Part shown: one piece after another, positions 1-64,000 of the stretch
Layout of the letters: each line of letters starts with the position of its first letter
How positions within the stretch are numbered: position 1 is the stretch's first letter
Assembly: GCA_021414225.1 (NCBI GenBank)
Contig: JAIOOX010000002.1
Span: forward strand, 25,113 to 89,112
Direction: 5' to 3'
Source: Candidatus Vogelbacteria bacterium
GTDB lineage: Bacteria; Patescibacteriota; Minisyncoccia; Phycocordibacterales; XYD1-FULL-46-19
Length of the DNA stretch: 64,000 nt
Made by a program: the position numbers and the translations under genes
The notes under the pieces: model-generated
Seen by the model: only the letters and a program-made list of their open reading frames with translations
What the model was told of the DNA's origin: nothing
The model's database searches: none

Positions 1-281
1 AAGTAAGTCTCAAGAATAGCTAATTCTACTTTCTCATCATCAGCTAATTCTGGTCGGCCACCAGCGATAAATTGGTCAATGGAATCTTTTCGTTGTTTAG
101 AGGTACGCTTGATAACTGCTAAGACCTCCTCATCGGTTAGTAGGTCGGTCGGGGTTTTACCTTTAGCGACAGCTTCGTTAGTAAAAGCGCTGACTAAGCC
201 ACGAACCACTGTCAATTTGACCTGGTCTTTAGCTTTCATGGCTTCTTTAATTTCATTTTTGATTTGCTCGTGTAGGGACAT
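1..281 (-). CDS. GatB/YqeY domain-containing protein. C-terminus lies beyond the window edge; start codon is the rc of ATG at 279-281.
   Basis: Reverse-complement translation MSLHEQIKNEIKEAMKAKDQVKLTVVRGLVSAFTNEAVAKGKTPTDLLTDEEVLAVIKRTSKQRKDSIDQFIAGGRPELADDEKVELAILETYL is typical of GatB/YqeY. Absent from the ORF track because the frame has no stop inside the window. Confidence 0.65.
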   Translation of the reverse strand, partial: MSLHEQIKNEIKEAMKAKDQVKLTVVRGLVSAFTNEAVAKGKTPTDLLTDEEVLAVIKRTSKQRKDSIDQFIAGGRPELADDEKVELAILETY

Positions 282-345
282 GGTATTTAAAGTTAACGAT
301 TATAAAGATATTGTGGCATAAAAAGGGTCTTTAGAAAAGGGAAGT

Positions 346-375
346 CCCGGAGCGACGCAGATGGCGCGCTCCGGG
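346..375. terminator. GC hairpin cccggagcg / cgctccggg between the two convergent minus-strand genes
   Basis: 9-bp perfect inverted repeat seen in the sequence, with a weak T tract on the minus strand. Confidence 0.4.
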
Positions 376-380
376 ACAGG

Positions 381-569
381 TCACCATTGGTGGTGACATT
401 TTTTGCAATATTTCAAGACACTTCGATTGTGGTCGGTACCGATCGGTTTAATCTTTGTTTTGTCGGAGTTCCCGCAATTCGGGCAGGAACCGAAAACCAG
501 AGATTTAATACCTAGGCGCAGACCTTTCCAGCTTTGACGGAGTTGCATCATCACCACTTCAATGTCCAT
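381..569 (-). CDS. Small zinc-ribbon protein (CxxC...CxxC), function unknown
   Basis: 62-aa ORF with CPNC and CKKC pairs. Diverges from the helicase-nuclease gene. Confidence 0.4.
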   Translation of the reverse strand: MDIEVVMMQLRQSWKGLRLGIKSLVFGSCPNCGNSDKTKIKPIGTDHNRSVLKYCKKCHHQW

Positions 570-668
570 GGCTAGTGCTCCTTTCTGGCTCTGTTATTAA
601 TCATAGACCTATTTAAGCTATAAAGACAATGGGTAAGCAAAAATTAGAAAATCATATATACTTTCCAT

Positions 669-3635
669 ATGTCAGATCTAGACTATAAATTCACTGAAGA
701 ATATAAGCGTTTAAATACTCACCAAAAGGAGGCGGTGGACACTATTGAAGGTCCGGTGATGGTGGTGGCTGGTCCAGGGACAGGTAAAACTCAAATTTTA
801 ACCTTACGCATTGCCAATATTCTCAAACAAACCGATACCGCCCCGGCTAATATTTTAGCCTTAACCTTTACTGAAAGCGCGGCGGCCAATATGCGGAAAC
901 GTTTAGCGACTATTGTTGGTAGTCGAGCCTACCAGGTGGTGATTAGTACTTTTCATGGTTTTTGTAATGACGTGATCAAAAATTATCCAGAAGAATTCCC
1001 GCGAATTATTGGTTCGACTAATATTACGGAGATTGATCAAATAAAAATCATCGAAGAGTTACTGAACAAGTTGCCGTTGAAAATTTTGCGACCATTTGGT
1101 GATCCGCTGTTGTATGTGAAGCCAATCTTGTCATCGATTAATGAATTAAAACGAGAAGGTTTGAGTCCAGCTGAGTTTACTCAGATTGTGGTTAAAAAAG
1201 ATAAATCGTTTGATCAAATTCCTGACTTGCGCCACGAGAAAGGAGCTCATAAAGGTAAAGTGAAATCAATGTACGAAAAGTTGCGTCGGCAGATTGATAA
1301 AAATTTGGAATTGGCCGACGTTTATGCTGGTTACGAAGCGGAACTGACTAAACGTAAATTTTATGATTACAGTGACATGATCATGGAAGTGTTGCGGGAA
1401 TTGCGAACCAATCAGACTTTGCTCTCTAGTCTCCAAGAAGAACATCAATACATTTTGGTGGATGAACATCAAGATACCAACAATGCCCAAAATAAAGTCT
1501 TGGAATTAATCGCTAGCTTTCATGACTATCCCAACTTGTTTGTGGTGGGGGACGAAAAGCAAGCTGTCTTTCGTTTTCAGGGAGCATCGCTAGAAAATTT
1601 TTATTATTTCAAACACCGTTTTCCAGAAGCTAAATTAATAGTCTTGGAAGATAATTACCGTTCGACACAGGCGATTCTTGACCAGGCTCATTCACTGCTA
1701 CCTGGTCAGGCGGAGTTGAAGGCTAACACGGGTCACTTAGCCGAATCTATCAAAGTAGCTGTCTGTTCGTCGCCCTTATCGGAGTTGTATTTTGTGGCTT
1801 CGTCCGTCAAATATCAGATTGCGTCCGGGGTTGAGCCGTCAGAGATAGCTGTTTTGTATCGAGACAATCGAGACGCTTTTCCTATTGCTAACGTACTTGA
1901 TAAATTGGGGGTGTCTTGTGTGATTGAATCTGATGACAATTTACTCGCCGATATTGATATTCGGAAGTTGCTGATTTTATTTAAAGCTATTTATTATTTT
2001 GATAATGATGAAGCTTTGGCTCAAGCTCTACATTTAGACTTCTTGGGAGTAGAACCAATTGACGCTTATGGTTTGATCAGACAAGCTAGTCAATCAAAAC
2101 AATCTTTGATTTCTTTGGTAGGCGGAAAGTTTCCAACCTTAGCCAAACAACTGTCCGATTGGAATGTGGCGAGCCATAATTTGGAATTACTACCACTCGT
2201 GGAGAAAGTTTTGAAAGAATCAAAGTTGCTAGACAGGCTAGTCACCAGCAGTACGGCTCGAAAACGGCTAGAGACCATTGGTGCTTTATTTAATACTATG
2301 TCTGATTTGGTGGCGAGCCATCCGGAAGCGGGGCTAGAAGATTTCCTCGAATTTATCGAAACGGTCAACAAACATCAAGTGTTATTGAAAAATAAAAGTC
2401 GAGCAAGTGTGGTTGGCAAGGTACGCCTGATGACTGTCCATCGGTCCAAAGGTTTGGAGTTTCAATCGGTCTTTATTATTGGCGCTTATGACGGTCACTT
2501 TGGTGGTCGGAGTAGTCGCGACAAATTGAAGTTATTGTCCGAAATATATCAGTTGGTTGATAGAGACAAAGAAGGGGGTGAAGAGGACGACAAAGATACT
2601 GGTGATGAACGACGCTTGTTTTATGTAGCCTTAACTAGAGCTAAGCAATTGGTCACCATTAGTTTGTCGGCGATTAGTGATAGTGGTCGTGAACAGGTGC
2701 CAAGTCAGTTTATTGCCGAACTGAAGCCTGAGTTAATAGAATATGTTGATACAAGTGGTTTGACTGACAAGTTAGCTGAAGTTCGAGAAACTTTGCTTAG
2801 CCCGACTCCAGCCAAGGAGAGTGACCTAAAGGATCGGGAATATATTGCTGGTTTGTTTCGTGATCAGGGTTTGTCGGTCACAGCTTTAAATAACTACCTG
2901 GCTTGTCCATGGCAATACTTTTATCGTAATCTCATTCGTTTGCCAGCGGTGCCGACCAAGCATCAGGCTTATGGTATTGCGGTTCACGCGGCCCTCAGAG
3001 ACGCCTTCAAGCATGCCAAGGAGCGAGATATTACCAAAGAGTCACTCTTGGCTAGTTTTGAGAAGTATCTTCGTCAGGAGCCGTTAACGGAAAAGGATTT
3101 GGTGGAGACCTTGGCAAAAGGTTTGGAATCACTTAGTGGGTGGTTTGATACTTATCACCAAAGTTGGAATATTAATGTGTTGACCGAGTTTAATATTAAA
3201 GGAGTGGAGTTAACTTCAGATATTAAATTGGTGGGAATGCTCGATAAAATAGAGTTTACAGGGGATGGTGCTGATGTAAATGTAGCAGATTATAAAACTG
3301 GCAAGCCAAAAAGCCGGAATGATTTGATGGGCGCGACTCGTGATGCGGATGGAAATTATTACCGCCAGTTGGTGTTTTATAAAATCCTGTTAGATTTATT
3401 TGAGGATGGAAAGTATAAGATGATGTCTGGGGAAATAGATTTCGTGGAGCCAAATGATACGGGGAAGTATAAAAAAGAAAAGTTTGAGATTCCAGATAAT
3501 GATGTGATTGAATTGACTGATACGATTAAAAAAGTGGCGGATGAAATTATTAATCTAAAGTTTTGGGATAAAACTTGTGATGATAAGGATTGTGAATACT
3601 GTGCCTTGCGACGGCTAATGACAGACGCTAACTAA
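669..3635 (+). CDS. ATP-dependent DNA helicase / nuclease fusion: UvrD-REP superfamily 1 helicase (N-terminal) plus a RecB/AddB/Cas4-like PD-(D/E)xK nuclease with a Cys cluster (C-terminal)
   Basis: Walker A GPGTGKT near the N-terminus, UvrD-like motifs (VDEHQDTN, TVHRSKGLEF, VALTRA). C-terminal D...IEF...DYKTGK...YYRQLVFY nuclease core flanked by CPWQY and CDDKDCEYC cysteines. Confidence 0.8.
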   Translation: MSDLDYKFTEEYKRLNTHQKEAVDTIEGPVMVVAGPGTGKTQILTLRIANILKQTDTAPANILALTFTESAAANMRKRLATIVGSRAYQVVISTFHGFCNDVIKNYPEEFPRIIGSTNITEIDQIKIIEELLNKLPLKILRPFGDPLLYVKPILSSINELKREGLSPAEFTQIVVKKDKSFDQIPDLRHEKGAHKGKVKSMYEKLRRQIDKNLELADVYAGYEAELTKRKFYDYSDMIMEVLRELRTNQTLLSSLQEEHQYILVDEHQDTNNAQNKVLELIASFHDYPNLFVVGDEKQAVFRFQGASLENFYYFKHRFPEAKLIVLEDNYRSTQAILDQAHSLLPGQAELKANTGHLAESIKVAVCSSPLSELYFVASSVKYQIASGVEPSEIAVLYRDNRDAFPIANVLDKLGVSCVIESDDNLLADIDIRKLLILFKAIYYFDNDEALAQALHLDFLGVEPIDAYGLIRQASQSKQSLISLVGGKFPTLAKQLSDWNVASHNLELLPLVEKVLKESKLLDRLVTSSTARKRLETIGALFNTMSDLVASHPEAGLEDFLEFIETVNKHQVLLKNKSRASVVGKVRLMTVHRSKGLEFQSVFIIGAYDGHFGGRSSRDKLKLLSEIYQLVDRDKEGGEEDDKDTGDERRLFYVALTRAKQLVTISLSAISDSGREQVPSQFIAELKPELIEYVDTSGLTDKLAEVRETLLSPTPAKESDLKDREYIAGLFRDQGLSVTALNNYLACPWQYFYRNLIRLPAVPTKHQAYGIAVHAALRDAFKHAKERDITKESLLASFEKYLRQEPLTEKDLVETLAKGLESLSGWFDTYHQSWNINVLTEFNIKGVELTSDIKLVGMLDKIEFTGDGADVNVADYKTGKPKSRNDLMGATRDADGNYYRQLVFYKILLDLFEDGKYKMMSGEIDFVEPNDTGKYKKEKFEIPDNDVIELTDTIKKVADEIINLKFWDKTCDDKDCEYCALRRLMTDAN

Positions 3636-3722
3636 AGCAATTTTGGAGCACGGATATTTTCTTGCTAGAAAATTCCTCAAGTCTCGATCCGTCGATCTTC
3701 CGAAGTCTCCAAAATTGCTTTA
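3633..3722 (+). repeat. Family 1 structured intergenic element, copy A
   Basis: Core gagcacggata...ttgcta...cctcaagtctcg...cgaagtctc enclosed by the inverted arms taaagcaattttggag / ctccaaaattgcttta. Starts at the helicase stop codon. Second copy at 9932..10035. Confidence 0.6.
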
Positions 3723-3750
3723 GTTTGCTTAACTTAAAAAATAAAAAAAC

Positions 3751-3801
3751 AAAACCCGCCCCACGAACGCAAGGCGGGAATCGTCTTGGTTGCGGGCGGG
3801 G
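3751..3801. terminator. Compound GC-rich hairpins (aaaacccgcccc...ggcggg...gcgggcggggtt)
   Basis: Nested inverted repeats between the converging helicase gene and the 3802..4140 gene. Confidence 0.45.
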
Positions 3802-4140
3802 TTAGGTGATTGGTTTAGGGATTCTTCTTTTCCCTGTCTGCTTCACCATATCGAGTATCACTTCCCAGGTGTACAGATCATTTGTGTGCTGAACGCCGTG
3901 CTCAAGCCTCTCAAGGGCCCTTAGCTGATTCACATTTTCTTGCGGAAAGTGATCCAGTTCGGCTTTTAAGATGCGTGCATCTCGGGCCAGGTCAGCTTTT
4001 TCTCTTTCTAGCTTCTCCAAACGTTTCGCCCGTTTGGCGACTTGTTCGTTCTTCGCTTCCTTGAGAATCAGACACAATAACAGCATACAGGTGACCATAA
4101 CGCCGAGGCAGATGGTGATAATCACTTCCGGAGTGCTCAT
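3802..4140 (-). CDS. Hypothetical membrane-anchored coiled-coil protein (N-terminal TM helix, charged heptad-like segment). GC-richer than its neighbours.
   Basis: 112-aa ORF. Hydrophobic N-terminus VIITICLGVMVTCMLLLCLIL followed by KRAKRLEKLEREKADLARDARILKAELD. Confidence 0.45.
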   Translation of the reverse strand: MSTPEVIITICLGVMVTCMLLLCLILKEAKNEQVAKRAKRLEKLEREKADLARDARILKAELDHFPQENVNQLRALERLEHGVQHTNDLYTWEVILDMVKQTGKRRIPKPIT

Positions 4141-4241
4141 ATGAGACCTCTCTTTTTGTTCAGGTTTATAATTATAAAATTGGCCACATAGCCAATCTAT
4201 CTAATCATTATTATGACATATATTTATATAAAATGCAAGTT

Positions 4242-5426
4242 CTATCGAGTATCTTTGAGAGTAAGACTTGGATAGAGACCTAAAAGTGTCACAACACCTA
4301 GAGCGAAGAATATGGTTTGGTAGTTGTCGGTGTTAAGGAAAATTAAAGCAAAAGCTGGGGCGGCTATATAAGCTAAAGGTGAAAGGTTTCTCGAGAAGCT
4401 AAGGATGGGGGCGTCGTTCCCGTCAATTCGTTTGAAAAGAGCTGTTTCTTTCATAATCTCGATGGTGGCGGCACCCACTCGAGTTAGAAAAAGTAGCCCT
4501 GCCCAGAGCCACATATATTTCGTCTGCAAAGTTGATATTAAAATAGTGGCGACACCGGCAATCATAAAGCCAGTCGCCAAGAGTTCTCGTTCACCCAACC
4601 ACTTGTCGGCTATTTTACCGAGTGGGTATTCAATGATAACAAATGGAATTAACATGATGGTGAAAATAAAACCGATTTCTGTCCAAGAAAAACCAATTTG
4701 TTCATGAAGGAGTAGTGGTAAATAAATCACCATGACTGCGTAGAAGAAGTTTAGTAAAAAATCGGTTGTGAGAATTTTGCGAAGAGCTCGATCTTTGGCG
4801 GTGTTTAATTTGCCCAATCGGGCCAATAGGTCTTGGATGGTGCTGGTTGGGTCACACACTGTTCGTTCGGGTAAAACCTTACCAATAATGATCATGAAAG
4901 GCACCATTAAAATCGCGGAAATAAAATACAATAAATAAAATCTTTCGGTTGGACCCAAGATGGTGCTAGCAATGATAGGAGAAGCGAGCCAAGCTAGGTT
5001 GATGATAGTCATAAAGACGCCACGGATACCACCAGTGTCTTTGTTGTCAGAGATTGTTTCTAGATAAAGATCGGTGTTATAACGGGCGACTTGAGTGAGG
5101 GCGTAGTAGGAGATAAAACCCAAGATCGAAAATAAAACCAGAGGGGATTGCCAGACAATGAGGAGTAGTCCACCAATACTGAGGCTGGAAATAATAACGG
5201 TTGATAATTTGATTCCTAGTCGACACAGGATCTTAGGTATTAGTAGGGTTAAAATAATCGTAGTAATAGAGCCTAAACTATAAATTAACCCAACTTTATT
5301 TTCGGGTACTAAAGTAGCTAAATAGGAGGAGTTGATGTAGGAAGTCAGAGAAGCGGTCAGAGTTAAAAAAAAGACCGCTACATAGGTGATAATGCGAAGT
5401 TGTTTGGCTGAAGCGTTTACGAGCAT
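4242..5426 (-). CDS. MFS-type transporter (about 12 TM helices)
   Basis: 394-aa highly hydrophobic protein with the alternating TM / short-loop organisation typical of the major facilitator superfamily. Confidence 0.6.
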   Translation of the reverse strand: MLVNASAKQLRIITYVAVFFLTLTASLTSYINSSYLATLVPENKVGLIYSLGSITTIILTLLIPKILCRLGIKLSTVIISSLSIGGLLLIVWQSPLVLFSILGFISYYALTQVARYNTDLYLETISDNKDTGGIRGVFMTIINLAWLASPIIASTILGPTERFYLLYFISAILMVPFMIIIGKVLPERTVCDPTSTIQDLLARLGKLNTAKDRALRKILTTDFLLNFFYAVMVIYLPLLLHEQIGFSWTEIGFIFTIMLIPFVIIEYPLGKIADKWLGERELLATGFMIAGVATILISTLQTKYMWLWAGLLFLTRVGAATIEIMKETALFKRIDGNDAPILSFSRNLSPLAYIAAPAFALIFLNTDNYQTIFFALGVVTLLGLYPSLTLKDTR

Positions 5427-5454
5427 GGGTTAATTATACTGGAAGAGTGGTAAT

Positions 5455-5483
5455 TTAAAAACCCGCCGATCGGCGGGTTTTTA
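5455..5483. terminator. Bidirectional intrinsic terminator aaaaacccgccgatcggcgggttttt
   Basis: Perfect GC stem flanked by an A tract and a T tract. Lies downstream of the RNase J gene. Confidence 0.7.
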
Positions 5484-5485
5484 AA

Positions 5486-7381
5486 TTAAACTTCAATTAA
5501 GACAGGAAGAATGATTGGTCGTTTGTGAGTTTTTTGGAAGAGGTATCTACCCAAGTCTTCTCGAACGGAATTTTTGAGATAATCAAAATTAATTGGGTGC
5601 ATTTTACTGGTGGCGTCTTCAATTGTTTTTTTAGTTAAGCCACGAACTTGGTGAAGGAGATCTTGAGATTCTTTTAGATAAACAAAGCCACGAGAAATAA
5701 TGTCTGGTGATTTGCGAACCTTACCAGTTTTTACATCAATAATGGCGATGACCACAAACATACCGTCTTGTGACAAGACCTGTCGATCACGAATGACTAC
5801 TTCTTGAACATTGTCGTTGCCTAAACCGTCAACCATTACTAAGCGACTAGAAGCTGTTTCCTTGCGAGGGATCATTTTGGTTCCACCTTCAATGATTTCT
5901 ACAATCATGCCGTTGTCTGGTACAACAATATTTTTCTCAGGCATACCTAGTGAAATGGCTAAATCTTCGTGAACGCGCAACATGTAATGACTGCCGTGTA
6001 CTGGCATGAAGAACTTCGGCTTAATCATTTTGTGAATCCAGGCCATTTCACCACTGTAAGAGTGGCCAGATGAGTGGACGTTGGCGATACCATAGTGAAT
6101 GATCTTAGCTCCAAGGCGAGCTAAGTTGTCTTTCAATCGATCAACACTTTTTTCATTACCAGGAATAACAGATGAAGATAGTAAGACAGTGTCTCCCTTT
6201 TTCAATTTGAAAGTACGGTGTTCTTTATTGGAGATACGCATTAAAGCAGCAAACTCGTCACCTTGAGCGCCGGTAGCCAAGACTACTAGACGATCGTCGG
6301 GATAATCCCCAATACTTTCTGAGGGGATAATAGTATCTTTGTTTACTTTAAGAATACCGAGTTCTTTAGCGATCTCGATATTATTTTTCATCGAACGTCC
6401 TTCGACGGCGACTTTTTTGCCCAATTCTTCAGCGGACTGAACAACTGAGATGATGCGATCAAATAAAGAAGCAAAAGTCCCAATAACTATTCGGCCGGGC
6501 ACGTTGCGGATGATTTCTTTTAGGTTGGCGTGGACTTCTTTTTCTGGATAAGAGAATCCTTCCTTGGTGACGTTTGTGGAATCAGCGATAAGGAGTAGAT
6601 TATTTTCCGCTCCGAGTTTAGTGTAGGTATCAATCTCAAATTGAGCTGGAACACCATCCTTATTTTCGATTTTTAAATCGCCAGTGAAAATGACATTACC
6701 ATAAGGGGTTTCGACGATGACACCAAAACAGTCAGGAATAGTGTGAGTGGCCCCGAAGAAACGAATCTTAAGGTCTCCTAGTTGCAAACTCTCATGTTTT
6801 TCCACCAAACGAATATCTAGTTTGGGTAGATAAGGAAATTCTTCTTGACGCTTCTTAATCATAACTGAGGTCAATAGAGAAGTATAAAGTGGCGGATTGC
6901 CGAGTTTTGGCATGACATAAGGGATACCCCCGATGTGGTCAAGGTGGCCGTGAGTAATAATAACCGCTTTGATTTTGTGTTTATTATCTTCAACGTAAGT
7001 AGAGTCAGGAATAATGTAATCAATACCAGGAGTTTCTTCGCCAGGGAAAGCTAGACCGATGTCGATCACTAAAATGGTGTTATCAAATTCGATTGCGGTC
7101 ATATTCTTACCGATTTCTTCTACCCCTCCAAGAGGAATAACCCGGATAACACCCGGGTCAATTGGTGGAATAATTTGTTTTTGACGATTATCGCTTTTCT
7201 CACCACCATCACCACTGTTGTGGGGTTGGCTATTACCGAAAGGTCGACGACGTGGGCCACCTGGTCGAGAGTTAGGTGGGCGTCTGGTTGGTCGACGATT
7301 GCCGGCTGGTTTTGGTTTATTGGTGTCAGGACTTGGGACGGTGGCCGGAACTGCTGTTTGGTTGCTATCTGTTGTTTCCAT
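5486..7381 (-). CDS. rnj: Ribonuclease J (metallo-beta-lactamase / beta-CASP family) with a roughly 75-aa Pro/Arg/Gly-rich N-terminal extension
   Basis: HGHLDHIGG motif, beta-CASP region, C-terminal RNase J domain. N-terminus PATVPSPDTNKPKPAGNRRPTRRPPNSRPGGPRRRP is low-complexity and basic. Confidence 0.85.
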   Translation of the reverse strand: METTDSNQTAVPATVPSPDTNKPKPAGNRRPTRRPPNSRPGGPRRRPFGNSQPHNSGDGGEKSDNRQKQIIPPIDPGVIRVIPLGGVEEIGKNMTAIEFDNTILVIDIGLAFPGEETPGIDYIIPDSTYVEDNKHKIKAVIITHGHLDHIGGIPYVMPKLGNPPLYTSLLTSVMIKKRQEEFPYLPKLDIRLVEKHESLQLGDLKIRFFGATHTIPDCFGVIVETPYGNVIFTGDLKIENKDGVPAQFEIDTYTKLGAENNLLLIADSTNVTKEGFSYPEKEVHANLKEIIRNVPGRIVIGTFASLFDRIISVVQSAEELGKKVAVEGRSMKNNIEIAKELGILKVNKDTIIPSESIGDYPDDRLVVLATGAQGDEFAALMRISNKEHRTFKLKKGDTVLLSSSVIPGNEKSVDRLKDNLARLGAKIIHYGIANVHSSGHSYSGEMAWIHKMIKPKFFMPVHGSHYMLRVHEDLAISLGMPEKNIVVPDNGMIVEIIEGGTKMIPRKETASSRLVMVDGLGNDNVQEVVIRDRQVLSQDGMFVVIAIIDVKTGKVRKSPDIISRGFVYLKESQDLLHQVRGLTKKTIEDATSKMHPINFDYLKNSVREDLGRYLFQKTHKRPIILPVLIEV

Positions 7382-7407
7382 AAATGTTGTTCTAATTTAA
7401 TAATTTT

Positions 7408-9192
7408 CTATTGTTTAATAATGTTGTTGTTGCTAGCAAATATTTTCCAAATACTCTCGGTGTTAATGAATGTTTTGTGTATCTCATTAAATCGATCGCT
7501 GGTAGTTTGGAGAGTATTTAGTTTTAGGTTTTTTAGTTCATCGGGTATCGCATAAATAAAATAAGGAGCATATAAGAAGATGGCGGGAATATCATTTTGA
7601 ATTTCTTGGATAGCTTTATTTTGATCAATTTTACTTTGATCAGGATCTAAGGTGGTGCGAGAATTATCCAACCATTTGTCTACTTTAAGGTTTGTATATT
7701 GGGCAATATTTAAACCAGGATCTAAACGTTGAGATGAGTGCCAAAAAGCAAATAAGCCTTGATTTTGACTGACCACCTGACCAAATAGAAGAGCATCATA
7801 TTTACGAGGTCTAATAGCTGTTTGTTGTAAGGTTCCAGTTTCAAAAACTTTTAACTCAACATCAACTCCAACTTTTTTCCAAGTATTTTGGATTATTTCG
7901 CCCGCTTTTTTTAACTCTGGTGTATCAGAAGTTGATAAGGACAAACTCAAAGTAGTTGTAGTTTTCTTTTTTGGGTCGGTTTTCTCGTAGATACCAGTGG
8001 AGGTATTTTTTTTCCAACCAGCTTGTTCTAAAATTGCCCGAGCTTGTTCAATTTTTTGGTTCTCGTTGTAATTGTCTTTAGGGGCTTGATTCGTTTGGGT
8101 GGGGCCGTTTAAAGGTAAGCCGTGACCCAGTAGAACTTTTGTGACTAGAGTGTCTTTATTGATAGCCGTGTCTAAAGCCAAGCGAACTTCTTTGTTGGCT
8201 AAAACGGGAGCTTGGTTTTGGTTAAAGAAAATAGCAAAAATACGAGGTAGGGGTGATTCCTCAACGCGAGCGTTTTTTAATTTTAAATTATTAGCCACTT
8301 CTGGACTGATCGCTGCCATCGAATTTATAGCACCAGTTTCGTAGGCTAACAAACGTTCAGTTTCGTTGGGATAAATATTTATGACAATGGAGATTCGTGG
8401 TTTACCTAGGGCAAAATTAGAAAAAGGCTCTAAGTTATAATATTGAGGAATACCAGTAGAATCTTTTTTCATCTTACTGATTAAGTAAGGTCCGGAACCA
8501 ATCGGATTAGTATTTAAATCACTAAAAGGGAAATTGTCTGGGGTGACATCTGACCATAAATGTTTTGGTAAAATACCGATAGTTAAATTTTCCAGAAAAC
8601 CAATATATGGTTGCTCTAGGACAAAAACAATTGTTTGAGCATCGGGTTTTTCTACAGAAACTCCCTGCCAGTTGGCCCGCCGAGGGCTTTTGATTAGAGG
8701 ATCTTGAGCTTTGCTGATAGTAAATTCAATGTCGTCACTAGTTAGAGGTTGATCGTCATGCCAGGTCAAATCTGGCTTTAAAGTAAAGGTGTAACGTTTA
8801 CCATCAGTTGAAACTTCGTATTTTTCTGCTAAATCAGTGGTTAGTGATCCATCAGCCTCCCTTCTTAGTAAACCAGAGTAGACTAAGTTGGTCATGTCTC
8901 GGTCGGTGTCGTAGGTGGCTAGAATCGGGTTAATAAATCTAAGTGGTCCGACCATGCCCTCTGTCATACTGCCACCACTGGTAGCAATTTGAGTCATGGA
9001 ATTTTTGTTAGCTAAGATTAAACTAGAAACCAAGGTAATGGTGCCTATAATAGCGAGACAGAGTAAAAGTAGCTGTACTTTTTTAGGAAAAGAAACATAA
9101 GCAGCTTTTAATTCTAACTTATTAGGGATAGCTCGGGAGTTGGTTAACCAAGAGCTAATCTTGGCTTTAAACGCCACAAAAAGATCGTTCAC
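7408..9192 (-). CDS. ABC transporter substrate-binding protein, family 5 (oligo/dipeptide-type), membrane-anchored
   Basis: 594 aa, N-terminal TM anchor, family-5 SBP-like length and motifs. Inferred from the overall pattern. Confidence 0.6.
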   Translation of the reverse strand: MNDLFVAFKAKISSWLTNSRAIPNKLELKAAYVSFPKKVQLLLLCLAIIGTITLVSSLILANKNSMTQIATSGGSMTEGMVGPLRFINPILATYDTDRDMTNLVYSGLLRREADGSLTTDLAEKYEVSTDGKRYTFTLKPDLTWHDDQPLTSDDIEFTISKAQDPLIKSPRRANWQGVSVEKPDAQTIVFVLEQPYIGFLENLTIGILPKHLWSDVTPDNFPFSDLNTNPIGSGPYLISKMKKDSTGIPQYYNLEPFSNFALGKPRISIVINIYPNETERLLAYETGAINSMAAISPEVANNLKLKNARVEESPLPRIFAIFFNQNQAPVLANKEVRLALDTAINKDTLVTKVLLGHGLPLNGPTQTNQAPKDNYNENQKIEQARAILEQAGWKKNTSTGIYEKTDPKKKTTTTLSLSLSTSDTPELKKAGEIIQNTWKKVGVDVELKVFETGTLQQTAIRPRKYDALLFGQVVSQNQGLFAFWHSSQRLDPGLNIAQYTNLKVDKWLDNSRTTLDPDQSKIDQNKAIQEIQNDIPAIFLYAPYFIYAIPDELKNLKLNTLQTTSDRFNEIHKTFINTESIWKIFASNNNIIKQ

Positions 9193-9271
9193 GGAATATA
9201 TTTAAGAGAGTCTAAAATTTGGTAAATTTAAAGATATAAGCAAAAACCGAATAGTATTATTGTAACTCAGG

Positions 9272-9502
9272 TTAGATGAACAATGCAAGGACAGCTGATC
9301 CAACAAACAGAATAGCAACAATAATAGTAGCGGTAAAAAAGGTTTTTTCTAGACCTCTTTTTTTGTGAAATGAACCAGCACTTTCTCCACCACCAAAGGC
9401 GGTACCTAGACTGGCGTCATTTTGTTGAAGTAAGACCAGACCTATTAAGACAATAGATAGTCCAACTTGAACATAGGGTAATATTGAACCTATAAGTTCC
9501 AT
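9272..9502 (-). CDS. secG: Preprotein translocase subunit SecG. The ORF-track start at 9571 is probably an N-terminal over-extension; internal Met used here.
   Basis: LLQQNDASLGTAFGGGESAGSFHKKRGLEKTFF is the SecG signature, with two TM helices. Confidence 0.6.
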   Translation of the reverse strand: MELIGSILPYVQVGLSIVLIGLVLLQQNDASLGTAFGGGESAGSFHKKRGLEKTFFTATIIVAILFVGSAVLALFI

Positions 9503-9627
9503 GGGTTGGATGTTAGCACGGATTTCAGTCGGTGACAATATCTGTCTTGACGTAGGTCTCCCTTCTGGCAATATAAAGGAGTTAAGTTGGTCGCTTTTAA
9601 AAATTGTAACTTTTTAAACAAGATTGT

Positions 9628-9930
9628 ATGAAAGGAATCAACATTAAGCCGTTAGGTGACCGAGTGTTGGTCTTACCTGAACGGGAAGAAAAGAATACAA
9701 CTAAATCAGGGATTATTATCCCAGATACTATTGATAAAGAACGTCCGGAACAGGGAACGGTTATAGCTGTCGGTGATGGCTGGTTTACCGAAGATGGTGA
9801 CTTGGTGCCATTGCGGATCAAGAAAGGTCAAACTGTTTTATTCTCTAAATATGGGCCTGACGAAATTAAATTTGAAGGTAAAGAATATTTTATTATTAAA
9901 GAGTCGAATATATTAGCAATAATCGAGTAG
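9628..9930 (+). CDS. groES: Co-chaperonin GroES
   Basis: MKGINIKPLGDRVLVLPEREEKNTTKSGIIIPDT...VIAVGDG. Confidence 0.9.
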   Translation: MKGINIKPLGDRVLVLPEREEKNTTKSGIIIPDTIDKERPEQGTVIAVGDGWFTEDGDLVPLRIKKGQTVLFSKYGPDEIKFEGKEYFIIKESNILAIIE

Positions 9931-9931
9931 G

Positions 9932-10035
9932 GCGCTCGCTTAGATTTTAAATTAGAGCACGGATAAACTTTTGCTAAAGTTTTCCTCAGTCTCGGCTACC
10001 CGCCTGCGAAGTCTCTAATTTAAAACTAAGCTCGC
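9932..10035 (+). repeat. Family 1 structured intergenic element, copy B, in the groES-groEL spacer
   Basis: Same core as copy A (gagcacggata, hairpin with loop ttgcta, cctcagtctcg, cgaagtctc). Different but again self-complementary outer arms gcgctcgcttagattttaaattagag / ctctaatttaaaactaagctcgc. Confidence 0.6.
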
Positions 10036-10062
10036 TTAATTCTTAAATATCCGTAAATACCT

Positions 10063-11703
10063 ATGGCTAAAAATGTAATTTTTAATGAAGAAGCTCGTCG
10101 CTCGCTGAAAGCGGGAATTGATAAGTTGTCACTAGCGGTCAAAATGACCCTCGGTCCTCGAGGTCGAGCAGTAGTGATTGAAAAAGCTTATGGCGCACCA
10201 CAAGTCACTCTTGATGGTGTGACAGTGGCTAAGGAAATTGAATTTGAAGATCGATTTGAAAATCTAGGGGCTAGTTTGATCAAACAGGCAGCTGATAAAA
10301 CTAACGATAATGTGGGTGATGGTACTACCACTTCCATTATCTTAGCTCAAGCTTTAATTGAAGAAGGAGAAAAAGCGGTTAGTGAAAGGGGAATGAATGT
10401 GATTCATTTAGCTGATGAGATTAAGCGTGGTGGTGAAGCGATCATTGCCGCCTTAGAAGATCAAGCTGAAGAAGTGAAAGATAATAAAATAAAAGAAGTA
10501 GCTACTTTGTCAGCCAAGGATGCGGAAATTGGGGAGTTGATTGCCGATGTTTTCAAAACTGTCGGTGAAGAAGCGGTGATTACGATCGAAGATTCCAACA
10601 CAGTATCTAACTCTTCTGAGGTGGTGGAGGGGATGCAATTTGATAAGGGTTATATTGCACCCTACATGGTGACTAACATGGAGAAAATGGAAGCGGAATA
10701 TACTGATCCGTACATCTTGATTACCGATAAGAAAATTTCTTCGATTAAAGAAATTTTGCCTTTGCTGGAAAAATTAGCTCAAAGTGGTAAAAAAGAATTA
10801 GTCATTATTGCTGAAGATGTTGATGGTGAAGCTTTGACTACTTTGATTGTCAACAAAGTGAGAGGTATTTTCAATGGCTTGGCGATTAAGGCGCCTGGGT
10901 TTGGTGACCGTCGCAAAGAAATGTTGGAAGATATTGCGGTTGTCACTGGCGGTCAAGTGATTTCAGAAACGGTGGGCTTGAAGTTGGAAGCGATCGAAGT
11001 ATCGATGTTGGGCCGTGCTCGACGGATTATTTCTAGTAAAGACAATACTATTATTGTTGGTGGTAAAGGCAAGAAAGCTGATATTGAATCTCGAGTGGCT
11101 CAATTAAAACAGGCGATTGATCGAACAGAGTCAAAATATGATAAAGATAAATTGAAAGAACGATTAGGTAAACTCTCTGGTGGAGTGGCGGTGATCAAAG
11201 TCGGTGCCCCAACCGAGTCAGCGCAAAAAGAATTGAAGCAACGTGTTGAAGATGCGGTCGCGGCTACTCGAGCGGCGATGGAAGAAGGAGTGGTGCCGGG
11301 TGGTGGTATTGCCTTGTTTAATTCCTACTCAGCCCTCGATAGTATTAAAACCAAAGATGAAGCTGGACAATATGCACTCGAAATATTACGTAAAGTAGTT
11401 TACGCGCCAATCACGGCTATTATTGAAAATAGTGGGGAGACTAGCTCGGTAATTTTGGAAGAATTAAAAACCAAAAAAGACGAAGTGAAAGGTAAGACTG
11501 ACAAGTTGTGGTTGGGTTTCAATGCTCGTACTAATACAATTGAAGATCTGAAGAAGGTTGGGATTGTTGATCCGTTGAAAGTGACTAAGACTGCTTTCAC
11601 TAATGCTATTTCGGTGGCGACTAATTATCTAACTATTGGGGTGGCTATTACTGACATTCCTAAAGAAGAAAAAACTGCTGGTCCGGGAGGAATGGATTAT
11701 TAA
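10063..11703 (+). CDS. groEL: Chaperonin GroEL
   Basis: 546 aa, canonical GroEL sequence throughout, C-terminal GGM-type tail (GPGGMDY). Confidence 0.95.
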
Positions 11704-11712
11704 ATTAAGGTC

Positions 11713-11743
11713 AAAAAAATCACCCAACTGGGTGATTTTTTTG
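11713..11743 (+). terminator. Intrinsic terminator aaaaaaatcacccaactgggtgattttttt
   Basis: Perfect hairpin plus T tract after groEL. Confidence 0.75.
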
Positions 11744-11813
11744 TCTAGTGTGGTTTTTACCCTCTATGTTATTATTAATATTAAAGTTTGCTTAACAGTT
11801 TTTTAATTAATTT

Positions 11814-12635
11814 ATGAAAAAATATCTAGTTGTTTTGTTGATGGTTACAGTTCTTGTTCCTGGTCAGATATTTGCTGTCACTTCGGCGACGGTTACAGTT
11901 GATACAATAGTTAGTGATTCCTCGGTAAATGAACAGGGGGTGGATGTAGGTTTTTGGGGAGGATTATTTGATCGTTTAAAAAGTTTTGTTACCGGTTTTG
12001 GTTTATTTAAAAATACTCAGCCGGTAGTGGAAGAAAAACAGACAGAGAATTCTGGGGATGTGGTTAAAGATCCTTCTGGCCAGGATACAAAAACTGCGAA
12101 TAAGGTTGTTGTAAAGACAGATGGCAATATGAGTCCTAACGGCCGGCCAAGTACTGTTTCTTTTAAAACAAATGTTACTAATCAAGTGGTGGGTTCTGGT
12201 CAGATTAAAACAGAGGTGGTTATTCCTAAAGTTGAATCAGTTGTATCTGTTAAACCGTTTGCTAAAAAAATTAATTTAACATCTCCTACTTCAGGGTCAT
12301 CTTTTAATGCCACTGAAGATCCGATGACAATTTCCTGGAATTACAGTGGTATTAAAGATGAAACAACAATTAATATATCACTGGTTTTTGGATCAAATAC
12401 TGATGACGGTGTTACCCTCTGTCGAGTTACCCCAGTTGAGGGTATAAGAATATCGGCTAAAGAATTTACTATTAAGTCTAATGGTTATAATTGTTTCCCA
12501 AACAATGACGGAGGTGATCCTTTGAAGACCTCAGGTGAATACAGGATTGCTTTTATATCAGAAGACTTTGCTGGTCAATACGATAGAGGGATCATTTATG
12601 GAAGTGGGACTTTTAAAATAAATGTAGCCAATTAG
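11814..12635 (+). CDS. Secreted hypothetical protein (signal peptide, Ser/Thr/Val-rich)
   Basis: N-terminal MKKYLVVLLMVTVLVPGQIFA signal-like segment. No recognisable domain. Confidence 0.45.
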   Translation: MKKYLVVLLMVTVLVPGQIFAVTSATVTVDTIVSDSSVNEQGVDVGFWGGLFDRLKSFVTGFGLFKNTQPVVEEKQTENSGDVVKDPSGQDTKTANKVVVKTDGNMSPNGRPSTVSFKTNVTNQVVGSGQIKTEVVIPKVESVVSVKPFAKKINLTSPTSGSSFNATEDPMTISWNYSGIKDETTINISLVFGSNTDDGVTLCRVTPVEGIRISAKEFTIKSNGYNCFPNNDGGDPLKTSGEYRIAFISEDFAGQYDRGIIYGSGTFKINVAN

Positions 12636-12653
12636 TAGTTATTTAACGCTTTT

Positions 12654-12692
12654 AAACCACCACCTTGGCCCTAGGGCCAAGGTGGTGGTTTT
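12654..12692 (+). terminator. Intrinsic terminator aaaccaccaccttggccctagggccaaggtggtggtttt
   Basis: 16-bp perfect stem plus T tract. Confidence 0.75.
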
Positions 12693-12704
12693 GGTTAGAG
12701 GGAT

Positions 12705-13310
12705 ATGCTAAAATTGGAGCTAGAAATTATTCGTTTAATTAACTTTATTATGATTATTTTATACGTGTTAATTGGAGTAGTGGTAGTGATTGGTCTGTGG
12801 TTTGCCTTGTCTTACAACGGTTTTATTAGTCTGGTCAACCGAACCAAAGAAGCTTGGTCTGACATTGAGGTTCAAATGAAGCGTCGTTATGATTTGATCC
12901 CTAACTTGATCAATACCGTTAAGGGTTATGCTTCACACGAAAGTGCCACTTTTGAAAAGATTACCCAAGCTCGTTCTCAAGCAATGCAAGCGGGAACAGT
13001 CGCTGAACACGCTCAAGCGGAAAATATGTTAACCGGGGCGCTTAAGTCACTCTTTGCTGTATCGGAAGCTTATCCAGATTTGAAAGCGAATGCTAACTTC
13101 CTAGAACTACAGCGAGAATTGTCTGACACCGAAAACAAAATCCAAGCTGCTCGTCGTTTCTACAACGGCAATGTTCGTGATCTAAACACTAAAATTGAAT
13201 CTTTCCCATCTAACTTTATTGCTAACATCTTTAAGTTTACCGCTCGAGAATTCTTCGAATTAGATGAATCTGAACAAGCAGCGAAACAACCAGTGGAAGT
13301 AAAGTTCTAA
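12705..13310 (+). CDS. lemA: LemA family protein
   Basis: Single N-terminal TM, then YNGFISLVNRTKEAWSDIEVQMKRRYDLIPNLINTVKGYASHE, typical LemA. Stop overlaps the start of the next gene (taaatg). Confidence 0.75.
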   Translation: MLKLELEIIRLINFIMIILYVLIGVVVVIGLWFALSYNGFISLVNRTKEAWSDIEVQMKRRYDLIPNLINTVKGYASHESATFEKITQARSQAMQAGTVAEHAQAENMLTGALKSLFAVSEAYPDLKANANFLELQRELSDTENKIQAARRFYNGNVRDLNTKIESFPSNFIANIFKFTAREFFELDESEQAAKQPVEVKF

Positions 13311-15302
13311 ATGTTGGTTAGGCTAGTAAAATACATAACAATTCCGGCCCTAGTTTTTTTTCTAGTGCCGGTTTTGGTTTTTGGCCAGAGTAATCGATCA
13401 TATTTCTATGATCAGATTGTGGTCGACATTCAAACCAATAAAGATTCTACGGTCGATATAACCGAACGACAGACATATCATTTTAACGGAGAATATCACC
13501 AAGGTTGGAGATCCATTCCTTTAAAAGGATTTAGTAGTATTACTGATGTTGTGGTTAGCAATTCTGATGCCCCGCTTAAATATTCTTCTCGGCGACTCAA
13601 TAAGCTTGATCCGGCTAGTTGGGGTCACTACACTTACTTCAAAGATGAAAACGGTTTTAATATCGAATGGTATTTTGGTCCCAATGATGTTCCTGAGTGG
13701 ACACTCTCCTATAAAGTGCATGGAGCGATTAGTTTTCTAAAAGACAAAGACGAACTATATTGGAATATTTTTAGTGATTATTCTGTACCAGTCGACTCCC
13801 TGGAAGTTCATGTTTTTCCTCCAGACGAAGCGCTGGCAGCTAATCAAATACAGTCAACGGTTTATACATCCTCTGTTCCATACCAGTCTTGGCCAGAAGT
13901 TTATAAAGATTCTACCTCTGGCATAAAGTTGGCTGGGTTAACTATGCAGCTCCATGATGCTCCCCCTTATGAAAAGGTGACTGTTGCTGTCGGTTGGCCC
14001 AAAGAGATTGTTGACCAAGGGGCTTTTTGGAGGTGGTGGCTAGGTGATAATATTTTGGCAATTGTTATGGGGGTATTAATAATTTTGAATATGATAGGTT
14101 GGTTTGGGTATTGGTATTTTACTGAACGTTTTCGCAAAGGGACTGGAACCATTATTCCGCAATATGAACCGGCTTTAAATTTAAGACCAGCTGAGGTGGA
14201 GGTGGTGATGAAAGAAAGTGTTACCGCAGTTGGTTGGTCAGCGACCGTTGTGGATTTAGCGGTGAGGGGATTTCTTTTGATTAAAGAAGATAAAACCAGA
14301 ATTCCAAAATTTATTAAATGGGCTTACAGCTTGTTTTTTATAGGTATTTTTATTTTCTTAGGCTCTGGTTTTGTGGGAGCTCTTTCAAGTCATCAAACAA
14401 CGAATATTGGATTTATGGCAGTGTTTTCCTTTTTTATAATAGGTTCTTTTATAGTTGGCCTAAGTAAGTTTTCAAAAAAAGATTATTTGGTTGAAAAAAC
14501 TAATAAAGATAACTCCACCCTACTATCTTACGAGAGAGAATTTATTAACATTTTGTGTGGTTCTACTAGTTACGTTTTTTCAACCAGAGAACTTAGGACT
14601 AATGAATCTATGGCTAAGAAGATTTATGAGAGAATGAAAAAAAATGAAGTAGACTTATATAGTATTCTTGATAAAGATAACAATCTATATAGTAACAATT
14701 TAGCTAAAGAAAAAAAGGGTCAAGTCGTCTTTTTGTTTATGGTCATGGGTAGTTTTTTCGTCATCTGGTTAGGGAGTTTTTTCAGTCCGGTGTCTGATTT
14801 TATTTTGAAATATTTCGGTGTAGAGTTCTTAACTTTACCAATACTAGTTGTTGTATTTTTGTTGTTAACATTGGTAAACATTTGGTATTTTTTAATTAAA
14901 TACGAAGCACGTTTGTCGGATAAAGGTAATAAAGCCAAAGAAGATTTACTTGGGTTTAAGTTGTATCTAAAAACAGCTGAACGTTATCGGTTGCAAAATC
15001 TGACGCCAGATTTGTTTGAAAAGTTTTTACCATACGCCATGGTGTTTGGAGTTGAGAAAGAGTGGGGTAAAGCCTTTGCTTCACTCAGTGTTCCACCTCC
15101 ATCTTGGTATAGTGGTGCCTATGGAGGGGCTACAATGGGATCTTCTTCAATAAGTAGTTCCGGATTTTCCGCTGGGGCCTTCTCGTCTTCTTTTTCTTCT
15201 AGTTTCTCATCGGCTTTTTCTAGTTCTGGAGCTAGTGGTGGTTCGGGTGGGGGTGGTTCTGCTGGTGGCGGTGGAGGAGGAGGTGGAGGTGGGGCTAGTT
15301 AG
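13311..15302 (+). CDS. DUF2207-type membrane protein (usual LemA partner) with a Gly/Ser-rich C-terminal tail
   Basis: 663 aa: signal peptide, extracytoplasmic domain, several TM helices, C-terminal SSSFSSSFSSAFSSSGASGGSGGGGSAGGGGGGGGGGAS. Confidence 0.6.
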   Translation: MLVRLVKYITIPALVFFLVPVLVFGQSNRSYFYDQIVVDIQTNKDSTVDITERQTYHFNGEYHQGWRSIPLKGFSSITDVVVSNSDAPLKYSSRRLNKLDPASWGHYTYFKDENGFNIEWYFGPNDVPEWTLSYKVHGAISFLKDKDELYWNIFSDYSVPVDSLEVHVFPPDEALAANQIQSTVYTSSVPYQSWPEVYKDSTSGIKLAGLTMQLHDAPPYEKVTVAVGWPKEIVDQGAFWRWWLGDNILAIVMGVLIILNMIGWFGYWYFTERFRKGTGTIIPQYEPALNLRPAEVEVVMKESVTAVGWSATVVDLAVRGFLLIKEDKTRIPKFIKWAYSLFFIGIFIFLGSGFVGALSSHQTTNIGFMAVFSFFIIGSFIVGLSKFSKKDYLVEKTNKDNSTLLSYEREFINILCGSTSYVFSTRELRTNESMAKKIYERMKKNEVDLYSILDKDNNLYSNNLAKEKKGQVVFLFMVMGSFFVIWLGSFFSPVSDFILKYFGVEFLTLPILVVVFLLLTLVNIWYFLIKYEARLSDKGNKAKEDLLGFKLYLKTAERYRLQNLTPDLFEKFLPYAMVFGVEKEWGKAFASLSVPPPSWYSGAYGGATMGSSSISSSGFSAGAFSSSFSSSFSSAFSSSGASGGSGGGGSAGGGGGGGGGGAS

Positions 15303-15342
15303 ACCTTGAAACCATTTTTTTAATTGTTACAATACACTGATT

Positions 15343-16239
15343 ATGGCTACCCTATACACCCAACAAGCATCTAATGTCAGAAAAACTTGGCTCCTGGTCT
15401 CGATTTTTTTGGTGGTAATTATTGGTCTTGGTTGGGGATTTAGTTACTTCTACAATAATCCGATAATTCTATATGGAGCGGTAATAGGTAGTGTTTTAAT
15501 GAACATTGTTAGTTTTTGGTATTCCGACAAAATTGTTTTGTCGATGTCTGGAGCGAAGCCGGCCACTCGGGAAGAATATTTCGACTTGTACACCGTGACC
15601 GAAAACTTAGCCATCACCGCTGGTCTCCCAACTCCCAAACTGTATGTCATCACTGATCCAGCTCCCAACGCTTTTGCGACTGGCCGTAACAAAGATCACT
15701 CCGCTGTCGCTGTCACAACCGGTTTACTAGAAAGACTTGATCGAACTGAGCTGGAAGGAGTGATTGCTCACGAATTGGCTCATGTTGGTAATCGCGATAT
15801 TTTATTGCAAACGGTGGTGGTGATTTTGGTTGGTTTCGTGGCTTTATTGTCAGACTTCTTTTTGCGATCGATGGTGTTCGGTCGCGGGAGTGATGAAAGA
15901 GATTGTCGTTTGGGAATGATAATTACTATCATTGGTTTTGCTCTAGCCATCCTGTCACCGATTATAGCTACCCTTATTCAGTTAGCGATCTCTCGTAAAC
16001 GAGAATTTTTGGCGGACGCGACCGGGGCTTTACTAACTCGTTATCCAGAAGGTTTAGCATCAGCTTTGGAAAAAATATCTGCCTATGGAGCTCCAATGCA
16101 GCGAGCTAGTGATGCGACCGCTCACATGTTCATCGCTAACCCATTTGGAGGTAAAAGTGTAGGCGGTTTGCATAAGTTATTTATGACTCATCCACCAGCT
16201 GAAGAGAGGGTTAAGGCTTTACGAGAGCTTAGTGTATAA
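15343..16239 (+). CDS. htpX: Zinc metalloprotease HtpX (M48 family)
   Basis: HELAH (HExxH) plus the downstream glutamate motif and TM helices. 298 aa. Confidence 0.8.
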   Translation: MATLYTQQASNVRKTWLLVSIFLVVIIGLGWGFSYFYNNPIILYGAVIGSVLMNIVSFWYSDKIVLSMSGAKPATREEYFDLYTVTENLAITAGLPTPKLYVITDPAPNAFATGRNKDHSAVAVTTGLLERLDRTELEGVIAHELAHVGNRDILLQTVVVILVGFVALLSDFFLRSMVFGRGSDERDCRLGMIITIIGFALAILSPIIATLIQLAISRKREFLADATGALLTRYPEGLASALEKISAYGAPMQRASDATAHMFIANPFGGKSVGGLHKLFMTHPPAEERVKALRELSV

Positions 16240-16241
16240 TA

Positions 16242-16601
16242 TTGACCATGATTGAAAACGAACCACAACTAGACGTGCCAGAATCAGAAGATAACTTTAG
16301 TCATGAACATGTGGCTGAATTATTGGCTCGATTGGTTGATATTGTAGTTGAAGTTGATAAGCCTGGTGTTCAAAACTTTAAGATTGAAGATTTTGGTGAC
16401 GACGATGTGGTTGTTCTCGAAAAGTTTATAGCTTGGTTTGATGGTAATAAACAAGCTCTAACCAAAGAGGATATTGATTTTTATATAAAAGCGAGGGATA
16501 TTTCTGAAAAAACATTAGTCGATGGTCCAAATCCAAACTTGGTAGTCAAACGAGTTTTGGCTAATATCATAATCAACAAAACTCCAGAAATCTGGATGTA
16601 A
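16242..16601 (+). CDS. Hypothetical acidic cytoplasmic protein
   Basis: 119-aa ORF tightly coupled to its neighbours. No recognisable motif. Confidence 0.4.
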   Translation: MTMIENEPQLDVPESEDNFSHEHVAELLARLVDIVVEVDKPGVQNFKIEDFGDDDVVVLEKFIAWFDGNKQALTKEDIDFYIKARDISEKTLVDGPNPNLVVKRVLANIIINKTPEIWM

Positions 16602-16603
16602 TC

Positions 16604-17452
16604 ATGTCCATTTTTCAAGAAATAAAAAATAGTTTATACAATCCTGGCTATTATCAAGACTTAATTGAGAAGCCTTTTTCTCATTCGGTTAAATATTATT
16701 GTGCTTTAACTTTGGTATTAGGAATTATTGTGACAATGATTGGGTCAGTTTTAATTGTTCCAGCTTTTAATGTGGTGGTCTGGGGAGTGAAAGAGGTGGT
16801 CTTGTCTGTTTATCCTGATGATCTGAAAATTTCAGTAGAAAGTGGTTTGGTTAAGACCAATGTTCAAGAGCCATTTGTGATTGCGATCCCAGAAAAGTAT
16901 CGAGCAGAAGCTGGTGGCAAGAAAAATTTACTAGTCATCGATACTTCAACCACAACCAGTCCAGAAAAACTGAAATCATACGAGACGGTCGCCCTTTTAG
17001 CCAAAGATTCTATTATTTACGAAAGCGGAGTTGATGGTCAATCTGATGTTCAGTCTTTTGATTCAGATTTGAGTTTTAAATTAGATAAAGAGGGAATTGG
17101 TCGTTTTTTCAATGAGATTGAACCGTATTATAAGTTTCTAACTCCAATTTTAGTGCTTGGTTTATTTATGTTGGTGGTGTTGATTATGGTGGGTACTATG
17201 TTGTACTTACTTTTGGTAGCCTTACTGGTTTGGATTTTGGCCGCTTTAAACAAGTGGGATATTAGTTATCTGAAGGCTTATCAAATGAGTCTTCACTTTG
17301 CCACTTTGGGTTTTGTGGTAGCCTTAATTAGTATCCTCGTTTTACCTGGAGGTAGTGCTCTTATTCTGTTCACTGCCACTCTGGTTTTGTTAGCCTTGGT
17401 GACTTTTAAGGTAGGTAATGACGAGTCAAAACCAGAAGTGGAGGTCAACTAG
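16604..17452 (+). CDS. DUF1189-like membrane protein. Paralog of the 33960..34778 gene.
   Basis: N-terminal MSIFQEIKNSLYNPGYYQDLI closely parallels MKFIQSIKDSVYGPALYKKLV at 33960, with the same TM layout. Confidence 0.5.
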   Translation: MSIFQEIKNSLYNPGYYQDLIEKPFSHSVKYYCALTLVLGIIVTMIGSVLIVPAFNVVVWGVKEVVLSVYPDDLKISVESGLVKTNVQEPFVIAIPEKYRAEAGGKKNLLVIDTSTTTSPEKLKSYETVALLAKDSIIYESGVDGQSDVQSFDSDLSFKLDKEGIGRFFNEIEPYYKFLTPILVLGLFMLVVLIMVGTMLYLLLVALLVWILAALNKWDISYLKAYQMSLHFATLGFVVALISILVLPGGSALILFTATLVLLALVTFKVGNDESKPEVEVN

Positions 17453-17499
17453 CTTCTTGAGTCCAGGTCTGTAATTTGCTATATCAGTAGAGTTGAATA

Positions 17500-17586
17500 G
17501 GAGGGTTCGCATAGCGGTCTAGTGCGCACGCTTGGAAAGCGTGTGAGGTGTCAAAGCCTCCGAGAGTTCGAATCTCTCACCCTCCG
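17500..17586 (+). tRNA. tRNA-Ser (anticodon GGA), type II with long variable arm. CCA not encoded.
   Basis: Cloverleaf folded by hand: acceptor GGAGGGT / ACCCTCC, anticodon stem cacgc / gcgtg with loop ttGGAaa, T arm gagagTTCGAATctctc. Confidence 0.85.
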
Positions 17587-17589
17587 CAA

Positions 17590-17640
17590 ATTAAGGAGCC
17601 CGCTCTAGGCGGGCGACTATAATTTGCGCGAGTACCGAGG
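17590..17640 (+). terminator. Two consecutive hairpins after tRNA-Ser: cgcaaatta-aggagcccgctctaggcgggcgac-taatttgcg, then gagtaccgaggtactc
   Basis: Nested inverted repeats seen directly in the sequence. Confidence 0.4.
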
Positions 17641-17746
17641 TACTCCGAGGTGCTTCCGCAACAAAATAAACTTTAGCTGGTGTGGCTTTTATGCAGCGAT
17701 GGGGAAGTTTGTTAATTTTTAAAATGGGTTATTATTAACAGTAATT

Positions 17747-18115
17747 ATGATTAAATTATCTTCGCTGTTGATTGGGGTGTCCGATCTCCACAAAGCTCGA
17801 CCTTTTTATGAACAGGTGTTTGGGATAAAGTTTGATGAGTTTCGACCACCCTTTGCTAGTTTTCACCTGGGTGGGGTGGAGTTTAATGTAGAAGAGAATA
17901 CTCCTACTCGTTCGGCGAATTGGGCAGAAACTCATATTGGGACGAGAAAACAATTTTCTTTTCAGGTTGATGATCTAGAAGTATTTTTAAAACACGCCGA
18001 GCAGGCTGGTGCCACTATTGTCGTACAGCCAGAAATAAAGCCGTGGGGCTGGAAAGAGGCGATTATCGCTGACCCTGACCAAAATGAGTTTCTAATTGAG
18101 CAGGAGATCCTTTAG
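17747..18115 (+). CDS. VOC / glyoxalase-bleomycin-resistance family protein
   Basis: 122 aa, beta-alpha-beta-beta-beta VOC-like pattern (GVSDLHKARPFYEQVFG ... ADPDQNEFLIEQ). Confidence 0.6.
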   Translation: MIKLSSLLIGVSDLHKARPFYEQVFGIKFDEFRPPFASFHLGGVEFNVEENTPTRSANWAETHIGTRKQFSFQVDDLEVFLKHAEQAGATIVVQPEIKPWGWKEAIIADPDQNEFLIEQEIL

Positions 18116-18176
18116 GATAAAATCAAAAAGTCGTCCAGATTTCCCTTTTTGACCCTTTTTGCTATAGTGGTTTTAT

Positions 18177-18926
18177 ATGGAAATACTAAAACAACAATCA
18201 AAAAAAGAGCGAGATGAACAAAAAGCTAATAATCGGGCAGTAGTTAGGGTTATTTTCTGGATTCTGGTTATTTTAGCTATTGGTGGGTCTGTGTTTGCGA
18301 CGGCTAAATTAGCCAAGATGAGTAAGAATTCAGAAGTGGCTGGAGGAACCGTTTCTCAGGTTGGACCGACTGATCATACTATTGGCAACGCCAGTTCCTC
18401 TTTAGTGTTAGTGGAATACTCTGATTTTCAGTGTCCAGCTTGTAAGGCTTATTCGCCGATAGTGAAAGAATTGGTAGCTACTTACAAAGACGATATGTTG
18501 TTTGTTTATCGTCACTTCCCTTTGTATCAGATTCACCTAAACGCTAGGATAACAGCTCAAGCCACTGAAGCGGCTAATAATCAAGGTAAATTTTGGGAGA
18601 TGCATGATATTTTGTTTGCTAACCAGGCTGAGTGGTCCAGCAAGAGTCCTAGTAATATTGAAGTAGTTTTAGCTCAATATGCAGGCCAGATTGGTTTAGA
18701 TGTTGAGAAATTTAAAGCTGATTTGAATTCAGTAGCCGCGAAAGATCGGGTGGCAGCTGATTTGGCTAGTGGAATGAAAGCCCAAGTGGGTGGGACCCCA
18801 ACCTTTTTTCTTAACGGTAGAATGTTAGACCATGAAGAAATCAGTACTGATCAAAAATTTAAAGCGTTAATAGATAAAGCTTTAGCCGACATTAATAGTA
18901 ATCAAGCTACTTCCACGGTTGAATAA
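18177..18926 (+). CDS. DsbA-like thiol:disulfide oxidoreductase, membrane-anchored
   Basis: N-terminal TM helix. Thioredoxin-fold CxxC active site FQCPACKAY. Confidence 0.7.
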   Translation: MEILKQQSKKERDEQKANNRAVVRVIFWILVILAIGGSVFATAKLAKMSKNSEVAGGTVSQVGPTDHTIGNASSSLVLVEYSDFQCPACKAYSPIVKELVATYKDDMLFVYRHFPLYQIHLNARITAQATEAANNQGKFWEMHDILFANQAEWSSKSPSNIEVVLAQYAGQIGLDVEKFKADLNSVAAKDRVAADLASGMKAQVGGTPTFFLNGRMLDHEEISTDQKFKALIDKALADINSNQATSTVE

Positions 18927-18928
18927 AA

Positions 18929-19372
18929 ATGGATCAATCTAATCAACCTGTTCCAATTTGGTTTACTTTGACACTGTCTCTAGTGGCGGTAATTGGTTTT
19001 TTAGATGCTACTTATTTGACCATTAATCATATAGTTTTTGGCTCAACCCCTTGTACTCTTTTAGAAGGGTGTGAGATAGTCACTTCCAGTGTTTATTCAA
19101 CGATTTTCGGTGTTCCGGTCGCTTTATTTGGTGCCATCTTTTACTTAATAGTCCTACTCTTGTCTTTGTGGTACTTGGACAGTCGTCAACCTTGGGCATT
19201 GTCGGCAGTTGCTTATCTGTCTGTGCCAGCTGTATTAGCGTCGGTGGTTTTTGTTGGGCTACAAGCTTTCGTACTGAAAGCTTTTTGTCTGTACTGTTTG
19301 ATTTCTGCTCTTACTTCTACCATTATTTTTATTTTAGGGATGTCTTATTTGGTTTTGTTCCGTAAAGCTTAA
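18929..19372 (+). CDS. VKOR (vitamin K epoxide reductase) family protein, DsbB-like partner of the DsbA-like protein
   Basis: Four TM helices, loop cysteine pair TPCTLLEGCE, active-site CLYC. Translationally coupled to the upstream DsbA-like gene. Confidence 0.65.
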   Translation: MDQSNQPVPIWFTLTLSLVAVIGFLDATYLTINHIVFGSTPCTLLEGCEIVTSSVYSTIFGVPVALFGAIFYLIVLLLSLWYLDSRQPWALSAVAYLSVPAVLASVVFVGLQAFVLKAFCLYCLISALTSTIIFILGMSYLVLFRKA

Positions 19373-19433
19373 GATTGTCGGTTTATTTTTTCTCTAGTCT
19401 TGTCTTAACTTTTTCTTTTTCAAAAAAGTAGGT

Positions 19434-19465
19434 CAAAAGGTCTTACTGTGTAAGACCTTTTTTCA
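19434..19465 (+). terminator. Intrinsic terminator aaaaggtcttactgtgtaagaccttttttc
   Basis: Perfect stem plus T tract after the VKOR gene. Confidence 0.7.
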
Positions 19466-19555
19466 GTCAGTCTTGCGTTAGTGTTATTTTTATTTTCTAG
19501 CCAGAAATTTAGAGTTATCCACCCTTCTACCTAGGGGTGTTTGGGAGTAAAATAG

Positions 19556-21901
19556 GTGAACCTTTTATTAAAATATTATCAATTTTCTACAAAGTTTATG
19601 GCTAAAGCAAAAAAAGTAATCAAGAAAGCAATCACAACTCCCAAAACAGTCAGTTTTGTACAGAAAATTACTAAACGAGATGGTACGGTGGCAAAATTTG
19701 ATATAAACAAGGTAGCTAGCGCTGTTTTGAAGGCGATGAAGGCTACGGGTGAAGGTGGAGAGAAAGAGGCGCTTAAGGTAGCAAATCAGACTTTAAAAGA
19801 ACTTAAAGAAATCAATAAAACAGCCGGAAAAAATTTCGTTCCTTCTGTAGAACAGATCCAGGATTTGGTAGAAAAGAGTTTGATTATGGAGCAGTTTGCG
19901 GTTACAGCTAAGGCTTATATTCTTTATCGTCAGAGACGAACCGAATTACGTCAAGAGTTGGGTGAGGTGCCTCAACATGTTAAAGATTTGGCTGAAAAGA
20001 GTAAACAATATTTTCGTAATCCGTTAGGAGAGTTTGTTTATTATCGAACCTATTCTCGTTGGATTGAAGAGGAGGGTCGTCGCGAAACTTGGATTGAAAC
20101 AGTTGATCGCTATTTGAGTTTTATGAAAGAGAATATCGGCAATAAGTTGACTGATAAAGAGTATGAAGAGGTGCGAGAGGCGATTCTTAATCATCAAGCT
20201 ATGCCGTCGATGCGTTTACTGCAATTTGCTGGCAAGGCGTCCCGGAATACCAATGTCTGTGCTTACAACTGTTCTTTTATTGCCCCTAAGACTCTAAAAG
20301 ATTTTGCGGAGGTAATGTATATCTCGATGTGTGGTACAGGTGTTGGTTTTTCAGTGGAAAGTAAAAATATTCAACTTTTACCGATTATTAAAGAACAGAC
20401 TGGCAAACATCGACCAACCTTTGTGGTGGCTGACAGTAAAGAAGGGTGGTGTGATGCTTTAGTTTATGGTTTGGAAACTTGGTTTACAGGTGAAGATGTT
20501 GAGTTTGATTTCTCTCTTTTGCGTCCAGCGGGAGCTCGTCTTAAGATAATGGGAGGCAAATCATCTGGTCCAGAACCATTACGCCAGCTACTTAGTTTTT
20601 CTCGAGAGAAGATTTTACGACGTCAGGGTAAACGTTTAACTAACATCGATGCCCACGATATTTTGTGTAAAATAGGTGAGATTGTCGTGTCAGGAGGCGT
20701 TCGCCGCAGTGCTATGATCTCATTGTCTGACCTGGACGATGAGCAAATTCGCCACGCTAAACATGGTCAATTTTATTTAACTGAACCGCAACGCAGTCTG
20801 GCTAACAACTCAGCTGTTTACAACAACAAGCCATCGAACACTGACTTTTTAGAAGAGTGGATTGCTTTAATGAAAAGTGGTTCTGGTGAAAGAGGTATCT
20901 TTAACCGCGGTGGTCTAGCAACTTCGTTACCTAAACGTCGACTAGATACTCTGAAAGGTCAGATTGGAGAGTTGGGAACTAATCCTTGTGGGGAAATTAT
21001 TTTACAATCTAAGCAGTTTTGTAATCTATCAGAAATAGTGGCTCGTCATGAAGACACAGAGGCTTCGCTAATGAAAAAAATGAAGGTAGCGGCTATTTTG
21101 GGAACCTTCCAATCAACCCTTACCAACTTCCCGTATCTGTCTAAAGAATGGAGAGAAAACTGTGAGACAGAAAGACTTTTGGGTGTGTCGGTAACCGGTA
21201 TGTGGGATAGTCATGTGGCACGTGACCCTAAGGTGTTGAGAAAACTAAAAGAAGAGGCAATCAAGGTTAATAAGGTTTACGCGAAAAGATTTGGTGTTAA
21301 TGAATCAACAGCTATCACTTGTGTGAAGCCTTCAGGTACTTTGTCTCAAATGGTAGATTGTGCATCTGGGATGCACCCTCGTCATGCTCAATATTATATC
21401 CGTCGGGTGAGAATTTCCGCGACTGATTCACTCTTTAAAATGTTGCGTGACCAAGGAGTGCCATATCACCCAGAGGTTGGTCAGGCGTTAGATTCTGCAA
21501 CTACATATGTGTTTGAATTTCCAGTTAAGGCGCCTGAAAAATCTCTCTATAAGGATGATATGGGAGCAGTCGAGCAATTAAAATATTGGAAGTTGGTTAA
21601 AGAAAACTATACTGAGCATAATCCGTCAGTAACTGTTTCAGTCAGGGAGGATGAGTGGATCGAAGTGGCTCACTGGGTGTTTTCCAATTGGGAAATAGTC
21701 GGTGGTCTATCTTTCTTGCCTAGTGATAACCATGTGTACCAATTAGCGCCTTACGAAAAGATTGATGAGAAGAGATATAAGGAAATGCTTAAAAACTTTG
21801 GCGACATTGATTACTCTAAGATTATCTCTTACGAAAAACACGATGAGACCGAACAGAAGAAAGAGTTGGCTTGTGCTGGGGGAGTGTGTGAGATTGTTTA
21901 A
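19556..21901 (+). CDS. nrdJ: Class II (adenosylcobalamin-dependent) ribonucleotide reductase with N-terminal ATP-cone. True start may be the internal Met at about 19598 (MAKAKKVIKK).
   Basis: ATP-cone (VQKITKRDGTVAKFDINKVASAV), class II RNR core, C-terminal redox cysteine pair CAGGVCEIV. Confidence 0.8.
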   Translation: MNLLLKYYQFSTKFMAKAKKVIKKAITTPKTVSFVQKITKRDGTVAKFDINKVASAVLKAMKATGEGGEKEALKVANQTLKELKEINKTAGKNFVPSVEQIQDLVEKSLIMEQFAVTAKAYILYRQRRTELRQELGEVPQHVKDLAEKSKQYFRNPLGEFVYYRTYSRWIEEEGRRETWIETVDRYLSFMKENIGNKLTDKEYEEVREAILNHQAMPSMRLLQFAGKASRNTNVCAYNCSFIAPKTLKDFAEVMYISMCGTGVGFSVESKNIQLLPIIKEQTGKHRPTFVVADSKEGWCDALVYGLETWFTGEDVEFDFSLLRPAGARLKIMGGKSSGPEPLRQLLSFSREKILRRQGKRLTNIDAHDILCKIGEIVVSGGVRRSAMISLSDLDDEQIRHAKHGQFYLTEPQRSLANNSAVYNNKPSNTDFLEEWIALMKSGSGERGIFNRGGLATSLPKRRLDTLKGQIGELGTNPCGEIILQSKQFCNLSEIVARHEDTEASLMKKMKVAAILGTFQSTLTNFPYLSKEWRENCETERLLGVSVTGMWDSHVARDPKVLRKLKEEAIKVNKVYAKRFGVNESTAITCVKPSGTLSQMVDCASGMHPRHAQYYIRRVRISATDSLFKMLRDQGVPYHPEVGQALDSATTYVFEFPVKAPEKSLYKDDMGAVEQLKYWKLVKENYTEHNPSVTVSVREDEWIEVAHWVFSNWEIVGGLSFLPSDNHVYQLAPYEKIDEKRYKEMLKNFGDIDYSKIISYEKHDETEQKKELACAGGVCEIV

Positions 21902-21913
21902 AAGGCGATCGCC

Positions 21914-22062
21914 TAATTGTTTTTCAAACCACAGAAAACCACCCCAGCGGGTGGTTTTCTTCTGCTTCACGTCGGCTATTTTGCCTTACTGGAGTACCAG
22001 CCTAAAACCATGAGGCAAAAACCGGCTAGCCGACAGTTACGCAGGGGTTTGAAAAACAATTA
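21914..22062 (+). repeat. Family 2 structured intergenic element, copy 1, directly after the nrdJ stop
   Basis: About 150 nt bounded by the perfect 16-nt inverted repeat taattgtttttcaaacc / ggtttgaaaaacaatta. The roughly 115-nt core, including the internal hairpin aaaaccaccccagcgggtggtttt, is about 95% identical to the reverse complement of 37657..37809. Confidence 0.7.
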
Positions 22063-22085
22063 GGCTCACTTAGATCTGGAAATAC

Positions 22086-22116
22086 AAAAAACCCGGCGTA
22101 AAGCCGGGTTTTTTGA
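22086..22116. terminator. Intrinsic terminator aaaaacccggcgtaaagccgggtttttt at the 3' end of RNase P RNA; bidirectional
   Basis: Perfect 8-bp GC stem flanked by an A tract and a T tract. Confidence 0.7.
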
Positions 22117-22122
22117 TGTTTG

Positions 22123-22564
22123 GATTGTTGTCGATAAGCCGAATTCTGTACCGATTTTGCCCACCACAGGGGACGCAAAATCGAGTACTCTGAGTTTATC
22201 GAAGAGTGGCCTTTCGACTAGCTCAAGGTGCTCAATTTTGTAATTACCTGCGGTGAACAAAATTGGCGATAGTTATTTATCTGGGATGAATATTACTATT
22301 CACCTCGAGCGGCACAAACCATTGGTAAACCAATGGAGTACGGCCTTGCACACACGTAAGGATTTAGCCGTTTCAGCCAAGTGTTGCCACCTGACAACTC
22401 CAGTCAGACTGGAGCCCTAGCCTTTCGGCGTTGGCGTTTCTGTTCGCACCTCGATCCTTGCGGACGACGGGTGTTACCCGCTACGCTTCCTGTTTACACA
22501 GGTATGTGTTCGGACTTTCCTCCGAGCACTATAAATAGTGCTCGGCAACTATCTGACAACAATC
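22123..22564 (-). ncRNA. rnpB: RNase P RNA (bacterial type A-like)
   Basis: On the minus strand: P1 pairing gattgttgtc / gacaacaatc at the two ends, P3 hairpin gagcactatttatagtgctc, universal P4 strands GAGGAAAGUCCGAAC (rc of 22511..22524) and ACAGAAUUCGGCUUAUC (rc of 22134..22150). The ORF-track ORFs at 22066..22260 and 22381..22581 fall inside it. Confidence 0.8.
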
Positions 22565-22707
22565 TTTATTATAGCACATAAACTAATTTAAGGAAAGCTT
22601 TCAAATTGAACCTGTTTATTAGTGGTTGGTTTTTAATGCTTATTTTTAGTATACTACTGATTAGCAACTATATATTTTATTAAGTAAAAATCTTATTAAT
22701 TGAGAGT

Positions 22708-25107
22708 ATGAAAGAACAAATTAAAAATAAAATTGTTTCCCGGCTGGTTTTATCAACTGACTCAATCGCTTTTGTTTGGTTTTTAGTGGGACTAACTTTA
22801 TTGCCTATATTTGTTATTCCTTTTGCAGGGATTCCGGCTTCAGTGGCTAAACAGTTGTTTCTGCCCATGTTGGTTCTGGGGGCTTTTGTTTTTTGGTTGG
22901 TTGGTCGAATTGAGGCTCGAGATTTTAAATTAGCAAAAAGCTCATCGTTAGTTGCGGTGGCTTTGCCGGTCTTGGCGACCTTGGGGGCATCTCTTCTGTC
23001 GGGAAATGTTCACAGCTCTCTTTCAGGTGTTAGTTATGACTTTGGTACGTTCATTTCAATTTTAAGTTTAGCTGGAGTCTTTTTTCTTACTAGTATTTTT
23101 CTAACCACTAAAGAAAAAGCTTTGAATATTTACCTGGCTTTATTGTCAGCTGGTTTATTGGCTGGTTTGTACCAATTAATCCAGTTTGTTTTGGGTACCC
23201 CTGATCGTTTCTGGTGGTTTACTTTCGTTCCAACTCTTATAGGTAAATGGTATGAATCAGCTATCTTTTTTGGTTTTATTACTTTTCTATCTCTAATGTT
23301 GTTGGAATTTTTATCTTTGAAAGAGATTAAGTTGTTTAAGATATTTTTGACCACTAGTTTGGTTTTGTCTTTAATTTTGGTTGGGTTGGTTAACTTCTAT
23401 GCTGTCTGGATTGCTTTAGCAATTTTGTCTTTAGGGGTGTTTGTTTATGCTAATTTATGGTCGGGTAAGAATAATATTAAGAGTGCTGAATCTGACTTGA
23501 GTTCACCGGTAAAGTTGGGCGGTTTAAGTATTTTTAGACCATCTTTCATTGTTTTGTTATTGTCTATTTTGTTTCTAACATTAGCCACTCCAACTGGTTT
23601 ATTGACCGAAAAGATTGCTAAAACTTATACTTTCTTTAAAGTGCCGTTTGTAGAGGTTAGACCAGGTTGGCAAGCTACATTATCAATAGCCAAAGAAGTG
23701 GCTAAAGAAGATGTTATTTTTGGAGTTGGTCCTAATCGCTTCTATACTGCTTGGATTAATCACAAACCAGCTGAAATAAATCTAACTCAATTTTGGAACA
23801 TTGATTTTAATTCAGGGGTGGGCACTTTACCGACCTTGGTGGTTAACTCTGGTCTAATTGGTCTGTTGGCTTGGATTATCTTTTTTGGTGTCTTATTAGT
23901 AGCCAGTGGAAGGTTGTTGGTGGCTAGTTATCGATCGGCTGATAAGTTGGGTCATATTATGGCTATTAGTTCGGTAGTGGGAGCCTTGTATTTCTGGATT
24001 TTCTCTTTTGTTTACGTTACAGAAACTGTGCCCATGGTTCTTGCTTTTGTTTTTTCTGGTTTGGTGGTGGCCCTATCTGTACAAACTGGTCTTACTCAAG
24101 TTTTTGACTTACAGGCTGTAAAAAACAAGAAACACCAGATGGCTGTAGTGGGAGTAATGATTGTTATTCTGGTTATTAGTGTTAGTTGTTTTTATTTAGT
24201 TTTTGTTCGTTCTGTAGGTACTATTTCTTTCTATAGAGCGGTAAGCGAAGCTAATGTGGTTGGTAACATCACTAAAGCGGAGGATCTTTTGGCTCGAGCG
24301 ATAAAATATAACGGCAAATCAGATTTATACTACAGAACTCTATCAAACGTTCAGTTTGTTAGATTAGCTCAATTATTGCGTGACCCTAATCAAGACAAGG
24401 AACAACTTCAGGATCAGTTTAGAATTATTTTACAAACCACAATCGCTAATTCTAATAAAGCGATTGAACTTGACCAGACCAGTTATCTCAACCATGTGTC
24501 TTTAGGACAGATTTATGAGTCACTGGTTCCTTTGAAGGTGGAAGGGGCTTATGAGCAAGCTTTGGCGGAGTATACTAAAGCTAAAAAACTAAACCCTAGT
24601 AATCCTAGTATTTCTTTTAACTTTGCTCGATTAGAGATGACAGGAGGTAATAATACTGGTGCTCGTAATTACTTAAGTCAATCGTTAACTCAAAAACCTA
24701 ATTTTGCCTCAGCTCTTTTAGTCTTGGCTCAGATAGAGGCTCAGGGAGGTGACTTGCCAGCAGCAATAAAAAACACCGAGGAAGCGGCTGTGGCTTACCC
24801 CAATGATCCAAGCGCTTTCTTCCAGTTAGGTTTCTATTTATATCAAAATGGAGATTACGCTAAAGCGGTCCCTGCTTTGAATCGAGTCGTTTTACTTAGT
24901 CCGAATAATGTTAATGCGAACGCTCAATACTTCTTAGGTTTGGCTTATGATCGTCTAGGTGACAAAACTAACGCTCTAAAACAATTTGAACAGATTGCCC
25001 AGTATAATCCGGACAATCAAGAAGTTAAAAACATCATATCTAATTTAAAAGCCGGGCGGAATGCCTTAGAAGCGGCGGTTGTTGAGGTCCCAAAAAAGAA
25101 AAATTAA
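22708..25107 (+). CDS. O-antigen-ligase (Wzy/WaaL)-like polytopic membrane domain fused to C-terminal TPR repeats
   Basis: 799 aa: about 12 TM helices in the first 480 aa, then a soluble region with TPR-like repeats (AYEQALAEYTKAKKLNPSNP..., YAKAVPALNRVVLLSPNNVNA...). Confidence 0.55.
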   Translation: MKEQIKNKIVSRLVLSTDSIAFVWFLVGLTLLPIFVIPFAGIPASVAKQLFLPMLVLGAFVFWLVGRIEARDFKLAKSSSLVAVALPVLATLGASLLSGNVHSSLSGVSYDFGTFISILSLAGVFFLTSIFLTTKEKALNIYLALLSAGLLAGLYQLIQFVLGTPDRFWWFTFVPTLIGKWYESAIFFGFITFLSLMLLEFLSLKEIKLFKIFLTTSLVLSLILVGLVNFYAVWIALAILSLGVFVYANLWSGKNNIKSAESDLSSPVKLGGLSIFRPSFIVLLLSILFLTLATPTGLLTEKIAKTYTFFKVPFVEVRPGWQATLSIAKEVAKEDVIFGVGPNRFYTAWINHKPAEINLTQFWNIDFNSGVGTLPTLVVNSGLIGLLAWIIFFGVLLVASGRLLVASYRSADKLGHIMAISSVVGALYFWIFSFVYVTETVPMVLAFVFSGLVVALSVQTGLTQVFDLQAVKNKKHQMAVVGVMIVILVISVSCFYLVFVRSVGTISFYRAVSEANVVGNITKAEDLLARAIKYNGKSDLYYRTLSNVQFVRLAQLLRDPNQDKEQLQDQFRIILQTTIANSNKAIELDQTSYLNHVSLGQIYESLVPLKVEGAYEQALAEYTKAKKLNPSNPSISFNFARLEMTGGNNTGARNYLSQSLTQKPNFASALLVLAQIEAQGGDLPAAIKNTEEAAVAYPNDPSAFFQLGFYLYQNGDYAKAVPALNRVVLLSPNNVNANAQYFLGLAYDRLGDKTNALKQFEQIAQYNPDNQEVKNIISNLKAGRNALEAAVVEVPKKKN

Positions 25108-25130
25108 TTAGATTATAGAGGTGGGTATAT

Positions 25131-26810
25131 ATGGTTCAAAAAATGTTACAACTGTTACATAAAGAGTGGAGCGGTCTACATCAGGCCGCTTTTCTCTTGG
25201 CTGGGGCTTCTCTAATTTCTCAACTCTTAGGTTTAGTTCGTGATCGACTGTTGGCTTCTACGTTTGGAGCGGGGACACAGTTAGACATTTACTACACCGC
25301 TTTTCGAGTGCCAGATTTAATTTATGTGACCATTGCTTCATTTGTGTCGATTACAGTTTTGATTCCATTTGTAGTTAAAGCTAATCATAACCACAATCGA
25401 GAAACGGTTAGGCAATTTTTGAATGGTATTTTTACGGTTTTTACCGTTGTCATGATAGTGACTGTTGCTATCTTGTGGTTACTAATGCCTCATTTGGTTT
25501 TTATTTTGGCGCCGGGATTTGATATGAATTCAGCTAAAGAATTGGTTTTTATTTCCCGGATCTTATTATTGTCACCTTTATTTTTAGGTATTTCAAATTT
25601 GTTGGGTGGAGTAACCCAGTCTTTTCATAAATTCTTTGCTTATACGGTCAGTCCGATTGCTTATAATCTGGGAATCGTAATTGGGATTATTTTTTTTCAA
25701 CCATACCTAGGTTTGTCGGGGATTGCTTGGGGGGTTGTATTGGGAGCCATTTTCCATTTAATAATCCAAATACCAACAATTATTGGGGTGGGGTTATTAC
25801 CTAGGCCCACAGTAATTATCCCGTGGCGAGAAATCAGGTTGATGGTGATGACCTCTTTGCCTAGGACTATTACCTTGGCGACTTACCAACTATCAATGGC
25901 TGCCTTGGTAGCTCTAGGTTCATTACTCATTTCGGGGGCTATTTCTATATTCAATTTAGCTCAAAACCTACAGACGGTACCAATGATGATTATCGGTCTA
26001 AGTTATGCGGTGGCAGCTTTTCCTACTTTAACTAGACATTTTTCGGCGGGTGAGACAGAGGCCTTTAGAAATAAAATGATTATCACTGCTCGTCACATTG
26101 CTTTTTGGTCTATGCCGGCGATTGTTTTTATTATAGTTCTCAGGGCTCATATTGTCCGGGTGGTGCTTGGTGGTGGGGCCTTTGATTGGACTGACACTCG
26201 TCTGACAGCAGCAGCGTTGGCGATCTTTGTTTTATCAGCGGCGGCTCAAGGGTTGGTGCAACTATTTGTTCGAGGTTATTACGCAACTAGTAACACTCTT
26301 AAACCGCTAGTCATCAATATCTTCTGTTCGATTTTAATTGTGGCTGGAGCTTGGGGTTTAGTGGCGGTTTTTAAATTGTGGCCAGTCACCTTGTTATTTA
26401 TTGAGCAAGTTTTCCGAGTGGCTGATGTGCCTGGTTCAATTGTCTTGGCTTTACCATTAGCTTTTTCAATCGGAACAATCATTAATGCTTTATTGTTTAT
26501 TATGGTGTTTGAAAAAGATTTTGGTGGCTTAATTAAACCCCTAACCAGAACTATTTTAGAAGCTACGACAGCCTCGGTTCTTGGAGGGCTGGTGACTTAT
26601 GGATTATTATTTTTTGGCTCACCCATTTTTGAGCTCAAAACTTTAGTAGGGGTTTTTCTACAAGCTTTAATAACAGGGCTGGCGGGGATAGTGATATGGG
26701 TTGTTGTTCTAATAGTTCTTAAAAATGAGGAATTTTTAGATAGTTTAACTGCAGTTAGGGTTAAGTTTATGCCTAAACCAGCTATAGTTACTGAACAAGA
26801 AGAGCTCTAA
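25131..26810 (+). CDS. murJ: Lipid II flippase MurJ (MviN)
   Basis: 559 aa with 14 TM helices. N-terminal ISQLLGLVRDRLLASTFGAGTQLDIYYTAFRVPDLIY is the MurJ signature. Confidence 0.8.
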   Translation: MVQKMLQLLHKEWSGLHQAAFLLAGASLISQLLGLVRDRLLASTFGAGTQLDIYYTAFRVPDLIYVTIASFVSITVLIPFVVKANHNHNRETVRQFLNGIFTVFTVVMIVTVAILWLLMPHLVFILAPGFDMNSAKELVFISRILLLSPLFLGISNLLGGVTQSFHKFFAYTVSPIAYNLGIVIGIIFFQPYLGLSGIAWGVVLGAIFHLIIQIPTIIGVGLLPRPTVIIPWREIRLMVMTSLPRTITLATYQLSMAALVALGSLLISGAISIFNLAQNLQTVPMMIIGLSYAVAAFPTLTRHFSAGETEAFRNKMIITARHIAFWSMPAIVFIIVLRAHIVRVVLGGGAFDWTDTRLTAAALAIFVLSAAAQGLVQLFVRGYYATSNTLKPLVINIFCSILIVAGAWGLVAVFKLWPVTLLFIEQVFRVADVPGSIVLALPLAFSIGTIINALLFIMVFEKDFGGLIKPLTRTILEATTASVLGGLVTYGLLFFGSPIFELKTLVGVFLQALITGLAGIVIWVVVLIVLKNEEFLDSLTAVRVKFMPKPAIVTEQEEL

Positions 26811-26867
26811 AATATCTAGCCAGAGGTTTGTTTTGATGGTAGTCTAATGCTACTTAGTTAAACATAT

Positions 26868-28667
26868 ATGTCAAAGAAGATTAGAAATTTTAGTATTATT
26901 GCCCACATTGACCACGGTAAGTCGACTCTAGCTGACCGGCTCTTGGAGGTGACAGGGACGATTGAGAAGCGAAAAATGATGGCTCAGGTGCTTGATTCGA
27001 TGGAGCTGGAGCGTGAGAGAGGGATCACGATTAAAATGCAACCAGTGAGAATGAGCTATGGTTACCAGGGGGTGGATTATGAGCTTAACCTGATCGATAC
27101 ACCTGGCCATATCGACTTTTCCTATGAAGTGTCACGGGCCCTTCAAGCGGTAGAAGGGGTGTTACTTCTCGTAGATGCCACTCAGGGTGTTCAAGCGCAG
27201 ACTTTATCAGTACTTGATATGGCCCGGGCCCTGAATTTGGTTATTATTCCGGTTTTAAATAAGATTGATTTACCAAGTGCTCGGACGGTTGAAATTACTG
27301 AAGAAATGATGAAGTTGTTGGATTGTCGAGCGGAGGATGTGATTGCTGTCTCTGGTAAGACTGGTCAAGGGGTTGATGTGTTGCTTAAAGAAATCATTGA
27401 TCGTATTCCACCAGCAGGTGTAAGTGGTTCGACAGCTGTTGGTTCTAGGGGGTTGGTATTTGATTTTGAATACTCGACCCACCGTGGAGTGATTGTTTAC
27501 ATTAGAGTATTAGATGGTTCAATCAAAAAGGGTGATGAATTAAAATTCGTGGCTTCAGGTGAAAAATTTACAGTTTTGGAGGTAGGGGCTTTGGCACCAA
27601 GTAAAACACCGGTGGATTGTCTCGAGTCAGGAGAGATTGGGTATGTGGTCACAGGGATAAAAGAATCTGGTAATGCTAAAGTGGGCGATACCTTAACATC
27701 AGCTAGTCACCCATTACCGGCGGTGGCTGGTTATCAAACTGCCCGGCCGGTGGTGTGGGCTTCAGTTTATCCAGAAAGCCAGGATGACTTTACTAGTTTA
27801 CGTCAGGCTTTAGAGCGCCTGCGTTTGTCTGATTCATCCCTTTCTTTTGAAGAAGAATCTTCCGGTGCCTTAGGCCGTGGTTTTCGTTGTGGTTTCTTAG
27901 GTATGCTTCACTTGGAAATTATAACTGAACGTCTGAAACGGGAATTTGATTTGTCTTTGGTAATAGCTACCCCAACTATTAGTTATGAGGTTACAAATAA
28001 GAGAACAGGAGTAATTGAAAATATTTATTCACCTCATCTATTCCCAGAAGATTTAAAAGAGATTGAGGTCAATGAAACTTGGATTAAGGTTAAAATCATT
28101 ACGCCGATAATTTACTTAAACACTTTGATGCAGTTACTATATGATCATGAAGCGGAAGTGGTGCATATGGAAAATTTTGGTGACAATCGGACGGTTTTAG
28201 AAATTGAGATGCCCTTGAGAGAGTTGATGCGTAATTTTTTTGATGAGGTTAAAAGCGCTTCCTCTGGTTTTGCTAGTTTTTCATATCAGATGTTAGATAA
28301 AAGAAAAGCTGATGTTGTTCGCCTTGATATTTTGGTGGCTGAAGAACCAATGGCGGCTTTTTCTCGAGTGGTCTCGACTAGACGGGTGCAAAAAGAAGCT
28401 GATGAGGCAGTTGAAAAATTAAAAAAACTTCTACCTAGTCAGTTGATTATTGTAAAAATTCAAGGTAAGGCCATGGGCCGAATATTGGCCTCTCGAACTA
28501 TCTCTGCTATGCGTAAAGATGTGACTGACTATCTCTATGGGGGTGATATTACTCGTAAAATGAAACTACGGGAAAAACAGAAAAAAGGTAAAAAGAAGAT
28601 GCAAAAATTAGGGAAAGTTAATATTCCCCAAGATGTTTTCTTAAAAATGATGAAATCATCAGAGTAG
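26868..28667 (+). CDS. lepA: Elongation factor 4 (LepA)
   Basis: NFSIIAHIDHGKSTLADRLL G1 motif, DTPGH, NKID, and the LepA-specific C-terminal domain. Confidence 0.9.
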   Translation: MSKKIRNFSIIAHIDHGKSTLADRLLEVTGTIEKRKMMAQVLDSMELERERGITIKMQPVRMSYGYQGVDYELNLIDTPGHIDFSYEVSRALQAVEGVLLLVDATQGVQAQTLSVLDMARALNLVIIPVLNKIDLPSARTVEITEEMMKLLDCRAEDVIAVSGKTGQGVDVLLKEIIDRIPPAGVSGSTAVGSRGLVFDFEYSTHRGVIVYIRVLDGSIKKGDELKFVASGEKFTVLEVGALAPSKTPVDCLESGEIGYVVTGIKESGNAKVGDTLTSASHPLPAVAGYQTARPVVWASVYPESQDDFTSLRQALERLRLSDSSLSFEEESSGALGRGFRCGFLGMLHLEIITERLKREFDLSLVIATPTISYEVTNKRTGVIENIYSPHLFPEDLKEIEVNETWIKVKIITPIIYLNTLMQLLYDHEAEVVHMENFGDNRTVLEIEMPLRELMRNFFDEVKSASSGFASFSYQMLDKRKADVVRLDILVAEEPMAAFSRVVSTRRVQKEADEAVEKLKKLLPSQLIIVKIQGKAMGRILASRTISAMRKDVTDYLYGGDITRKMKLREKQKKGKKKMQKLGKVNIPQDVFLKMMKSSE

Positions 28668-28790
28668 GAATGAGAAGCCGTAAAGCAACAACATACCGGC
28701 TATGATTACAATAGCAAATATTTTGGAGGCTATATCTAGAGCTTTTCGGTGTTTGCGTTCTATAAGCATTATGCGTTAGTATAAAACAAT

Positions 28791-29165
28791 ATGAGAGATT
28801 TTCAAGTGAAAAGAAAAACCAATCGGTGGCCTTATTGGCTAGGTATGGTTTTTCTATTTATTTTGTTGGTGGCTATGGGTAAGGGAGTTTGGGGGTTGGT
28901 TCAAAAAAATCAGATGGCCCGAGATAATTATAACGAAGCTGAAAATAGGTTGGTGGAATTGGAAAAAGAGAAGAAACAGTTAATGGCTAATGTGGCCATC
29001 TTGAAGACCGAGCGGGGGATTGAAACAGAAATAAGAAAAAATTTTTCGGTAGCAAAAGAAGGGGAAAGGGTGATTACTATTGTTGATAATAATCAGACAG
29101 CAGCTACTACGACCGGTGATGATAATAATTCTGCTTGGTCTTGGTTTATTAATATTTTTAAATAA
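28791..29165 (+). CDS. FtsB/DivIC-like septum formation initiator
   Basis: 124 aa: N-terminal TM helix, coiled coil (NRLVELEKEKKQLMANVAILKTE), then EIRKNFSVAKEGERVITIV. Confidence 0.5.
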   Translation: MRDFQVKRKTNRWPYWLGMVFLFILLVAMGKGVWGLVQKNQMARDNYNEAENRLVELEKEKKQLMANVAILKTERGIETEIRKNFSVAKEGERVITIVDNNQTAATTTGDDNNSAWSWFINIFK

Positions 29166-29167
29166 TT

Positions 29168-29238
29168 GCGGGTATGGTCTAGTGGTATGATGCGACCTTC
29201 CCAAGGTTGAGACGGGGTTTCGATTACCCCTACCCGCA
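29168..29238 (+). tRNA. tRNA-Gly (anticodon CCC)
   Basis: Acceptor GCGGGTA / TACCCGC, anticodon stem cgacc / ggttg with loop ttCCCaa, T arm ggggtTTCGATTacccc. Confidence 0.85.
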
Positions 29239-29266
29239 CACTTCGACAAGCTTAATTATAAAAAAC

Positions 29267-29560
29267 ATGTCACTCAATTTTATTCGCCATAAAGAAGACT
29301 TTACCTGCGGGCATTGTGGGCGAGTTATTATCGGTGATGGGTATACTAACCACTGTTCAGCTTGCTTGTGGAGTAAACATGTCGATATTAACCCTGGTGA
29401 CCGCGCTGAGGCCTGTCAGGGCCTTATGGAGCCGATTGGGGTTGAGGTGGCTGGTGGTAAATATGACATTATTCATAAATGTTTAGATTGTAAGGAGATT
29501 AGGAAAACCAAGGCTCGCCCAGAGGATGATATTGGAGCATTTTTGACAGATTTGATATAA
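29267..29560 (+). CDS. RNHCP-domain zinc-ribbon protein. The ORF-track start at 29207 overlaps tRNA-Gly, so the internal Met is used.
   Basis: FTCGHCGRVIIGDGYTNHCSACLWSKHVD matches the RNHCP signature (xNHCPxCLxSxH). Additional cysteines CQG...CLDC. Confidence 0.5.
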   Translation: MSLNFIRHKEDFTCGHCGRVIIGDGYTNHCSACLWSKHVDINPGDRAEACQGLMEPIGVEVAGGKYDIIHKCLDCKEIRKTKARPEDDIGAFLTDLI

Positions 29561-29599
29561 TAAGGAGACGTCGTTTTACCAAGAAAATTATCTATATTT

Positions 29600-29833
29600 A
29601 TGCAAAACGTAGCAATTTATACGACTCCAACTTGCCATTATTGTAAGATGGCCAAAGCCTTCTTCCAGGAGAAAGGGATTGAATATAAGGAATATGATGT
29701 TTTGGCTGATATGGCCAAACGAGAAGAAATGGTGACCAAAAGTGGTCAAATGGGTGTGCCGGTGATTACTGTTGATGATGAGTTGGTAGTTGGTTTTGAT
29801 CAAGAGAAGCTATCTGAATTACTTGGTCTATAG
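29600..29833 (+). CDS. Glutaredoxin-like protein (NrdH/YruB-type)
   Basis: 77 aa, IYTTPTCHYCKMAKAFFQEKGIEYKEYDV with a CxxC thioredoxin fold. Sits near nrdJ and trxB. Confidence 0.7.
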   Translation: MQNVAIYTTPTCHYCKMAKAFFQEKGIEYKEYDVLADMAKREEMVTKSGQMGVPVITVDDELVVGFDQEKLSELLGL

Positions 29834-29858
29834 TTTAATTTTAGGGTTGATTATGTCA

Positions 29859-29885
29859 CAATAGGCGGGTTAGACCGCCTATTTT
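29859..29885 (+). terminator. Hairpin ataggcgg-gttaga-ccgcctat plus a T tract after the glutaredoxin gene
   Basis: 8-bp perfect stem. Immediately precedes tRNA-Arg. Confidence 0.55.
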
Positions 29886-29957
29886 GCCCTCGTAGTTAAA
29901 TGGATATAACAGTCCCGTCCTAAGGGATAGTTGTAGGTTCGATTCCTACCGAGGGCA
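29886..29957 (+). tRNA. tRNA-Arg (anticodon CCT)
   Basis: Acceptor GCCCTCG / CGAGGGC, anticodon stem gtccc / gggat with loop gtCCTaa, T arm gtaggTTCGATTcctac. Confidence 0.8.
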
Positions 29958-30004
29958 CAAAAAGTCTTTGATTTTAGGGGGTTGTTTTGGTATAGTATTC
30001 TGGT

Positions 30005-30256
30005 ATGGCTGATTTACAAGAAGTAGAGCAATTGGCTCGAGATAATAACCGTATCCTACACAAGCTTCTGGCCCACCAGAGATATTCTACGATAATTAGT
30101 GTTTTAAAATGGGCCTTGATCATTGGAACCGCTTTAGGGACCTATTATGCTATTCAGCCATACTTAGAGGGAGCTTTAAAGACTTATCAAGATTTAGGTA
30201 TTAATGTTGAACCCTTTAGAGTGATGTTTGGACTCGGTGAGGAGGTTAATAAATAA
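30005..30256 (+). CDS. Hypothetical small protein with one TM helix
   Basis: 83-aa ORF between two tRNA genes. No motif recognised. Confidence 0.3.
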   Translation: MADLQEVEQLARDNNRILHKLLAHQRYSTIISVLKWALIIGTALGTYYAIQPYLEGALKTYQDLGINVEPFRVMFGLGEEVNK

Positions 30257-30262
30257 AGATAA

Positions 30263-30335
30263 GCTTGGGTAGCTCAGTTGGTAGAGCATTCCCCTGAAGA
30301 GGGAAGGGTCGCCGGTTCGAGACCGGCCCCAAGCA
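30263..30335 (+). tRNA. tRNA-Phe (anticodon GAA)
   Basis: Acceptor GCTTGGG / CCCAAGC, D arm gctcAGTTGGTAgagc, anticodon loop ctGAAga, T arm gccggTTCGAGAccggc. Confidence 0.9.
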
Positions 30336-30368
30336 CACTTCGACAAGCTCAATGTAAAACACATTAAC

Positions 30369-30397
30369 CAAAAATCCGCCATTTGGCGGATTTTTGG
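30369..30397. terminator. Bidirectional intrinsic terminator aaaaatccgccatttggcggatttttgg
   Basis: Perfect stem flanked by an A tract and a T tract, between tRNA-Phe and the hsp20 3' end. Confidence 0.7.
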
Positions 30398-30402
30398 TTT
30401 TA

Positions 30403-30885
30403 TTATTGAACAGACCTTACTTTCAATTTGGCGCTTTTTTCTTTATCTATTTTAGGTAGTCTTAGAGTAAGAAGACCATGTTTTTCAATTGCCTCTGATT
30501 CTTCCGTTTCTATTTCAGCTGGTAGAAGGATGGTTCTAGTAAAACTACCCCAGTATAATTCCTTTTGGAAATAGTCTTCAGGGGACACGTTGCCTGATCG
30601 CTCTCGGCGGCCTTTGATAGTTACCATTTCTCTAGTAATGGATATTTGTAAATCTTCTGGCTTAACTCCAGCCACCATGCTCTGAATAATTATTTCACTT
30701 CCGGTTTGGTATACATCGACAGCTAACTCACCTTCCTCCTCTTCCTCTTCTTCCTGCCAGGTAGGGGTTTGGGGACGAGTTTTTGGTGTTGGTTCTTCTT
30801 GGTATTCAGTTTCTATGTCTCGATCGTCCGCAACAGAAATAGTTCCAGTGATACGTTCGAAAAATGATCTTTTGTCTTTAGGCAT
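30403..30885 (-). CDS. Small heat-shock protein, Hsp20 / alpha-crystallin family
   Basis: Alpha-crystallin domain (VDVYQTGSEIIIQSMVAGVKPEDLQISIT ... GLLTLRLPK). Acidic Glu-rich N-terminal region. Confidence 0.8.
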   Translation of the reverse strand: MPKDKRSFFERITGTISVADDRDIETEYQEEPTPKTRPQTPTWQEEEEEEEGELAVDVYQTGSEIIIQSMVAGVKPEDLQISITREMVTIKGRRERSGNVSPEDYFQKELYWGSFTRTILLPAEIETEESEAIEKHGLLTLRLPKIDKEKSAKLKVRSVQ

Positions 30886-30895
30886 AGGTAATAGG

Positions 30896-31690
30896 TTAGT
30901 TGTTAAGAATAGACTTAGTTACTTTAAAGTTTGGCATGCACACAATTCTTTTTACTCGTTCGAAAAAATAAATTACTAAAATGGCGGCCACCCAGAGGAC
31001 GAGAAAAATTTTAAACATCTGTGCAGTGCTTGATACAATTATAAAAAAGTTAAAGATCGTATGCAAGAGCGTAGCAATGATAAGTCCAAAAACAAAAGTT
31101 AAAATTCTTTTTTTAACACTGGAACAAAAAGTTAAAGCGATAGCTCCGCCAACGACCGCTGAAGAAACAATATGAACTACGGTGGCACCTAGAAACCGAA
31201 GATTACCAGTGAGAATAAAATAGAGGTTGTTTTCTCCAGAGGTTAGAGTGTTGATTAAAAAGAAAGTATTTTCAATAGCCGCAAAACCAATGGCGGCGGT
31301 AATAATGTAAACCATAGCGTCGATAGGTTCGTCAAAGGATTTGCTACTGAAAGCGGCGATTACGGTCGCTAAAAATTTAACTATTTCTTCGATAAAAGCC
31401 CAAACCAGTAAGAAGGGGACAGATGCAAAAAAGAAACCCCAAGACCAACCTGGATTAGATAGGTCAAAAGAGAGGTTATAGGCATTTTCCATCAGCGGTA
31501 CGGTTGAACGTTGTAAAATGAAAGCTAAAAAAACAAATAAACCACCGAGTAAAAAGGTTCTCAATATTAAACCAATGGGTTCGGGGCGGCGATTGTCTTC
31601 TCGTAACCAAAAAAATAACCAGACCAGAGCTGGAAAAAAACCACCAACAATGGCAAAGAGAATAAATTTAGGATCGAGAATATTAAGCAT
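30896..31690 (-). CDS. PrsW-family intramembrane protease-like protein
   Basis: Polytopic membrane protein with EEIVKF (EExxK) and FAAIEN (FxxxEN) motifs characteristic of PrsW. Confidence 0.6.
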   Translation of the reverse strand: MLNILDPKFILFAIVGGFFPALVWLFFWLREDNRRPEPIGLILRTFLLGGLFVFLAFILQRSTVPLMENAYNLSFDLSNPGWSWGFFFASVPFLLVWAFIEEIVKFLATVIAAFSSKSFDEPIDAMVYIITAAIGFAAIENTFFLINTLTSGENNLYFILTGNLRFLGATVVHIVSSAVVGGAIALTFCSSVKKRILTFVFGLIIATLLHTIFNFFIIVSSTAQMFKIFLVLWVAAILVIYFFERVKRIVCMPNFKVTKSILNN

Positions 31691-33869
31691 TAGAACTTGG
31701 CCAAGGTTCTATGATTAGTAGTTGACCCTGAGCTTCTTCTATCATACCCCAAATTTCTTCGGTTATAAATGGCATAAATGGGTGTAAAAGCTTAAGGTTG
31801 GTGATTAAAATATAGCGTAAAGTATATTGAGCGGACATTTTTTCTACTTCAGTTCCAGTTTTTAATTTATTTTTACAATCTTCAATAATTTCGTCAGCAA
31901 AAGTGTGCCAGAAATAGTGATACAATTTTTCGGAAGCTAAATGAAGACGATAGTTATTAAGATCGTCGGTTATCTCGGTGATAGTAGTTTCTAGTTGAGT
32001 CAAATAAGCTAAGTCGGTGTCAGTTAAGGTTGGTTTATTATTTAAATCAATCGGATTGGTATTTTCTAACACAAAGCGACTAGCATTCCAGATTTTATTG
32101 GCAAAGTGTTTATAAGCTTTAATCTTATTTTCATCAAAGCGGACGTCTAGACCAATACTAGAACCGGTGATTAGACCCATACGTAAAGCGTCAGCTCCAT
32201 ATTTGGCGATAATATCCAAAGGATCAATCCCATTATTAAGCGATTTACTAAATTTCTGACCTTTACTGTCACGGAGTAAGCCGTGAATAAGGACCTTCTT
32301 GAACGGTACTTGGCCTAAATGAAAACCACTCATCAAGATCATTCGTGAGACCCATAGATTAAGAATCTCGTAAGCTGGTGACATAAAAGAAGTAGGGTGA
32401 AAGGTCTTTAAGTCGGGAGTTTGGTTTGGCCAACCTAAAGTCGAAAACGTCCATAAAGCCGATGAAAACCAAGTATCTAAAACATCTTCATCTTGAAGCC
32501 AGTCACCACCGGTTGGAGGGGTAATTCCGCAATAAATTTCATCGCCTTTGTACCACACCGGAATTCGATGACCAAACCAAATCTGACGGGAAATACACCA
32601 GTCACGCAAGTTTTCAATCCAGTGCATGTAGGCTTTACGAAAACCTTCTTGGGGCATATCAACTGCACCACTGTTTACGGCAGTTAGCATGATGGTTTTG
32701 AGGGTGGTTTCTGATCCACTTTCGATACCTGGGATTTCTGAGTGAGGTAGGGTAAATTTCTTGTTAACGTCAATAAACCACTGCTCCATTATTTGAGGTT
32801 CAATAATTCCACCAGTACGTTCGGCGGTAGAGATATTGTGAGTATAGTCTTCTATTTTCTCAACCAAATTTTTAGATGCTAGTTTCTCAACAATTTTTTC
32901 GCGAGCATCTTTAATTTTTAGTCCAGCAAATTCGCCAGCGATTGGTAAAAGTTTGCCGTATTGATCAATGATTTGCTCTTTATCAAGTTGATGACGTTCC
33001 GCGATTTCAAAATCAACCATCGAGTGCCAAGGAGTAATGGTCATCACTCCAGTGCCGAATTCCATATCGATCGCTTCATCTTTAATAATAGTGGCCGTAA
33101 TTGGGCCGTTAATCCACTCTAATTCAATAGTTTGGCCATGAGTGTAATCTTGATAGCGCTCATCTTTAGGGTGCATGACGACATATTTGTCGCCAAATTT
33201 AGTTTCAGGTCTAGCGGTCCCAATCACAAACGGCCCGTATTTTAAGTAATAAAATTTGGTCTTTTCTTCCTCATAGACAATCTCATCATCTGAAATAGTG
33301 GTTTGTCCTTTGGTGTCCCAATTAACAATGCGATGACCACGGTAAATTAGGCCAGCTTGATACATGTTTACAAAAGCTGTAGTCACGGCATTGTAACGAA
33401 CTTGGTCCATTGTGTAAGCATAACGAGACCAATCAAGTGAGGAACCAACTTTTCTAACTTGACTTAAAATAGTGTTTTCGCTTTGTTTAGCAAAATCGGC
33501 TACTCGTTTAACCAACTCCTCGCGCCCTAAATCGTGACGGTTTTTCCCCTCTTCTTTTTGAATATTTTTTTCAACGCGAGCTTGAGTGGCGATAGCGGCT
33601 GAGTCCGTACCGGGAATCCAAACGGTTTTTTTACCGGTCATGCGTTGGTAGCGGATTATAGCGTCTTGAAGAGAGTTTTCATAAGCATGGCCTAAGTGTA
33701 AGACGCCGGTCACATTTGGTGGTGGTAAGACAATACTGAAAGCCTCTGGGCGATCGCCTGGCAAATTGTCGGGGTTAAAGTAACCTGATTTTTCCCAAAT
33801 ATCGTAAATCCGACCCTCGGTTGAGGTTGGTTCATAAGGTTTGGTCAATTTATCTGGGATTTGGGACAT
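31683..33869 (-). CDS. valS: Valyl-tRNA synthetase (compact form lacking the long C-terminal coiled coil)
   Basis: PPPNVTGVLHLGHA (HIGH region, ValRS-type PPPNVTG), KFSKSL (KMSKS). 728 aa. Confidence 0.8.
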   Translation of the reverse strand: MSQIPDKLTKPYEPTSTEGRIYDIWEKSGYFNPDNLPGDRPEAFSIVLPPPNVTGVLHLGHAYENSLQDAIIRYQRMTGKKTVWIPGTDSAAIATQARVEKNIQKEEGKNRHDLGREELVKRVADFAKQSENTILSQVRKVGSSLDWSRYAYTMDQVRYNAVTTAFVNMYQAGLIYRGHRIVNWDTKGQTTISDDEIVYEEEKTKFYYLKYGPFVIGTARPETKFGDKYVVMHPKDERYQDYTHGQTIELEWINGPITATIIKDEAIDMEFGTGVMTITPWHSMVDFEIAERHQLDKEQIIDQYGKLLPIAGEFAGLKIKDAREKIVEKLASKNLVEKIEDYTHNISTAERTGGIIEPQIMEQWFIDVNKKFTLPHSEIPGIESGSETTLKTIMLTAVNSGAVDMPQEGFRKAYMHWIENLRDWCISRQIWFGHRIPVWYKGDEIYCGITPPTGGDWLQDEDVLDTWFSSALWTFSTLGWPNQTPDLKTFHPTSFMSPAYEILNLWVSRMILMSGFHLGQVPFKKVLIHGLLRDSKGQKFSKSLNNGIDPLDIIAKYGADALRMGLITGSSIGLDVRFDENKIKAYKHFANKIWNASRFVLENTNPIDLNNKPTLTDTDLAYLTQLETTITEITDDLNNYRLHLASEKLYHYFWHTFADEIIEDCKNKLKTGTEVEKMSAQYTLRYILITNLKLLHPFMPFITEEIWGMIEEAQGQLLIIEPWPSSNA

Positions 33870-33959
33870 ATTGCCAATAGTAGCAAAGAAACTGATATTT
33901 TAAAACACAGCCCTAATGTGGTATAATGATACTCTAGGTATTAATTAGCTTATTAAATT

Positions 33960-34778
33960 ATGAAATTTATACAATCCATTAAAGACAGTGTTTATGGCCC
34001 TGCTCTATATAAAAAACTGGTCGCTGGGGGAGTGCCCTTCGGGACATCGGTTCGTTACTTACTAAAGTTGTTGGCGTTGGCTACTTTAGTGTCTTGGCTC
34101 ATGCTGGCTTCAGCGGCTGGAGGACTTCTCTACTTTGGGGCTAAGGTGATAGGTCCAGAGTTGGTTAATCAATATCCTGCCGAATTAGAAGTGGTGGTAA
34201 AGAATGGACAAGTTTCTACTAATGTAGCCTCCCCATATATGATTGCCCTGCCAGCCGATAAAGTTAAGGCGGGGGCAGAATCAATTACGAATGTTTTGGT
34301 GATTGACGTGGTTAATGAACCAACTTATGAAAAGTTTTCGGAATACAAAACCTTGGCTTTAGTTAGTCAAAAAACAGCTTGGTATAAAAACGAAGACGGT
34401 CAAGTAACGATTGTTTCTCTCGAAAAGTTTCCTAATGTAACAATCAACAAAATGTTGGTTGATGTGTGGTATCCAAAAGTAGCGATGTTCTTGAAAGGCG
34501 CTTTTGGAGTCTTTATTTTGGTGTTATTCCCAATTATTTACGCCGGCCTGATTATTTATTATCTAATCTATCTATTGTTAGCCGCTTTGTTGGTATTTGG
34601 TTTGTTAAAAATCTTAAAAATACCCGCTAACTATAGTCGGTCATATCAACTAGCTATTCACGGGGCTACCTTAACTATTGTAGTAGGAGCGGTAGCTTTT
34701 CTCTTGCCAGTGGTGGAGTTTCCTTTTTTGGGAACTTTGATCTTGTTGGCGGTGGTGGGAGTAAACTTGAAGAAGTAA
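33960..34778 (+). CDS. DUF1189-like membrane protein. Paralog of the 16604..17452 gene.
   Basis: Same N-terminal motif and TM architecture as the 16604 ORF. Confidence 0.5.
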   Translation: MKFIQSIKDSVYGPALYKKLVAGGVPFGTSVRYLLKLLALATLVSWLMLASAAGGLLYFGAKVIGPELVNQYPAELEVVVKNGQVSTNVASPYMIALPADKVKAGAESITNVLVIDVVNEPTYEKFSEYKTLALVSQKTAWYKNEDGQVTIVSLEKFPNVTINKMLVDVWYPKVAMFLKGAFGVFILVLFPIIYAGLIIYYLIYLLLAALLVFGLLKILKIPANYSRSYQLAIHGATLTIVVGAVAFLLPVVEFPFLGTLILLAVVGVNLKK

Positions 34779-34791
34779 TTTTTAAACAGTT

Positions 34792-35952
34792 TTAAAGTGA
34801 GGCATTACCTTCGGCTTTTAGTCGAGGGTTTTTGCTTGGCTTTTTCGAAAATTGACCAATGTAACCAGCGGCGGCAATCATAGTGGCATTGTCCGTGGCG
34901 TGAGTAAATTCGGGAATCAAGAGCTTAACTTGGGGGTGTTGTTCTTGGAGTTTAGTTTTAAAGGCTTCCCGTAAAGCGGTGTTGGAAATAACCCCACCAC
35001 CGATGATTAAAGTCCTAATCTTGTGTTTAGTGAGGGCTTTTAAAGTTTTAGTCGTTAAAACATCAATGACTGCGTCTTGAAATTCTTTGGCAATAGCTAA
35101 TTTGTCAGCCTGATTTAGGTCTCCATGTTTATTGATCGCATACAAGACTGAAGTTTTAATTCCCGAAAAAGAAAAGTCAAAATCACCGGAGTGAAGCATG
35201 GGACGAGGAAATTTCCAATCGATATTATTTATTTTTTGTTTTGACGCTTGTTCGGCCAGCTTACTAATCTCTGGTCCACCTGGGTAAGGTAAGCTCATTA
35301 AGCGAGCGACTTTGTCGAAGGCTTCACCAACAGCGTCATCACGAGTCTGACCAATTTTTTTATATTTCCATGGTTCTTTAACTAAAATCAATTCGGTGTG
35401 GCCGCCAGAAATCAATAGAGCTAGGGCAGGGAAAATAACTTTGGTTTTAGGGATGAGAAGGGGTGAAAGGATATGGCCAGCCATGTGGTCCGCACCCAAC
35501 ACTGGTTTATTCCAAATGACACTCAAAGCTTTAGCAAAGTTAATGCCGACCCACAAGGCTGGTTCGAGGCCTGGGCCAGTGGTGACAGTAATTAGATCTA
35601 TTTTAGGTACTGCGATGTGAGTTAGTGATTGATTGATATTAGTTAATAGGTCTGGTTCGCGGACCAAAATCTGGGTTATGGTTTTTTCAGTTCGGGTATT
35701 TATTAGTGAAGCCTTAGATGATTTTAATAATTTAGCTTCAGTGAGAGCTTGAATCAGAATTGGCACTAAATTATTAGAATGTTCTCGTTTGGCTAGTGAT
35801 GGCACCACGCCTCCATATTGGGCGTGGAGTTTAACCTGAGAGGATATCTGGTGAGCTAGAACCTTGAATTTAGGGGCTGATTTTGACCCGCTGGCAGCCA
35901 CAAGACTGATAGCGGTTTCGTCGCAACTGGTTTCGATGGCTAATATTTTCAT
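34792..35952 (-). CDS. tsaD: tRNA N6-adenosine threonylcarbamoyltransferase TsaD (Kae1/Gcp family). The ORF-track N-terminal extension to 36027 overlaps tRNA-Ser, so the internal Met is used.
   Basis: MKILAIETSCDETAISLV start, two metal-binding His (ADHMAGHI), Kae1/TsaD fold. Confidence 0.85.
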   Translation of the reverse strand: MKILAIETSCDETAISLVAASGSKSAPKFKVLAHQISSQVKLHAQYGGVVPSLAKREHSNNLVPILIQALTEAKLLKSSKASLINTRTEKTITQILVREPDLLTNINQSLTHIAVPKIDLITVTTGPGLEPALWVGINFAKALSVIWNKPVLGADHMAGHILSPLLIPKTKVIFPALALLISGGHTELILVKEPWKYKKIGQTRDDAVGEAFDKVARLMSLPYPGGPEISKLAEQASKQKINNIDWKFPRPMLHSGDFDFSFSGIKTSVLYAINKHGDLNQADKLAIAKEFQDAVIDVLTTKTLKALTKHKIRTLIIGGGVISNTALREAFKTKLQEQHPQVKLLIPEFTHATDNATMIAAAGYIGQFSKKPSKNPRLKAEGNASL

Positions 35953-35954
35953 AG

Positions 35955-36041
35955 CGGAGGAGAAGAGATTTGAACTCTTGATACGGTTTCCCGTATGCCG
36001 GTTTTCGAAACCGGTGCCTTCAACCACTCAGCCACTCCTCC
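35955..36041 (-). tRNA. tRNA-Ser (anticodon CGA), type II
   Basis: Minus-strand read GGAGGAGTGGCTGAGTGGTTGAAGGCACCGGTTTCGAAAACCGGCATACGGGAAACCGTATCAAGAGTTCAAATCTCTTCTCCTCCG. Anticodon loop ttCGAaa, long variable arm. Confidence 0.85.
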
Positions 36042-36130
36042 GTGGGCAATAACCTTGTTTTTACCCTAACGCCTGAATCCTAACACTTTTTTGCGATTTT
36101 TCAAAAAAGTGTTATAGTATCCTCGTTTAA

Positions 36131-36202
36131 GGCCCTATCGTCTATCGGTTAGGACACAAGCTTTTCAAGCTTGGAAGCAGGGTTCGACTCCCTGTAGGGT
36201 CA
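36131..36202 (+). tRNA. tRNA-Glu (anticodon TTC)
   Basis: Acceptor GGCCCTA / TAGGGTC, anticodon stem caagc / gcttg with loop ttTTCaa, T arm cagggTTCGACTccctg. Confidence 0.85.
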
Positions 36203-36546
36203 CATTAAGTTTTACTTATCTGCTATTTAGGTTTATGATAATTCATGGATACAAAAGCGCTTGTGGAGGCAAGTGTGGTGTCTAGGTTTTTCCCGGGCTA
36301 GGTAGACTCAACACACAGTTACAATCTCAAACTCCTTCCCCCCCCCTGCAATCTGTTCCAGATTGCGAGTCTCTCCGTTGTGGGTGACTTTGCTCCCCTT
36401 GATTTGACTCTATGTGGTGGAGATTGCTAGTCCCTAGCCACATTGGTGTCACCTTCCTCTTTAAGTCCCCACAAGCCTTGCCCGGGGACCTTTTCTTTTC
36501 TCGACTAAATTGACTAAATTTGATAGATTTAATTTCATTAAAAGAA

Positions 36547-36618
36547 GCGCCCTTAGCTCAGTGGTAGAGCGTTACATTGACATTGTAAAGGCCATAGGTC
36601 CAATTCCTATAGGGCGCA
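36547..36618 (+). tRNA. tRNA-Val (anticodon GAC). T-loop reads TCCAATT (C at position 55), which is atypical.
   Basis: Acceptor GCGCCCT / AGGGCGC, D arm gctcAGTGGTAgagc, anticodon stem ttaca / tgtaa with loop ttGACat. Confidence 0.7.
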
Positions 36619-36628
36619 CTAATTAAAT

Positions 36629-36663
36629 AAAAAATCCCAGAGTCAGACTCTGGGATTTTTTAT
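36629..36663. terminator. Bidirectional intrinsic terminator aaaaaatcccagagtcagactctgggattttttat
   Basis: Perfect 10-bp stem flanked by an A tract and a T tract, between tRNA-Val (+) and the trxB 3' end (-). Confidence 0.75.
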
Positions 36664-36668
36664 TTAGA

Positions 36669-37634
36669 TTATTTTAGATGTAAGTAATTATAAATATCTT
36701 CTACTGCTTTGATGGCATCCCCGGTGGCAATGTTGTTTTGTTGATAAAGCGCGTCGGTACAATCGCCAGCGGCCCAAATACCTACACAGCTAGATTTTTG
36801 AGTTTTGTGATTAATAATAATTGCTCCAAAAGAAGTTAGATCTACTAGATCTTTAACAAAACTAGTATTAGGGGTATGACCAATCTCAACAAAGATTCCT
36901 TTGACTGGTAGTTCTGTTAGTTCTGCTGTCTCCTTGTTTTTGTAAGTTAGACTAGAAACAAATTTATCGCCTTTAATTTCTGCTAGTTCAGCGTTGGTGA
37001 CGATTTTAAAATTAGGTTTTTTAAGTAGGGTATCAATAGTTATTTGATCAGCTCTGAATTCGGCTGAGCGGTGAATTAGGGTGACTGATTTACAATAAGC
37101 TAGCAATTGGCCTGCGGTTTCAAAAGCGGCGTTGCCACCACCAAGGACAGCGACATCTTGTCCGGCAAACAAAGGTCCGTCACAAGAAGCACAGTAAGTT
37201 AAACCTTTTTGATCGAACTCTGCCGCTCCTGGTACGGTTAGTTTTCGACGGTTTGAACCGGTGGCTACTAGAATCGTTTTGGCTTGATAAACTTCTCCTG
37301 ATTCGGTGGTAATAGTGAAGTTGCTATCTTGGCCAGTTACATTAGAAACCTTGGATCCAGTCTTGATGGTCAAAAAATCACCCTCGTAACTTTTGACATG
37401 GTCGGCTAGTTTTTTAGCTAAATCTTCACCGGAGATTTTTTGTTCACCGATCCAATTATAAATTTCAGGTGAGACGATGGATTGACCACCAAACTCAGTT
37501 GTCAAAAAGATAGTTTTTAGTTGTTTGCGAGCAGCATAAACACCAGCGGCATTGCCGGCTGGACCACCACCAATAATTGCTAAATCGTAGATCATAAGTT
37601 TGTCTATTGTAACATAAAAGTTTTCACTAGCCAC
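36669..37634 (-). CDS. trxB: Thioredoxin-disulfide reductase-like flavoprotein
   Basis: FAD site IIGGGPAGNAAG, NAD(P) site VLGGGNAAFE, redox-active CASC (CxxC) in the TrxB position. Confidence 0.7.
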   Translation of the reverse strand: MASENFYVTIDKLMIYDLAIIGGGPAGNAAGVYAARKQLKTIFLTTEFGGQSIVSPEIYNWIGEQKISGEDLAKKLADHVKSYEGDFLTIKTGSKVSNVTGQDSNFTITTESGEVYQAKTILVATGSNRRKLTVPGAAEFDQKGLTYCASCDGPLFAGQDVAVLGGGNAAFETAGQLLAYCKSVTLIHRSAEFRADQITIDTLLKKPNFKIVTNAELAEIKGDKFVSSLTYKNKETAELTELPVKGIFVEIGHTPNTSFVKDLVDLTSFGAIIINHKTQKSSCVGIWAAGDCTDALYQQNNIATGDAIKAVEDIYNYLHLK

Positions 37635-37656
37635 TGCTTTTAAGAGCTAAACGAGA

Positions 37657-37809
37657 CTAGTTCTGTAACAAACCCTTGCGTAACTGTCGACTAGCTGGTT
37701 TTTGCCTCATGGTTTTAGGCTGGTACTCCAGTAAGGCAAAATAGCCGACGTGGAGCAGAAGAAAACCACCCGCTGGGGTGGTTTTCTGTGGTTTGGAGCA
37801 GAAGCTAGT
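37657..37809 (-). repeat. Family 2 structured intergenic element, copy 2 (inverted relative to copy 1), directly after the ftsZ stop
   Basis: The reverse complement matches 21927..22057 almost base for base. Outer arms ctagttctgtaacaaaccc / ggtttggagcagaagctag again form a self-complementary pair but differ from copy 1. Confidence 0.7.
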
Positions 37810-37817
37810 TGAGTGAT

Positions 37818-39026
37818 TTATTTTTTATTTGACCGTCTTAGGAAAGCGGGGATTGATGACCAGTCGTCATCTTCGCCATTGTCGGCGGTTTCTTCTCTAT
37901 CAACACGGACGGTATCAAAAGCGTTTCGGACTGGGGGTCTTTCTTTGACAACTGGCGGTGGAGGAATAATCTCTTTTTCTTTGGCGGCAGGAGGAGGGGT
38001 GGTGGTTGTTTCTTCTTTAGTTTGATTAAAACCAAAAATACTAGATTCATTTTTCTTACCTCGAGCTATATCGGTTGGAAAACCACAAGCAATAACAGTG
38101 ACTTTAACTTCACCCTTCTTAATTTTATCATCATGAATAGTTCCAAAAATAACTCGAGCATCAGAATCGATAGACTCGGTCACCACCTTAGCGGCTTCTT
38201 GGATTTCGTGCATAGTTAGGTCTGAACCACCAGCAATGGTAAAGAGGACACCGCGGGCACCGTGGATTGATAGATCGAGTAGAGGAGAGTTAATGGCGGC
38301 TTTAGAAGCTTCCACAGCTCTGTTCTCGCCAGAAGCACTACCAATACCCATCAAGGCTGAGCCAGCATTTTGCATAACTGAACGAATATCGGCAAAGTCG
38401 ACGTTGATCAAACCAGGACTAGTAATAGTATTAGAAATACCCTCGACTGCTTGACGAAGAATCTCATCACACATAGCAAAAGCAGACACGGCGGTTGTGT
38501 CTTTGGTGATAATATTCATTAGACGATCATTTGGAATCGCAATAATCGCATCCACTTCTTTTCGTAAATCTTCCATACCGCGATCAGCTAGAGTCATGCG
38601 GTTTTTGCCTTCAAAAAAGAAAGGACGAGTAATTACCGCTACTGTCAGAGCACCTTGATCCTTGGCGACTTTAGCCACTACAGGAGCGGCACCAGTACCA
38701 GTACCACCACCGAGTCCACAAGAAACAAAGACCATATCGGCGCCTTTGATAACATTTTGAATGTCTTCCAAACTTTCTTCAGCTGCCTTGCGTCCAATTT
38801 CTGGATCCATGCCAGTACCTAAACCACGAGTTAGATTTTTACCAATGTGAATTTTTTTAGAAGCGAGAGAGTGGTGAAGATGTTGAGCGTCAGTGTTCAT
38901 GGCAATAAATTCTACGCCACGCACTTTTGACTCAACCATATGATTGACAGCGTTTGTTCCTGATCCACCAACACCAACTACTTTGATGCGAGCAAATGCT
39001 TCTATTTCGGGTTGAATTCTAGCCAT
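37818..39026 (-). CDS. ftsZ: Cell division protein FtsZ
   Basis: GGGTGTG tubulin signature (GLGGGTGTGAAPVVA), N-terminal IKVVGVGGSGTNAVNHM. Confidence 0.9.
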   Translation of the reverse strand: MARIQPEIEAFARIKVVGVGGSGTNAVNHMVESKVRGVEFIAMNTDAQHLHHSLASKKIHIGKNLTRGLGTGMDPEIGRKAAEESLEDIQNVIKGADMVFVSCGLGGGTGTGAAPVVAKVAKDQGALTVAVITRPFFFEGKNRMTLADRGMEDLRKEVDAIIAIPNDRLMNIITKDTTAVSAFAMCDEILRQAVEGISNTITSPGLINVDFADIRSVMQNAGSALMGIGSASGENRAVEASKAAINSPLLDLSIHGARGVLFTIAGGSDLTMHEIQEAAKVVTESIDSDARVIFGTIHDDKIKKGEVKVTVIACGFPTDIARGKKNESSIFGFNQTKEETTTTPPPAAKEKEIIPPPPVVKERPPVRNAFDTVRVDREETADNGEDDDWSSIPAFLRRSNKK

Positions 39027-39104
39027 AAAGATATATAGGGACGCTTTAAATAATGATGCGTCTATGTTAACAGACTGGAGGAAATATGCAACGGGCCTAA
39101 ATGG

Positions 39105-40271
39105 CTAAGGAAGAAGCTCTTTTAGCCATTTTATGAAGCTAGACTTGGTGTTTTTGAACATTCGTCGGCCGATAGATTCTTCAGCTTCGGCATCAGAGCC
39201 AAACAGACATAAGCCATAAGCGACTGACCAAGCAGAGTCTTTTATTTGATTGTGGGAGCTACCTAAAATAGCCGATTGAGAGGTCTTGGCTGGTAATTTA
39301 AAGTAAGACTTAGCCATATCTTCAATATTACTAATACCACTACCGCCACCTGTGATGACAATTCCTGCTGGTAGTAATCCGTTACGGCCTATTTTTTTAA
39401 GATGGTTTTCGACGAACTCAAAAATATCAGATAAACGAGCATCAATAATCTGATCTAGTTTTTTGCGAGATGAAGCTGGTTCTGATTCGCCACGTTTGAT
39501 TCTCTCGGCATCTTCCAGGGGGATTTGAAAACCTAAAGCAATGTCGTTGGTAATATCTGTTGAACCTAGTGGAAAAACTTGGAGGGAAATAGGAATACCT
39601 TCTTCAAAAACAACAGTGCTGGTGGTTTGAGAGCCGATATTGGCTAAGACACAGCCGGCGGCTTTTTGGATTTTGGTTAAAGTGGAAAAACTAGCGGCTA
39701 GGGGAGCCGCGACAATATCGTCGACCCGCACACCGGTGGCTTCGACGGCACCAATAAGGTCTTTTAAATGTTGAGTACCACAGACTACAAACAAGGTCCT
39801 TGTTTCGAGTTTAGCTCCTTTCATCCCGTCTGGTCGGCCAAGGATTTTTTTGTTATCTAACTTAAAAGCTAGTGGTATACGGTGGAGGATTGATTTGTTG
39901 TTGATGTCGGTCGCCAGGCTTTGTTCACTGGAATCCAAAACTCGATTAATATCTAAATCACCGATTTCAGCATCAGCGCGGGAGACAATCACACTACCGT
40001 CGGCCACTTTGGATTCAAGGCTCACACCACCAACGGCCAGGAGGACACTTTTGATTTTAACACCAGCTAGGCGCTCGGCCTCGTTTAGAGTTTCTTTGAT
40101 ACTGTTAACAGCTTCGTCAACTTGAATGATATAGCCCCGCCTGAGACCACGAGAAGATTTTCTGACTAATGCTAAAACCTCCGGGACATTACTGCCTGGT
40201 TTGTATTCGCATACGACGACGCGAATTGATGATGTTCCGATGTCCAGTCCGGTTGCGATTATTCGTGCCAT
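39105..40271 (-). CDS. ftsA: Cell division protein FtsA
   Basis: Actin-fold, MARIIATGLDIGTSSIRVVV start, 388 aa, immediately upstream of ftsZ. Confidence 0.85.
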   Translation of the reverse strand: MARIIATGLDIGTSSIRVVVCEYKPGSNVPEVLALVRKSSRGLRRGYIIQVDEAVNSIKETLNEAERLAGVKIKSVLLAVGGVSLESKVADGSVIVSRADAEIGDLDINRVLDSSEQSLATDINNKSILHRIPLAFKLDNKKILGRPDGMKGAKLETRTLFVVCGTQHLKDLIGAVEATGVRVDDIVAAPLAASFSTLTKIQKAAGCVLANIGSQTTSTVVFEEGIPISLQVFPLGSTDITNDIALGFQIPLEDAERIKRGESEPASSRKKLDQIIDARLSDIFEFVENHLKKIGRNGLLPAGIVITGGGSGISNIEDMAKSYFKLPAKTSQSAILGSSHNQIKDSAWSVAYGLCLFGSDAEAEESIGRRMFKNTKSSFIKWLKELLP

Positions 40272-40641
40272 CTAAAAAAGCTTTAGTTAACTTACGTTCT
40301 TCACGTTCCATTGTACTACCATGGTCGAGTCCTTTCAAATGAAGGACGCCGTGGATAAACAAAAAACCGAGATGATAAGTGAAAGTGCTATCAAATTTTT
40401 GGCACTCTGATTTTACTTTTGCTAAATCAATAATTAGTTCTCCAGATTTTTTGTCATAAGGAAAAGATAAAACATTGGTTGGTTTATCTTTACCGCGGTA
40501 AGTATTGTTCAGACGACGAGAACGACGGTGACCAACAAAAACTAAACTGAGATCGTAGGATTTACCCAGTACTTTGTCGGCAATAGCCAATAAAGGCAGT
40601 CCCGGGAGGGACTGCCTTGTTTTGTTACTTACGGACAGCAT
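40189..40641 (-). CDS. ybeY: Endoribonuclease YbeY (rRNA maturation factor). The 3' end overlaps the ftsA start by about 83 nt as called.
   Basis: HGVLHLKGLDH metal-binding motif (H3xH5xH). Confidence 0.7.
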   Translation of the reverse strand: MLSVSNKTRQSLPGLPLLAIADKVLGKSYDLSLVFVGHRRSRRLNNTYRGKDKPTNVLSFPYDKKSGELIIDLAKVKSECQKFDSTFTYHLGFLFIHGVLHLKGLDHGSTMEREERKLTKAFLDGTNNRNRTGHRNIINSRRRMRIQTRQ

Positions 40642-40879
40642 CTTTTCTACCTTCCCGTTCTTTAATTTTGCCTAGCTTTTTAAGACGGTCGATATTGGTT
40701 CGCTTCTCAATTCTCTTAAGAGCCTCTTTTTTCTTTTTGAAATCAGATAATTGGCGAGCACTGTAGCGTAATTTACGCACTAGTCGGACAGTGCCTAAGC
40801 CTTGAACCTTTTTGGTAAAACGGCGCAAGACACTAGCGTTGGATTCAGTTGTGGCTTTGGTTACTTCAGCAGAAATCAT
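40625..40879 (-). CDS. rpsU: 30S ribosomal protein S21
   Basis: NASVLRRFTKKVQGLGTVRLVRKLRYSARQLSDFKKKKEALKR resembles the S21 ALRRFKR...RRREFYEKP pattern. Small and basic. Confidence 0.55.
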   Translation of the reverse strand: MISAEVTKATTESNASVLRRFTKKVQGLGTVRLVRKLRYSARQLSDFKKKKEALKRIEKRTNIDRLKKLGKIKEREGRKDAVRK

Positions 40880-40900
40880 AATGGGTTGTAGTGTAACATC

Positions 40901-42250
40901 TTATTTAATTTTCTTCAAGTATTCAGCCAGTTTAGGTAGAGGAACTGTGTCTTGTGAGCGAGTCTCCATATTCCGGACAATAACAGTGTTGTCGATGGCT
41001 TCTCGTTGACCAAGAATGATCGTATAAGGCACACCTAGTCGCTCAGCGATACCAAGTTGAGAGCCTAGTGAGTCTTTAGACATCGAGTGAGAAACTGGGA
41101 TTTTGGCTTTTCGTAAGATTTCGGTTACCTCGAAGCTTTTTAGTTTGGCGTCGAATGATAGCTGAATAAAAAAGACTTTAGGCGGTTTAACAATTCGCGG
41201 GGTCAACTTGGCGTATTGAGGGAGACGAACGATGCGATCGATACCAATAGCTGAACCAACCGCTGGGATATCTTTTTTGCCAGATAAAATTTTGGCCAAG
41301 TAGTCATAGCGACCACCACCACCTAGAGCGAGGGCTTTGGTTGGTTCAGTGTCCTCTTCGGTTGGTACTTCGGTAGTGAAAACTTCGAAAACAGTGCGAG
41401 AATAATAATCTAGTCCACGTACTAGTGAGCTATCGATCTCGTAAGTAATTCCCATTTGATCAAGATACTCCAATACTTCTTTAAAGTGGGTTTTACAGTC
41501 ACTACACAAGAAGCTGATTGATTCTGGGGCGGCGGCTTTGATCGGTTCACATTTTGGATTTTTACAATCAAGTAAACGGAGAGGGTTATCTTTTAGACGT
41601 TCTCGACAATCAACACAGATGTCCTTGATGTGTTTTTTGTAGTAGTTTACTAATTCCCGGCGGTAAGAGTTGCGACATTCGTTGTCTCCGATGCTGTTGA
41701 TTTTGACACCTAAGTCTTTTACGCCCGCTTCATCGAGGATTAAAGTGGTGACGCGAATAATGGTAGCGTCAGCAATACTTTTCTTGGTGCCCAAAATTTC
41801 CAAACCAAATTGGCGGAATTCTCGATAGCGACCACGTTGAGGATTTTCGTGGCGGAAATATTGGCCGTGATAGTAAAGCATGATTGGCTGTGATTCTGAC
41901 TGCATGCCGTGTTCGATGTAAGCTCGCATAGCTGGGGCAGTCCCTTCTGGTCGCATAGCCAACTTATCGCCACCTTTGGTTTTGAGGGTGTACATTTCTT
42001 TGTCGACAATATCAGTGCCAGCACCGACACCACGAGCAAATAACTCTTCTTTTTCTAGAATAGGAGTTTCAATTGGTTTGAAGCCGTAGTATAAAGCAAT
42101 CTCAGCCGCTTTTTCGGCAAACCCTTGGTATAGAAAAACGTCATCACCGATCAAGTCGTGCATGCCTTTAGGGGTCTGCAAACTACTTTCAGGGTTGGCA
42201 GCCTTTACTTTCTTGGTAGTATTTTTTTTGTCATTAGTTGGTTGAGTCAT
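40901..42250 (-). CDS. hisS: Histidyl-tRNA synthetase
   Basis: Class II motifs: LRPEGTAPAMRAY, HisRS-specific RGRYREFRQFGLEILG, GGGRYD. Confidence 0.85.
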   Translation of the reverse strand: MTQPTNDKKNTTKKVKAANPESSLQTPKGMHDLIGDDVFLYQGFAEKAAEIALYYGFKPIETPILEKEELFARGVGAGTDIVDKEMYTLKTKGGDKLAMRPEGTAPAMRAYIEHGMQSESQPIMLYYHGQYFRHENPQRGRYREFRQFGLEILGTKKSIADATIIRVTTLILDEAGVKDLGVKINSIGDNECRNSYRRELVNYYKKHIKDICVDCRERLKDNPLRLLDCKNPKCEPIKAAAPESISFLCSDCKTHFKEVLEYLDQMGITYEIDSSLVRGLDYYSRTVFEVFTTEVPTEEDTEPTKALALGGGGRYDYLAKILSGKKDIPAVGSAIGIDRIVRLPQYAKLTPRIVKPPKVFFIQLSFDAKLKSFEVTEILRKAKIPVSHSMSKDSLGSQLGIAERLGVPYTIILGQREAIDNTVIVRNMETRSQDTVPLPKLAEYLKKIK

Positions 42251-42260
42251 AAATATTTAT

Positions 42261-42872
42261 TTAGTTAATACTACCTGGTAAAAAATCGATCATATTGAAA
42301 GGGAACAGTCGAATTAAAGCTCGGCCCCGGAATAATTCTTCTGGGACTGGTCCCCAGGCGCGTGAGTCTAGGCTCCAGTCACGATTGTCACCCATGACAA
42401 AATATTCTCCAGCTTCTAGTTTGCGATTTAAATTAACAGCCCCTAAACCATTAGTGTAGTTGGCTTGAGACTCGTCTAGTTTAACTGCCTCGCCAGTACT
42501 AGAGGTGACCGAAACTTGTTTACCTCTGATGGTGACTGTCTCACCAGGTAGGCCAATTACTCGTTTGATAAAATATTTGGATGGATCTTTCGGGTAATGG
42601 AAGACAGCTACTTCGCCGCGGATAGGAGAACGAAATTGATAGGATAGTTGATCTATTATTAAGTACTCGCGGTTTTTAAAAGTGGGAAACATGGAGTCGC
42701 CACTAACGATAAAAGGTTGAGCGACGAAAGTACGGATCGGGACAACAATGATGAGGATGGTAAGAGCGAAACGAACAGCTTCAATGAGTGATTTTTTTGA
42801 CTCTGGAGTCATGAGATATTTTTTAGTAATAAAGATGCGGTAGATTGTACTGGAAAAAAGGCTTTGACGCAA
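42261..42872 (-). CDS. lepB: Signal peptidase I
   Basis: SGDSMFPTF (Ser box), KRVIGLPGETV, GDNRDWSLDSR (Lys and Asp boxes). Confidence 0.8.
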   Translation of the reverse strand: MRQSLFSSTIYRIFITKKYLMTPESKKSLIEAVRFALTILIIVVPIRTFVAQPFIVSGDSMFPTFKNREYLIIDQLSYQFRSPIRGEVAVFHYPKDPSKYFIKRVIGLPGETVTIRGKQVSVTSSTGEAVKLDESQANYTNGLGAVNLNRKLEAGEYFVMGDNRDWSLDSRAWGPVPEELFRGRALIRLFPFNMIDFLPGSIN

Positions 42873-43027
42873 GGGACTATTCCATTGTATAATTCGTTCG
42901 CCATGATCTGTTCGAAAAAATGCGCATAAATTTCTGGTGAAATTTTGCTATACTCGGCCCAGTCGGCCAGCGAAATATTTTTCTCACAGACATAGCTCAT
43001 TCAACCCGTTTTAAATTCTTAATTTTC

Positions 43028-43627
43028 ATGTACATCATTGCTGGTTTAGGTAATCCCGGAGAAGAATACGATAACACTCGTCATAATATTGGCCGCGAGG
43101 TGGTGACTTTGTTGGCTAATAAAAAAGTAAAAGATTTGGAGGTGGGTGAGTGGAAGACTGATAAAAAAATACAAGCCGAAGTGGCGACTTTTGAATACGG
43201 TCAGCAAAAAGGGAAATTGGTTTTACCAAATACTTTTATGAATTTGTCGGGAAAGACAATTGGTCCACTAATTACTAGTGTTAAAAAAGCCGAGAGTTTG
43301 GTGGTGATTCACGACGATTTAGATTTACCGTTGGGGAGATTTAAAATTGGTTTTGATCGAGGGTCAGGTGGTCATAAAGGAGTGGAATCAATCATTAAAA
43401 ATATCAAGACTCGGGCTTTTGTGCGGGTGCGAGTGGGCATCTCTGGTAGTACCCCAACTGGTAAAATAAAAAAACCTCAAGGTGATGAGGCGGTTCAAGA
43501 TTTTGTGTTGGGTCAATGGAAACCAAGAGAAGAGGAAATATTAAAAAATATGAAGAAAGAAATTGTAGATAGCTTGTTGGTGTTAATGGAATCTGGCCGA
43601 GTAGTAGCGATGAATCAGTTTAATTAG
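43028..43627 (+). CDS. pth: Peptidyl-tRNA hydrolase
   Basis: MYIIAGLGNPGEEYDNTRHNIG N-terminal signature. Confidence 0.85.
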   Translation: MYIIAGLGNPGEEYDNTRHNIGREVVTLLANKKVKDLEVGEWKTDKKIQAEVATFEYGQQKGKLVLPNTFMNLSGKTIGPLITSVKKAESLVVIHDDLDLPLGRFKIGFDRGSGGHKGVESIIKNIKTRAFVRVRVGISGSTPTGKIKKPQGDEAVQDFVLGQWKPREEEILKNMKKEIVDSLLVLMESGRVVAMNQFN

Positions 43628-43668
43628 GTAAATATTTTTTTTGAGTAGTGGTATTAAAATAAAAAAGG

Positions 43669-43708
43669 AAGCCCCTAGATCCCGATTCAGGTAGATCTAA
43701 GGGGCTTT
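43669..43708 (+). terminator. Hairpin gaagcccctagatc...gatctaaggggcttt after pth
   Basis: Near-perfect 12-bp stem seen in the sequence. Confidence 0.5.
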
Positions 43709-44148
43709 GGCAGGGAGAAGGATTCCACAACAATGAAGATGTGTGGGTCTTCCCCTTCGCAAAAAGAAACCGGTCGGCAAAATGGCCAACGGCTCACTTA
43801 ATAGTAGCATCTTTTCGATTTATGTCAAGTATTTTAGGGATAAAGAAAAAGCCGGGCCCTGGTACGTGTGTACCTGGGTCCCGGTGATACATGGAGTGGG
43901 ATGATTGGCTTAGTTTCGTTCTTGGCGCCGCTTGTCATCCGGCGTCTCAAAAGGAGCCAGTCGAATACGGCGTCCCGGCGGCTTATTCCAGACCCCGTCT
44001 GGGCACGTTGGTCGGGTGAAAAAACGCCCCTCTTCCACTACTGTGATTTCTTGGCTCCGCGGGGGAGCGACTGCGGTGTTCATTACCAATAATTCCTCCT
44101 GGTTGTGGTCCGGGGAAAATTGTAACACGCCTTGGTTTGGGTGTACAG

Positions 44149-44183
44149 AAAGACCCCGCCGGACTGAAGGTCCGGCGGGGTCT
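44149..44183 (-). terminator. Intrinsic terminator aagaccccgccggac-tgaag-gtccggcggggtctt downstream of rpsA
   Basis: 15-bp perfect GC-rich stem. T-rich tail on the minus strand. Confidence 0.7.
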
Positions 44184-44199
44184 TATCTTGCCTAAAAAT

Positions 44200-45357
44200 T
44201 TATTTCACTTCTTTGATTTCTTCCAATTTTTTCTCACCAAATGACAAAGTCATTCTTTGTTCTTTTGGTTCAAACAAGTTGATCGTAAACTTGTAAGTCT
44301 TACCTAATTCTAGTTTGTTTTTCAGATCTTCATCGTTGCCGAATTCGGAAATGTGAACCAAGCCAGCCACACCTTCTTCGATGGAAACTAGAGCGCCGTG
44401 TTTGTTGTATTTGATTACAACACCAGACACAAAGTCACCTTTTTTGTATTTTTTGTCAGCTTCCATCCAAGGGTTGGTTTTAAGAGCTTTGATTGACAAA
44501 GAGATTTTATCTTCTTTGACTTCAATGATTTTTGCTTTTACTTTATCTCCCACTTTGAAACTCTCGCGAGGGTTTTCCACTAAAGCCCAGTCAATTTCTG
44601 AGATGTGGACCAAGCCTTCTAGACCCTCTTCAATTTTTAAGAAGACACCGAAATCAACTGCTCCAGTGACTTCACCTTCTACGACATCACCGAGGTTGTA
44701 ACGAGACACGATTTCTCGACGAGATTTGTTGTCAGTATTTTTCTCAGAGAAGATTAACTTGGCTTCACGAGGGTCGGCGCCAATGATTGTGACTTCAATT
44801 GGCTTACCAACAAATTTCTGTAACTCTTCCATGATTTTATCCTTGTCACCATCTTGAACTCGAGGATAATTTTCCGCTTTCAGTTGAGAGGCTGGTAAGA
44901 AGCCATCAATTCCTTGCCATTCGATAATCAAACCACCCTTATTAGCATCCTTAACAGGTAATTCGATTACAGTTTTGTGTTTGATCATCTTCTCGGCCTC
45001 GTTCCAGATCAGAGCCTGCTTGGCTTCTTTAAGAGATAACTCAATGTAACCATCTTCACCTTCGGTTTCTACTACTTTAGCTGTAACAGAGTCGCCAATG
45101 TTAACTTTTTTGATCACGTCGCGGGCATTTAGATATTCGCGACCAAAAATCAAACCAGTTCCAAATGGAGGAATGTCGATATAAAGAGTCAATTTACCTT
45201 TGGCAATAACGCGACCTTCCACTAAGCTACCTTTTTCTGGTGAACTAGGTGAATTTTTCATCACGTCATCCATTGGGCCTTTAACTATTTTTACTTCAGC
45301 TGATTCTGCAGCTTCGTCAGTTGCTTTAACAACTTTTGGTTTTTTTGTTTCAGACAT
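44200..45357 (-). CDS. rpsA: 30S ribosomal protein S1 (four S1 domains, short form)
   Basis: Repeated S1 OB-fold motifs (GDxVxGxV...G.FVxI...GLxHISE) occurring four times. 385 aa. Confidence 0.85.
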   Translation of the reverse strand: MSETKKPKVVKATDEAAESAEVKIVKGPMDDVMKNSPSSPEKGSLVEGRVIAKGKLTLYIDIPPFGTGLIFGREYLNARDVIKKVNIGDSVTAKVVETEGEDGYIELSLKEAKQALIWNEAEKMIKHKTVIELPVKDANKGGLIIEWQGIDGFLPASQLKAENYPRVQDGDKDKIMEELQKFVGKPIEVTIIGADPREAKLIFSEKNTDNKSRREIVSRYNLGDVVEGEVTGAVDFGVFLKIEEGLEGLVHISEIDWALVENPRESFKVGDKVKAKIIEVKEDKISLSIKALKTNPWMEADKKYKKGDFVSGVVIKYNKHGALVSIEEGVAGLVHISEFGNDEDLKNKLELGKTYKFTINLFEPKEQRMTLSFGEKKLEEIKEVK

Positions 45358-45746
45358 AAAAAAATAACCTTAACTCCTGCTTGCGCGGAGCCCGAGACTC
45401 ACCAGCCATTATGCTGGGCCGTACTCAGATTAATAATAAGCTAAGAATACTAAGAAAAAAGGAAAAAGTAAAGGGCTGGAAGGGGGGCCCAAGTGTTCCC
45501 CTTCCAGCCCAGGCGCCTTAGCGCAAGACAGGTGACTTCGTTCCCAGAGCGATCAGGGAATTAGTTTTCACCTGGCCCCCTTTGCAGGGGCATACGGTCT
45601 TGGTTCTGCCGTGACCGACGGAACCCTTCCCCTTACAACGTTTGCAAGGGGGCGCCTGCTGTCTCCTCACGTGGAGCCTATCTGCAGCCCACACGTAGTC
45701 TACATAATTACTTGGAAATGGCCAAGTTTTCTGTTATTATTAGAGG

Positions 45747-46373
45747 ATGGTAATCACATATTATGGTGAAGCTTTTGTGCGGTTGCAATTTGGCGATATG
45801 GTTATTGCCACCAATCCGATTAGTCGTGATTTTGATGCTAAAGCGTCTAAATTTGGGGCTGATATTGCGTTAATTGCCCAAAAACACCCGTCAATGAATG
45901 GCCGCGATAGTGTTTCTTTTGGCACTAAAGAAGCTTTTGTGATTGATTCTCCAGGAGAATATGAGTTGTCGGGGGTGTTTGTTAAAGGCCTGCCGTCAGT
46001 TGGTCCGCACGGACGGATTAATACTATTTATAGTGTGGTTCTTGAAAGTATGAGTGTTGTTCACTTGGGTGGCCTTGCTTTAGACAAATTAACTCCAGAT
46101 GCGCTTGAGGAGATTTCTAGTCCGGATATTTTGATTGTGCCGATTGGTGGGCAAGATTCTCTTGATCCTAAATCGGCAGCTAAATTTGCCACTAGTCTTG
46201 GTCCTAAGATTATTATTCCAGTTTTGTGTGGCGATAAAAAGGATGATTATTTGGCTCTATTTTTAAAAGATATAGGAGCTGATAAAGTCAGTCCCATAGA
46301 CAAACTTTCTTTAAAGAAAAAAGATTTAGAAGGGAAAGAGGGTGAAGTAATAGTCTTGTCGTCGGTTAATTAA
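45747..46373 (+). CDS. Metallo-beta-lactamase-fold hydrolase-like protein
   Basis: 208 aa. Pattern inference only; no strong HxHxDH motif recovered. Confidence 0.4.
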   Translation: MVITYYGEAFVRLQFGDMVIATNPISRDFDAKASKFGADIALIAQKHPSMNGRDSVSFGTKEAFVIDSPGEYELSGVFVKGLPSVGPHGRINTIYSVVLESMSVVHLGGLALDKLTPDALEEISSPDILIVPIGGQDSLDPKSAAKFATSLGPKIIIPVLCGDKKDDYLALFLKDIGADKVSPIDKLSLKKKDLEGKEGEVIVLSSVN

Positions 46374-46381
46374 TCGTTTTT

Positions 46382-46678
46382 ATGTGGCTACTTGGATATC
46401 TAGATAAAGTGCGCCAAAGACCAGAAATAGAGCGACGCCGGTTGTTGGTGGTTTGGACTTCTTTGGGTACTTTATTGATCGTTGGTGGTTGGATCTTTAA
46501 TTTGCTTTTTATTCTACCAACACCTAAAGTGGACCCACAAACAGCTTCTAGTACAGTGAAGGTGATCGAGCCTGAAAAAAGTTTTTTTACCAGAATCACC
46601 GATAATCTAGAGAGAGTAAAGGTCGGTTTTCAGGTGTTGACCGAAATTACGACTAAAAAAGTTGATTCCCTCAAGTAA
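46382..46678 (+). CDS. Hypothetical small membrane protein
   Basis: 98-aa ORF with one TM helix (LLVVWTSLGTLLIVGGWIFNLLFIL), directly upstream of gyrA. Confidence 0.3.
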   Translation: MWLLGYLDKVRQRPEIERRRLLVVWTSLGTLLIVGGWIFNLLFILPTPKVDPQTASSTVKVIEPEKSFFTRITDNLERVKVGFQVLTEITTKKVDSLK

Positions 46679-46714
46679 AAACTGGTGATATACTAAAGCG
46701 TCACATCTTAAATT

Positions 46715-49183
46715 ATGGCTGAAAAGAACAAAAAACCAATTGAAACTAGTGAGGTTAACGAGATTAATAAAACAGTCCCGGTTAACATTGTGACTGAGAT
46801 GCGAGAATCTTACTTAGATTACTCGATGTCAGTGATCGTGGCTCGAGCCTTGCCAGATGTCCGTGATGGCCTCAAACCAGTTCACCGTCGCATTCTTTTC
46901 TCTATGCACGAACTAGGCTTAACTGCTTCAGCTAAATTCCGTAAGTCAGCGACTATTGTCGGTGATGTGTTAGGTAAATATCACCCGCACGGTGACGTGG
47001 CTTGTTATGACGCTTTGACCCGTATGGCTCAAGAGTTTTCGACTCGTTACCCACTTATTTTTGGTCAAGGTAACTTTGGATCAATTGATGGTGACTCACC
47101 AGCGGCTTATCGTTATACCGAAGCAAAAATGTCTCGGATTGCTGGTGAGTTGTTGCGTGATATCGAAAAAGAAACTGTTGATTATATTCCTAACTACGAT
47201 GGTAGTCGCCGGGAGCCGGTGATTTTGCCGTCAGTGTTACCAAACTTACTTTTGAATGGAACTTTAGGTATTGCGGTTGGTATGGCGACCAAAATTCCAC
47301 CTCACAATGCTGGGGAGCTTTTGAACGCTCTGATCCACATGATGGATAACAAGGACGTAACGACAGAGGACTTGTTGCAATTTGTAACTGGACCAGATTT
47401 TCCAACTGGCGGTTTAGTTTTTAATACAGCTGATATTCGCCATGCCTATGCTACTGGTAGAGGGGGAGTCTTGACTCGTGGTGAAGCGGAGATTGTGGAA
47501 CAAAAAGCCGGTAATCATCAGATTATTGTTACTTCGATTCCTTATCAGGTAAACAAGTCTGATCTGATTGTGAAGATTGCTGACTTGGTCCGTGATAAAA
47601 AAATTGAAGGGATTCGTGATATCCGTGATGAATCAACGAAAGATATTCGAGTGGTGATTGACCTTAAAACCGGGGCTCATCCTCAGAAAGTTTTAAATGG
47701 TCTCTACAAACATACCGACCTGGAAGCCATGTTCCACTTCAATATGTTGGCTATTGTGGATGGGGTGCCGAAATTGTTGTCACTCAAATCTATTTTGGAA
47801 GAGTTTATTGCTCATCGTAAGGTGGTAGTAACTCGCCGCACTCAATACGATTTACGCAAAGCAGAGGAGCGGGCTCACATCTTAGAAGGTTTGAAAAAAG
47901 CTCTTGATCACATTGATGAAATCATCAAGTTGATCAAAAAATCCAAGGATACTGGCGAGGCTCATACCAATTTGGTTAAGCAGTTTAAATTGTCTGACAT
48001 TCAGGCGACTGCTATTTTGGAAATGCGGTTACAAAAACTAGCTGGTCTAGAACGTCAGAAAATTGAAGATGAGTTGAAAGAAAAATTAGCTTTGATTGCA
48101 GAGCTTAAATCAATTTTGGCTGATGTGAAGAAGATGATCAAAATTATTCGCACTGAATTTGCTGAATTGAAAGAAAAATATAGTGACGATCGTCGAACTA
48201 AGGTGATTTCTTCTGGTGCTAAAGAAATTAACGTCGAAGATCTAATTCCTGAAAAAGAAAACATGTTGGTTTTGACAGCGGGTGGTTATATCAAACGAAC
48301 TGATCCGACCGAGTATCGTTCTCAAAAGAGGGGTGGGGTTGGAGTGGTTGATTTAAACGTGAAAGAAGAAGATTTTGTCACTAACCTGCTAACCGCAAAC
48401 ACTCATAGTGATCTACTATTCTTTACTGATTCCGGTAAGGCTTATCAACTCAAAATGTATGAAATTCCAGAAGGTAAACGGGCGACTCGGGGTAAATCGA
48501 TCATGAACTTTATTTCTTTGTCAGCTGAAGAAAAAGTGACTTCCATTTTAGCTTTCCCGAAGGCCCTCAAAGACACCAAATTGTCACTTATGATGGTAAC
48601 TAAACAAGGCGTGGCTAAACGAGTTTCAGCCGAGAGCTTTAAAGATGTTCGTCGCAGCGGTATTATTGCGATCAAATTAAGTGATGGAGATGAGTTGTTA
48701 TCTGTTTGCCCGGTGGATAAGGGTGATAGTGTAATTTTGACATCTAAACTTGGTCAATCTATTCGTTTTAAAGAAGCTGATATTCGGGAAATGGGTCGCG
48801 GGGCCGCTGGAGTGCGAGCTATGAAGCTTGGCAAAGCTGACGTTATTGTCGGAGCTGATACGGTCAAAAAAGAGGCAACTGATGCTGAGCTGCTCGTGAT
48901 GGGTCGTAATGGTTTTGGTAAAAAAACCCCAATCAAAGATTACAAAATTCAAAAACGTGGCGGTTCAGGTATTAAGACGATTAAATTAACCAGCAAAACT
49001 GGAGAGTTGATCTCTAGTCGAGTACTAACTGGCGAAGAATCAGAAGTGGTGGCTATTTCTAAGCTGGGTCAAATCATTCGCACTGGCTTAGATGAGATTC
49101 CTAGTCTCGGCCGACAGACTCAAGGAGTCAGAATTATGAAGTTGCGAGCCGATGATAGTTTGGCATCCATAACTTGTTTGTAA
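46715..49183 (+). CDS. gyrA: DNA gyrase subunit A
   Basis: Catalytic Tyr region ([11 protein letters not shown]), QRDR-like [20 protein letters not shown]-terminal beta-pinwheel repeats. 822 aa. Confidence 0.95.
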
Positions 49184-49197
49184 TATAATAAGAGGGT

Positions 49198-49725
49198 ATG
49201 GCATTTGCTAATCCTCAAGAATTTGTTAAACAGCTAGATCTTAGTCCTCGTTCAACGGTGGCTGATTTTGGAGCTGGTTCTGGGGCCTGGACTTTGGCGC
49301 TCTCCAAATATTTAACCGGGGGAACCGTCTATGCGATTGATATCCAAAAAGAATTGTTGGGTAGTTTGCAAACTGAAGCCACAAAAGCTGGTCTAGCCAA
49401 TATTCATTACTTGCAGGGTGATCTAGAGAGTCGCGGTGGTAGTAAGTTAGCTGATGAGGAAGTCGATGTGGTTTTAATTGCGAATATTTTATTTCAAAGT
49501 AAGTTGAAATATTCGATCGCTTTAGAGGCTAAGAGAATTCTAAAACGCACCGGTCAGGTGGTGGTGATTGAGTGGAAGGAATCTTTTGGTGGTATCGGAC
49601 CAAAAGCGGAAGACGTTGTCTCAGCTAAAGAAATTCAGGAGGTGTTTGGTCAAGCTGGTTTCGTGGAGCAATCAACAATTGATGTTAGTGATCAACATTA
49701 TGCTATGATATTTGTGAAGGGCTAA
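49198..49725 (+). CDS. Class I SAM-dependent methyltransferase
   Basis: VADFGAGSGAWTLAL (motif I, glycine-rich), 175 aa. Confidence 0.6.
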   Translation: MAFANPQEFVKQLDLSPRSTVADFGAGSGAWTLALSKYLTGGTVYAIDIQKELLGSLQTEATKAGLANIHYLQGDLESRGGSKLADEEVDVVLIANILFQSKLKYSIALEAKRILKRTGQVVVIEWKESFGGIGPKAEDVVSAKEIQEVFGQAGFVEQSTIDVSDQHYAMIFVKG

Positions 49726-49733
49726 TTTTTTTT

Positions 49734-51035
49734 ATGAAGAAAATCAATATTTTTCAGATAGTTCTACTTTTCATCTTTGGGTTTGGTTTGGTCATTGGGG
49801 TGTTAATCTTTTCGGGTATATTACCTGGTTTTAAAAAGACAACCACTGTCAGTCAAAAGTCAGTGGTCATGTGGGGGGATATAGCAGTCAGTAAAGCATC
49901 TAATTTTATAGCTGAACTTAATCGAGCAAACAAAGATTCTTTTTTTGTCAGTTATGTTTATAAGGACCCTAGTACTTATGAGACTGAGTTAATCAATGCA
50001 CTAGCTCACGGTAAGGGTCCGGATTTAATTCTTCTTCATGACAGATCAATTGTTAAGTTAGAAAAATTGATCGAGCCACTACCTTATACTTCTTTACGGG
50101 TAACTGATTTTAAGAATACTTTTATTGATGGAGCTAGTGTTTTCTTGACCTCGGTTGGCACTTTAGCTATTCCTATCAGTGTTGATCCGTTGGTGATGTA
50201 TTACAACAAAGATCTTTATATTAAAGCTAATATTTTTCAACCGCCTCAAAATTGGTCTGGTTTCCAAAACAATCATAAGGTTTTAAACTCGGTTAGTGAC
50301 CAGGGGATCATCTCTCAAAGCGGGGTAGCTTTAGGTAATTTCCCTAACATAAAAAACGCAAAAGAAATTTTACTGACTTTATTGATGCAGGCTGGTGCCC
50401 CTTTGGTTGTTAGAACACCTAATAATAATTACCAAGTGTCATTGGGTGATATTTCTGGCAATAGTAATAGTATTTACTCAGCTTTAGATTTCTTTACCAG
50501 ATTTGCTACTCCAGGCCGAGCGGAATATTCTTGGAATAATTCATTTCCAGAAGCAGCTACCACCTTCACTAATGGCTTTACAGCTAATTATTTTGGTTTC
50601 GCTAGTGAAATCCAAACCCTGCGAGCTCTCAATCCTAATTTAAACTTAGCGATCACTTCTTTACCTCAAATAGACGAGGCTCCTCGACCTTTGACGTATG
50701 GTCGTTTGGATGGAGTGGCGGTTTTGAAAAGCTCCAAAAATAAATCAGTGGCTTTTTCAGTAGCTATAGCGATGTTTGATCGAGAAAATAGTGCTAAATT
50801 ATCTGAGGCTTTATCATTAGCCTCTCCTCGCAAAGATTTATTGGTGCGTATTTCCAATGATGAATTTAAAGATCTCTTTAATCACTCAGCTTTGATTTCT
50901 AGTTCGTGGCTGGATCCAAATCCTGATGCTTCCAAAAAGGTATTTCAATCCAGCGCTAACGCTGTCACGATTGGTATTAATGGACCAGAAAAATCTATGT
51001 CTCAAATGTTCGAACAATTAAAAAATTTATTTTAA
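49734..51035 (+). CDS. Membrane-anchored extracellular solute-binding-protein-like protein (family 1 SBP-like). Orphan: no permease or ATPase nearby.
   Basis: N-terminal TM anchor, then an SBP-like pattern (VVMWGD...YETELINALAHGKGPDLILLHD). 433 aa. Confidence 0.45.
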   Translation: MKKINIFQIVLLFIFGFGLVIGVLIFSGILPGFKKTTTVSQKSVVMWGDIAVSKASNFIAELNRANKDSFFVSYVYKDPSTYETELINALAHGKGPDLILLHDRSIVKLEKLIEPLPYTSLRVTDFKNTFIDGASVFLTSVGTLAIPISVDPLVMYYNKDLYIKANIFQPPQNWSGFQNNHKVLNSVSDQGIISQSGVALGNFPNIKNAKEILLTLLMQAGAPLVVRTPNNNYQVSLGDISGNSNSIYSALDFFTRFATPGRAEYSWNNSFPEAATTFTNGFTANYFGFASEIQTLRALNPNLNLAITSLPQIDEAPRPLTYGRLDGVAVLKSSKNKSVAFSVAIAMFDRENSAKLSEALSLASPRKDLLVRISNDEFKDLFNHSALISSSWLDPNPDASKKVFQSSANAVTIGINGPEKSMSQMFEQLKNLF

Positions 51036-51041
51036 TTAACA

Positions 51042-51518
51042 ATGAATATAAATAAATTATCTTCAGGATTAATTATTTTATCTCTAGTTTTTGTTGGGCT
51101 ATTTTTTATTGCGCCGGTGGTTGATGCTCAAGTGGTTAGCAAGTTGGTTCCTTGTGGTGACGCTGGACGACCAGACTGCACTTTTAAAGATTTAGCTCTT
51201 TTGATCACGGCGGTGATTAAGTTTCTGATTTTTCAAGTAGGAATATTGGTAGCCACCATTGTGATTATTTGGGGTGGGGTGCTTTATGTTTTGTATCCTT
51301 ATAAACCAGGTTACAAAGATACTGCCAAAAAAATGATTACTGGTTCGATCGTGGGCCTACTTATTATGATGGGAGCGTATCTCATTGTTAAAACCCTGGT
51401 TACTAGTGTGGTCGGCCCTTCGGCTGATGACGCTAATCCAGCTGATAAGGCGGATTTGATTGAGGCGGTTAATAATACTTTTCAAGATTTACCAAATACT
51501 TCCCAGTCACCAAACTAG
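51042..51518 (+). CDS. Pilin-like small secreted/membrane protein, paralog 1 (TrbC/VirB2-like two-helix hairpin)
   Basis: Signal peptide (...VVDAQ), then the conserved hairpin LIFQVGILVATIVIIWGGVLYVLYPYKPGYKDTAKKMITGSIVGLLIMMGAYLIV shared with the next four ORFs. Confidence 0.5.
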   Translation: MNINKLSSGLIILSLVFVGLFFIAPVVDAQVVSKLVPCGDAGRPDCTFKDLALLITAVIKFLIFQVGILVATIVIIWGGVLYVLYPYKPGYKDTAKKMITGSIVGLLIMMGAYLIVKTLVTSVVGPSADDANPADKADLIEAVNNTFQDLPNTSQSPN

Positions 51519-51552
51519 TAAGTATCTTTTCCCTTTGAATATTTAATTTGTT

Positions 51553-51954
51553 ATGATTACTGGTATGAAAAAAATATGCAAATCACTTTATTTAAAAGGG
51601 TTGGGTATTTCGGTGTTTCTGGTGCCTTTATTGAGCTCGGCGACAACCGACGTTAACCCTGGTGGAGGGGACTCTTTTTCGCTGCAGATTGTTAACCCTC
51701 TCAGTGTTGGTAGTTTAGAGGGGCTGCTCGATTTATTACTGAAAATTTTATTACAGATTGGTATACCGGTGGTCACTTTTATGATCATTTGGTCTGGTTT
51801 CTTATTTATTAAAGCTCAAGGTAAAGAGGGTGAAGTGACCAAAGCCAAAGAAAATTTACAATGGGTCCTAATCGGGACAGCAATTGTGTTGGGGGTTGGT
51901 TCAATCTTAGCTATTATCAAAACAACTGTCGCTGCCTTGGGTGGTGGTGTTTAA
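51553..51954 (+). CDS. Pilin-like small protein, paralog 2
   Basis: Signal peptide, then IGIPVVTFMIIWSGFLFIKAQGKEGEVTKAKENLQWVLIGTAIVLGVGSILAI (same WG...K-rich...second TM pattern). Confidence 0.5.
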   Translation: MITGMKKICKSLYLKGLGISVFLVPLLSSATTDVNPGGGDSFSLQIVNPLSVGSLEGLLDLLLKILLQIGIPVVTFMIIWSGFLFIKAQGKEGEVTKAKENLQWVLIGTAIVLGVGSILAIIKTTVAALGGGV

Positions 51955-51961
51955 TTAAATC

Positions 51962-52492
51962 ATGACATATTTAAAATCAAAGAAGTTTAGTTGCTTGAGT
52001 CTCGGTTTATTTTTAGTGGCTATCATCTTAGTTCCAACTTTAGCTTTAGCTCAACCTGGTGGTTTGCCTGGTGGAGCTGGTAACGGGTCGGGCGGGAACG
52101 GGGGTCCTTCAGGGGGGGATATTCCTGGTGGTGATGGTGGTTCTGGGACTATTCCGAATAATACCAACCAGGGCTGCGATCTATCAACGGCTACTTTTAA
52201 GACGCTGGTCGACTGTGTTCGTGATTCAATCGTGGTGCCTATTATTAACCTACTCTTGGCTTTGGCGGTCTTGGTCTTTTTTTGGGGCTTAGTCAAATAT
52301 CTATATAAAGGTGATAACGACGCTGAGCGGACCAAAGGTAAAAGTTTGATGGCTTTTGGGATCATTGGACTTTTTGTAATGGTAAGTGTTTGGGGGATAG
52401 TTGGTTTGTTAACTGGAACTTTTTTTGGGGCTAGTGGTCCAGCAGGTGTTAATCCACCGGTTCCTCAGTTGCCAGCTAGTATTACTCTATAA
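51962..52492 (+). CDS. Pilin-like small protein, paralog 3, with a Gly-rich linker
   Basis: Signal peptide (LALAQP), GGxGG low-complexity linker, CDL...LVDC cysteine pair, then LALAVLVFFWGLVKYLYKGDNDAERTKGKSLMAFGIIGLFVMVSVWGIVGLL. Confidence 0.5.
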   Translation: MTYLKSKKFSCLSLGLFLVAIILVPTLALAQPGGLPGGAGNGSGGNGGPSGGDIPGGDGGSGTIPNNTNQGCDLSTATFKTLVDCVRDSIVVPIINLLLALAVLVFFWGLVKYLYKGDNDAERTKGKSLMAFGIIGLFVMVSVWGIVGLLTGTFFGASGPAGVNPPVPQLPASITL

Positions 52493-52552
52493 GGGTGGTA
52501 TAATGTTCTTATTATTAAATTGGGTCGTTTATTATTTTATTTTTTAAATTAT

Positions 52553-52933
52553 ATGAAGAAAGTTGTTGCAACAATTGGTTCTGGTTTAGCTTTGACGCCT
52601 TTCTTGGCTCTAGCTCAAAGTTTTGATCCGAATGGTTATATCGCAAGTATCATAACTTCCTTTAGTGGTTGGATTAATGTGCTTATCGGTATTTTGGTTA
52701 CCTTGGCCGTTTTGGTTTTTATTTGGGGTTTGATCACTTACTTGCTTAATGCTAGTAATGAAGAAAAGCGCTCAGATTCAAAGTGGTATATGATTTATGG
52801 TATAGTTATTTTGTTCGTTATGGTTAGTATTTGGGGTCTAGTAGGGCTTCTTCAAAATATTACTGGAGCGGAATCTAACGTAGACGCTGGTGGTATTGAT
52901 ATTCCAACAGTAACAGGTACAGATATTCAGTAG
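52553..52933 (+). CDS. Pilin-like small protein, paralog 4. Internal Met start used; the ORF track starts at 52520.
   Basis: Signal peptide (FLALAQS), then LIGILVTLAVLVFIWGLITYLLNASNEEKRSDSKWYMIYGIVILFVMVSIWGLVGLL. Very close to paralog 3 in the hairpin. Confidence 0.5.
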   Translation: MKKVVATIGSGLALTPFLALAQSFDPNGYIASIITSFSGWINVLIGILVTLAVLVFIWGLITYLLNASNEEKRSDSKWYMIYGIVILFVMVSIWGLVGLLQNITGAESNVDAGGIDIPTVTGTDIQ

Positions 52934-52938
52934 CTAAC

Positions 52939-53175
52939 GTGGTTATCATTGAAAATCTTAAGAGTCAGATATTAAACCCCTTGATTGGTTTCTTGTTTGT
53001 GTTGGCCACCCTCTACTTTGTGTGGGGAGTGTTCCAATTTATTCAAAATGCTGATAGTGATACTGGCCGACAGCAAGGTCGCGACAGTATCTTGTGGGGA
53101 TTGTTTGGAATGTTCATCATGGTAGCCGTGTTTGGGATCATGTGGACTATTTGTAACACTGTTCAGTGTCAATAA
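52939..53175 (+). CDS. Pilin-like small protein, paralog 5 (minimal, hairpin only)
   Basis: LIGFLFVLATLYFVWGVFQFIQNADSDTGRQQGRDSILWGLFGMFIMVAVFGIMW, followed by a C-terminal CNTVQC. Confidence 0.45.
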   Translation: MVIIENLKSQILNPLIGFLFVLATLYFVWGVFQFIQNADSDTGRQQGRDSILWGLFGMFIMVAVFGIMWTICNTVQCQ

Positions 53176-53196
53176 ATCTTAAGTAAGGGAAATAAT

Positions 53197-53229
53197 AAAG
53201 CCGCCTCGCGTAAACGCTTGGCGGCTTTG
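53197..53229. terminator. Hairpin aagccgcc-tcgcgtaaacgctt-ggcggctt between the pilin-like array (+) and the GC-rich island (-)
   Basis: 8-bp GC stem with a 14-nt loop. Confidence 0.5.
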
Positions 53230-53260
53230 TGGTTGGGAAACTCAAGGTGACAAATCGTCC

Positions 53261-54142
53261 CTACATCTTGTATAGGTAGACAGTCACCGTGGTTTCCTTA
53301 CCATTGGTTGATTGGAACTTCAGTGTTCCGAGGTTGTTGAGATTGATGCCGTGGTTGACACCTTTCTCGGCTTGAGGGTTATCGGTGTAGGGCGCGTCCA
53401 TATATGGCCTCACCCCGTTTCCCACGACCATGACCACGTCGTGGGGATTGAACGTGACCTTGTAGTGGCTAACCACAAGAGTCACTTCCAGGTCCTTCTC
53501 GCCGGTTTTGGCCTTCATCTTGCCTTCCCCGGCGCTCGCTGTTTCGCCAATAGTCTTGGACCAGCCGGTGGCTGGTACAGAGACAGTGAACTTGGCGATG
53601 TCGTGTGCTCCCTCCGGTAACGGGCCGATCCGTTTGGGGTCGACCTTGGTTCCAGGTAGGGTGGGGAGACTCAAGTTCTGGAAAACAACCTTAGGGTCTG
53701 TTTCACCTAACCCATTAGCATTAGCTAGTGGAGTCAGAATCAACAAGAGTAACCCAGTGGTCAAGGCCGCTTTCCAGAAGCGTGACCTTCCAATCCTGAC
53801 GGCGTCTTTCTCGTAGGAGAGAAAGTACGAACCGCCAGCCATGAGAAGGACTACCATTGCGATGATGGTGTAGCCCGTGTTGGTCACGAACCACAAGAAC
53901 CAGGCTGGGAACACCCACCAGGTGGCGAAGACCACCACAGTCCAGTAGGCGACCCAGGCACCAGTTAGGAATGGATCCCACTCTGGACCTTTCGGTTTAG
54001 GGGCTGTTACGGGAGTGCCACCAGCAGTGGTTGTCCTGGGAGTTGGGCCTCCTGTAGATTTCCACATTTTTCTGACATCATCCCAGTATCGGAAGAGGGC
54101 TACTAACCCGATTCCGAGTAAGGCGATTGCTACCGAACTCAT
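53261..54142 (-). CDS. NfeD-like membrane protein (TM helices plus C-terminal beta-rich soluble domain). GC-rich foreign composition.
   Basis: 293 aa: Pro/Thr-rich linker, about four TM helices (WVAYWTVVVFATWWVF..., IIAMVVLLMAGGSYFL..., LTTGLLLLILTPL), beta-strand-rich C-terminus. Four-base overlap with the upstream SPFH-like gene. Confidence 0.35.
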   Translation of the reverse strand: MSSVAIALLGIGLVALFRYWDDVRKMWKSTGGPTPRTTTAGGTPVTAPKPKGPEWDPFLTGAWVAYWTVVVFATWWVFPAWFLWFVTNTGYTIIAMVVLLMAGGSYFLSYEKDAVRIGRSRFWKAALTTGLLLLILTPLANANGLGETDPKVVFQNLSLPTLPGTKVDPKRIGPLPEGAHDIAKFTVSVPATGWSKTIGETASAGEGKMKAKTGEKDLEVTLVVSHYKVTFNPHDVVMVVGNGVRPYMDAPYTDNPQAEKGVNHGINLNNLGTLKFQSTNGKETTVTVYLYKM

Positions 54143-55521
54143 GAAGTAGAACCTTTCTTTTTCCTCGCCGGCTTTTGAGTGGCTGGCGGAGTCGTAGGTT
54201 GAGTCTCCGGTTTTGTTTCAGAGACTTTTTTCAGGGTTTGGGCGATTTGGGTTGCTATCCCCGAGATACCCCCATCGCCGATAATGTGCACGGCATTGGG
54301 GTTGCTCAGGCCTGCCTTGGCCGCGTCAATGACAAGGGCCTCTTGGCCCGACACTCCCGTGGCGGTTTGGATTTTTTTGAGTCCAGCCGCCTCGGCAGTC
54401 ATCATTCGCAGGTGGTTGTTAGCGAGAGCTTCCCCTGCGCGTTGTGTTTCCACCCCTTTCCCAATAGACTCAGCGATTTTTTGGATCTCTGCGTTGAGGG
54501 AGTGACTGGTCAACACCTTGAAGTTTTTGACCTGAGTGAATCTCAAGCCAATCTCGTCTTCTATCAGTTTTCGCAGGGCGTTAACCGATAGTCTTTTGAT
54601 ATCTGGTCTGGTTGTGGTGGTCACCTCTTTGTAGTCTATCCTGTTCTCTGCGAGAGCTTCCAGGACATATCGGGTGACGTAGCGGCTGATAGCATCAACA
54701 TTACGTTGTGCGCGGGCCGCCGTGCCTACCTGGCAGACTGAGCGCATCCCACTTTCGATCAGGTCTCGGACGTAATTTGTGGCGTCCTCGATCGAGTCGA
54801 AAGCGATGTCAAACCGCAAGCCTTTGGTGATTTGCATTGTGTAGGACGCCGACACCTCCGCAATGACCCGGGTTTTAAGCGGGTCCTTGTATTGATCGGC
54901 TATCTCATCCTTAACTTGTCCCTTGTCTGGTTTTACCACCACTGCCGGGACGAAGTTGTATTTTTCCTCGGTGGCGGGATCTCCCAAAGTTGGAGTAATT
55001 GTCACCGTCTGACTCAGTATATCTTCTTCGTCGGCAGGATCAGCGGATTCAAACGGCACAAAAATTGGTTCTATCCAATAATCTGGTACCATCTTCCCAC
55101 TGGCATCCTTTTTCATCCCTTTTGGCTCAGAGGGTAGTGGTTGCGGATTTCCTTGGTCGTCCTTTCCCCTCCAGAGATCTTCTGGGTTGGCAGGTACTTC
55201 TCGGGTGATGATCGCTCTCGGGTAACGATTGACGGTTGTCAGTCCCCAAAATCCAGGGACGATACCAGCATCGATTGATCCGATGCGATAGCCCAGAAAT
55301 TGAAGGACCCCCACATCTTTCGCGCCGTCCACTTTGGTGTGAATGGTGCCGTAGAGACAGTAGGCAATCCACCAGATCAGTACGACGTTTCTCCAGTTGA
55401 TACTGGTGGACGTCTCATTTTGATTTTCCACCGGCAGGCCGTTAGGCATTGCCAAGTAGATGATCACAAAGATTGCTACCATAACCACGATGGACCATCC
55501 TGAATACTGACGGGTTGTCAT
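54139..55521 (-). CDS. SPFH / band-7 (stomatin/flotillin)-like membrane protein, divergent. GC-rich foreign composition.
   Basis: N-terminal TM helix, then GVLQFLGYRIGS...PGFWGLTTV resembling the SPFH core (ERFGRY...PGLxxxxPF). Long Ala/Glu/Gln-rich helical region and a basic Pro/Thr-rich tail. GC-rich third codon positions, unlike the neighbouring genes. Confidence 0.35.
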   Translation of the reverse strand: MTTRQYSGWSIVVMVAIFVIIYLAMPNGLPVENQNETSTSINWRNVVLIWWIAYCLYGTIHTKVDGAKDVGVLQFLGYRIGSIDAGIVPGFWGLTTVNRYPRAIITREVPANPEDLWRGKDDQGNPQPLPSEPKGMKKDASGKMVPDYWIEPIFVPFESADPADEEDILSQTVTITPTLGDPATEEKYNFVPAVVVKPDKGQVKDEIADQYKDPLKTRVIAEVSASYTMQITKGLRFDIAFDSIEDATNYVRDLIESGMRSVCQVGTAARAQRNVDAISRYVTRYVLEALAENRIDYKEVTTTTRPDIKRLSVNALRKLIEDEIGLRFTQVKNFKVLTSHSLNAEIQKIAESIGKGVETQRAGEALANNHLRMMTAEAAGLKKIQTATGVSGQEALVIDAAKAGLSNPNAVHIIGDGGISGIATQIAQTLKKVSETKPETQPTTPPATQKPARKKKGSTS

Positions 55522-55737
55522 CTTCTTTTCTCCTGGTTTTTGCCCTTAAGCAAACACCTTTTTGTTTGTTTCCAATCAACTGTCAACGACCTTTCAATAT
55601 CTCTACAGCAGGGGATAATAGCCCCAACTGAGTATCTTTACTTCCACTCTCTATTATATCAGGTTTTATGAAAAAGTCAAGGGGTCTTAAATAACAAAAT
55701 ACCCCTGAGAATTAGGGGGATTTTACTACAAATCCAG

Positions 55738-55866
55738 GCGAGGGGAGACTCGCCCGCGACTAAATTTTTTGTCGACACAAAAAATTTGTCTGGGCACCAC
55801 CTCGGCCCCAAACTCTGCTGAGTCTGGACTGCGTGGCCTCCGGTGTTCGAGTCTCCCCTCGCCCCT
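55738..55866 (-). repeat. Family 3 tRNA-spacer repeat, copy a, bounded by the 15-nt perfect inverted repeat gcgaggggagactcg / cgagtctcccctcgc derived from the tRNA-Leu(TAG) 3' end
   Basis: Contains the AT-rich hairpin aaattttttgt-cgac-acaaaaaattt and the conserved segment tctgggcaccacctcggcccc...ctggactgcgtggcctccggtgttcgagtc, homologous to 56330..56412 and more loosely to 56040..56115. Confidence 0.6.
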
Positions 55867-55913
55867 ACAAAATAAAAAGCCCCAAAGCTATCGCTTTGAG
55901 ACTTAATATTTTG

Positions 55914-55995
55914 TGAGCGAGGGGAGACTCGAACTCCCAACCCGTGAGGGACTAGTTCCTAAGACTAGCGCGTATACCAATTCCGCCACTCGCCC
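55914..55995 (-). tRNA. tRNA-Leu (anticodon TAG), type II
   Basis: Minus-strand read GGGCGAGTGGCGGAATTGGTATACGCGCTAGTCTTAGGAACTAGTCCCTCACGGGTTGGGAGTTCGAGTCTCCCCTCGCTC. Anticodon loop ctTAGga, long variable arm. Confidence 0.8.
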
Positions 55996-56023
55996 GATGT
56001 TTTGTTGTGAGAAATTCGGTCAC

Positions 56024-56166
56024 AAATAATTTTGCTGTGCAAAATTTTCGCGACCCCGCCTCGGTCACAGTCTTCGACTGGCTTTGCGACCTGTGGCTTT
56101 CGAATCCCTCACAGGGACTACCAAACAATATTCATTCAATATTTTATATTGAATTCATTTGTTTGG
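56024..56166 (-). repeat. Family 3 tRNA-spacer repeat, copy b, plus an 88-nt near-perfect palindrome (56098..56185) that runs into the tRNA-Lys 3' half
   Basis: ttcgaatccctcacaggg (56098..56115) is the exact inverted copy of the tRNA-Lys T-arm / acceptor 3' strand at 56168..56185. The spacer between them, actaccaaacaatattcattcaatatttt | atattgaattcatttgtttggtg, is itself palindromic. Confidence 0.6.
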
Positions 56167-56239
56167 TGCCCTGTGAGGGATTCGAACCCCCGACCATCTC
56201 CTTAAGAGGGAGTTGCTCTACCAACTGAGCTAACAGGGC
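56167..56239 (-). tRNA. tRNA-Lys (anticodon CTT)
   Basis: Minus-strand read GCCCTGTTAGCTCAGTTGGTAGAGCAACTCCCTCTTAAGGAGATGGTCGGGGGTTCGAATCCCTCACAGGGCA. Anticodon loop ctCTTaa. Confidence 0.8.
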
Positions 56240-56290
56240 AATTGTAGGATTATAGTTTATTTGAGGGGGAAATTCAATTTTATAACCAAG

Positions 56291-56433
56291 TAAGTTGGGA
56301 CTCTCCTTTGACTTAAAATTTTCTACCCGAAAATTTTAGTCTAGGCACCGCCTCGCGCCGAAATGTTGCTACATTTCGACTTCGTGCGCTCCGGCGTTCG
56401 AGTCCCACCCAAAATTTAACTTTGTTAAATTTG
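56291..56433 (-). repeat. Family 3 tRNA-spacer repeat, copy c, ending in an inverted copy (ttcgagtcccaccc) of the tRNA-Leu(TAA) T arm
   Basis: AT-rich hairpin gacttaaaatttt-ctacccg-aaaattttagtc, then tctaggcaccgcctcgcgccg...cgacttcgtgcgctccggcgttcgagtcccaccc, about 75% identical to copy a, then palindrome aaaatttaac-tttg-ttaaattt. Confidence 0.6.
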
Positions 56434-56514
56434 TGCCCGGGGTGGGACTCGAACCCACAAGGCTTGCGCCACACGATTTTAAGTCGTGCGTGTATACCAT
56501 TCCACCACCCGGGC
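56434..56514 (-). tRNA. tRNA-Leu (anticodon TAA), type II
   Basis: Minus-strand read GCCCGGGTGGTGGAATGGTATACACGCACGACTTAAAATCGTGTGGCGCAAGCCTTGTGGGTTCGAGTCCCACCCCGGGCA. Anticodon loop ctTAAaa. Confidence 0.8.
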
Positions 56515-56555
56515 ATATTTTTTAAAATCAATTTGCTACTGCAATTTGATTTTTG

Positions 56556-56627
56556 AGGCGTGGGCGGGAATCGAACCCGCGTATAAAGCTTTTGCAGAGC
56601 TTCGCCTTACCACTTGGCCACCACGCC
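56556..56627 (-). tRNA. tRNA-Cys (anticodon GCA)
   Basis: Minus-strand read GGCGTGGTGGCCAAGTGGTAAGGCGAAGCTCTGCAAAAGCTTTATACGCGGGTTCGATTCCCGCCCACGCCT. Anticodon loop ctGCAaa. Confidence 0.85.
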
Positions 56628-56634
56628 TGTAAGT

Positions 56635-56958
56635 TTAAATTGTATCTGCTTCGATATCAACTAATGCCTCATTCGAAGCAAGAGCGATGTCGATACGAGG
56701 CACATTACCGATTTTTGTCTCATTACGCAAATATTCATACAGGTCGGTTCTGAGACGCTTAAGTTCTTTCAATACCTCATCGGTAGCGGTATCTGGGAGA
56801 ACTGAGACGAAGACAGTCGCACTAGCGTTGTTTTTTTCCAATACACAACCAGTGACGGTTACTAGAGCTCGAGAAGCAACATTGCGCACAAAAAATTCTG
56901 CCGCGGTGCGAGTAATAACCTCTTCAACTCGTTTGTGATGTTTGGTGTAATCGTCCAT
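56635..56958 (-). CDS. rbfA: Ribosome-binding factor A
   Basis: 107 aa, immediately downstream of infB (conserved infB-rbfA order). ...VSVLPDTATDEVLKELKRLRTDLYEYL... KH-like. Confidence 0.7.
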   Translation of the reverse strand: MDDYTKHHKRVEEVITRTAAEFFVRNVASRALVTVTGCVLEKNNASATVFVSVLPDTATDEVLKELKRLRTDLYEYLRNETKIGNVPRIDIALASNEALVDIEADTI

Positions 56959-56971
56959 GGTTAATTATAGG

Positions 56972-58483
56972 CTATTTAGCCACTCGTTCAAATATTTCTA
57001 AAATATCACCAGGGGCAATAACGATCTTGGAATCAATCATGGTTCCAAATTGACCAGGTGGTTCAACGCGGTCGGTCTTGGCTTTATGTTGTTCAAGTTC
57101 GGCCACTTTACCTCGACCAATTTCAATGTCGCGACGGATAATTTTAATTTCTTTGCCTTTAACAAAGACACCGTCTAAGACTTGACCCCCGACTACTTGT
57201 TTATCTTTGTTGGCACTGAAACATTTTAGAATTTTGGCTCGGCCGGTTGTTTCTTCGATAGTCACTTTTGGTCGGCGTTTAGATACCTCCTCAGCTAGCC
57301 ACTCAGCTAGTTTGTAAATAATATCAAAAGTGACAATGGTAACATCAAATCGTTCAGCAATATCTTTGGCACTAGTGTCAGTTTTGACTTGGAAGCCTAA
57401 AATAATAGCGGAGTTTGAACCACTGCCTAGTTTGGCATCGTTGTCGGTGATAGCTCCAATACTCTTGCCGATAATTTTCAGGCGAACTCGTTCATCAACA
57501 ATTTTTAAAACTTCTTTTTCGACTGCTTCCAAGGTGCCAATAGTATCAGCTTTGATAATGATTGGTATTTCAATTGCATCAGCTCCTAGTTCTGGAGTGT
57601 GACTTGGGTTGTTGGTATTAGCACCTAGGGTGCGACCAGTTTTTTCATGATGATCAGCCGCTTTCTTGTCCTTTAAGCCGTTGATAATAGCTCCGACGGC
57701 TGGTACTTCAGCAAAACCGTAAAGAAGAACAGGGGAGGATAAGGTGGCTTCTTTTAAGGGTTGGCCTAAAAAGTTTTCCATCTTTTTAATTTTAGCTACC
57801 ACTCCTTCGACGCCAACATAGTCACCTAAGTGTAGGGTTCCATTTTTAATAATAGCTGTAACGGTCACTCCAATTTTTGGGTCACGATTGGTTTCCAAAA
57901 TCAAAGCTTCGCCAGGCAGGCTAGGGTCGCCACTTTTTGCTTCTAGATCTGAAACTAAAATAAGTAGATCCAGTAAATCATCAATCCCCTCACCAGTTTT
58001 AGCTGAAATATTAACACTAGGAATAGTACCTCCATATGACTCAACAAAGACTTCCTGTTCGGCTAATTCTTGTTTGACTTTATCGGGGTTGGCATTGGGT
58101 CGGTCGATTTTGTTGATAGCAACAACAAAGGGCACCCCAGCTTCTTTGACTGATTTGAGAGCCTCAATAGTTTGAGCTTTGACTCCTTCTTCAGCGGAGA
58201 CCAACAAAATAGCAATATCAGAAATTTGGGCGCCACGGTTACGCATGGAAGAAAAAGCTTCATGACCAGGTGTATCTAAGAAGGTGATGGTGTGTTCCTT
58301 TCCTTCGGTGACATGTTTAACTTCATAAGCGCTAACATGTTGAGTAATACCACCCGCTTCACCCGCGACAGTGTTTGATTTACGAATATAATCAAGCAAG
58401 GTTGATTTGCCGTGGTCAATATGACCAACAACAACCACGACAGGTGGTTTGGCTTTAATTGTAGATTGAGAATTATTAGTCAT
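56972..58483 (-). CDS. infB: Translation initiation factor IF-2 (compact, lacking the long N-terminal region)
   Basis: G domain VVVVVGHIDHGKSTLLD, DTPGHEAF, NKID. IF-2 domain II and C-terminal beta-barrels. 503 aa. Confidence 0.85.
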   Translation of the reverse strand: MTNNSQSTIKAKPPVVVVVGHIDHGKSTLLDYIRKSNTVAGEAGGITQHVSAYEVKHVTEGKEHTITFLDTPGHEAFSSMRNRGAQISDIAILLVSAEEGVKAQTIEALKSVKEAGVPFVVAINKIDRPNANPDKVKQELAEQEVFVESYGGTIPSVNISAKTGEGIDDLLDLLILVSDLEAKSGDPSLPGEALILETNRDPKIGVTVTAIIKNGTLHLGDYVGVEGVVAKIKKMENFLGQPLKEATLSSPVLLYGFAEVPAVGAIINGLKDKKAADHHEKTGRTLGANTNNPSHTPELGADAIEIPIIIKADTIGTLEAVEKEVLKIVDERVRLKIIGKSIGAITDNDAKLGSGSNSAIILGFQVKTDTSAKDIAERFDVTIVTFDIIYKLAEWLAEEVSKRRPKVTIEETTGRAKILKCFSANKDKQVVGGQVLDGVFVKGKEIKIIRRDIEIGRGKVAELEQHKAKTDRVEPPGQFGTMIDSKIVIAPGDILEIFERVAK

Positions 58484-58488
58484 ATATT

Positions 58489-58962
58489 TTAACGTTTGGC
58501 GGCTTCAGCAATTGATTGTCTCTCTTCCTCAGTTAGCTCGTAGGTAGATTGTTGATGGGTCAAAGGTTTAGCATAAACTGAGACTTTATCTCGAGTATAA
58601 ATACTAGACACGACGACGCCGTCTCCACTATCGTCCATCAAGCAGGTAGCAAAACTTTGATTGCCACCATGATCTTTGAAAGGATTAAAACGAACGGTGT
58701 GGAATTTGCTTAGAGTGCGACGAAGTCTTTGTTCAATATTATCTAAGCGCTTGGTTCCTTGATTTGTCTGACTAAAAAGTTCGTCTATCGCTTGACCGAT
58801 GTCGGCGATAATCCCTTCAAAGTTGGTTGCTTTTTTACCACGAAACAAGCGACCTAGACGTATTTCTAGATAAACAATCCAGGCTAATAGTATCAAGATC
58901 AAAACTAGGAGGCCTGGGACGACCAATTGTGAAGCAAGTGTCGGCACAGTGCCAAAAATCAT
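58489..58962 (-). CDS. Hypothetical membrane-anchored protein (DUF4446-like), upstream of infB
   Basis: 157 aa, N-terminal TM helix. No catalytic motif. Confidence 0.4.
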   Translation of the reverse strand: MIFGTVPTLASQLVVPGLLVLILILLAWIVYLEIRLGRLFRGKKATNFEGIIADIGQAIDELFSQTNQGTKRLDNIEQRLRRTLSKFHTVRFNPFKDHGGNQSFATCLMDDSGDGVVVSSIYTRDKVSVYAKPLTHQQSTYELTEEERQSIAEAAKR

Positions 58963-59014
58963 ACCTTATTTTACGGCTTTTTGCAAAAAAGACCGTAAAC
59001 GGTACAATGCGGAG

Positions 59015-60214
59015 ATGGGTTTATTTAGTCAAAGGATTTACGCCGATACTGCAGCCACAACGTCGATTGATCGACGAGTCTTGGCGGTGTTATGGTCAAA
59101 TTTAAAAAATAGTTTTGGTAACGCCTCTAGTTTGTATGTCGAAGGGGTAAAAGCTGATCGAATATTGCAAGAATCCAGACGAGTGGTAGCTTCTATTTTA
59201 AGTGCTCAACCAGACGAGATTGTTTTTACTAGTGGAGGAACTGAGGGCAACAACTTAGCTTTCAGAGGGGTGTATGAAGCTTTTAAACAACAGACTGGTA
59301 GTGATGGGGAGATTATTGTTTCGGCTATAGAACATCAGTCTGTACTGGAAGCGGCCAAAAGTTGTGAAAAACTGGGAGCTAAGATAATAATTTTGCCGGT
59401 TGATCAACAAGGCTTTGTTGATATTAAAGTTTTGAAAGAGATTCTTAATGATAAGACGGTCCTCGTATCAGTAGCTTATGCTAATAATGAAATAGGAACA
59501 ATTGCTGATATTTCCGCTATTGCTAAAGTGTTAAGACATTGGCGCAAGCAAAATGGCGATAGTGATTATCCTTACTTTCACACGGACGCCTGTCAGGCTC
59601 CAAGATTTCTACCACTGAAAGTTGAGTCTTTAGGTGTTGATTTGCTGACGCTCAACGGTTCGAAAATTTACGGTCCAAAAGGAGTGGGGGCTTTGTATAT
59701 TCGTCGAGGTAAAAAAATAACACCAATCTTGCCTGGTGGTGGCCAGGAATTTGGTTTACGATCGGGTACCCAAAATATTCCAGCGATTGCTGGTTTGGCT
59801 AAAGCGCTACAACTAACAGAAACTTTAAAAGCTCAAGAAGTGATTTATTTAAGTGGTTTGCGTGATCAACTGATAAATTTAATCAATCAATTAATACCAG
59901 GGGCTGTTTTTTATGGTCCAGTGGGTGATAAGCGATTACCAAATAATGTTAACGTTGGGTGGCCAGGAGTTGAAGCCGAAGCGGTGGTGATTGGTCTGGA
60001 TGCTTTAGGGATTTCAATTTCGACTGGCAGTGCTTGCTCTTCTAAAGCTAAACCAGAATCTCATGTGTTGAAAGCATTGGATGCTAATAATAAACTAACT
60101 TCAGTTCGGATTACTTTAGATCGTCGAGCTTCGCTAAAAGATATTTCTAAAATTGCCAAGAGTCTAAAAAAGGTGATTGAACGGATTAAAATTGGTCAAA
60201 AATTAGTGGCTTAA
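59015..60214 (+). CDS. Cysteine desulfurase (class V aminotransferase, IscS/NifS-like). Internal Met start; the ORF track starts at 58949.
   Basis: ADTAATTS, PLP-binding TLNGSKIYGPKGVGALYIR region, active-site loop SISTGSACSS. Confidence 0.75.
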   Translation: MGLFSQRIYADTAATTSIDRRVLAVLWSNLKNSFGNASSLYVEGVKADRILQESRRVVASILSAQPDEIVFTSGGTEGNNLAFRGVYEAFKQQTGSDGEIIVSAIEHQSVLEAAKSCEKLGAKIIILPVDQQGFVDIKVLKEILNDKTVLVSVAYANNEIGTIADISAIAKVLRHWRKQNGDSDYPYFHTDACQAPRFLPLKVESLGVDLLTLNGSKIYGPKGVGALYIRRGKKITPILPGGGQEFGLRSGTQNIPAIAGLAKALQLTETLKAQEVIYLSGLRDQLINLINQLIPGAVFYGPVGDKRLPNNVNVGWPGVEAEAVVIGLDALGISISTGSACSSKAKPESHVLKALDANNKLTSVRITLDRRASLKDISKIAKSLKKVIERIKIGQKLVA

Positions 60215-60262
60215 TTAATGTGATATAATTAGCGGTAATTATTAATTTAACTTATTTTTTTA

Positions 60263-60871
60263 ATGCACACCCTACCAGCTTTATCTTACGGTTACGACGC
60301 TTTAGAACCATATATTGATGCTGAGACGATGAGACTTCATCACACTAAGCATCATCAGACTTATGTTGATAAATTGAATACTGCTTTGGCGGATTATCCG
60401 GATTGGCAAAACAAATCAATTGAAGACTTGTTGCAAAATTTTTCCTCTGTGCCAGAAGCTATAAAAAAAGTGGTGAAGAATCATGGTGGTGGCCACGCTA
60501 ACCATACTTTGTGGTGGCAAATTATTGGTCCAGCCACTGGCGGTCAAAATCTTCCCGGGGGAGAGTTGTTGATCAAATTGGAAGCCAGTTTCGGTAGTTT
60601 TGAAGAATTTAAACAAAAATGGCTAGACACCGCTTTGACTGTTTTTGGTTCGGGTTGGATTTGGTTGGTTGTCGAAGGGGATAGTTTAGTGATTACCACC
60701 TCAGCTAATCAAGATTCATTATTAATGGAAGGGAAAAAACCGATCTTGGGTTTAGATGTCTGGGAGCATGCTTATTATCTGAAATATCAGAATCGTCGGG
60801 CCGATTACGTGAATAATTTTTTTGCTGTCATTAATTGGTCAGAGGTAGCTAAAAAAATGACTGAAAAATAA
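60263..60871 (+). CDS. sod: Fe/Mn superoxide dismutase
   Basis: LHHTKHHQTYV, GGGHANHTLWW, DVWEHAYYL. All four metal ligands are in canonical positions. Confidence 0.9.
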   Translation: MHTLPALSYGYDALEPYIDAETMRLHHTKHHQTYVDKLNTALADYPDWQNKSIEDLLQNFSSVPEAIKKVVKNHGGGHANHTLWWQIIGPATGGQNLPGGELLIKLEASFGSFEEFKQKWLDTALTVFGSGWIWLVVEGDSLVITTSANQDSLLMEGKKPILGLDVWEHAYYLKYQNRRADYVNNFFAVINWSEVAKKMTEK

Positions 60872-60922
60872 AGCTTTACTAGGGGTTTGCCTTTTTTAGT
60901 TTACTAACTTAGTATTAAGATA

Positions 60923-61705
60923 ATGCACGAATTAAATAATCATCAACTTATTTTATTAACCCTACTAGTTAGTTTTGTGACCTCTGTTGCTACTGGTATT
61001 TTGACTGTGTCCTTTCTTGATCAGGCTCCGATGGAGGTGACTAGAACTATTAATCGAGTAGTAGAACACACGGTTGAAAGGGTGGTCCCTGGTGGGATTC
61101 AAACTATTGTCAAAGAGGTGCCTGTCATCGTAACGGAGGAGGCTTTGGTTGTAAAAGCGATCAATAGTGCCTCTGGAGCGGTGGTTCAAATTCTCGATAC
61201 TTCCAACTCACCTACCAAACAAGTTGGTTCTGGTTTTCTAGTGGAACCGAAAGGTTTTATCCTGACTAAATCTGAAGTCTCTAGTACGAAACCGGTTTAT
61301 CAAGTATCAATAGAATCCGGTCAGACTTTCCCGGTAGAAGTAGTCAAACAAGATAAAAGTGACAAAGTGGTGGTTTTGAAAGTTAAAGCTGATAGACTTG
61401 ATGATTTCATTAAACAAACAGAAAAAATTGACCCTCTAAAGATTTCAACTAAAGATGTGATTGTTGGTCAAAGTGTGATTGGGATGGGATCTGGAGCTGG
61501 GGGTAATAACGTTGTCTCTGTCAGTATTATTGCTAGCTTCAACGCTTCTAGTACCGATGCCTTGATTAAAACCAACGCCTCGACTCCTGATAACAGTGGT
61601 GGACCGTTGCTTGATATTCATGGTGAGGTAGTGGGTATGAACTTAACTTCGGGAACTGGTTTACCTAAAGAGTTACTCAAATTGATTATTGACTCAGTTA
61701 AATAA
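60923..61705 (+). CDS. Membrane-anchored trypsin-like (S1) protease-fold protein. The catalytic His appears to be absent.
   Basis: GSGFLVEPKGFILTKSEV, where the canonical ILTNAHV His is replaced. DKVVVLKV (Asp region) and DNSGGPLLD (Ser region) are present. Confidence 0.5.
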   Translation: MHELNNHQLILLTLLVSFVTSVATGILTVSFLDQAPMEVTRTINRVVEHTVERVVPGGIQTIVKEVPVIVTEEALVVKAINSASGAVVQILDTSNSPTKQVGSGFLVEPKGFILTKSEVSSTKPVYQVSIESGQTFPVEVVKQDKSDKVVVLKVKADRLDDFIKQTEKIDPLKISTKDVIVGQSVIGMGSGAGGNNVVSVSIIASFNASSTDALIKTNASTPDNSGGPLLDIHGEVVGMNLTSGTGLPKELLKLIIDSVK

Positions 61706-61728
61706 TTATTTTATAGTCTGAGACATCT

Positions 61729-64000
61729 ATGTCTTTACCTCCATTTCAAAATTTTACAGCTAAAGCCCGTGACGCTATTAGAAAAGCTCATGAGTTGGCT
61801 ATTGAACGTGGTCAAAATCATGTTAACCCGGTGCACTTGTTGGCTGCGCTCTTACTTCAAGAAGAAAGTACGGCAGTATCGATTGTTGACCGCTTAGAGG
61901 TTGACTCGATCATGTTAACTGACTATTTGCTAGATACTATGGAAACTGGCGAAACAGCGTCAGTGGCCACCCCTTCTTATCAAATGTATCTAACGCCGGA
62001 ATTGGTGCGCGTGTTTGATACGGTTGGAAAGATTGCTTCTTCACTTAATGATGAATTTGTTTCTACTGAACATTTACTTCTAGCTTTATTGGAAACCACT
62101 AGTCAAGCCCAAGAGATATTACAACGTTTTAAAGTTACCAAAGAAGGTGTAACGCATATAGTAGAAGAATTACGAGCCGGTAAAATTCAAGATTTAGGTG
62201 AAAACAAAAAATTTAAAGCTATTGAAAAGTTTACTAAAAATCTGACTGATTCAGCGCGCCAAGATAAACTTGATCCAGTGATTGGTCGCGAACAAGAAAT
62301 TCGTCGAGTAATGGAAATATTATCTCGTCGGACTAAGAATAATCCAGTCTTGGTGGGAGAAGCGGGTACTGGTAAAACAGCGATTGCTGAAGGTTTGGCA
62401 ATTAGAATTGCGGCTGGTGATGTGCCCGAGTCATTGCGCGATAAGGAAATAGTTTCTCTCGATCTTGGTTTACTGGTAGCTGGTACTAAATACCGAGGTG
62501 AGTTTGAAGAACGACTCAAAAATATTGTAAAAGAGGTAGAACGAGCTGAAGGTAAGATTATTTTATTTATTGATGAAATGCACACTCTAGTCGGTGCGGG
62601 AGCGGCAGAGGGAGCGATTGATGCTTCCAACTTACTTAAACCAGCTTTAGCTCGAGGAGAGTTGCGAGTGATTGGTGCCACTACTATTAAGGAGTATCAA
62701 AAATACGTTGAAAAAGACCAAGCTTTAACCAGGCGGTTCCAGCCGGTCAATGTTGAAGAACCGAGTATTGAAGACGCGGTGGCTATTTTACGTGGATTAA
62801 AGAACAAGTATGAACTTCATCATGGTGTCCATATTGCTGATGACGCGATTGTGACAGCGGTTAATCTATCTAGTCGCTATATCAGTGATCGTTTTCTGCC
62901 TGACAAAGCGATCGACTTGATTGACGAAGCTGCTTCCGCTTTACGGTTACAACTAGAAAACAAACCGACCATCTTGGAAGACGCTGAACGGCGAGTTCGT
63001 CGTTTGGAAGTGGAACGAGAAGCGCTTAAAAAAGAGGTGGAGCATAATTCTGACAATAAAGAAGCTAAAGCTCGGATTAAAGATATTGATAAAGAAATTG
63101 AAGAGAGTCGAGAAAAAACTTCTGAGTTGGAGTTGCGTTGGAAAAATGAAAAACAAATTATTTCCGAAATCCGTCAAACTAAAAATGAATTGGAGGCTTT
63201 ACGCTTGGAGGGTAATCATACGGAATTGAAGGGTGACCTAACTAAAGCGGCGGAAATTCGTTATGCTAAAATTCCAGAATTAGAAAAAAACTTAAAACAA
63301 AAAGATACTCGCTTAAAAAGGTTGCAAACTGCTCGTAAGATTTTGAAAGAGGATGTGACTGGTGATGATGTGGCTAAAGTGGTGTCTCGTTGGACTGGTA
63401 TACCGGTGACTAAGATGTTGGAAGAGGAGGCTGAAAAATTGACCAGGATGGAAGATGACCTCAAGAAGAGGGTCCGAGGCCAAGATGGAGCGATTGCGCT
63501 TATTTCTGAAGCAGTTAGACGTTCACGGGCTGGTATTGCCGACCCAGATCGACCTATCGGTTCTTTTATCTTTATGGGTTCGACTGGTATTGGTAAAACT
63601 GAGTTAGCTCGCGCTTTGGCTGAGTTTATGTTCAATGACGAGAAATCTTTGATCCGGGTGGATATGTCCGAGTATATGGAGAAATATTCAGTTTCAAAAT
63701 TGATTGGATCACCACCTGGTTATGTCGGACATGAAGAAGGGGGCTCTTTAACTGAACTTGTTCGTCATCGACCTTACTCAGTTCTGTTGTTTGATGAAAT
63801 AGAAAAAGCCCATCCAGAAGTCTTTAACATTTTACTCCAAGTTTTAGACAATGGTCGGCTGACGGACTCCAAAGGTAGAGTTGTTAACTTTAAAAATACA
63901 GTCATTATTTTGACTTCTAATATTGGTAGTCAATTCTTAAATCGTTATCAAAAAATGGGCTTCGGTAGTGGTGCCCAAGAAGTAGAACTAGAAGATTTGA
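61729..64000 (+). CDS. clpB: Chaperone ClpB (AAA+ disaggregase). Partial: continues beyond the window end.
   Basis: Translation from ATG at 61729: [46 protein letters not shown]... N-domain. Walker [16 protein letters not shown], coiled-coil M-domain, second AAA+ module [15 protein letters not shown]. No stop before 64000. Confidence 0.9.

Follow-up and report, generated by a model that had tools for sequence, protein, structure and literature searches.

Family 1, a dispersed structured palindrome with a conserved three-way junction in Patescibacteria

A 64-kb stretch of Candidatus Vogelbacteria DNA (the window) was found to hold three copies of a structured hairpin, Family 1, and one copy of a related long family. 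We showed that Family 1 is dispersed, that its stems covary, that identical cores recur across classes, that the element is present in some genomes and missing from their relatives, and that copies usually adjoin a stop codon. It is not a fixed gene-linked RNA. The reading we favour, to which we give about an even chance, is that of a structured palindromic repeat, non-coding, non-autonomous and restricted to Patescibacteria, which is gained and lost. CPR/Patescibacteria are ultra-small bacteria with genomes among the most reduced known. To our knowledge, and from the literature searched, little of their mobile DNA and non-coding RNA has been explored; the same literature, searched also with the literal core sequence, yielded no description of Family 1.

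Results

Three copies of Family 1 in the window

Copy A (3627..3728, + strand; 90.8 bits with our R1 covariance model) ends the helicase gene, whose TAA stop codon (3633-3635) falls within its 5′ arm. The arms (5′, 3627-3645; 3′, 3710-3728), reported by an inverted-repeat search as 22 nt long and 95% complementary, enclose a core on the + strand (3646-3709). This core comprises the 5′ strand of helix P1, GAG-C-AC (3646-3651); P2 (3652-3676), made of GGA, a bulged T at 3655 and a 7-bp stem with the loop TGCT (3663-3666); the junction strand TCAAGTCTCG (3677-3686); P3, ATC-CGTC-GAT (3687-3696); and finally CTTCCGAAGT (3697-3706) and CTC (3707-3709). Copy B (9938..10031, + strand; 85.5 bits with R1) lies in the groES-groEL spacer, with arms at 9938-9954 (5′) and 10016-10031 (3′) around a + strand core at 9955-10015. 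Since groES stops at TAG 9928-9930 and groEL starts at 10063, this spacer is 132 nt long, as the first-pass annotation of this DNA had stated.

That annotation had also described these two copies as sharing a ∼60-nt core, and their inner hairpin and outer arms as changing yet staying complementary. Both observations were borne out: the cores measure 61-64 nt, and the closing arms of copies A and B are unrelated in sequence and each self-complementary. In the window, the shared pattern GAGCACGGAT-N-CCTCA(N)GTCTCG has exactly two occurrences, whereas 100 shuffles gave an expectation of 0.00. Folding energies were -40.3 kcal/mol for the copy A region (z -7.5 against shuffles) and -40.5 kcal/mol for the copy B region (z -4.3).

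A divergent subfamily member, copy C (42906..42991, + strand; 37 bits, E 7e-8 with the covariance model), lies where a signal-peptidase gene (-) and pth (+) diverge, between their start codons, and keeps the three-helix layout with compensated stems. The related longer family (21911..22065, + strand) shares the same architecture, with 20-nt perfect copy-specific arms followed by AC, an AGAAA...UUUCU hairpin and a large third arm; its homologue in the relative L137 has other arms and lies 3′ of the helicase stop codon. As a separate observation, the RNase P RNA gene of the window contains a look-alike insertion, 'GAGCAC ... GUACUC'.

A covarying three-way junction at the tip of a copy-specific stem

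The Family 1 unit is a three-way junction of 61-64 nt placed at the tip of a long stem (15-50 bp) of copy-specific sequence. P1 pairs GAG-(C)-AC with GU-CUC. P2 consists of GGA/UCC, a bulged U, a 7-bp stem and a UGNU loop, with the conserved strand UCAAGUCUCG on its 3′ side. P3, the segment of the core that had been called variable, is a small covarying hairpin of 2-3 bp, followed by YUGCGAAG. The distal arms are not conserved, and what the copies have in common there is a proximal T-run and A-run on either side of the core, plus, in one subgroup, an internal loop CTTTCTC/TCAACGAG.

Across 52 sequences, 95% of the cells were paired and all 27 modelled pairs showed changes on both sides. None of 500 shuffles scored as high as observed, and slid controls were 44-61% paired. 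Such strong covariation, together with the many further copies reported below, indicates that a folded single strand is under selection, in agreement with the selected structure proposed at first pass.

Family 1 is dispersed across Patescibacteria

One exact-pattern scan recovered 42 copies from 17 Patescibacteria MAGs, with at most six per MAG, a sample that is biased by its reliance on a 21-nt exact pattern. The MAGs are labelled Saccharibacteria, Parcubacteria, Paceibacterota and Zambryskiibacteriota; the 11 matches outside CPR had a different spacing and no similarity. Within the loci already sampled, the covariance model added ∼11 more divergent copies. Small, non-coding and multi-copy, Family 1 is dispersed among unrelated housekeeping genes and polymorphic between relatives. 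Moreover, 63-nt cores that are 100% identical stand between unrelated perfect arms (L010, L022, L038 and L044) in MAGs labelled Saccharibacteria, Parcubacteria and Zambryskiibacteriota.

Clustering of ORFs of ≥90 aa at 41 loci revealed syntenic housekeeping genes only, with no recurrent mobile-element gene beside the copies. Around the copies at these 41 loci we found no gene for a transposase, a recombinase or a reverse transcriptase, which, like the lack of a general target-site duplication described below, counts against mobility, and no RAYT-like, TnpA or integrase gene was seen in the neighbourhoods examined. A phage or plasmid origin was considered and rejected: pattern matches in IMG/VR were due to chance, none being confirmed by the model, and phage and plasmid collections gave no BLAST match.

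The element differs between close relatives

The relative L133, 97.6% identical to the window, lacks positions 3623-4242, copy A included, and has 31 nt in their place. This strain-specific block (3623..4242) contains copy A, a minus-strand terminator (3755-3778) and a 112-aa ORF (3802-4140, -) with marginal similarity to the ORF at the same place in L134. The helicase ends in LMT* in L133 and in LMTDAN* in the window; it is thus three codons longer in the window and ends inside the extra DNA, so that the inserted DNA supplies the stop codon. Placement exactly at the stop codon, pointed out at first pass, is an insertion signature. The block was either lost by L133 or gained by the window. Two possible origins were rejected or found unsupported. 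Arms derived as inverted copies of the native gene end were rejected for copy A because the coding part, DAN*, is missing in relatives; insertion into the loop of a pre-existing terminator was unsupported since a separate downstream terminator is kept both in L137 and at copy A.

Related genomes have different family members at one and the same site: 3′ of the helicase stop codon there is one member in the window, another in L138, a third in L137 and none in L134. A copy 3′ of the RNase J stop codon in L137 is missing from the window.

Similar polymorphism was found between groES and groEL. Family 1 was present in 0/80 related groES-groEL spacers, most of which measured 1-30 nt. L141 and L142 encode identical GroEL proteins, whereas their spacers are 129 nt with the element and 26 nt without it; the two are 99.85% identical upstream of the element and 96.7% downstream. 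In both near-identical strain pairs (window/L133 and L141/L142), the element borders a segment that is swapped or variable. The first-pass annotation had set selected RNA and mobile repeat against each other as alternatives. This opposition did not survive, the element being dispersed, multi-copy, and present or absent between close relatives.

The groES-groEL element is seemingly orthologous in the window, L139 and L141, genomes of 76-85% nucleotide identity. As read by eye from an alignment of the window and L139, their junction strands differed by two one-base indels only, within 84%-identical flanks. To judge from these sequences, such near-constancy suggests that resident copies are under selection, a feature not predicted for a purely selfish element. 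All groES-groEL copies seen (window, L139, L141, L041 and L036) are in the sense orientation; in L043, which is cut at the contig end, the groEL side alone is visible.

Position and folding point to opposite strands

Sense placement downstream of the stop codon of a long ORF was found for 24/44 copies, against 6 in the mirror arrangement, and TT was enriched directly 3′ of the 3′ arm (+1, 65%; +2, 51%). On this sense strand the modelled pairs comprise 8 G.U against 42 A.C. Wobble pairs (42 vs 8) and consensus folding energy thus favour the opposite strand, and the reverse complement folds better. The strand signals are in conflict, position indicating the sense strand and wobble pairs and folding energy the antisense strand. 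The structure proposed at first pass stood as a selected folded single strand, but G-U pairs are almost absent from the strand assumed there; any action as RNA within the helicase or groESL transcripts is therefore hypothetical. Orientation varies further: copy C, L002 and L017 lie in divergent promoter regions, and at rpe-tkt, an operon-spacer site as is groES-groEL, L042 is antisense to its neighbours, opposite to L006. Relative to local GC skew, a weak proxy for replication direction in 8-kb pieces, copies were oriented 19 to 16, showing no bias by this measure.

No general target-site duplication was detected, the longest direct repeat at the hairpin ends averaging 4.53 nt, as in mismatched-pair controls (4.53 nt). 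A 9-bp direct repeat, GCTCGCTTA (9934-9942 and 10030-10038), is present at the ends of window copy B alone. Flanks tabulated by position contained no conserved target motif beyond TT at +1 and +2.

These data bear on another reading, in which Family 1 would be a host-useful cis-acting RNA of 3′ UTRs and operon spacers. Its junction would serve as the binding site of a conserved CPR protein or guide RNase processing, and its long stem would shield the flanking messages or keep them apart, for instance by uncoupling groES from groEL. The excess of sense copies after stop codons, the uniform orientation between groES and groEL, the two T residues 3′ of the hairpin and the constancy of the junction strands between the window and L139 all fit such an RNA. 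Wobble pairs and consensus energy nevertheless favour the opposite strand, and copies also occur in divergent promoter regions and antisense to their neighbours. In addition, the element is missing from most relatives' orthologous sites and is therefore dispensable, and cores identical across CPR classes fit transfer better than descent. We consider this reading rather unlikely.

Comparison with known RNAs and signals

The comparison with Rfam suggested at first pass matched no family: Rfam 15, whose models cover all described self-cleaving ribozymes as well as motifs derived from CPR, gave no gathering-score match across the whole window. Lax searches (E up to 5-10) of copies A and B, a full-length copy in L036 and the long family returned only generic long-hairpin microRNA/sRNA models, far below threshold. 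Rfam ribozymes showed no similarity on either strand at E up to 10, and neither the hammerhead core (CUGANGA...GAAA) nor other ribozyme cores were seen by eye on either strand. These results weigh against a new self-cleaving ribozyme, or another catalytic or RNA-mobile module, riding on a selfish repeat as hammerheads do in retrozymes and satellites, and so does the failure to see a reverse transcriptase near copies at the 41 loci. Such a module would account for the compactness of the three-way junction, for its invariant unpaired nucleotides and covarying helices, and for peripheral stems and insertions that vary, as well as for the multi-copy, selfish-looking distribution. Moreover, if an active RNA harms messages, the wobble-favoured strand should be under-represented in sense with neighbouring genes, as it is. 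We regard it as improbable.

Several other candidates were tried and set aside. ARAGORN called only the 11 ordinary tRNAs of the window and no tRNA-like element. A CIRCE operator, considered because of groESL, was rejected since the element occurs at many unrelated genes. The long flanking repeats and an AGC after the stem prompted us to consider a retron ncRNA, which was rejected because copies are multiple and no reverse transcriptase lies nearby. A consensus scan for promoters was negative at copy A and unconvincing at copy B.

An intrinsic terminator is a short G+C-rich stem-loop followed by a U-tract; Family 1 has TT 3′ of its arm and, in accordance with the earlier view that it is no simple terminator, a consensus scan called neither copy A nor copy B. 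That the element is an elaborate terminator, or a generic fragile palindrome whose core has no specific function, would agree with its location after stop codons, with the T-run and A-run around the core and the TT after the 3′ arm, and with the lack of any other plus-strand terminator at the helicase gene, the 3755-3778 hairpin being on the minus strand. However, sense placement inside the groES-groEL operon of several genomes argues against strong termination, and an invariant three-way junction conserved across CPR classes would be left unexplained. We hold this explanation to be extremely unlikely.

Family 1 resembles known palindromic repeats but differs from them

Family 1 has a REP/REPIN- and MITE-like lifestyle, yet it tested as a member of neither. 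REP, BIME and REPIN sequences of proteobacteria are extragenic palindromes mobilised by RAYT transposases. REPs are short, non-coding and multi-copy, and occupy extragenic transcribed DNA at gene 3′ ends and between operon genes, sometimes a few bases from the stop codon. Paired changes preserve the complementarity of their hairpins, and they create no target-site duplication. Family 1 is likewise a short multi-copy hairpin of gene 3′ ends and operon spacers that lacks such duplications. In REPs and REPINs, however, it is the arms that are conserved and the tip that varies, whereas Family 1 keeps its three-way-junction tip constant and has copy-specific arms. Each REP family is also confined to a species, while the Family 1 core is identical across CPR classes, and REP/REPINs have a cognate RAYT gene where Family 1 had no recurrent transposase-like neighbour at 41 loci.

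MITEs (Correia/NEMIS, ERIC, RUP and Nezha) resemble Family 1 in being non-coding elements of ∼100-170 nt, dispersed, polymorphic between relatives, inserted near gene ends and able to fold into long hairpins. In contrast to Family 1, whose arms are unrelated even around identical cores, MITEs carry the same terminal inverted repeats in all copies and are flanked by target-site duplications. Family 1 is therefore not a classical MITE, as had been surmised: its distal arms are unconserved and it makes no general target-site duplication.

IS200/IS605-derived palindrome-associated ('peel and paste') elements share with Family 1 the absence of target-site duplication, a strand-specific fold and a bulged-T hairpin as a possible recognition feature. 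Elements of this type are oriented with the direction of replication, have a conserved target of 4-5 nt 5′ of the left end and depend on a TnpA (Y1 HUH) partner. Family 1 has no paired similar subterminal hairpins, and we found no conserved target tetranucleotide in its flanks, no orientation bias by the weak proxy of local GC skew, and no TnpA in the neighbourhoods examined. rRNA intervening sequences, long stem-loops excised by RNase III, also have long near-perfect stems in transcribed DNA but lie within rRNA helices and are without a conserved junction core.

The integron attC site offers a further parallel. A folded-DNA recombination site of this kind would extrude a hairpin from the strand antisense to the upstream gene, which a recombinase would cut and join, moving or swapping adjacent DNA. 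Like attC, Family 1 is a hairpin of conserved shape and variable sequence that adjoins or overlaps the stop codon of the upstream ORF; it has conserved bulged bases, of its two strands, the one that pairs better is the bottom strand with respect to that ORF, and the position of the element at the edge of swapped segments in both strain pairs would fit. The stem bases, however, differ between copies, inspection of flank and arm-end sequences by eye revealed no R′′/R′ core sites (RYYYAAC...GTTRRRY), and the conserved tip and varying base of Family 1 are the reverse of attC, whose base is conserved. Furthermore, attC sites form tandem cassette arrays with an integrase, whereas Family 1 occurs as single dispersed copies between housekeeping genes, with no integrase seen in the neighbourhoods examined. 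We regard an attC-like site as highly improbable.

Discussion

For the dispersed repeat that we favour, we propose that Family 1 may spread or be exchanged at the DNA level via a folded single strand, which could be DNA, extruded or single-stranded, or else an RNA copy. A putative recognition site for an enzyme acting in trans would be provided by the invariant junction together with the bulged-U hairpin. Survival of copies would be mainly where a streamlined genome tolerates them, just after stop codons and in short spacers. A resident copy would be transcribed with its neighbours, and its long stem would then probably act as a 3′-end or intercistronic processing and stabilising hairpin, by analogy with REP in E. 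coli.

A more ambitious view, which we find quite unlikely, is that the invariant junction is the active part of something undescribed. It could be a new RNA that cleaves or processes itself and is carried on a hairpin repeat. Alternatively, it could serve a new kind of hairpin-tip mobile element as its recognition module; the core of this element would be exchanged at persistent palindromic sites, and the element would mark recombination breakpoints in streamlined CPR genomes. If the junction proved to be catalytic or a recombinase site, it would represent a new class.

Either Family 1 is a genomic parasite that has been successful, or it is a nucleic-acid structure that is widespread and has a function. 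The R1 covariance model can be used to annotate CPR genomes, in which Family 1 accounts for odd 'structured spacers' and short C-terminal gene extensions, and marks strain differences that arose by insertion, deletion or recombination.

Copies of Family 1 in the window and in other genomes

Family 1 is a hairpin repeat with a conserved three-way-junction core and copy-specific arms. The first-pass annotation had described two copies of it, and both were found in the window as described. Copy A forms a hairpin at 3627-3728 (arms of 22 nt, 95% complementary) whose 5′ arm contains the helicase stop codon (3633-3635). Copy B occupies 9938-10031 within the 132-nt groES-groEL spacer, with 7 nt between the groES stop codon (9928-9930) and the start of its arm. 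The window has two occurrences of the shared pattern, where shuffles predict 0.00, and both regions folded far better than shuffled sequence (z -7.5 for copy A, -4.3 for copy B). A covariance model of the family, R1, identified a third copy at 42906-42991.

A single exact-pattern scan of species-representative genomes returned 52 loci. Forty-one of these held 42 copies, with a pattern length of 40-41 nt, from 17 MAGs carrying at most 6 copies each. Most of the 17 were labelled Saccharibacteria, Parcubacteria, Paceibacterota, Minisyncoccia, Zambryskiibacteriota or 'Patescibacteria group', and 3 bore only the generic label 'bacterium'. The remaining 11 loci were G+C-rich chance matches in other phyla. 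Searching the same loci with R1 added about 11 divergent copies. By the source names of its best helicase and GroEL hits, the window comes from a Vogelbacteria-like Parcubacterium.

Anatomy and selection on structure

The anatomy was read on the GAGCAC strand from A1, an alignment of 39 copies, and from divergent members. The long stem P1 closes with GAG-(bulged C)-AC paired with GU-CUC, and its proximal arm is nearly always formed by a 5′ T-run and a 3′ A-run. P2 consists of GGA/UCC, a bulged U, a 7-bp stem and a UGNU loop, followed by a conserved strand, UCAAGUCUCG. P3 has 2-3 bp, extended by UCG/CGA, with a CGUC or UACCC loop; the second conserved strand is YUGCGAAG. Many copies have a second tier, in which an inner stem of ∼15 bp leads through a conserved 6x6 internal loop (CTTTCTC/TCAACGAG) to an outer stem, and arms of such copies reach up to 50 bp each.

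A few copies (in L007, L028, L036, L008 and at L044 6495-6646; L numbers denote loci or contigs from other genomes or metagenomes) carry P3 insertions of 60-70 nt. At L007 7680-7812, L028 594-751 and L044 6495-6646 P3 is interrupted by a conserved insertion of ∼70 nt (..CTTACAG..CTGTAYACCTTTCGC..CTCAAGGTCTTGCGAAATGAT..), within which junction-like motifs of the core are repeated. This repetition suggests nested or partly duplicated elements.

Covariation was tested on 52 model-aligned sequences against 500 shuffles. Standard pairs filled 95% of cells compared with 70% in shuffles, all 27 modelled pairs had changes on both sides, and no shuffle matched the observed values by any measure. Sliding partner columns by 1-3 positions reduced pairing to 44-61%. 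The alignment was fitted to the model, a caveat on this test, yet the MAFFT alignment A1 with RNAalifold yielded the same helices. The original reading of Family 1 as a selected structure was right.

Gene context and strand

Crude nearest-ORF calls made the four gene arrangements about equally common. An open-reading-frame test was sharper: in 24/44 copies a sense ORF of 80 codons or more terminated no farther than 60 nt 5′ of the core, and 6/44 had the mirror case. At the syntenic rpe-tkt and kinase-aldolase sites, the element points in opposite directions in related genomes, and orientation did not track local GC skew. Neither a general target-site duplication nor a conserved flank motif, besides TT directly 3′ of the hairpin, was found among the copies. 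Copy B has a 9-bp direct repeat, GCTCGCTTA, on both sides (9934-9942 and 10030-10038); no such flanking repeat was found at other copies.

Non-Watson-Crick cells on the GAGCAC strand comprised 42 A.C and 8 G.U (41 and 12 over full arms), the A.C mismatches being spread over many positions, two of them recurrent. On the reverse complement these mismatches become G.U wobbles and consensus energy falls from -30.7 to -35.6 kcal/mol; relative to the gene whose stop codon adjoins the element, then, the wobble-tolerating strand is the antisense one. No promoter for that strand was found. This signal conflicts with the sense-downstream positional bias.

Gain, loss and probable exchange of cores

Comparison of corresponding sites indicates that the element is gained and lost between relatives. 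Among 80 metagenome loci with GroES 60-82% identical, no groES-groEL spacer held a Family 1 copy. In the 28 best of these, spacers were mostly 1-30 nt, and longer ones held other hairpin elements. In two relatives (L053 392-491; L076 about 1014-1105) the spacer is filled by another hairpin family with a common core (tttttcgcgCTTTACCCT..GGGCTCCGAC..aaaaa) and differing arms; unrelated long hairpins or repeats occupy it in L055, L060, L062, L066 and L079.

L141 and L142 encode identical GroEL proteins, with a 129-nt spacer containing the element in L141 versus a 26-nt spacer without it in L142; the empty spacer has one similar copy, GCTCGCCTA, of copy B's 9-bp repeat. Identity between the two is 99.85% upstream of the site and 96.7% downstream. 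The filled/empty difference (L141 2871-2994, L142 1353-1373) coincides with this shift, which places the element at a recombination breakpoint.

At the helicase site, L133 has 31 nt instead of window 3623-4242, with 97.6% identity to the window on both sides. The helicase ends LMT* in L133 versus LMTDAN* in the window, so the window's stop codon was supplied by inserted DNA. The 31 nt (L133 12955-12985) are similar to the 5′ arm of the element, a different one, that occupies this site in L138 (TAGAAAATTTAGATTAGATTTTTGGAG versus TAGAAAATTTAAGTTAGTTTCTTTCG), and so may be what is left in L133 of another family member. This site holds only a terminator in L134, a divergent-subfamily copy in L138 and a member of a longer related family in L137. 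Just behind the RNase J stop codon of L137 stands a main-type copy; in the window that place is taken by a terminator alone.

An alignment of the groES-groEL copies from the window, L139 (84% nucleotide identity) and L141 (76%) continues through the element, with arms ∼70-85% alike by our own count, so this site looks orthologous. Junction strands of the window and L139 are nearly unchanged (two one-base indels, by eye), and 4/7 P2 pairs differ, all compensated. L140, whose GroEL is 97% identical, carries a core of the divergent subfamily here, and identical 63-nt cores carry unrelated perfect arms in different CPR classes. Together, these comparisons point to long-term residence as well as to an exchange of cores, either horizontal or between copies. 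Either core replacement or accelerated stem evolution may be at work.

Related and neighbouring structures

A second, longer family follows the same design (window 21911-22065, + strand; L137 6497-6650): its 20-nt arms are perfect and specific to each copy, and they come with an AC junction, a hairpin AGAAA...UUUCU and a third arm of large size. Its folding energy is -81 kcal/mol (z -10.7), and its L137 homologue starts with GAGCAC exactly behind the helicase stop codon. It probably forms one superfamily with Family 1.

The RNase P RNA gene (22119-22564) has a ∼93-nt insertion relative to the Rfam model at 22132-22224 (- strand), of the form aaaauuGAGCAC-[hairpin]-GUACUCgauuuu. It shares the 'frame' of Family 1 (T/A-run arms, GAG-C-AC with GU-CUC) and was not scored as a member by the covariance model. 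At 55700-56460 (- strand), each of three tRNA genes (Leu-taa, Lys, Leu-tag) is followed by a small hairpin, an inverted 15-21-nt copy of the same tRNA's T-loop and 3′ acceptor end, and a conserved 60-100-nt module (..CCGGAG.GCAC.AAGTCGAAA...CGAGGCGG.GCC..AGAC). Perfect 19-21-nt palindromes with A-run/T-run flanks at gene ends (5451-5488, 12654-12691, 36624-36666) have the look of this genome's ordinary bidirectional terminators and are unrelated to Family 1.

Comparison with known systems

No Rfam family matched Family 1, nor did any entry in phage, plasmid and IMG/VR collections, and our literature search found no published description. Its nearest counterparts are REP/REPIN and MITE elements in lifestyle and attC sites in geometry, but it fails defining features of each. 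The earlier proposal of an RNA linked to the genes for the helicase and GroES was not supported. The best explanation, which we hold with belief and doubt about evenly balanced, is that Family 1 is a structured palindromic repeat, dispersed as well as gained and lost, which is specific to Patescibacteria and built on a conserved three-way-junction core.

Follow-up and report, generated by a model that had tools for sequence, protein, structure and literature searches.

The stretch of DNA analysed here, 64,000 nucleotides long in its entirety and henceforth called the window, carries two copies of a non-coding, tightly folded element of about 155 bases, several copies of which are found in Candidatus Vogelbacteria and its relatives. 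Copy 1 occupies positions 21911-22065 on the forward strand, directly downstream of nrdJ (19556..21901, +), and copy 2 occupies positions 37657-37808 on the reverse strand, directly downstream of ftsZ (37818..39026, -), each in the same orientation as the gene that it follows. An earlier note, made from the sequence of this DNA alone, had described a two-copy repeat (Family 2) in this gene context, with about 95% identity between the copies; the repeat is real, the context is correct, and the identity figure holds for the core, 115-127 nt of which are ~95% identical between the two copies by MAFFT, blastn and repeat finding. Over the longer segments 21925-22082 and 37638-37795, the same three methods give 91% complementarity across 158 nt. 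A 19-mer from the core has 2 matches in the window and 0 in 100 shuffles.

Copy 1 is placed between the nrdJ stop codon (21901) and a bidirectional canonical terminator (22086-22113) shared with the convergent gene of the RNase P RNA, rnpB (22119-22564, -). Thus, rnpB does follow copy 1, as had been noted, with this separate terminator in between, and the terminator is unchanged in strains without copy 1. Copy 2 has ftsZ on one side and, on the other, a thioredoxin-reductase-like gene encoded on the same strand. The GC skew is positive over the entire window, so that the two copies are opposite with respect to replication and the same with respect to their upstream genes. The FtsZ and NrdJ proteins encoded in the window are exact matches to proteins of a Candidatus Vogelbacteria MAG (CPR/Patescibacteria), encoded on its 409-kb contig with MCE9628550.1 and MCE9628536.1, and these matches, along with the ftsA-ftsZ synteny, rule out the cyanobacterial origin that was hinted at by GCGATCGC. 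A 48-codon open reading frame at 21917..22063 was rejected as a protein-coding gene given that the copies differ by single-base indels and paired substitutions.

The fold and the terminator-like hairpin

All copies fold into a three-way junction that consists of a closing stem (P1), a hairpin (P2) and a long hairpin (P3) that stands on a short helix (P4); P3 is made of three stacked helices with asymmetric loops, and the core has its own short terminal inverted repeat, CAAACC/GGTTTG or, in another subfamily, GTGYGRAAG/CTTYCRCAC. In copy 1, all features of which are given on the forward strand, the two arms of the closing stem, 21911..21930 (GCCTAATTGTTTTTCAAACC) and 22046..22065 (GGTTTGAAAAACAATTAGGC), form a perfect inverted repeat of 20 bp rather than the 16 nt previously reported. 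The 5' arm comprises an outer part (21911-21924, GCCTAATTGTTTTT, hereafter T) and an inner part that is conserved in the family (21925-21930, CAAACC), and the 3' arm comprises the conserved inner GGTTTG (22046-22051) and an outer part (22052-22065, AAAAACAATTAGGC, hereafter Tinv) that is the reverse complement of the left flank. Enclosed between the arms are P2 at 21934..21959 (G-AAAACCACCC-CAGC-GGGTGGTTTT-C), which is terminator-like and symmetrically flanked by an A-tract on one side and a T-tract on the other; P4, in the predicted fold of which TGC (21963..21965) pairs with GCA (22041-22043); and P3 at 21971..22034, where P3a (GTCGGCTA/TAGCCGAC), P3b (TTTTGCCT/AGGCAAAA) and P3c (CTGG-AGTA-CCAG) are combined with asymmetric internal loops. 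In copy 2, on the reverse strand, the 5' arm (CTAGCTTCTGCTC and CAAACC, 37790..37808) comes right after the ftsZ stop codon (37818-37820) and is followed by P2 (37761..37786), P3 (37686..37749, with one G.U pair in P3a, TAGTCGAC) and the 3' arm (GGTTTG and TTACAGAACTAG, 37657..37674). The arms of copy 2 do pair, as claimed in the earlier note, but not perfectly, their 6+5+4 bp being interrupted by a 3x3 loop and a bulge; similarly, the arms were said to differ between the copies, which is true of the outer 12-14 bp but not of the inner 6 bp, CAAACC/GGTTTG, that both copies have in common.

Compared with shuffled sequences, the fold has a z-score of -11.2 for copy 1 and -6.3 for copy 2; for copy 1, an equally good fold is obtained on the opposite strand (z = -10.9), so the folding energy singles out neither strand. 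A covariance model was built from eight Vogelbacteria-type copies, and five distant copies were recovered, for a 13-copy alignment in which 96.5% of the cells are in standard pairs and 23 of the 40 pairs are changed on both sides, with the proviso that this alignment was fitted to the covariance model, which by itself favours structure. Run over 244 kb of loci, the model found nothing beyond the copies already known. In the controls, no shuffle attains the observed values, and slid partners pair at 37-52% only. Two-sided changes affect all eight pairs of P3a, five of the eight pairs of P3b and all nine pairs of P1. The compensation can be seen directly in the raw sequences of P3a, which is GTCGGCTA/TAGCCGAC in copy 1 and GTCGATGA/TCATCGAC in L007, the locus of another species with an orthologue of copy 2, and P4 contributes one subfamily-level covariation, being TGC/GCA in the Vogelbacteria subfamily and AGC/GCT in the rpsR-efp subfamily. 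Furthermore, in the core of the seven close copies, a comparison that involves no distant alignment, 1 of 74 paired sites is variable versus 11 of 54 unpaired ones (p = 0.0003), and the change at the sole varying paired site yields a G.U pair. Because the paired core sites are far less variable, the fold is either under selection or subject to a correcting mutational process; it appears clearly to be preserved by selection, which might serve the host or else the element's own copying.

The notion that the element is structured is therefore strongly supported by the covariation and by the difference in variability between stems and loops, the two features that would be sought in any structured RNA or DNA. 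The accompanying claim that the terminal inverted repeats covary is valid only between orthologues from different species; it does not apply to the two paralogues in the window, the outer arms of which are templated from their own flanks. The unpaired linkers YRCGC and CCRKGC are conserved across the distant copies. The non-Watson-Crick pairs in P3 on the sense strand are 4 G.U and 0 A.C, a bias that would mildly favour the strand of the upstream gene. An argument that the lack of G.U pairs in the arms indicates pairing at the DNA level only was dropped as weak, G.U being rare (~2%) in P3 as well.

The internal hairpin that had been called terminator-like is indeed GC-rich and identical in both window copies; its role as a terminator is one that we infer. 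P2 (stem CCACCC/GGGTGG, loop CAGC, followed by TTTTCTTCT or TTTTCTAAG) is identical in 13 of 13 copies, an invariance that is partly an artefact of ascertainment as six of these were retrieved by searching with P2; the copy in L007, which was found independently of P2, also has it unchanged. The P2 20-mer is encountered elsewhere as a T-tailed terminator hairpin, namely, in Burkholderiaceae, Companilactobacillus, Salinivirgaceae and an Uhrbacteria genome, with no other similarity to the element; in these unrelated bacteria and in another CPR genome, this hairpin lies after genes and has longer T-tails than in the element. P2, together with the whole hairpin, probably terminates the transcript of the upstream gene or structures its 3' end, which would explain why Family 2 is confined to sites where termination does no harm and why the truncated, decayed copy between rpsR and efp in L021 has kept P2. 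Nevertheless, P2 may not terminate at all, considering that the T-tract after its stem consists of only 4-5 T and that a separate canonical terminator follows copy 1. P2 was not called by a consensus terminator scanner; neither was the canonical terminator at 22086-22113, owing to pairing between the A-tract and the T-tract of the latter. Consensus scanning for promoters and terminators was uninformative.

Filled and empty alleles and the closing stem

In the young-looking copies, the closing stem has 20-23 bp with perfect Watson-Crick pairing; the stem is not a fixed terminal repeat. The provenance of its arms can be traced at the nrdJ locus, where L029 and L031, two independent assemblies ~98% identical to the window (compared over 17 kb for L029 and over a 2.4-kb contig covering nrdJ for L031), do not have copy 1, and L030, from the same species, has copy 1 with an intact right flank. 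The empty allele reads TC GCCTAATTGTTTCT TTGTTATAAATGATAC and then the terminator, with GCCTAATTGTTTCT found in both L029 and L031, whereas the filled allele of L030 reads TC GCCTAATTGTTTTT, the core bounded by CAAACC and GGTTTG, AAAAACAATTAGGC, TCAC TTGGTTCT TTGTTATAAATGACAC and then the terminator; here, the part after TCAC, in the counterpart of 22066..22085, matches TTGTTTCT TTGTTATAAATGATAC of the empty allele. Tinv is missing in the empty alleles L029 and L031 and present in the filled alleles of L030, L027 and the window. It follows that the left outer arm is native nrdJ 3'-UTR sequence and that the right outer arm is a new inverted copy of it. With T as the 14-22 nt located upstream in the empty site, the layout of the filled site is thus T - core - inverted T - (TC) - degraded T'. 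Read at the level of their sequences, the alleles show that the outer 12-14 bp of the closing stem are made locally and are foreign to the family, a demonstration that comes from the clean filled/empty pair of one locus only (nrdJ), where T' is degraded.

At the other copies, T' is harder to recognize. The right boundary of copy 1 in the window (22066..22085, +, TCACTTAGATCTGGAAATAC) consists of a TCAC/TCGC-TTA motif, a T' that has decayed further than in L030, and the remaining native spacer, and the right boundary of copy 2 (37642..37656, -, TCTCGTTTAGCTCTT) consists of the boundary motif and a degraded repeat of the left flank TCACTCAACTAGCTTCT. In the orthologue of copy 2 in L007, TCGCTTGGCTCGG is to be compared with the left flank TCGCTAGCTTCTCCG, and the likeness of T and T' of the copy 2 type is not significant by shuffling; indeed, across the family, shuffling finds it significant in 1 of 13 copies only. 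The earlier statement that there is no obvious target-site duplication calls for qualification, in that the filled and empty alleles reveal a degraded direct repeat of the flank; at nrdJ, this could amount to an 8-bp duplication, TTGTTTTT / TTGGTTCT versus the single TTGTTTCT of the empty allele, and longer degraded repeats are seen elsewhere. Insertion into an existing palindrome is rejected for copy 1, the empty allele having none there, and simple deletion could account for the empty allele only between the 8-bp direct repeats, an event that cannot be told apart from insertion with duplication.

In three species, the arms at the orthologous rpsR-efp site are perfect (23, 22 and 20 bp), with covariation in the inner 9 bp and unrelated sequence in the outer 12-14 bp, whereas the imperfect arms of copy 2 drift among strains without compensation. 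The stems therefore appear to be perfect when made, to decay later and to be renewed occasionally.

The boundaries have a further regularity. In most copies of Family 2 and of a second family described below, TC immediately precedes the left arm and TC(G/A)CTT(A/G) comes after the right one, with CTTA no more than 13 nt from the arm in 8 of 12 copies against ~5% expected by our own estimate, these ~12 copies including some orthologous ones. This motif partly follows from T' being a copy of TC and T, and yet T' has TCGCTTA where T does not. The TCGCTTA boundary may reflect a preferred target, a site of nicking or recombination, or a signal at the RNA level. Exact TCGCTTA was rejected as a genome-wide marker of the element as it occurs at background frequency, mostly without a hairpin. 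A plain palindrome in L011 has the centre CTAAGC-TC-GCTTAG.

Spread among Paceibacteria and a second family

The ftsZ copy is also found in four further strains and, as a diverged orthologue, in L007 (FtsZ 82% identical); in L008 and L011, the spacer after ftsZ is short and free of the element, with an ordinary terminator in one of the two. Copy 1 is shared with L027/L028, which are 82% identical to the window, and the nrdJ-rnpB spacer of L032 is empty. The contigs L002, L028 and L033 end within elements. Further Paceibacteria copies, found by a scan with the P2 20-mer, are located after ftsZ (L013), upstream of ftsA (L023) and, in four species (L019, L024, L026 and the truncated L021), in the spacer that separates rpsR from the convergent efp.

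The history of copy 1 appears to involve exchange between lineages. Most of nrdJ in the window is 98% identical to the strains with empty alleles and 82% identical to L027, whereas, over the final 90-130 nt of the gene, the filled alleles resemble L027 at 96-98% and the empty alleles at only 86-91%. This foreign-like 3' end implies that copy 1 entered the species on a recombination tract from a diverged lineage; judging by these identities, transfer of the element by homologous recombination, along with ~100 nt of foreign flank, is shown for this one case. Multi-base loop variants are common to non-orthologous copies, L030 at nrdJ and L001 at ftsZ, which suggests that copies have converted one another. 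The synteny of L027 breaks exactly after GGCTCACTT, on the right-hand side of the locus-specific arm. The suggestion that this could be a small mobile element is thus borne out by presence and absence among strains, by occupied and empty orthologous sites, by contigs broken within elements and by the recombination tract. The tract that carries the element also represents DNA exchange between lineages that are ~18% divergent.

The window contains, in addition, two copies of a second family, Family 1 (3627-3728 and 9938-10031), a third copy of which is present in L007; its core is unrelated to that of Family 2, and its layout is the same. The left arm of 3627-3728 includes the stop codon of the upstream UvrD/PDDEXK helicase gene and hence is native sequence. 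The copy at 9938-10031, in the groES/groEL spacer, has T GCTCGCTTAGATTTTAAAT and T' GCTCGCTTAATTCTTAAAT, a similarity reached by 0 of 300 shuffles, and, being inside the groES-groEL operon, must be transcribed. The genomes of CPR/Patescibacteria are tiny and are thought to contain little repetitive or mobile DNA, so that a dispersed, cross-species family of elements with a sister family is unexpected in these bacteria.

Searches for known relatives of the element were negative. Rfam 15 at the gathering threshold, applied to the whole window, detects RNase P RNA and tRNAs only and has no family for the repeat, so that the repeat will escape annotation pipelines; E-value scans of copy 1, the L019 copy and a Family 1 copy gave sub-threshold matches only, and these came from the terminator-like hairpin. 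Identification as 6S RNA, Y-RNA, SRP RNA, a riboswitch or a ribozyme was rejected for lack of Rfam support and an unsuited architecture. There was no blastn match to the element in phage and plasmid collections, and there were 0 matches to it in a scan of viral contigs, to a P3 20-mer in genome contigs and to a 26-mer of P2 in metagenomes; a full-text search of the literature found no account of such elements in CPR. The neighbourhoods of the copies consist of housekeeping genes, with no candidate for a transposase, nickase or recombinase, and reverse transcriptase is absent beside the copies, the downstream neighbours being rnpB, the thioredoxin-reductase-like gene, efp and ftsA. In practical terms, the repeat matters in that assemblers break on it.

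Possible origin and roles of the element

So what kind of entity is this? Tentatively, we favour the hypothesis that Family 2 is a non-autonomous structured repeat of Paceibacteria, the closing stem of which is templated from the insertion site and which places a terminator-type hairpin at gene ends. Under this scenario, a nascent strand would copy T and the core, snap back on the terminal repeat of the core, copy its own T as the reverse complement, and then rejoin the original template and copy T again, yielding T - core - inverted T - T'. Subsequent template switching would re-perfect the stem by the same route, the established element would pass between strains and species together with its flanks by homologous recombination, and P2 and the whole hairpin would supply a terminator or 3'-end structure to the upstream gene. 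Replication template switching creates and maintains perfect stems, such that multi-base 'compensatory' changes arise in a single step (Monttinen & Loytynoja 2022, PMC8794818). The likeness is that one event copies a neighbouring sequence in inverted form and so generates a perfect stem; the difference is that the stems in that study are within RNA genes, whereas here the switch would be nucleated by the mobile core of a dispersed repeat. Template switching during replication probably accounts for the T - core - inverted T - T' layout. As such, it provides no route for the core to a new locus. Furthermore, in both families, a motif close to TCGCTTA recurs behind the right arm more consistently than mere copying of T would lead one to expect. 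The TC start and TCGCTTA hint at a sequence-specific nicking or recombination step beyond plain template switching. A flank-templated stem is a natural, datable case of a long perfect stem formed in one step and as such bears on the origin of RNA hairpins and on the spread of small repeats without a transposase. The Paceibacteria/CPR hosts of the repeat have almost no known regulators, and if the element terminates or processes the transcripts of ftsZ, nrdJ, rpsR or groESL, it would represent a new layer of gene control.

An alternative that we consider possible, albeit somewhat unlikely, is that the element is a cis-encoded 3'-UTR RNA that is useful to the host, with mobility being secondary. 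The ~20-bp duplex would then be a putative RNase III site, cleavage of which would either free a stable RNA of ~130 nt (P2 and P3) or strip the mRNA of a protective terminator and so tune the upstream gene, as in lambda sib retroregulation. Several observations favour this possibility: the stems covary while the linkers stay conserved, the paired sites are much less variable than the unpaired ones, the sense strand of P3 has G.U but no A.C pairs, all four independent Family 2 loci are oriented with the upstream gene even as the two window copies are opposite with regard to replication, copy 1 precedes the true terminator, the closing stems have a uniform length of 20-23 bp, that is, about two helical turns, and the Family 1 copy in the groES-groEL operon is transcribed. 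The gene-following orientation, the sense-only G.U pairs and the position of copy 1 ahead of the terminator hint at a possible transcription-linked constraint. A functional RNA is no less compatible than a repeat with the conserved unpaired linkers and the transcription-following orientation. However, the element is dispensable, given the strains of the same species without copy 1 and the sister species without the ftsZ copy; the outer stem of copy 2 drifts uncompensated among strains; the fold is just as good on the reverse strand; a common orientation at four loci gives p ~0.125, and the G.U events number just 3-4; and the right arm, as a fresh copy of the flank, is left unexplained. Even so, the element is also a candidate for a new structured RNA motif of Paceibacteria.

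It is conceivable as well, although we regard it as doubtful, that what we observe is an undescribed class of CPR elements, with a self-rebuilt, flank-templated stem at a TCGC-type site, or else a widespread, unnamed functional RNA of Paceibacteria that RNase III releases from the 3' ends of mRNAs. For a new class of elements, a folded core, at least two unrelated versions of which exist, would install itself beside a TCGC-type site, and the ~20-bp closing stem would be built and periodically rebuilt by hairpin-primed copying of the host flank, with either the replisome itself or a dedicated nickase specific for the structure as the driver. If true, such elements would move without fixed terminal repeats and would incorporate the target sequence into themselves.

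Mobilization by an enzyme, namely, a structure-specific nickase or recombinase acting on a folded single strand at TC|GC / TCGCTTA, seems improbable. The candidates would be an HUH/Y1 enzyme, as in REP-RAYT, IS200/IS605 and IS91, or a serine recombinase at the palindromic centre TAAGC-TC-GCTTA, and hairpin-primed synthesis to the nick would make or renew the arms, as in hairpin transfer of the parvovirus type. The TC and TC(G/A)CTT(A/G) that border the arms in most copies of both families are compatible with such an enzyme, as are the same centre in the plain palindrome of L011, the synteny break in L027, located right after GGCTCACTT where homologous recombination between copies could not have acted, and the perfect yet unrelated arms at orthologous sites, which suggest repeated re-synthesis. 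These points are offset by the housekeeping neighbourhoods, which hold no candidate enzyme beside any copy, by the background frequency of exact TCGCTTA elsewhere, without hairpins, by motif statistics that come from ~12 copies, some of them orthologous, and by the location of the window copies on opposite replication strands, unlike the strand bias of the IS200/IS605 type. Finally, a classical MITE, a deletion derivative of an IS moved in trans by a transposase via fixed terminal inverted repeats with a short duplication, is highly improbable notwithstanding the size, intergenic location, multiple copies, presence/absence polymorphism, short terminal repeat CAAACC/GGTTTG and possible 8-bp duplication at nrdJ, because the terminal repeat held in common is only 6 bp and the inner arms of the other subfamily differ, the 14 nt complementary to the target flank at the right end cannot be explained by cut-and-paste insertion, the internal stems evolve by compensatory change, which is unexpected of transposase-binding ends, and there is nothing similar in the phage and plasmid collections and no transposase gene near any copy.

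Among the known classes, the element is best filed with the small structured intergenic repeats (REP/ERIC/MITE), its unusual trait being the flank-templated closing stems. Like REP, BIME and REPIN sequences, it is an extragenic palindrome at gene 3' ends or between convergent genes, with compensatory changes in the hairpin arms and a short conserved tag at the foot of the hairpin, and those sequences can terminate transcription or stabilize transcripts. However, REPs are 20-40 nt and REPINs ~70-110 nt long with conserved arms, whereas here the branched centre is conserved and the outer arms are unique to each site; furthermore, the tag is not GTAG/CGTC but TC|GC ... TCGCTTA, and there is no RAYT beside the copies. 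ERIC, Correia/NEMIS, RUP and BOX elements are similar in being non-coding, 100-200 nt long, dispersed in transcribed intergenic DNA, conserved across related species and variably present among strains, and they have long hairpins, which in their case affect mRNA 3' ends, but they have family-wide terminal repeats and defined duplications (e.g., TA), as opposed to a common terminal repeat of 6-9 bp, site-specific outer arms and an internal terminator-type hairpin. The attC sites of integrons, too, are structure-conserved imperfect palindromes (57-141 nt) at gene 3' ends, which act as folded single strands, and GCCTAAT...ATTAGGC of copy 1 agrees with the attC boxes RYYYAAC/GTTRRRY at 6 of 7 positions, albeit with AAT/ATT instead of AAC/GTT and with different sequences in the other copies; attC sites have conserved ends and a variable centre, the reverse of the repeat, and occur in cassette arrays beside an integrase, whereas the repeat neighbours nrdJ, ftsZ, rpsR and groES, with no array or integrase. 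Retron ncRNAs (msr-msd, with a1/a2) likewise combine an outer inverted repeat, a short hairpin region and one long hairpin in ~150-200 nt, but the repeat differs in having no adjoining reverse transcriptase, multiple dispersed copies and arms derived from the flank. As for P2 itself, its GC-rich stem with symmetric A and T tracts resembles intrinsic bidirectional terminators, the difference being that P2 sits in a 155-nt branched structure with a covarying second hairpin. The ordinary terminators in this genome are long perfect palindromes as well.

A second family of elements with the same layout

The ~155-nt repeat that follows nrdJ and ftsZ (Family 2) shares its layout, a site-specific closing stem of ~20 bp followed by a TCGCTTA-like sequence, with a second family, Family 1, the core of which (~58 nt; CACGGATA...TTGCTA...TTCCTCA.GTCTCG...GAAGT) is distinct from that of Family 2. 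Copies of Family 1 are found at 3627-3728 and 9938-10031 of the window, with closing stems of 22 bp and 20 bp, respectively, and on the minus strand at 5210-5303 of L007, a contig of another species, with a stem of 18 bp. The stop codon of a UvrD/PDDEXK helicase gene falls within one copy, and another copy lies in the gap between groES and groEL. A search of Rfam with Family 1 yielded no match.

There might also be a third hairpin element. Within the open frame 13311..15302, which encodes the N- and C-domains of DUF2207, an inverted repeat with 18-nt arms (89%) separated by 73 nt occupies 14483-14591 and may represent an in-frame insertion of such an element, of which only one copy was seen. 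In L029, a contig 98% identical to the window, the gene callers break the DUF2207 gene at this very point.

Palindromic terminators and other inverted repeats

Ordinary terminators here are perfect palindromes of unusual length, with arms of 15-21 bp and loops of 0-5 nt (36624-36666, 5451-5488, 12654-12691, 30366-30399, 11712-11743 and 44150-44184), which suggests that the genome as a whole tends towards perfect inverted repeats. In L011, a relative that lacks the element at the ftsZ site, a plain 17-bp palindrome, AGTCAACCCCCTCTAAGC-TC-GCTTAGAGGGGGTTGACT, lies between convergent genes (7640-7697), and its centre, TAAGC-TC-GCTTA, also occurs in the elements, where the right arm meets the direct copy of the flank.

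Several perfect inverted repeats of 15-18 nt, composed of tRNA T-arm-like sequence, occur in the tRNA cluster (55737-56454) and may be tRNA genes in opposite orientation or tRNA fragments.

Strain differences and RNase P RNA

In L027, a contig 82% identical to the window, synteny is lost precisely where the element ends on its right side (L027 7589-7652 versus window 22066 onward): the gene that comes after nrdJ and the element is fructosamine-kinase-like, whereas in the window it is rnpB. The sister strain represented by L029 carries ~3.1 kb (4793-7916), missing from the window at 17667-17700, that encode a KAP NTPase and a small sigma-70 region-4 protein. The RNase P RNA itself (22119-22564) is 446 nt long against a model of 367 positions and scores only 130 bits, and therefore contains sizeable lineage-specific insertions.

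Follow-up and report, generated by a model that had tools for sequence, protein, structure and literature searches.

On balance, the GC-rich island that separates pth from rpsA in a Candidatus Vogelbacteria genome (GCA_021414225.1) appears to hold two tiny genes on the minus strand, one for a 57-codon protein (unit A) and one for a small RNA of about 135 nt (unit B). Each would add a new, uncharacterised member to a known kind of feature, and neither matches a known family. We analysed a 64,000-nt stretch of DNA from this genome (JAIOOX010000002.1:25113-89112), referred to below as the window, and all coordinates are counted from its first letter. In the direction of transcription, the features of the island and of the hairpins that bound it are:

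44150..44184, minus strand: intrinsic terminator hairpin of rpsA, with a 15-bp stem that is 100% complementary and a 5-nt loop; the upstream boundary of the island
44147-43840, minus strand: unit A, comprising a promoter, a Shine-Dalgarno sequence, a 57-codon ORF and its own terminator
44119..44147, minus strand: promoter-like site of unit A from a consensus scan, TGTACA, a 17-nt spacer and TG-n-TACAAT (extended -10)
44095..44100, minus strand: Shine-Dalgarno sequence AGGAGG, 11 nt upstream of the ATG at 44083
43910..44083, minus strand: 57-codon small ORF and its stop codon, MNTAVAPPRSQEITVVEEGRFFTRPTCPDGVWNKPPGRRIRLAPFETPDDKRRQERN, with the ATG at 44083 and the TAA at 43912-43910
43840..43884, minus strand: intrinsic terminator of unit A, a hairpin at 43884-43852 followed by CUUUUUCUUUAU
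43828-43656, minus strand: unit B, comprising a promoter, two hairpins and a terminator
43801..43828, minus strand: promoter-like site of unit B, TTGACA, a 16-nt spacer and (TG)-TACTAT, matching the consensus at 10 of 12 positions
43656..43795, minus strand: putative sRNA of about 135 nt, with hairpins P1 (43795-43767) and P2 (43760-43710), a linker, the terminator (43707-43668) and a U-tract (43666-43656)
43683..43692, minus strand: invariant 10-nt apical loop of the unit B terminator hairpin, ACCUGAAUCG, containing a YUNR-like CUGA

Composition, boundaries and transcription units

The G+C content of the island (43710-44148) is 52.2%, against 41.0% across the 64-kb window, and a level as high is reached by only 2.1% of windows of its length (439 nt); in 200-nt windows its GC maximum is 0.565-0.585. 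Open reading frames of 74 and 87 aa on the plus strand (43868-44092 and 43932-44195) and of 72 aa on the minus strand (43910-44128) overlap one another. A preliminary description of this DNA had noted the GC enrichment over the flanks, the three overlapping frames on both strands and several local GC stems, and all of these are present in the sequence, the frames at the sizes just given. It had also placed the island between two hairpins, and inverted repeats do flank it on each side (44150-44164/44170-44184 and 43669-43708). The former is the terminator of rpsA, which lies on the minus strand; it is situated 16 nt past the rpsA stop codon and is retained in the close relative L001 with a single change, located in the loop. 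The latter, which sits just beyond the end of the convergent pth, had been read as the pth terminator, and here the description went astray: on the minus strand the hairpin is followed by CCUUUUUUAUUUU, whereas the plus-strand sequence that follows it, UUUGGCAGGG, is no U-tract, and a U-tract is found on the minus strand only in the window and in two further lineages, L022 and L023. We therefore assign this hairpin to the minus-strand unit, as the predicted terminator of a minus-strand transcript and not as a canonical pth terminator.

Most of what follows draws on the comparison with L001 (GCA_020049755.1), the sole diverged allele of unit A; another genome, L002, does not differ from the window in sequence. 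L022 and L023 were found via pth, which is 87% and 80% identical, respectively, and the L022 contig is cut inside the rpsA-pth gap. The pth protein of the window is identical to one attributed to a Candidatus Vogelbacteria MAG, and relatives found through rpsA carry the labels of Paceibacterota or Saccharibacteria MAGs. The genes that flank the island are 94.7-98.3% identical in DNA sequence between L001 and the window, with differences that are nearly all synonymous, whereas identity across the island is only about 86%, so that whatever has been retained there is informative. Amid these diverging neighbours, L001 keeps the promoter hexamers and their spacing, the Shine-Dalgarno sequence, the ATG, the stop codon and both terminators.

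Is the island one RNA or several genes? On the minus strand, two sigma-70-like promoters with their terminators mark out two promoter-to-terminator units. Neither these promoters nor the internal terminator (the hairpin at 43884-43852 and its U-run) had been recognised in the preliminary description. Because the internal terminator and the second promoter are conserved, we reject a single continuous RNA of 430 nt. We also reject a transcript from the plus strand as unlikely, since in L001 a 2-nt deletion disrupts the spacing of the only plus-strand promoter-like site that a consensus scan finds in the island (43707-43734).

Unit A, a probable small-protein gene

Several signals of unit A have persisted while the sequence around them changed. 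In L001 the promoter hexamers and the 17-nt spacing are intact, with roughly half of the spacer bases replaced, and the counterpart of the Shine-Dalgarno sequence is GAGGAG. The bases flanking this sequence change from CCA..TGG in the window to CTAG..CTAG in L001, which preserves a small hairpin with the Shine-Dalgarno sequence in its loop. Gene callers predicted the 57-codon ORF in two independent assemblies, as P0001 (identical) and P0002 (59 aa, 87% identity), and both its start and its stop codon are conserved in L001 (n = 2 distinct sequences). The preliminary description had seen no consistent reading frame in the island; the minus-strand frame that runs from the ATG at 44083 to the stop at 43910 is nevertheless kept in the diverged L001. 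A frame conserved in a relative was also what that description had set against its own reading of the island as RNA, and unit A has one, as judged from two sequences only.

The pattern of change between the window and L001 points in the same direction. Indels within the ORF measure +9 and -3 nt, and those outside it 2, 1, 2, 3 and 2 nt. The frame of the ORF has no internal stop and, in what is one pairwise comparison, 5 changes that are synonymous and 4 that are not; the antisense frame gives 5/5, close to the ratio of the ORF because the two frames mirror each other, and it lacks start signals, while the remaining frames score worse than that of the ORF. The C-terminal 34 codons have three changes in this single pairwise comparison, all of them at third positions and synonymous. 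By a rough count, both ORF indels would fall in frame by chance with a probability of about 0.11, and the three C-terminal changes would all fall at third positions with a probability of about 0.04. The promoter hexamers, Shine-Dalgarno sequence, ATG, C-terminal codons and terminator have thus been kept amid change, which argues for purifying selection. Since this evidence comes from only two sequences, we regard the coding assignment as probable and not as proven.

The predicted RNA of unit A folds no better than its shuffles, with z = +1.0 for the window and -1.5 for L001, and this lack of excess structure is evidence against a structured RNA. Its terminator is a strong hairpin (-23.6 kcal/mol, z = -3.8) that is 100% identical in L001. 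The composition of the ORF is atypical for a native gene: GC by codon position is 0.66, 0.53 and 0.57, and the GC3 of 0.57 compares with 0.30-0.40 for host genes. The deduced 57-aa product is hydrophilic, Pro/Arg-rich and net basic (9 Arg, 2 Lys, 8 Asp/Glu and 8 Pro), without a membrane helix; its N-terminal third is variable and fast-evolving, and its C-terminal part, RPTCPDGVWNKPPGRRIRLAPFETPDDKRRQERN, is invariant.

Searches with the 57-aa product returned little beyond the protein itself. A word-indexed search of 5.8 billion clusters matched it only to itself and to the one relative at 87% identity, and it had no match in Pfam, NCBIfam, PHROGs, PADLOC or PDB sequences; a metagenome scan with peptide patterns found no relative. 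An exhaustive HMMER search of 1.84 billion representatives gave four matches, all to long tandem-repeat proteins, which we reject as artefacts whose scores add up many weak repeat matches. An AlphaFold2 model built from the two sequences is of low confidence (pLDDT 62).

We envisage that the extended -10 promoter starts a short mRNA whose AGGAGG would lie in the loop of a small hairpin, that this mRNA would be translated into the 57-aa hydrophilic, Pro/Arg-rich, basic protein, and that transcription would end at the intrinsic terminator of unit A. Unit A as a whole would then be a lineage-specific cassette of about 290 nt.

Unit B, a probable gene for a small RNA

Unit B has the properties expected of a gene for a small RNA, namely a promoter and an intrinsic terminator of its own, both conserved in relatives, and no conserved ORF. 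The hexamers and spacing of its promoter are identical in L001; L023 has TTGACA and a -10 box at matching positions, and the cut contig of L022 still includes the -10 region. Indels between the window and L001 measure 2, 3 and 2 nt and break every reading frame. The predicted RNA folds at -51 kcal/mol (z = -4.0), and the homologous units of L022 and L023 reach z = -3.9 and -3.4. Unit B also includes a conserved stretch, UUCAUUGUUGUGGAAUCC, and it is antisense to no gene.

The terminator hairpin carries the covariation. In an alignment of the terminator hairpins of the window, L022 and L023 (A6), nine pairs of the 12-bp stem vary and five have changed on both sides, with 97% of cells paired; controls with slid partners reached 19-61%, and no more than 2 of 500 shuffles attained the observed values. 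The apical loop, ACCUGAAUCG, shows zero changes across these three lineages. Covariation had been suggested in the preliminary description as a check on the island, and the support that it lends to unit B comes from the five compensatory pairs of this terminator hairpin only: P1 and P2 differ from L001 by one-sided, wobble-compatible changes and one broken pair, and they evolve fast. L022 and L023 differ from the body formed by P1 and P2 by large changes in length, and aligning them with it is difficult.

What might such an RNA act on? Pairing of unit B with the unit A mRNA, with the starts of pth, rpsA, lepB and orf63 and with the 3' end of pth gave nothing that beats shuffles, and the complement of its conserved stretch or of its loop does not occur elsewhere in the 64-kb window above chance. 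A conserved 18-mer of unit B has five matches in viral contigs, which we attribute to chance because they extend over merely 20-22 nt. We suggest that unit B is transcribed from its own strong promoter as a non-coding sRNA of about 135 nt with variable 5' hairpins, P1 and P2, and that the invariant loop is its likely contact surface, either for a target RNA, in a kissing interaction between loops, or for a protein.

Comparison with known RNAs and with intergenic surveys

Across the whole window, Rfam at gathering score finds only RNase P and 11 tRNAs, and ARAGORN finds 11 tRNAs and no tmRNA. At E <= 10, Rfam yields for the island (43600-44250) merely weak matches that are driven by the rpsA terminator hairpin.

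Three classes were considered for the island. A tmRNA combines a tRNA-like domain (acceptor stem and T-arm) with a reading frame for a tag peptide; neither ARAGORN nor Rfam (RF00023 and related models, including matches at E <= 10 in 43600-44250) reports one. The small SRP RNA is a long hairpin with a conserved domain IV, which has a GNRA tetraloop and symmetric and asymmetric loops; RF00169 has no match, either in the window at gathering score or in the island at E <= 10, and the predicted folds are separate short hairpins. The 6S RNA is an irregular hairpin of about 180 nt whose large central bubble mimics an open promoter; RF00013 has no match at E <= 10, the roughly 260 nt of unit A fold no better than shuffled sequence and unit B is predicted to form three separate hairpins. 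The island resembles these RNAs only in its size range and in being GC-rich within an AT-rich genome, and it differs from them in being split by an internal terminator and promoter and in having a largest segment without significant structure. The preliminary description had looked in vain for the hallmarks of tmRNA and SRP RNA; it had kept 6S RNA and an unusual SRP RNA as candidates, and neither finds a match in the island. Its broader proposal of a structured RNA was partly right, because part of the island resembles a non-coding RNA: the putative RNA of unit B fits it, whereas the largest and most GC-rich part, with a z-score of +1.0, does not.

A closer likeness is to regulators of the CopA, RNAI and Sok class, which recognise their partners by loop-loop contacts, using a hairpin loop that carries a YUNR/U-turn motif. 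With such sRNAs unit B shares a sigma-70-type promoter, a length of about 135 nt, two or three hairpins, a terminator with a U-tract, the lack of a conserved ORF and a conserved loop on a covarying stem. Unlike them, it has no Rfam match, is not antisense, has no target found in the window and carries its conserved loop within the terminator hairpin itself.

The island also resembles the regions collected by the Breaker laboratory pipeline, which are long, GC-rich and intergenic in AT-rich genomes (PMC11109978, PMC6429828). Most candidate regions in these surveys of GC-rich intergenic sequence proved to be ORFs (2948 of 4714), and the categories used include sORF, sRNA and terminator-stem (PMC11109978). 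Unit A probably fits the sORF definition, which includes the conservation of both the start and the stop codon, and the 3' hairpin of unit B fits that of a terminator-stem, a single strong covarying hairpin followed by at least 5 U (PMC11109978). The difference from the survey cases lies in numbers, with only two alleles of unit A and three to four of unit B here. The loop of the unit B terminator is in addition invariant, which an ordinary terminator would not require.

The rpsA-pth gap in relatives

In L023 the gap is about 230 nt long and holds the rpsA terminator, the unit B promoter, an sRNA of about 80 nt with its terminator and then pth, without unit A. Unit A (about 44127-43835) was therefore either gained in the lineage of the window and L001 or lost in L023. 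More distant relatives keep the convergent arrangement of rpsA and pth and differ in what lies between: the gap measures 0-60 nt in L005, L006 and L012, contains unrelated ORFs in L007 and L009, and extends over 580-1230 nt in L003, L004, L011 and L024, where it is filled with other mini-units on the rpsA strand, made up of a promoter and a terminator. Their arrays are:

L011, 1732-1912 and 1966-2145, rpsA strand: mini-units
L004, 4178-4985, rpsA strand: mini-unit array
L024, 4648-5700, rpsA strand: mini-unit array
L003, 2330-3226, rpsA strand: mini-unit array

The two units of L011 are paralogous and sRNA-like (z = -5.2 and -5.7), and both contain a stem, GAAGUGUC...GACACUUC, and, ahead of the terminator, a C-rich stretch, CCCUCCUCAAAGAC. 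L004 has three units, including a long hairpin RNA (z = -6.3); two of the three have a common 10-codon ORF behind a Shine-Dalgarno sequence (MRLLADPPFL and MRLYDDPVFR). L024 contributes a 148-nt unit (z = -7.6), and L003 and L024 have small ORFs of 34, 78 and 49 aa led by Shine-Dalgarno sequences. Rfam finds nothing relevant in these mini-units. Homology between unit B and the mini-units of L004 and L011 is unconvincing (34% column identity in a multiple alignment), and what we claim for unit B and the mini-units of distant relatives is a common position and architecture, not common descent.

A wider interpretation, which we put forward tentatively and think doubtful, is that in Vogelbacteria-like CPR bacteria the gap is a conserved 'nest' of tiny genes, with unit B the representative of a new family of regulators and unit A a recent GC-rich micro-protein. 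The gap would then be a site where micro-proteins and sRNAs arise, swap and vanish. The ACCUGAAUCG loop would make unit B a kissing-loop or protein-binding regulator, possibly linked to the genes for S1 and peptidyl-tRNA hydrolase, and unit A would have arisen de novo or been acquired horizontally, its promoter perhaps assembled at the insertion junction.

Alternative explanations

Against two tiny genes stands the view that unit A, or the island as a whole, is a structured non-coding RNA of a new class, and that the 57-codon ORF arises incidentally where GC-rich sequence is poor in stop codons. High GC at all three codon positions, unlike that of host genes, fits this view, as does the opening of three long overlapping ORFs together, which is expected of GC-rich sequence; the 57-aa protein is an orphan, the C-terminal half of unit A is almost invariant at the DNA level, and a sibling GC-rich island upstream of rpsA resembles a structured RNA (z = -5.3). 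We nonetheless consider it unlikely, given that the fold of unit A is no more stable than that of shuffled sequence in either allele and that even permissive Rfam searches return terminator matches only. The longest conserved frame has a specific and conserved AGGAGG at 11 nt from its ATG, indels within it are in frame where those outside are mostly not multiples of three, and an internal terminator and a second promoter divide the island. A different account, and in our view a quite improbable one, would make unit A a recent or decaying insert without function, foreign DNA or a remnant, so that only the hairpin of unit B matters, as a terminator that separates the convergent genes. Such an insert would explain why L023 lacks unit A, why the GC and GC3 of unit A are foreign to the host genome, why divergence in its N-terminal third, 5' UTR and promoter spacer far outpaces that of the flanking genes, and why the gap varies so much among relatives, from almost nothing in L005, L006 and L012 to unrelated ORFs in L007 and L009. 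It does not sit well with the selective retention of the signals of unit A, its C-terminal 34 codons and its terminator, a pattern of purifying selection, or with the conservation of the unit B promoter across four lineages (in L022 in part), which a bare terminator does not need. Moreover, searches of phage and plasmid collections with the DNA of the island gave no match, and a repeat search found no further copies of it inside the 64-kb window.

The two units could also be related functionally. In a type I toxin-antitoxin pair, a small hydrophobic membrane toxin is accompanied by an sRNA complementary to its mRNA, and here a small ORF adjoins an sRNA gene, each with its own promoter and terminator, so that the sRNA might repress the neighbouring small-protein mRNA by base pairing. 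This arrangement is the main point in favour of a similar pair, which we judge so improbable as to be nearly negligible, and we rejected this class for the island: the 57-aa protein is hydrophilic and has no membrane helix, the predicted duplex of unit B with the unit A mRNA (-56.6) does not exceed that of shuffles (-56.2 +/- 4.3), L023 has unit B without unit A, and PADLOC gives no match. We thus continue to favour a small-protein gene and a separate small RNA gene side by side on the minus strand.

Significance

The genomes of CPR/Patescibacteria, to which Candidatus Vogelbacteria belong, are tiny and have few annotated regulators, and to our knowledge little is known of their regulatory RNAs and micro-proteins. 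If confirmed, unit B would represent the first sRNA family described in Vogelbacteria, marked by an unusually clear functional signature, a covarying stem that carries an invariant loop, and unit A would exemplify micro-protein cassettes confined to one lineage. The case also counsels caution, in that a GC-rich island in an AT-rich genome is not necessarily one structured RNA; this one resolves into a probable sORF, a putative short sRNA and three terminators. The wider impact is limited because the distribution of units A and B is very narrow.

Other features of the window

A second GC-rich island (45455-45722, minus strand), with GC up to 0.605 and a similar layout, lies between the start of rpsA and a Lactamase_B_3 gene. 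It has a promoter-like site (TTGGCC-17-TAGACT), from which a transcript of about 225 nt is predicted to end at a strong terminator (45512-45470); the predicted transcript forms four hairpins (z = -5.3) and has no Rfam match. The same stretch can also be read as an ORF of 58 aa bearing a CxxCxGxG..CxCxGG motif; gene callers did not predict this ORF, and it lacks homologues. Compared with L001, its 5' end is hypervariable and includes a +9-nt indel, a 110-nt core is invariant, and four changes at the 3' side are each both synonymous and located in predicted loops. It may be a gene for a small RNA or for a small protein.

The initial ~40-90 nt past the predicted transcription start are, in both GC-rich islands, strongly diverged between the window and L001 (window 44083-43990 against L001 3211-3300, and window 45694-45650 against its L001 counterpart). 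Local divergence there reaches about 50%, as compared with 5-14% at third codon positions of the flanking genes, and each island has one 9-nt indel. Relaxed constraint, recombination or diversifying selection are possible causes of this hypervariability.

In the 5' leader of rpsA (45358-45455, minus strand), L001 matches the window at 100% identity over about 150 nt upstream of the start codon, while the neighbouring sequence varies. The leader contains the GC-rich stems GGCCCAGCAUAAUGGCUGG and CUCGGGCUCCGCG and may be an autoregulatory leader of S1.

The RNase P RNA (22119-22564, minus strand) is of bacterial type A (130 bits in Rfam), with about 100 extra nt inserted between model positions 335 and 336, close to the 3' end, and it lacks part of a helix in the P12 region relative to the Rfam consensus. 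Finally, two adjacent ORFs of 293 and 460 aa with hydrophobic N-terminal segments occupy 53261-55521 (minus strand), in a block with a GC content of 0.52-0.60, far above the genome average of 0.41, and could be foreign DNA.
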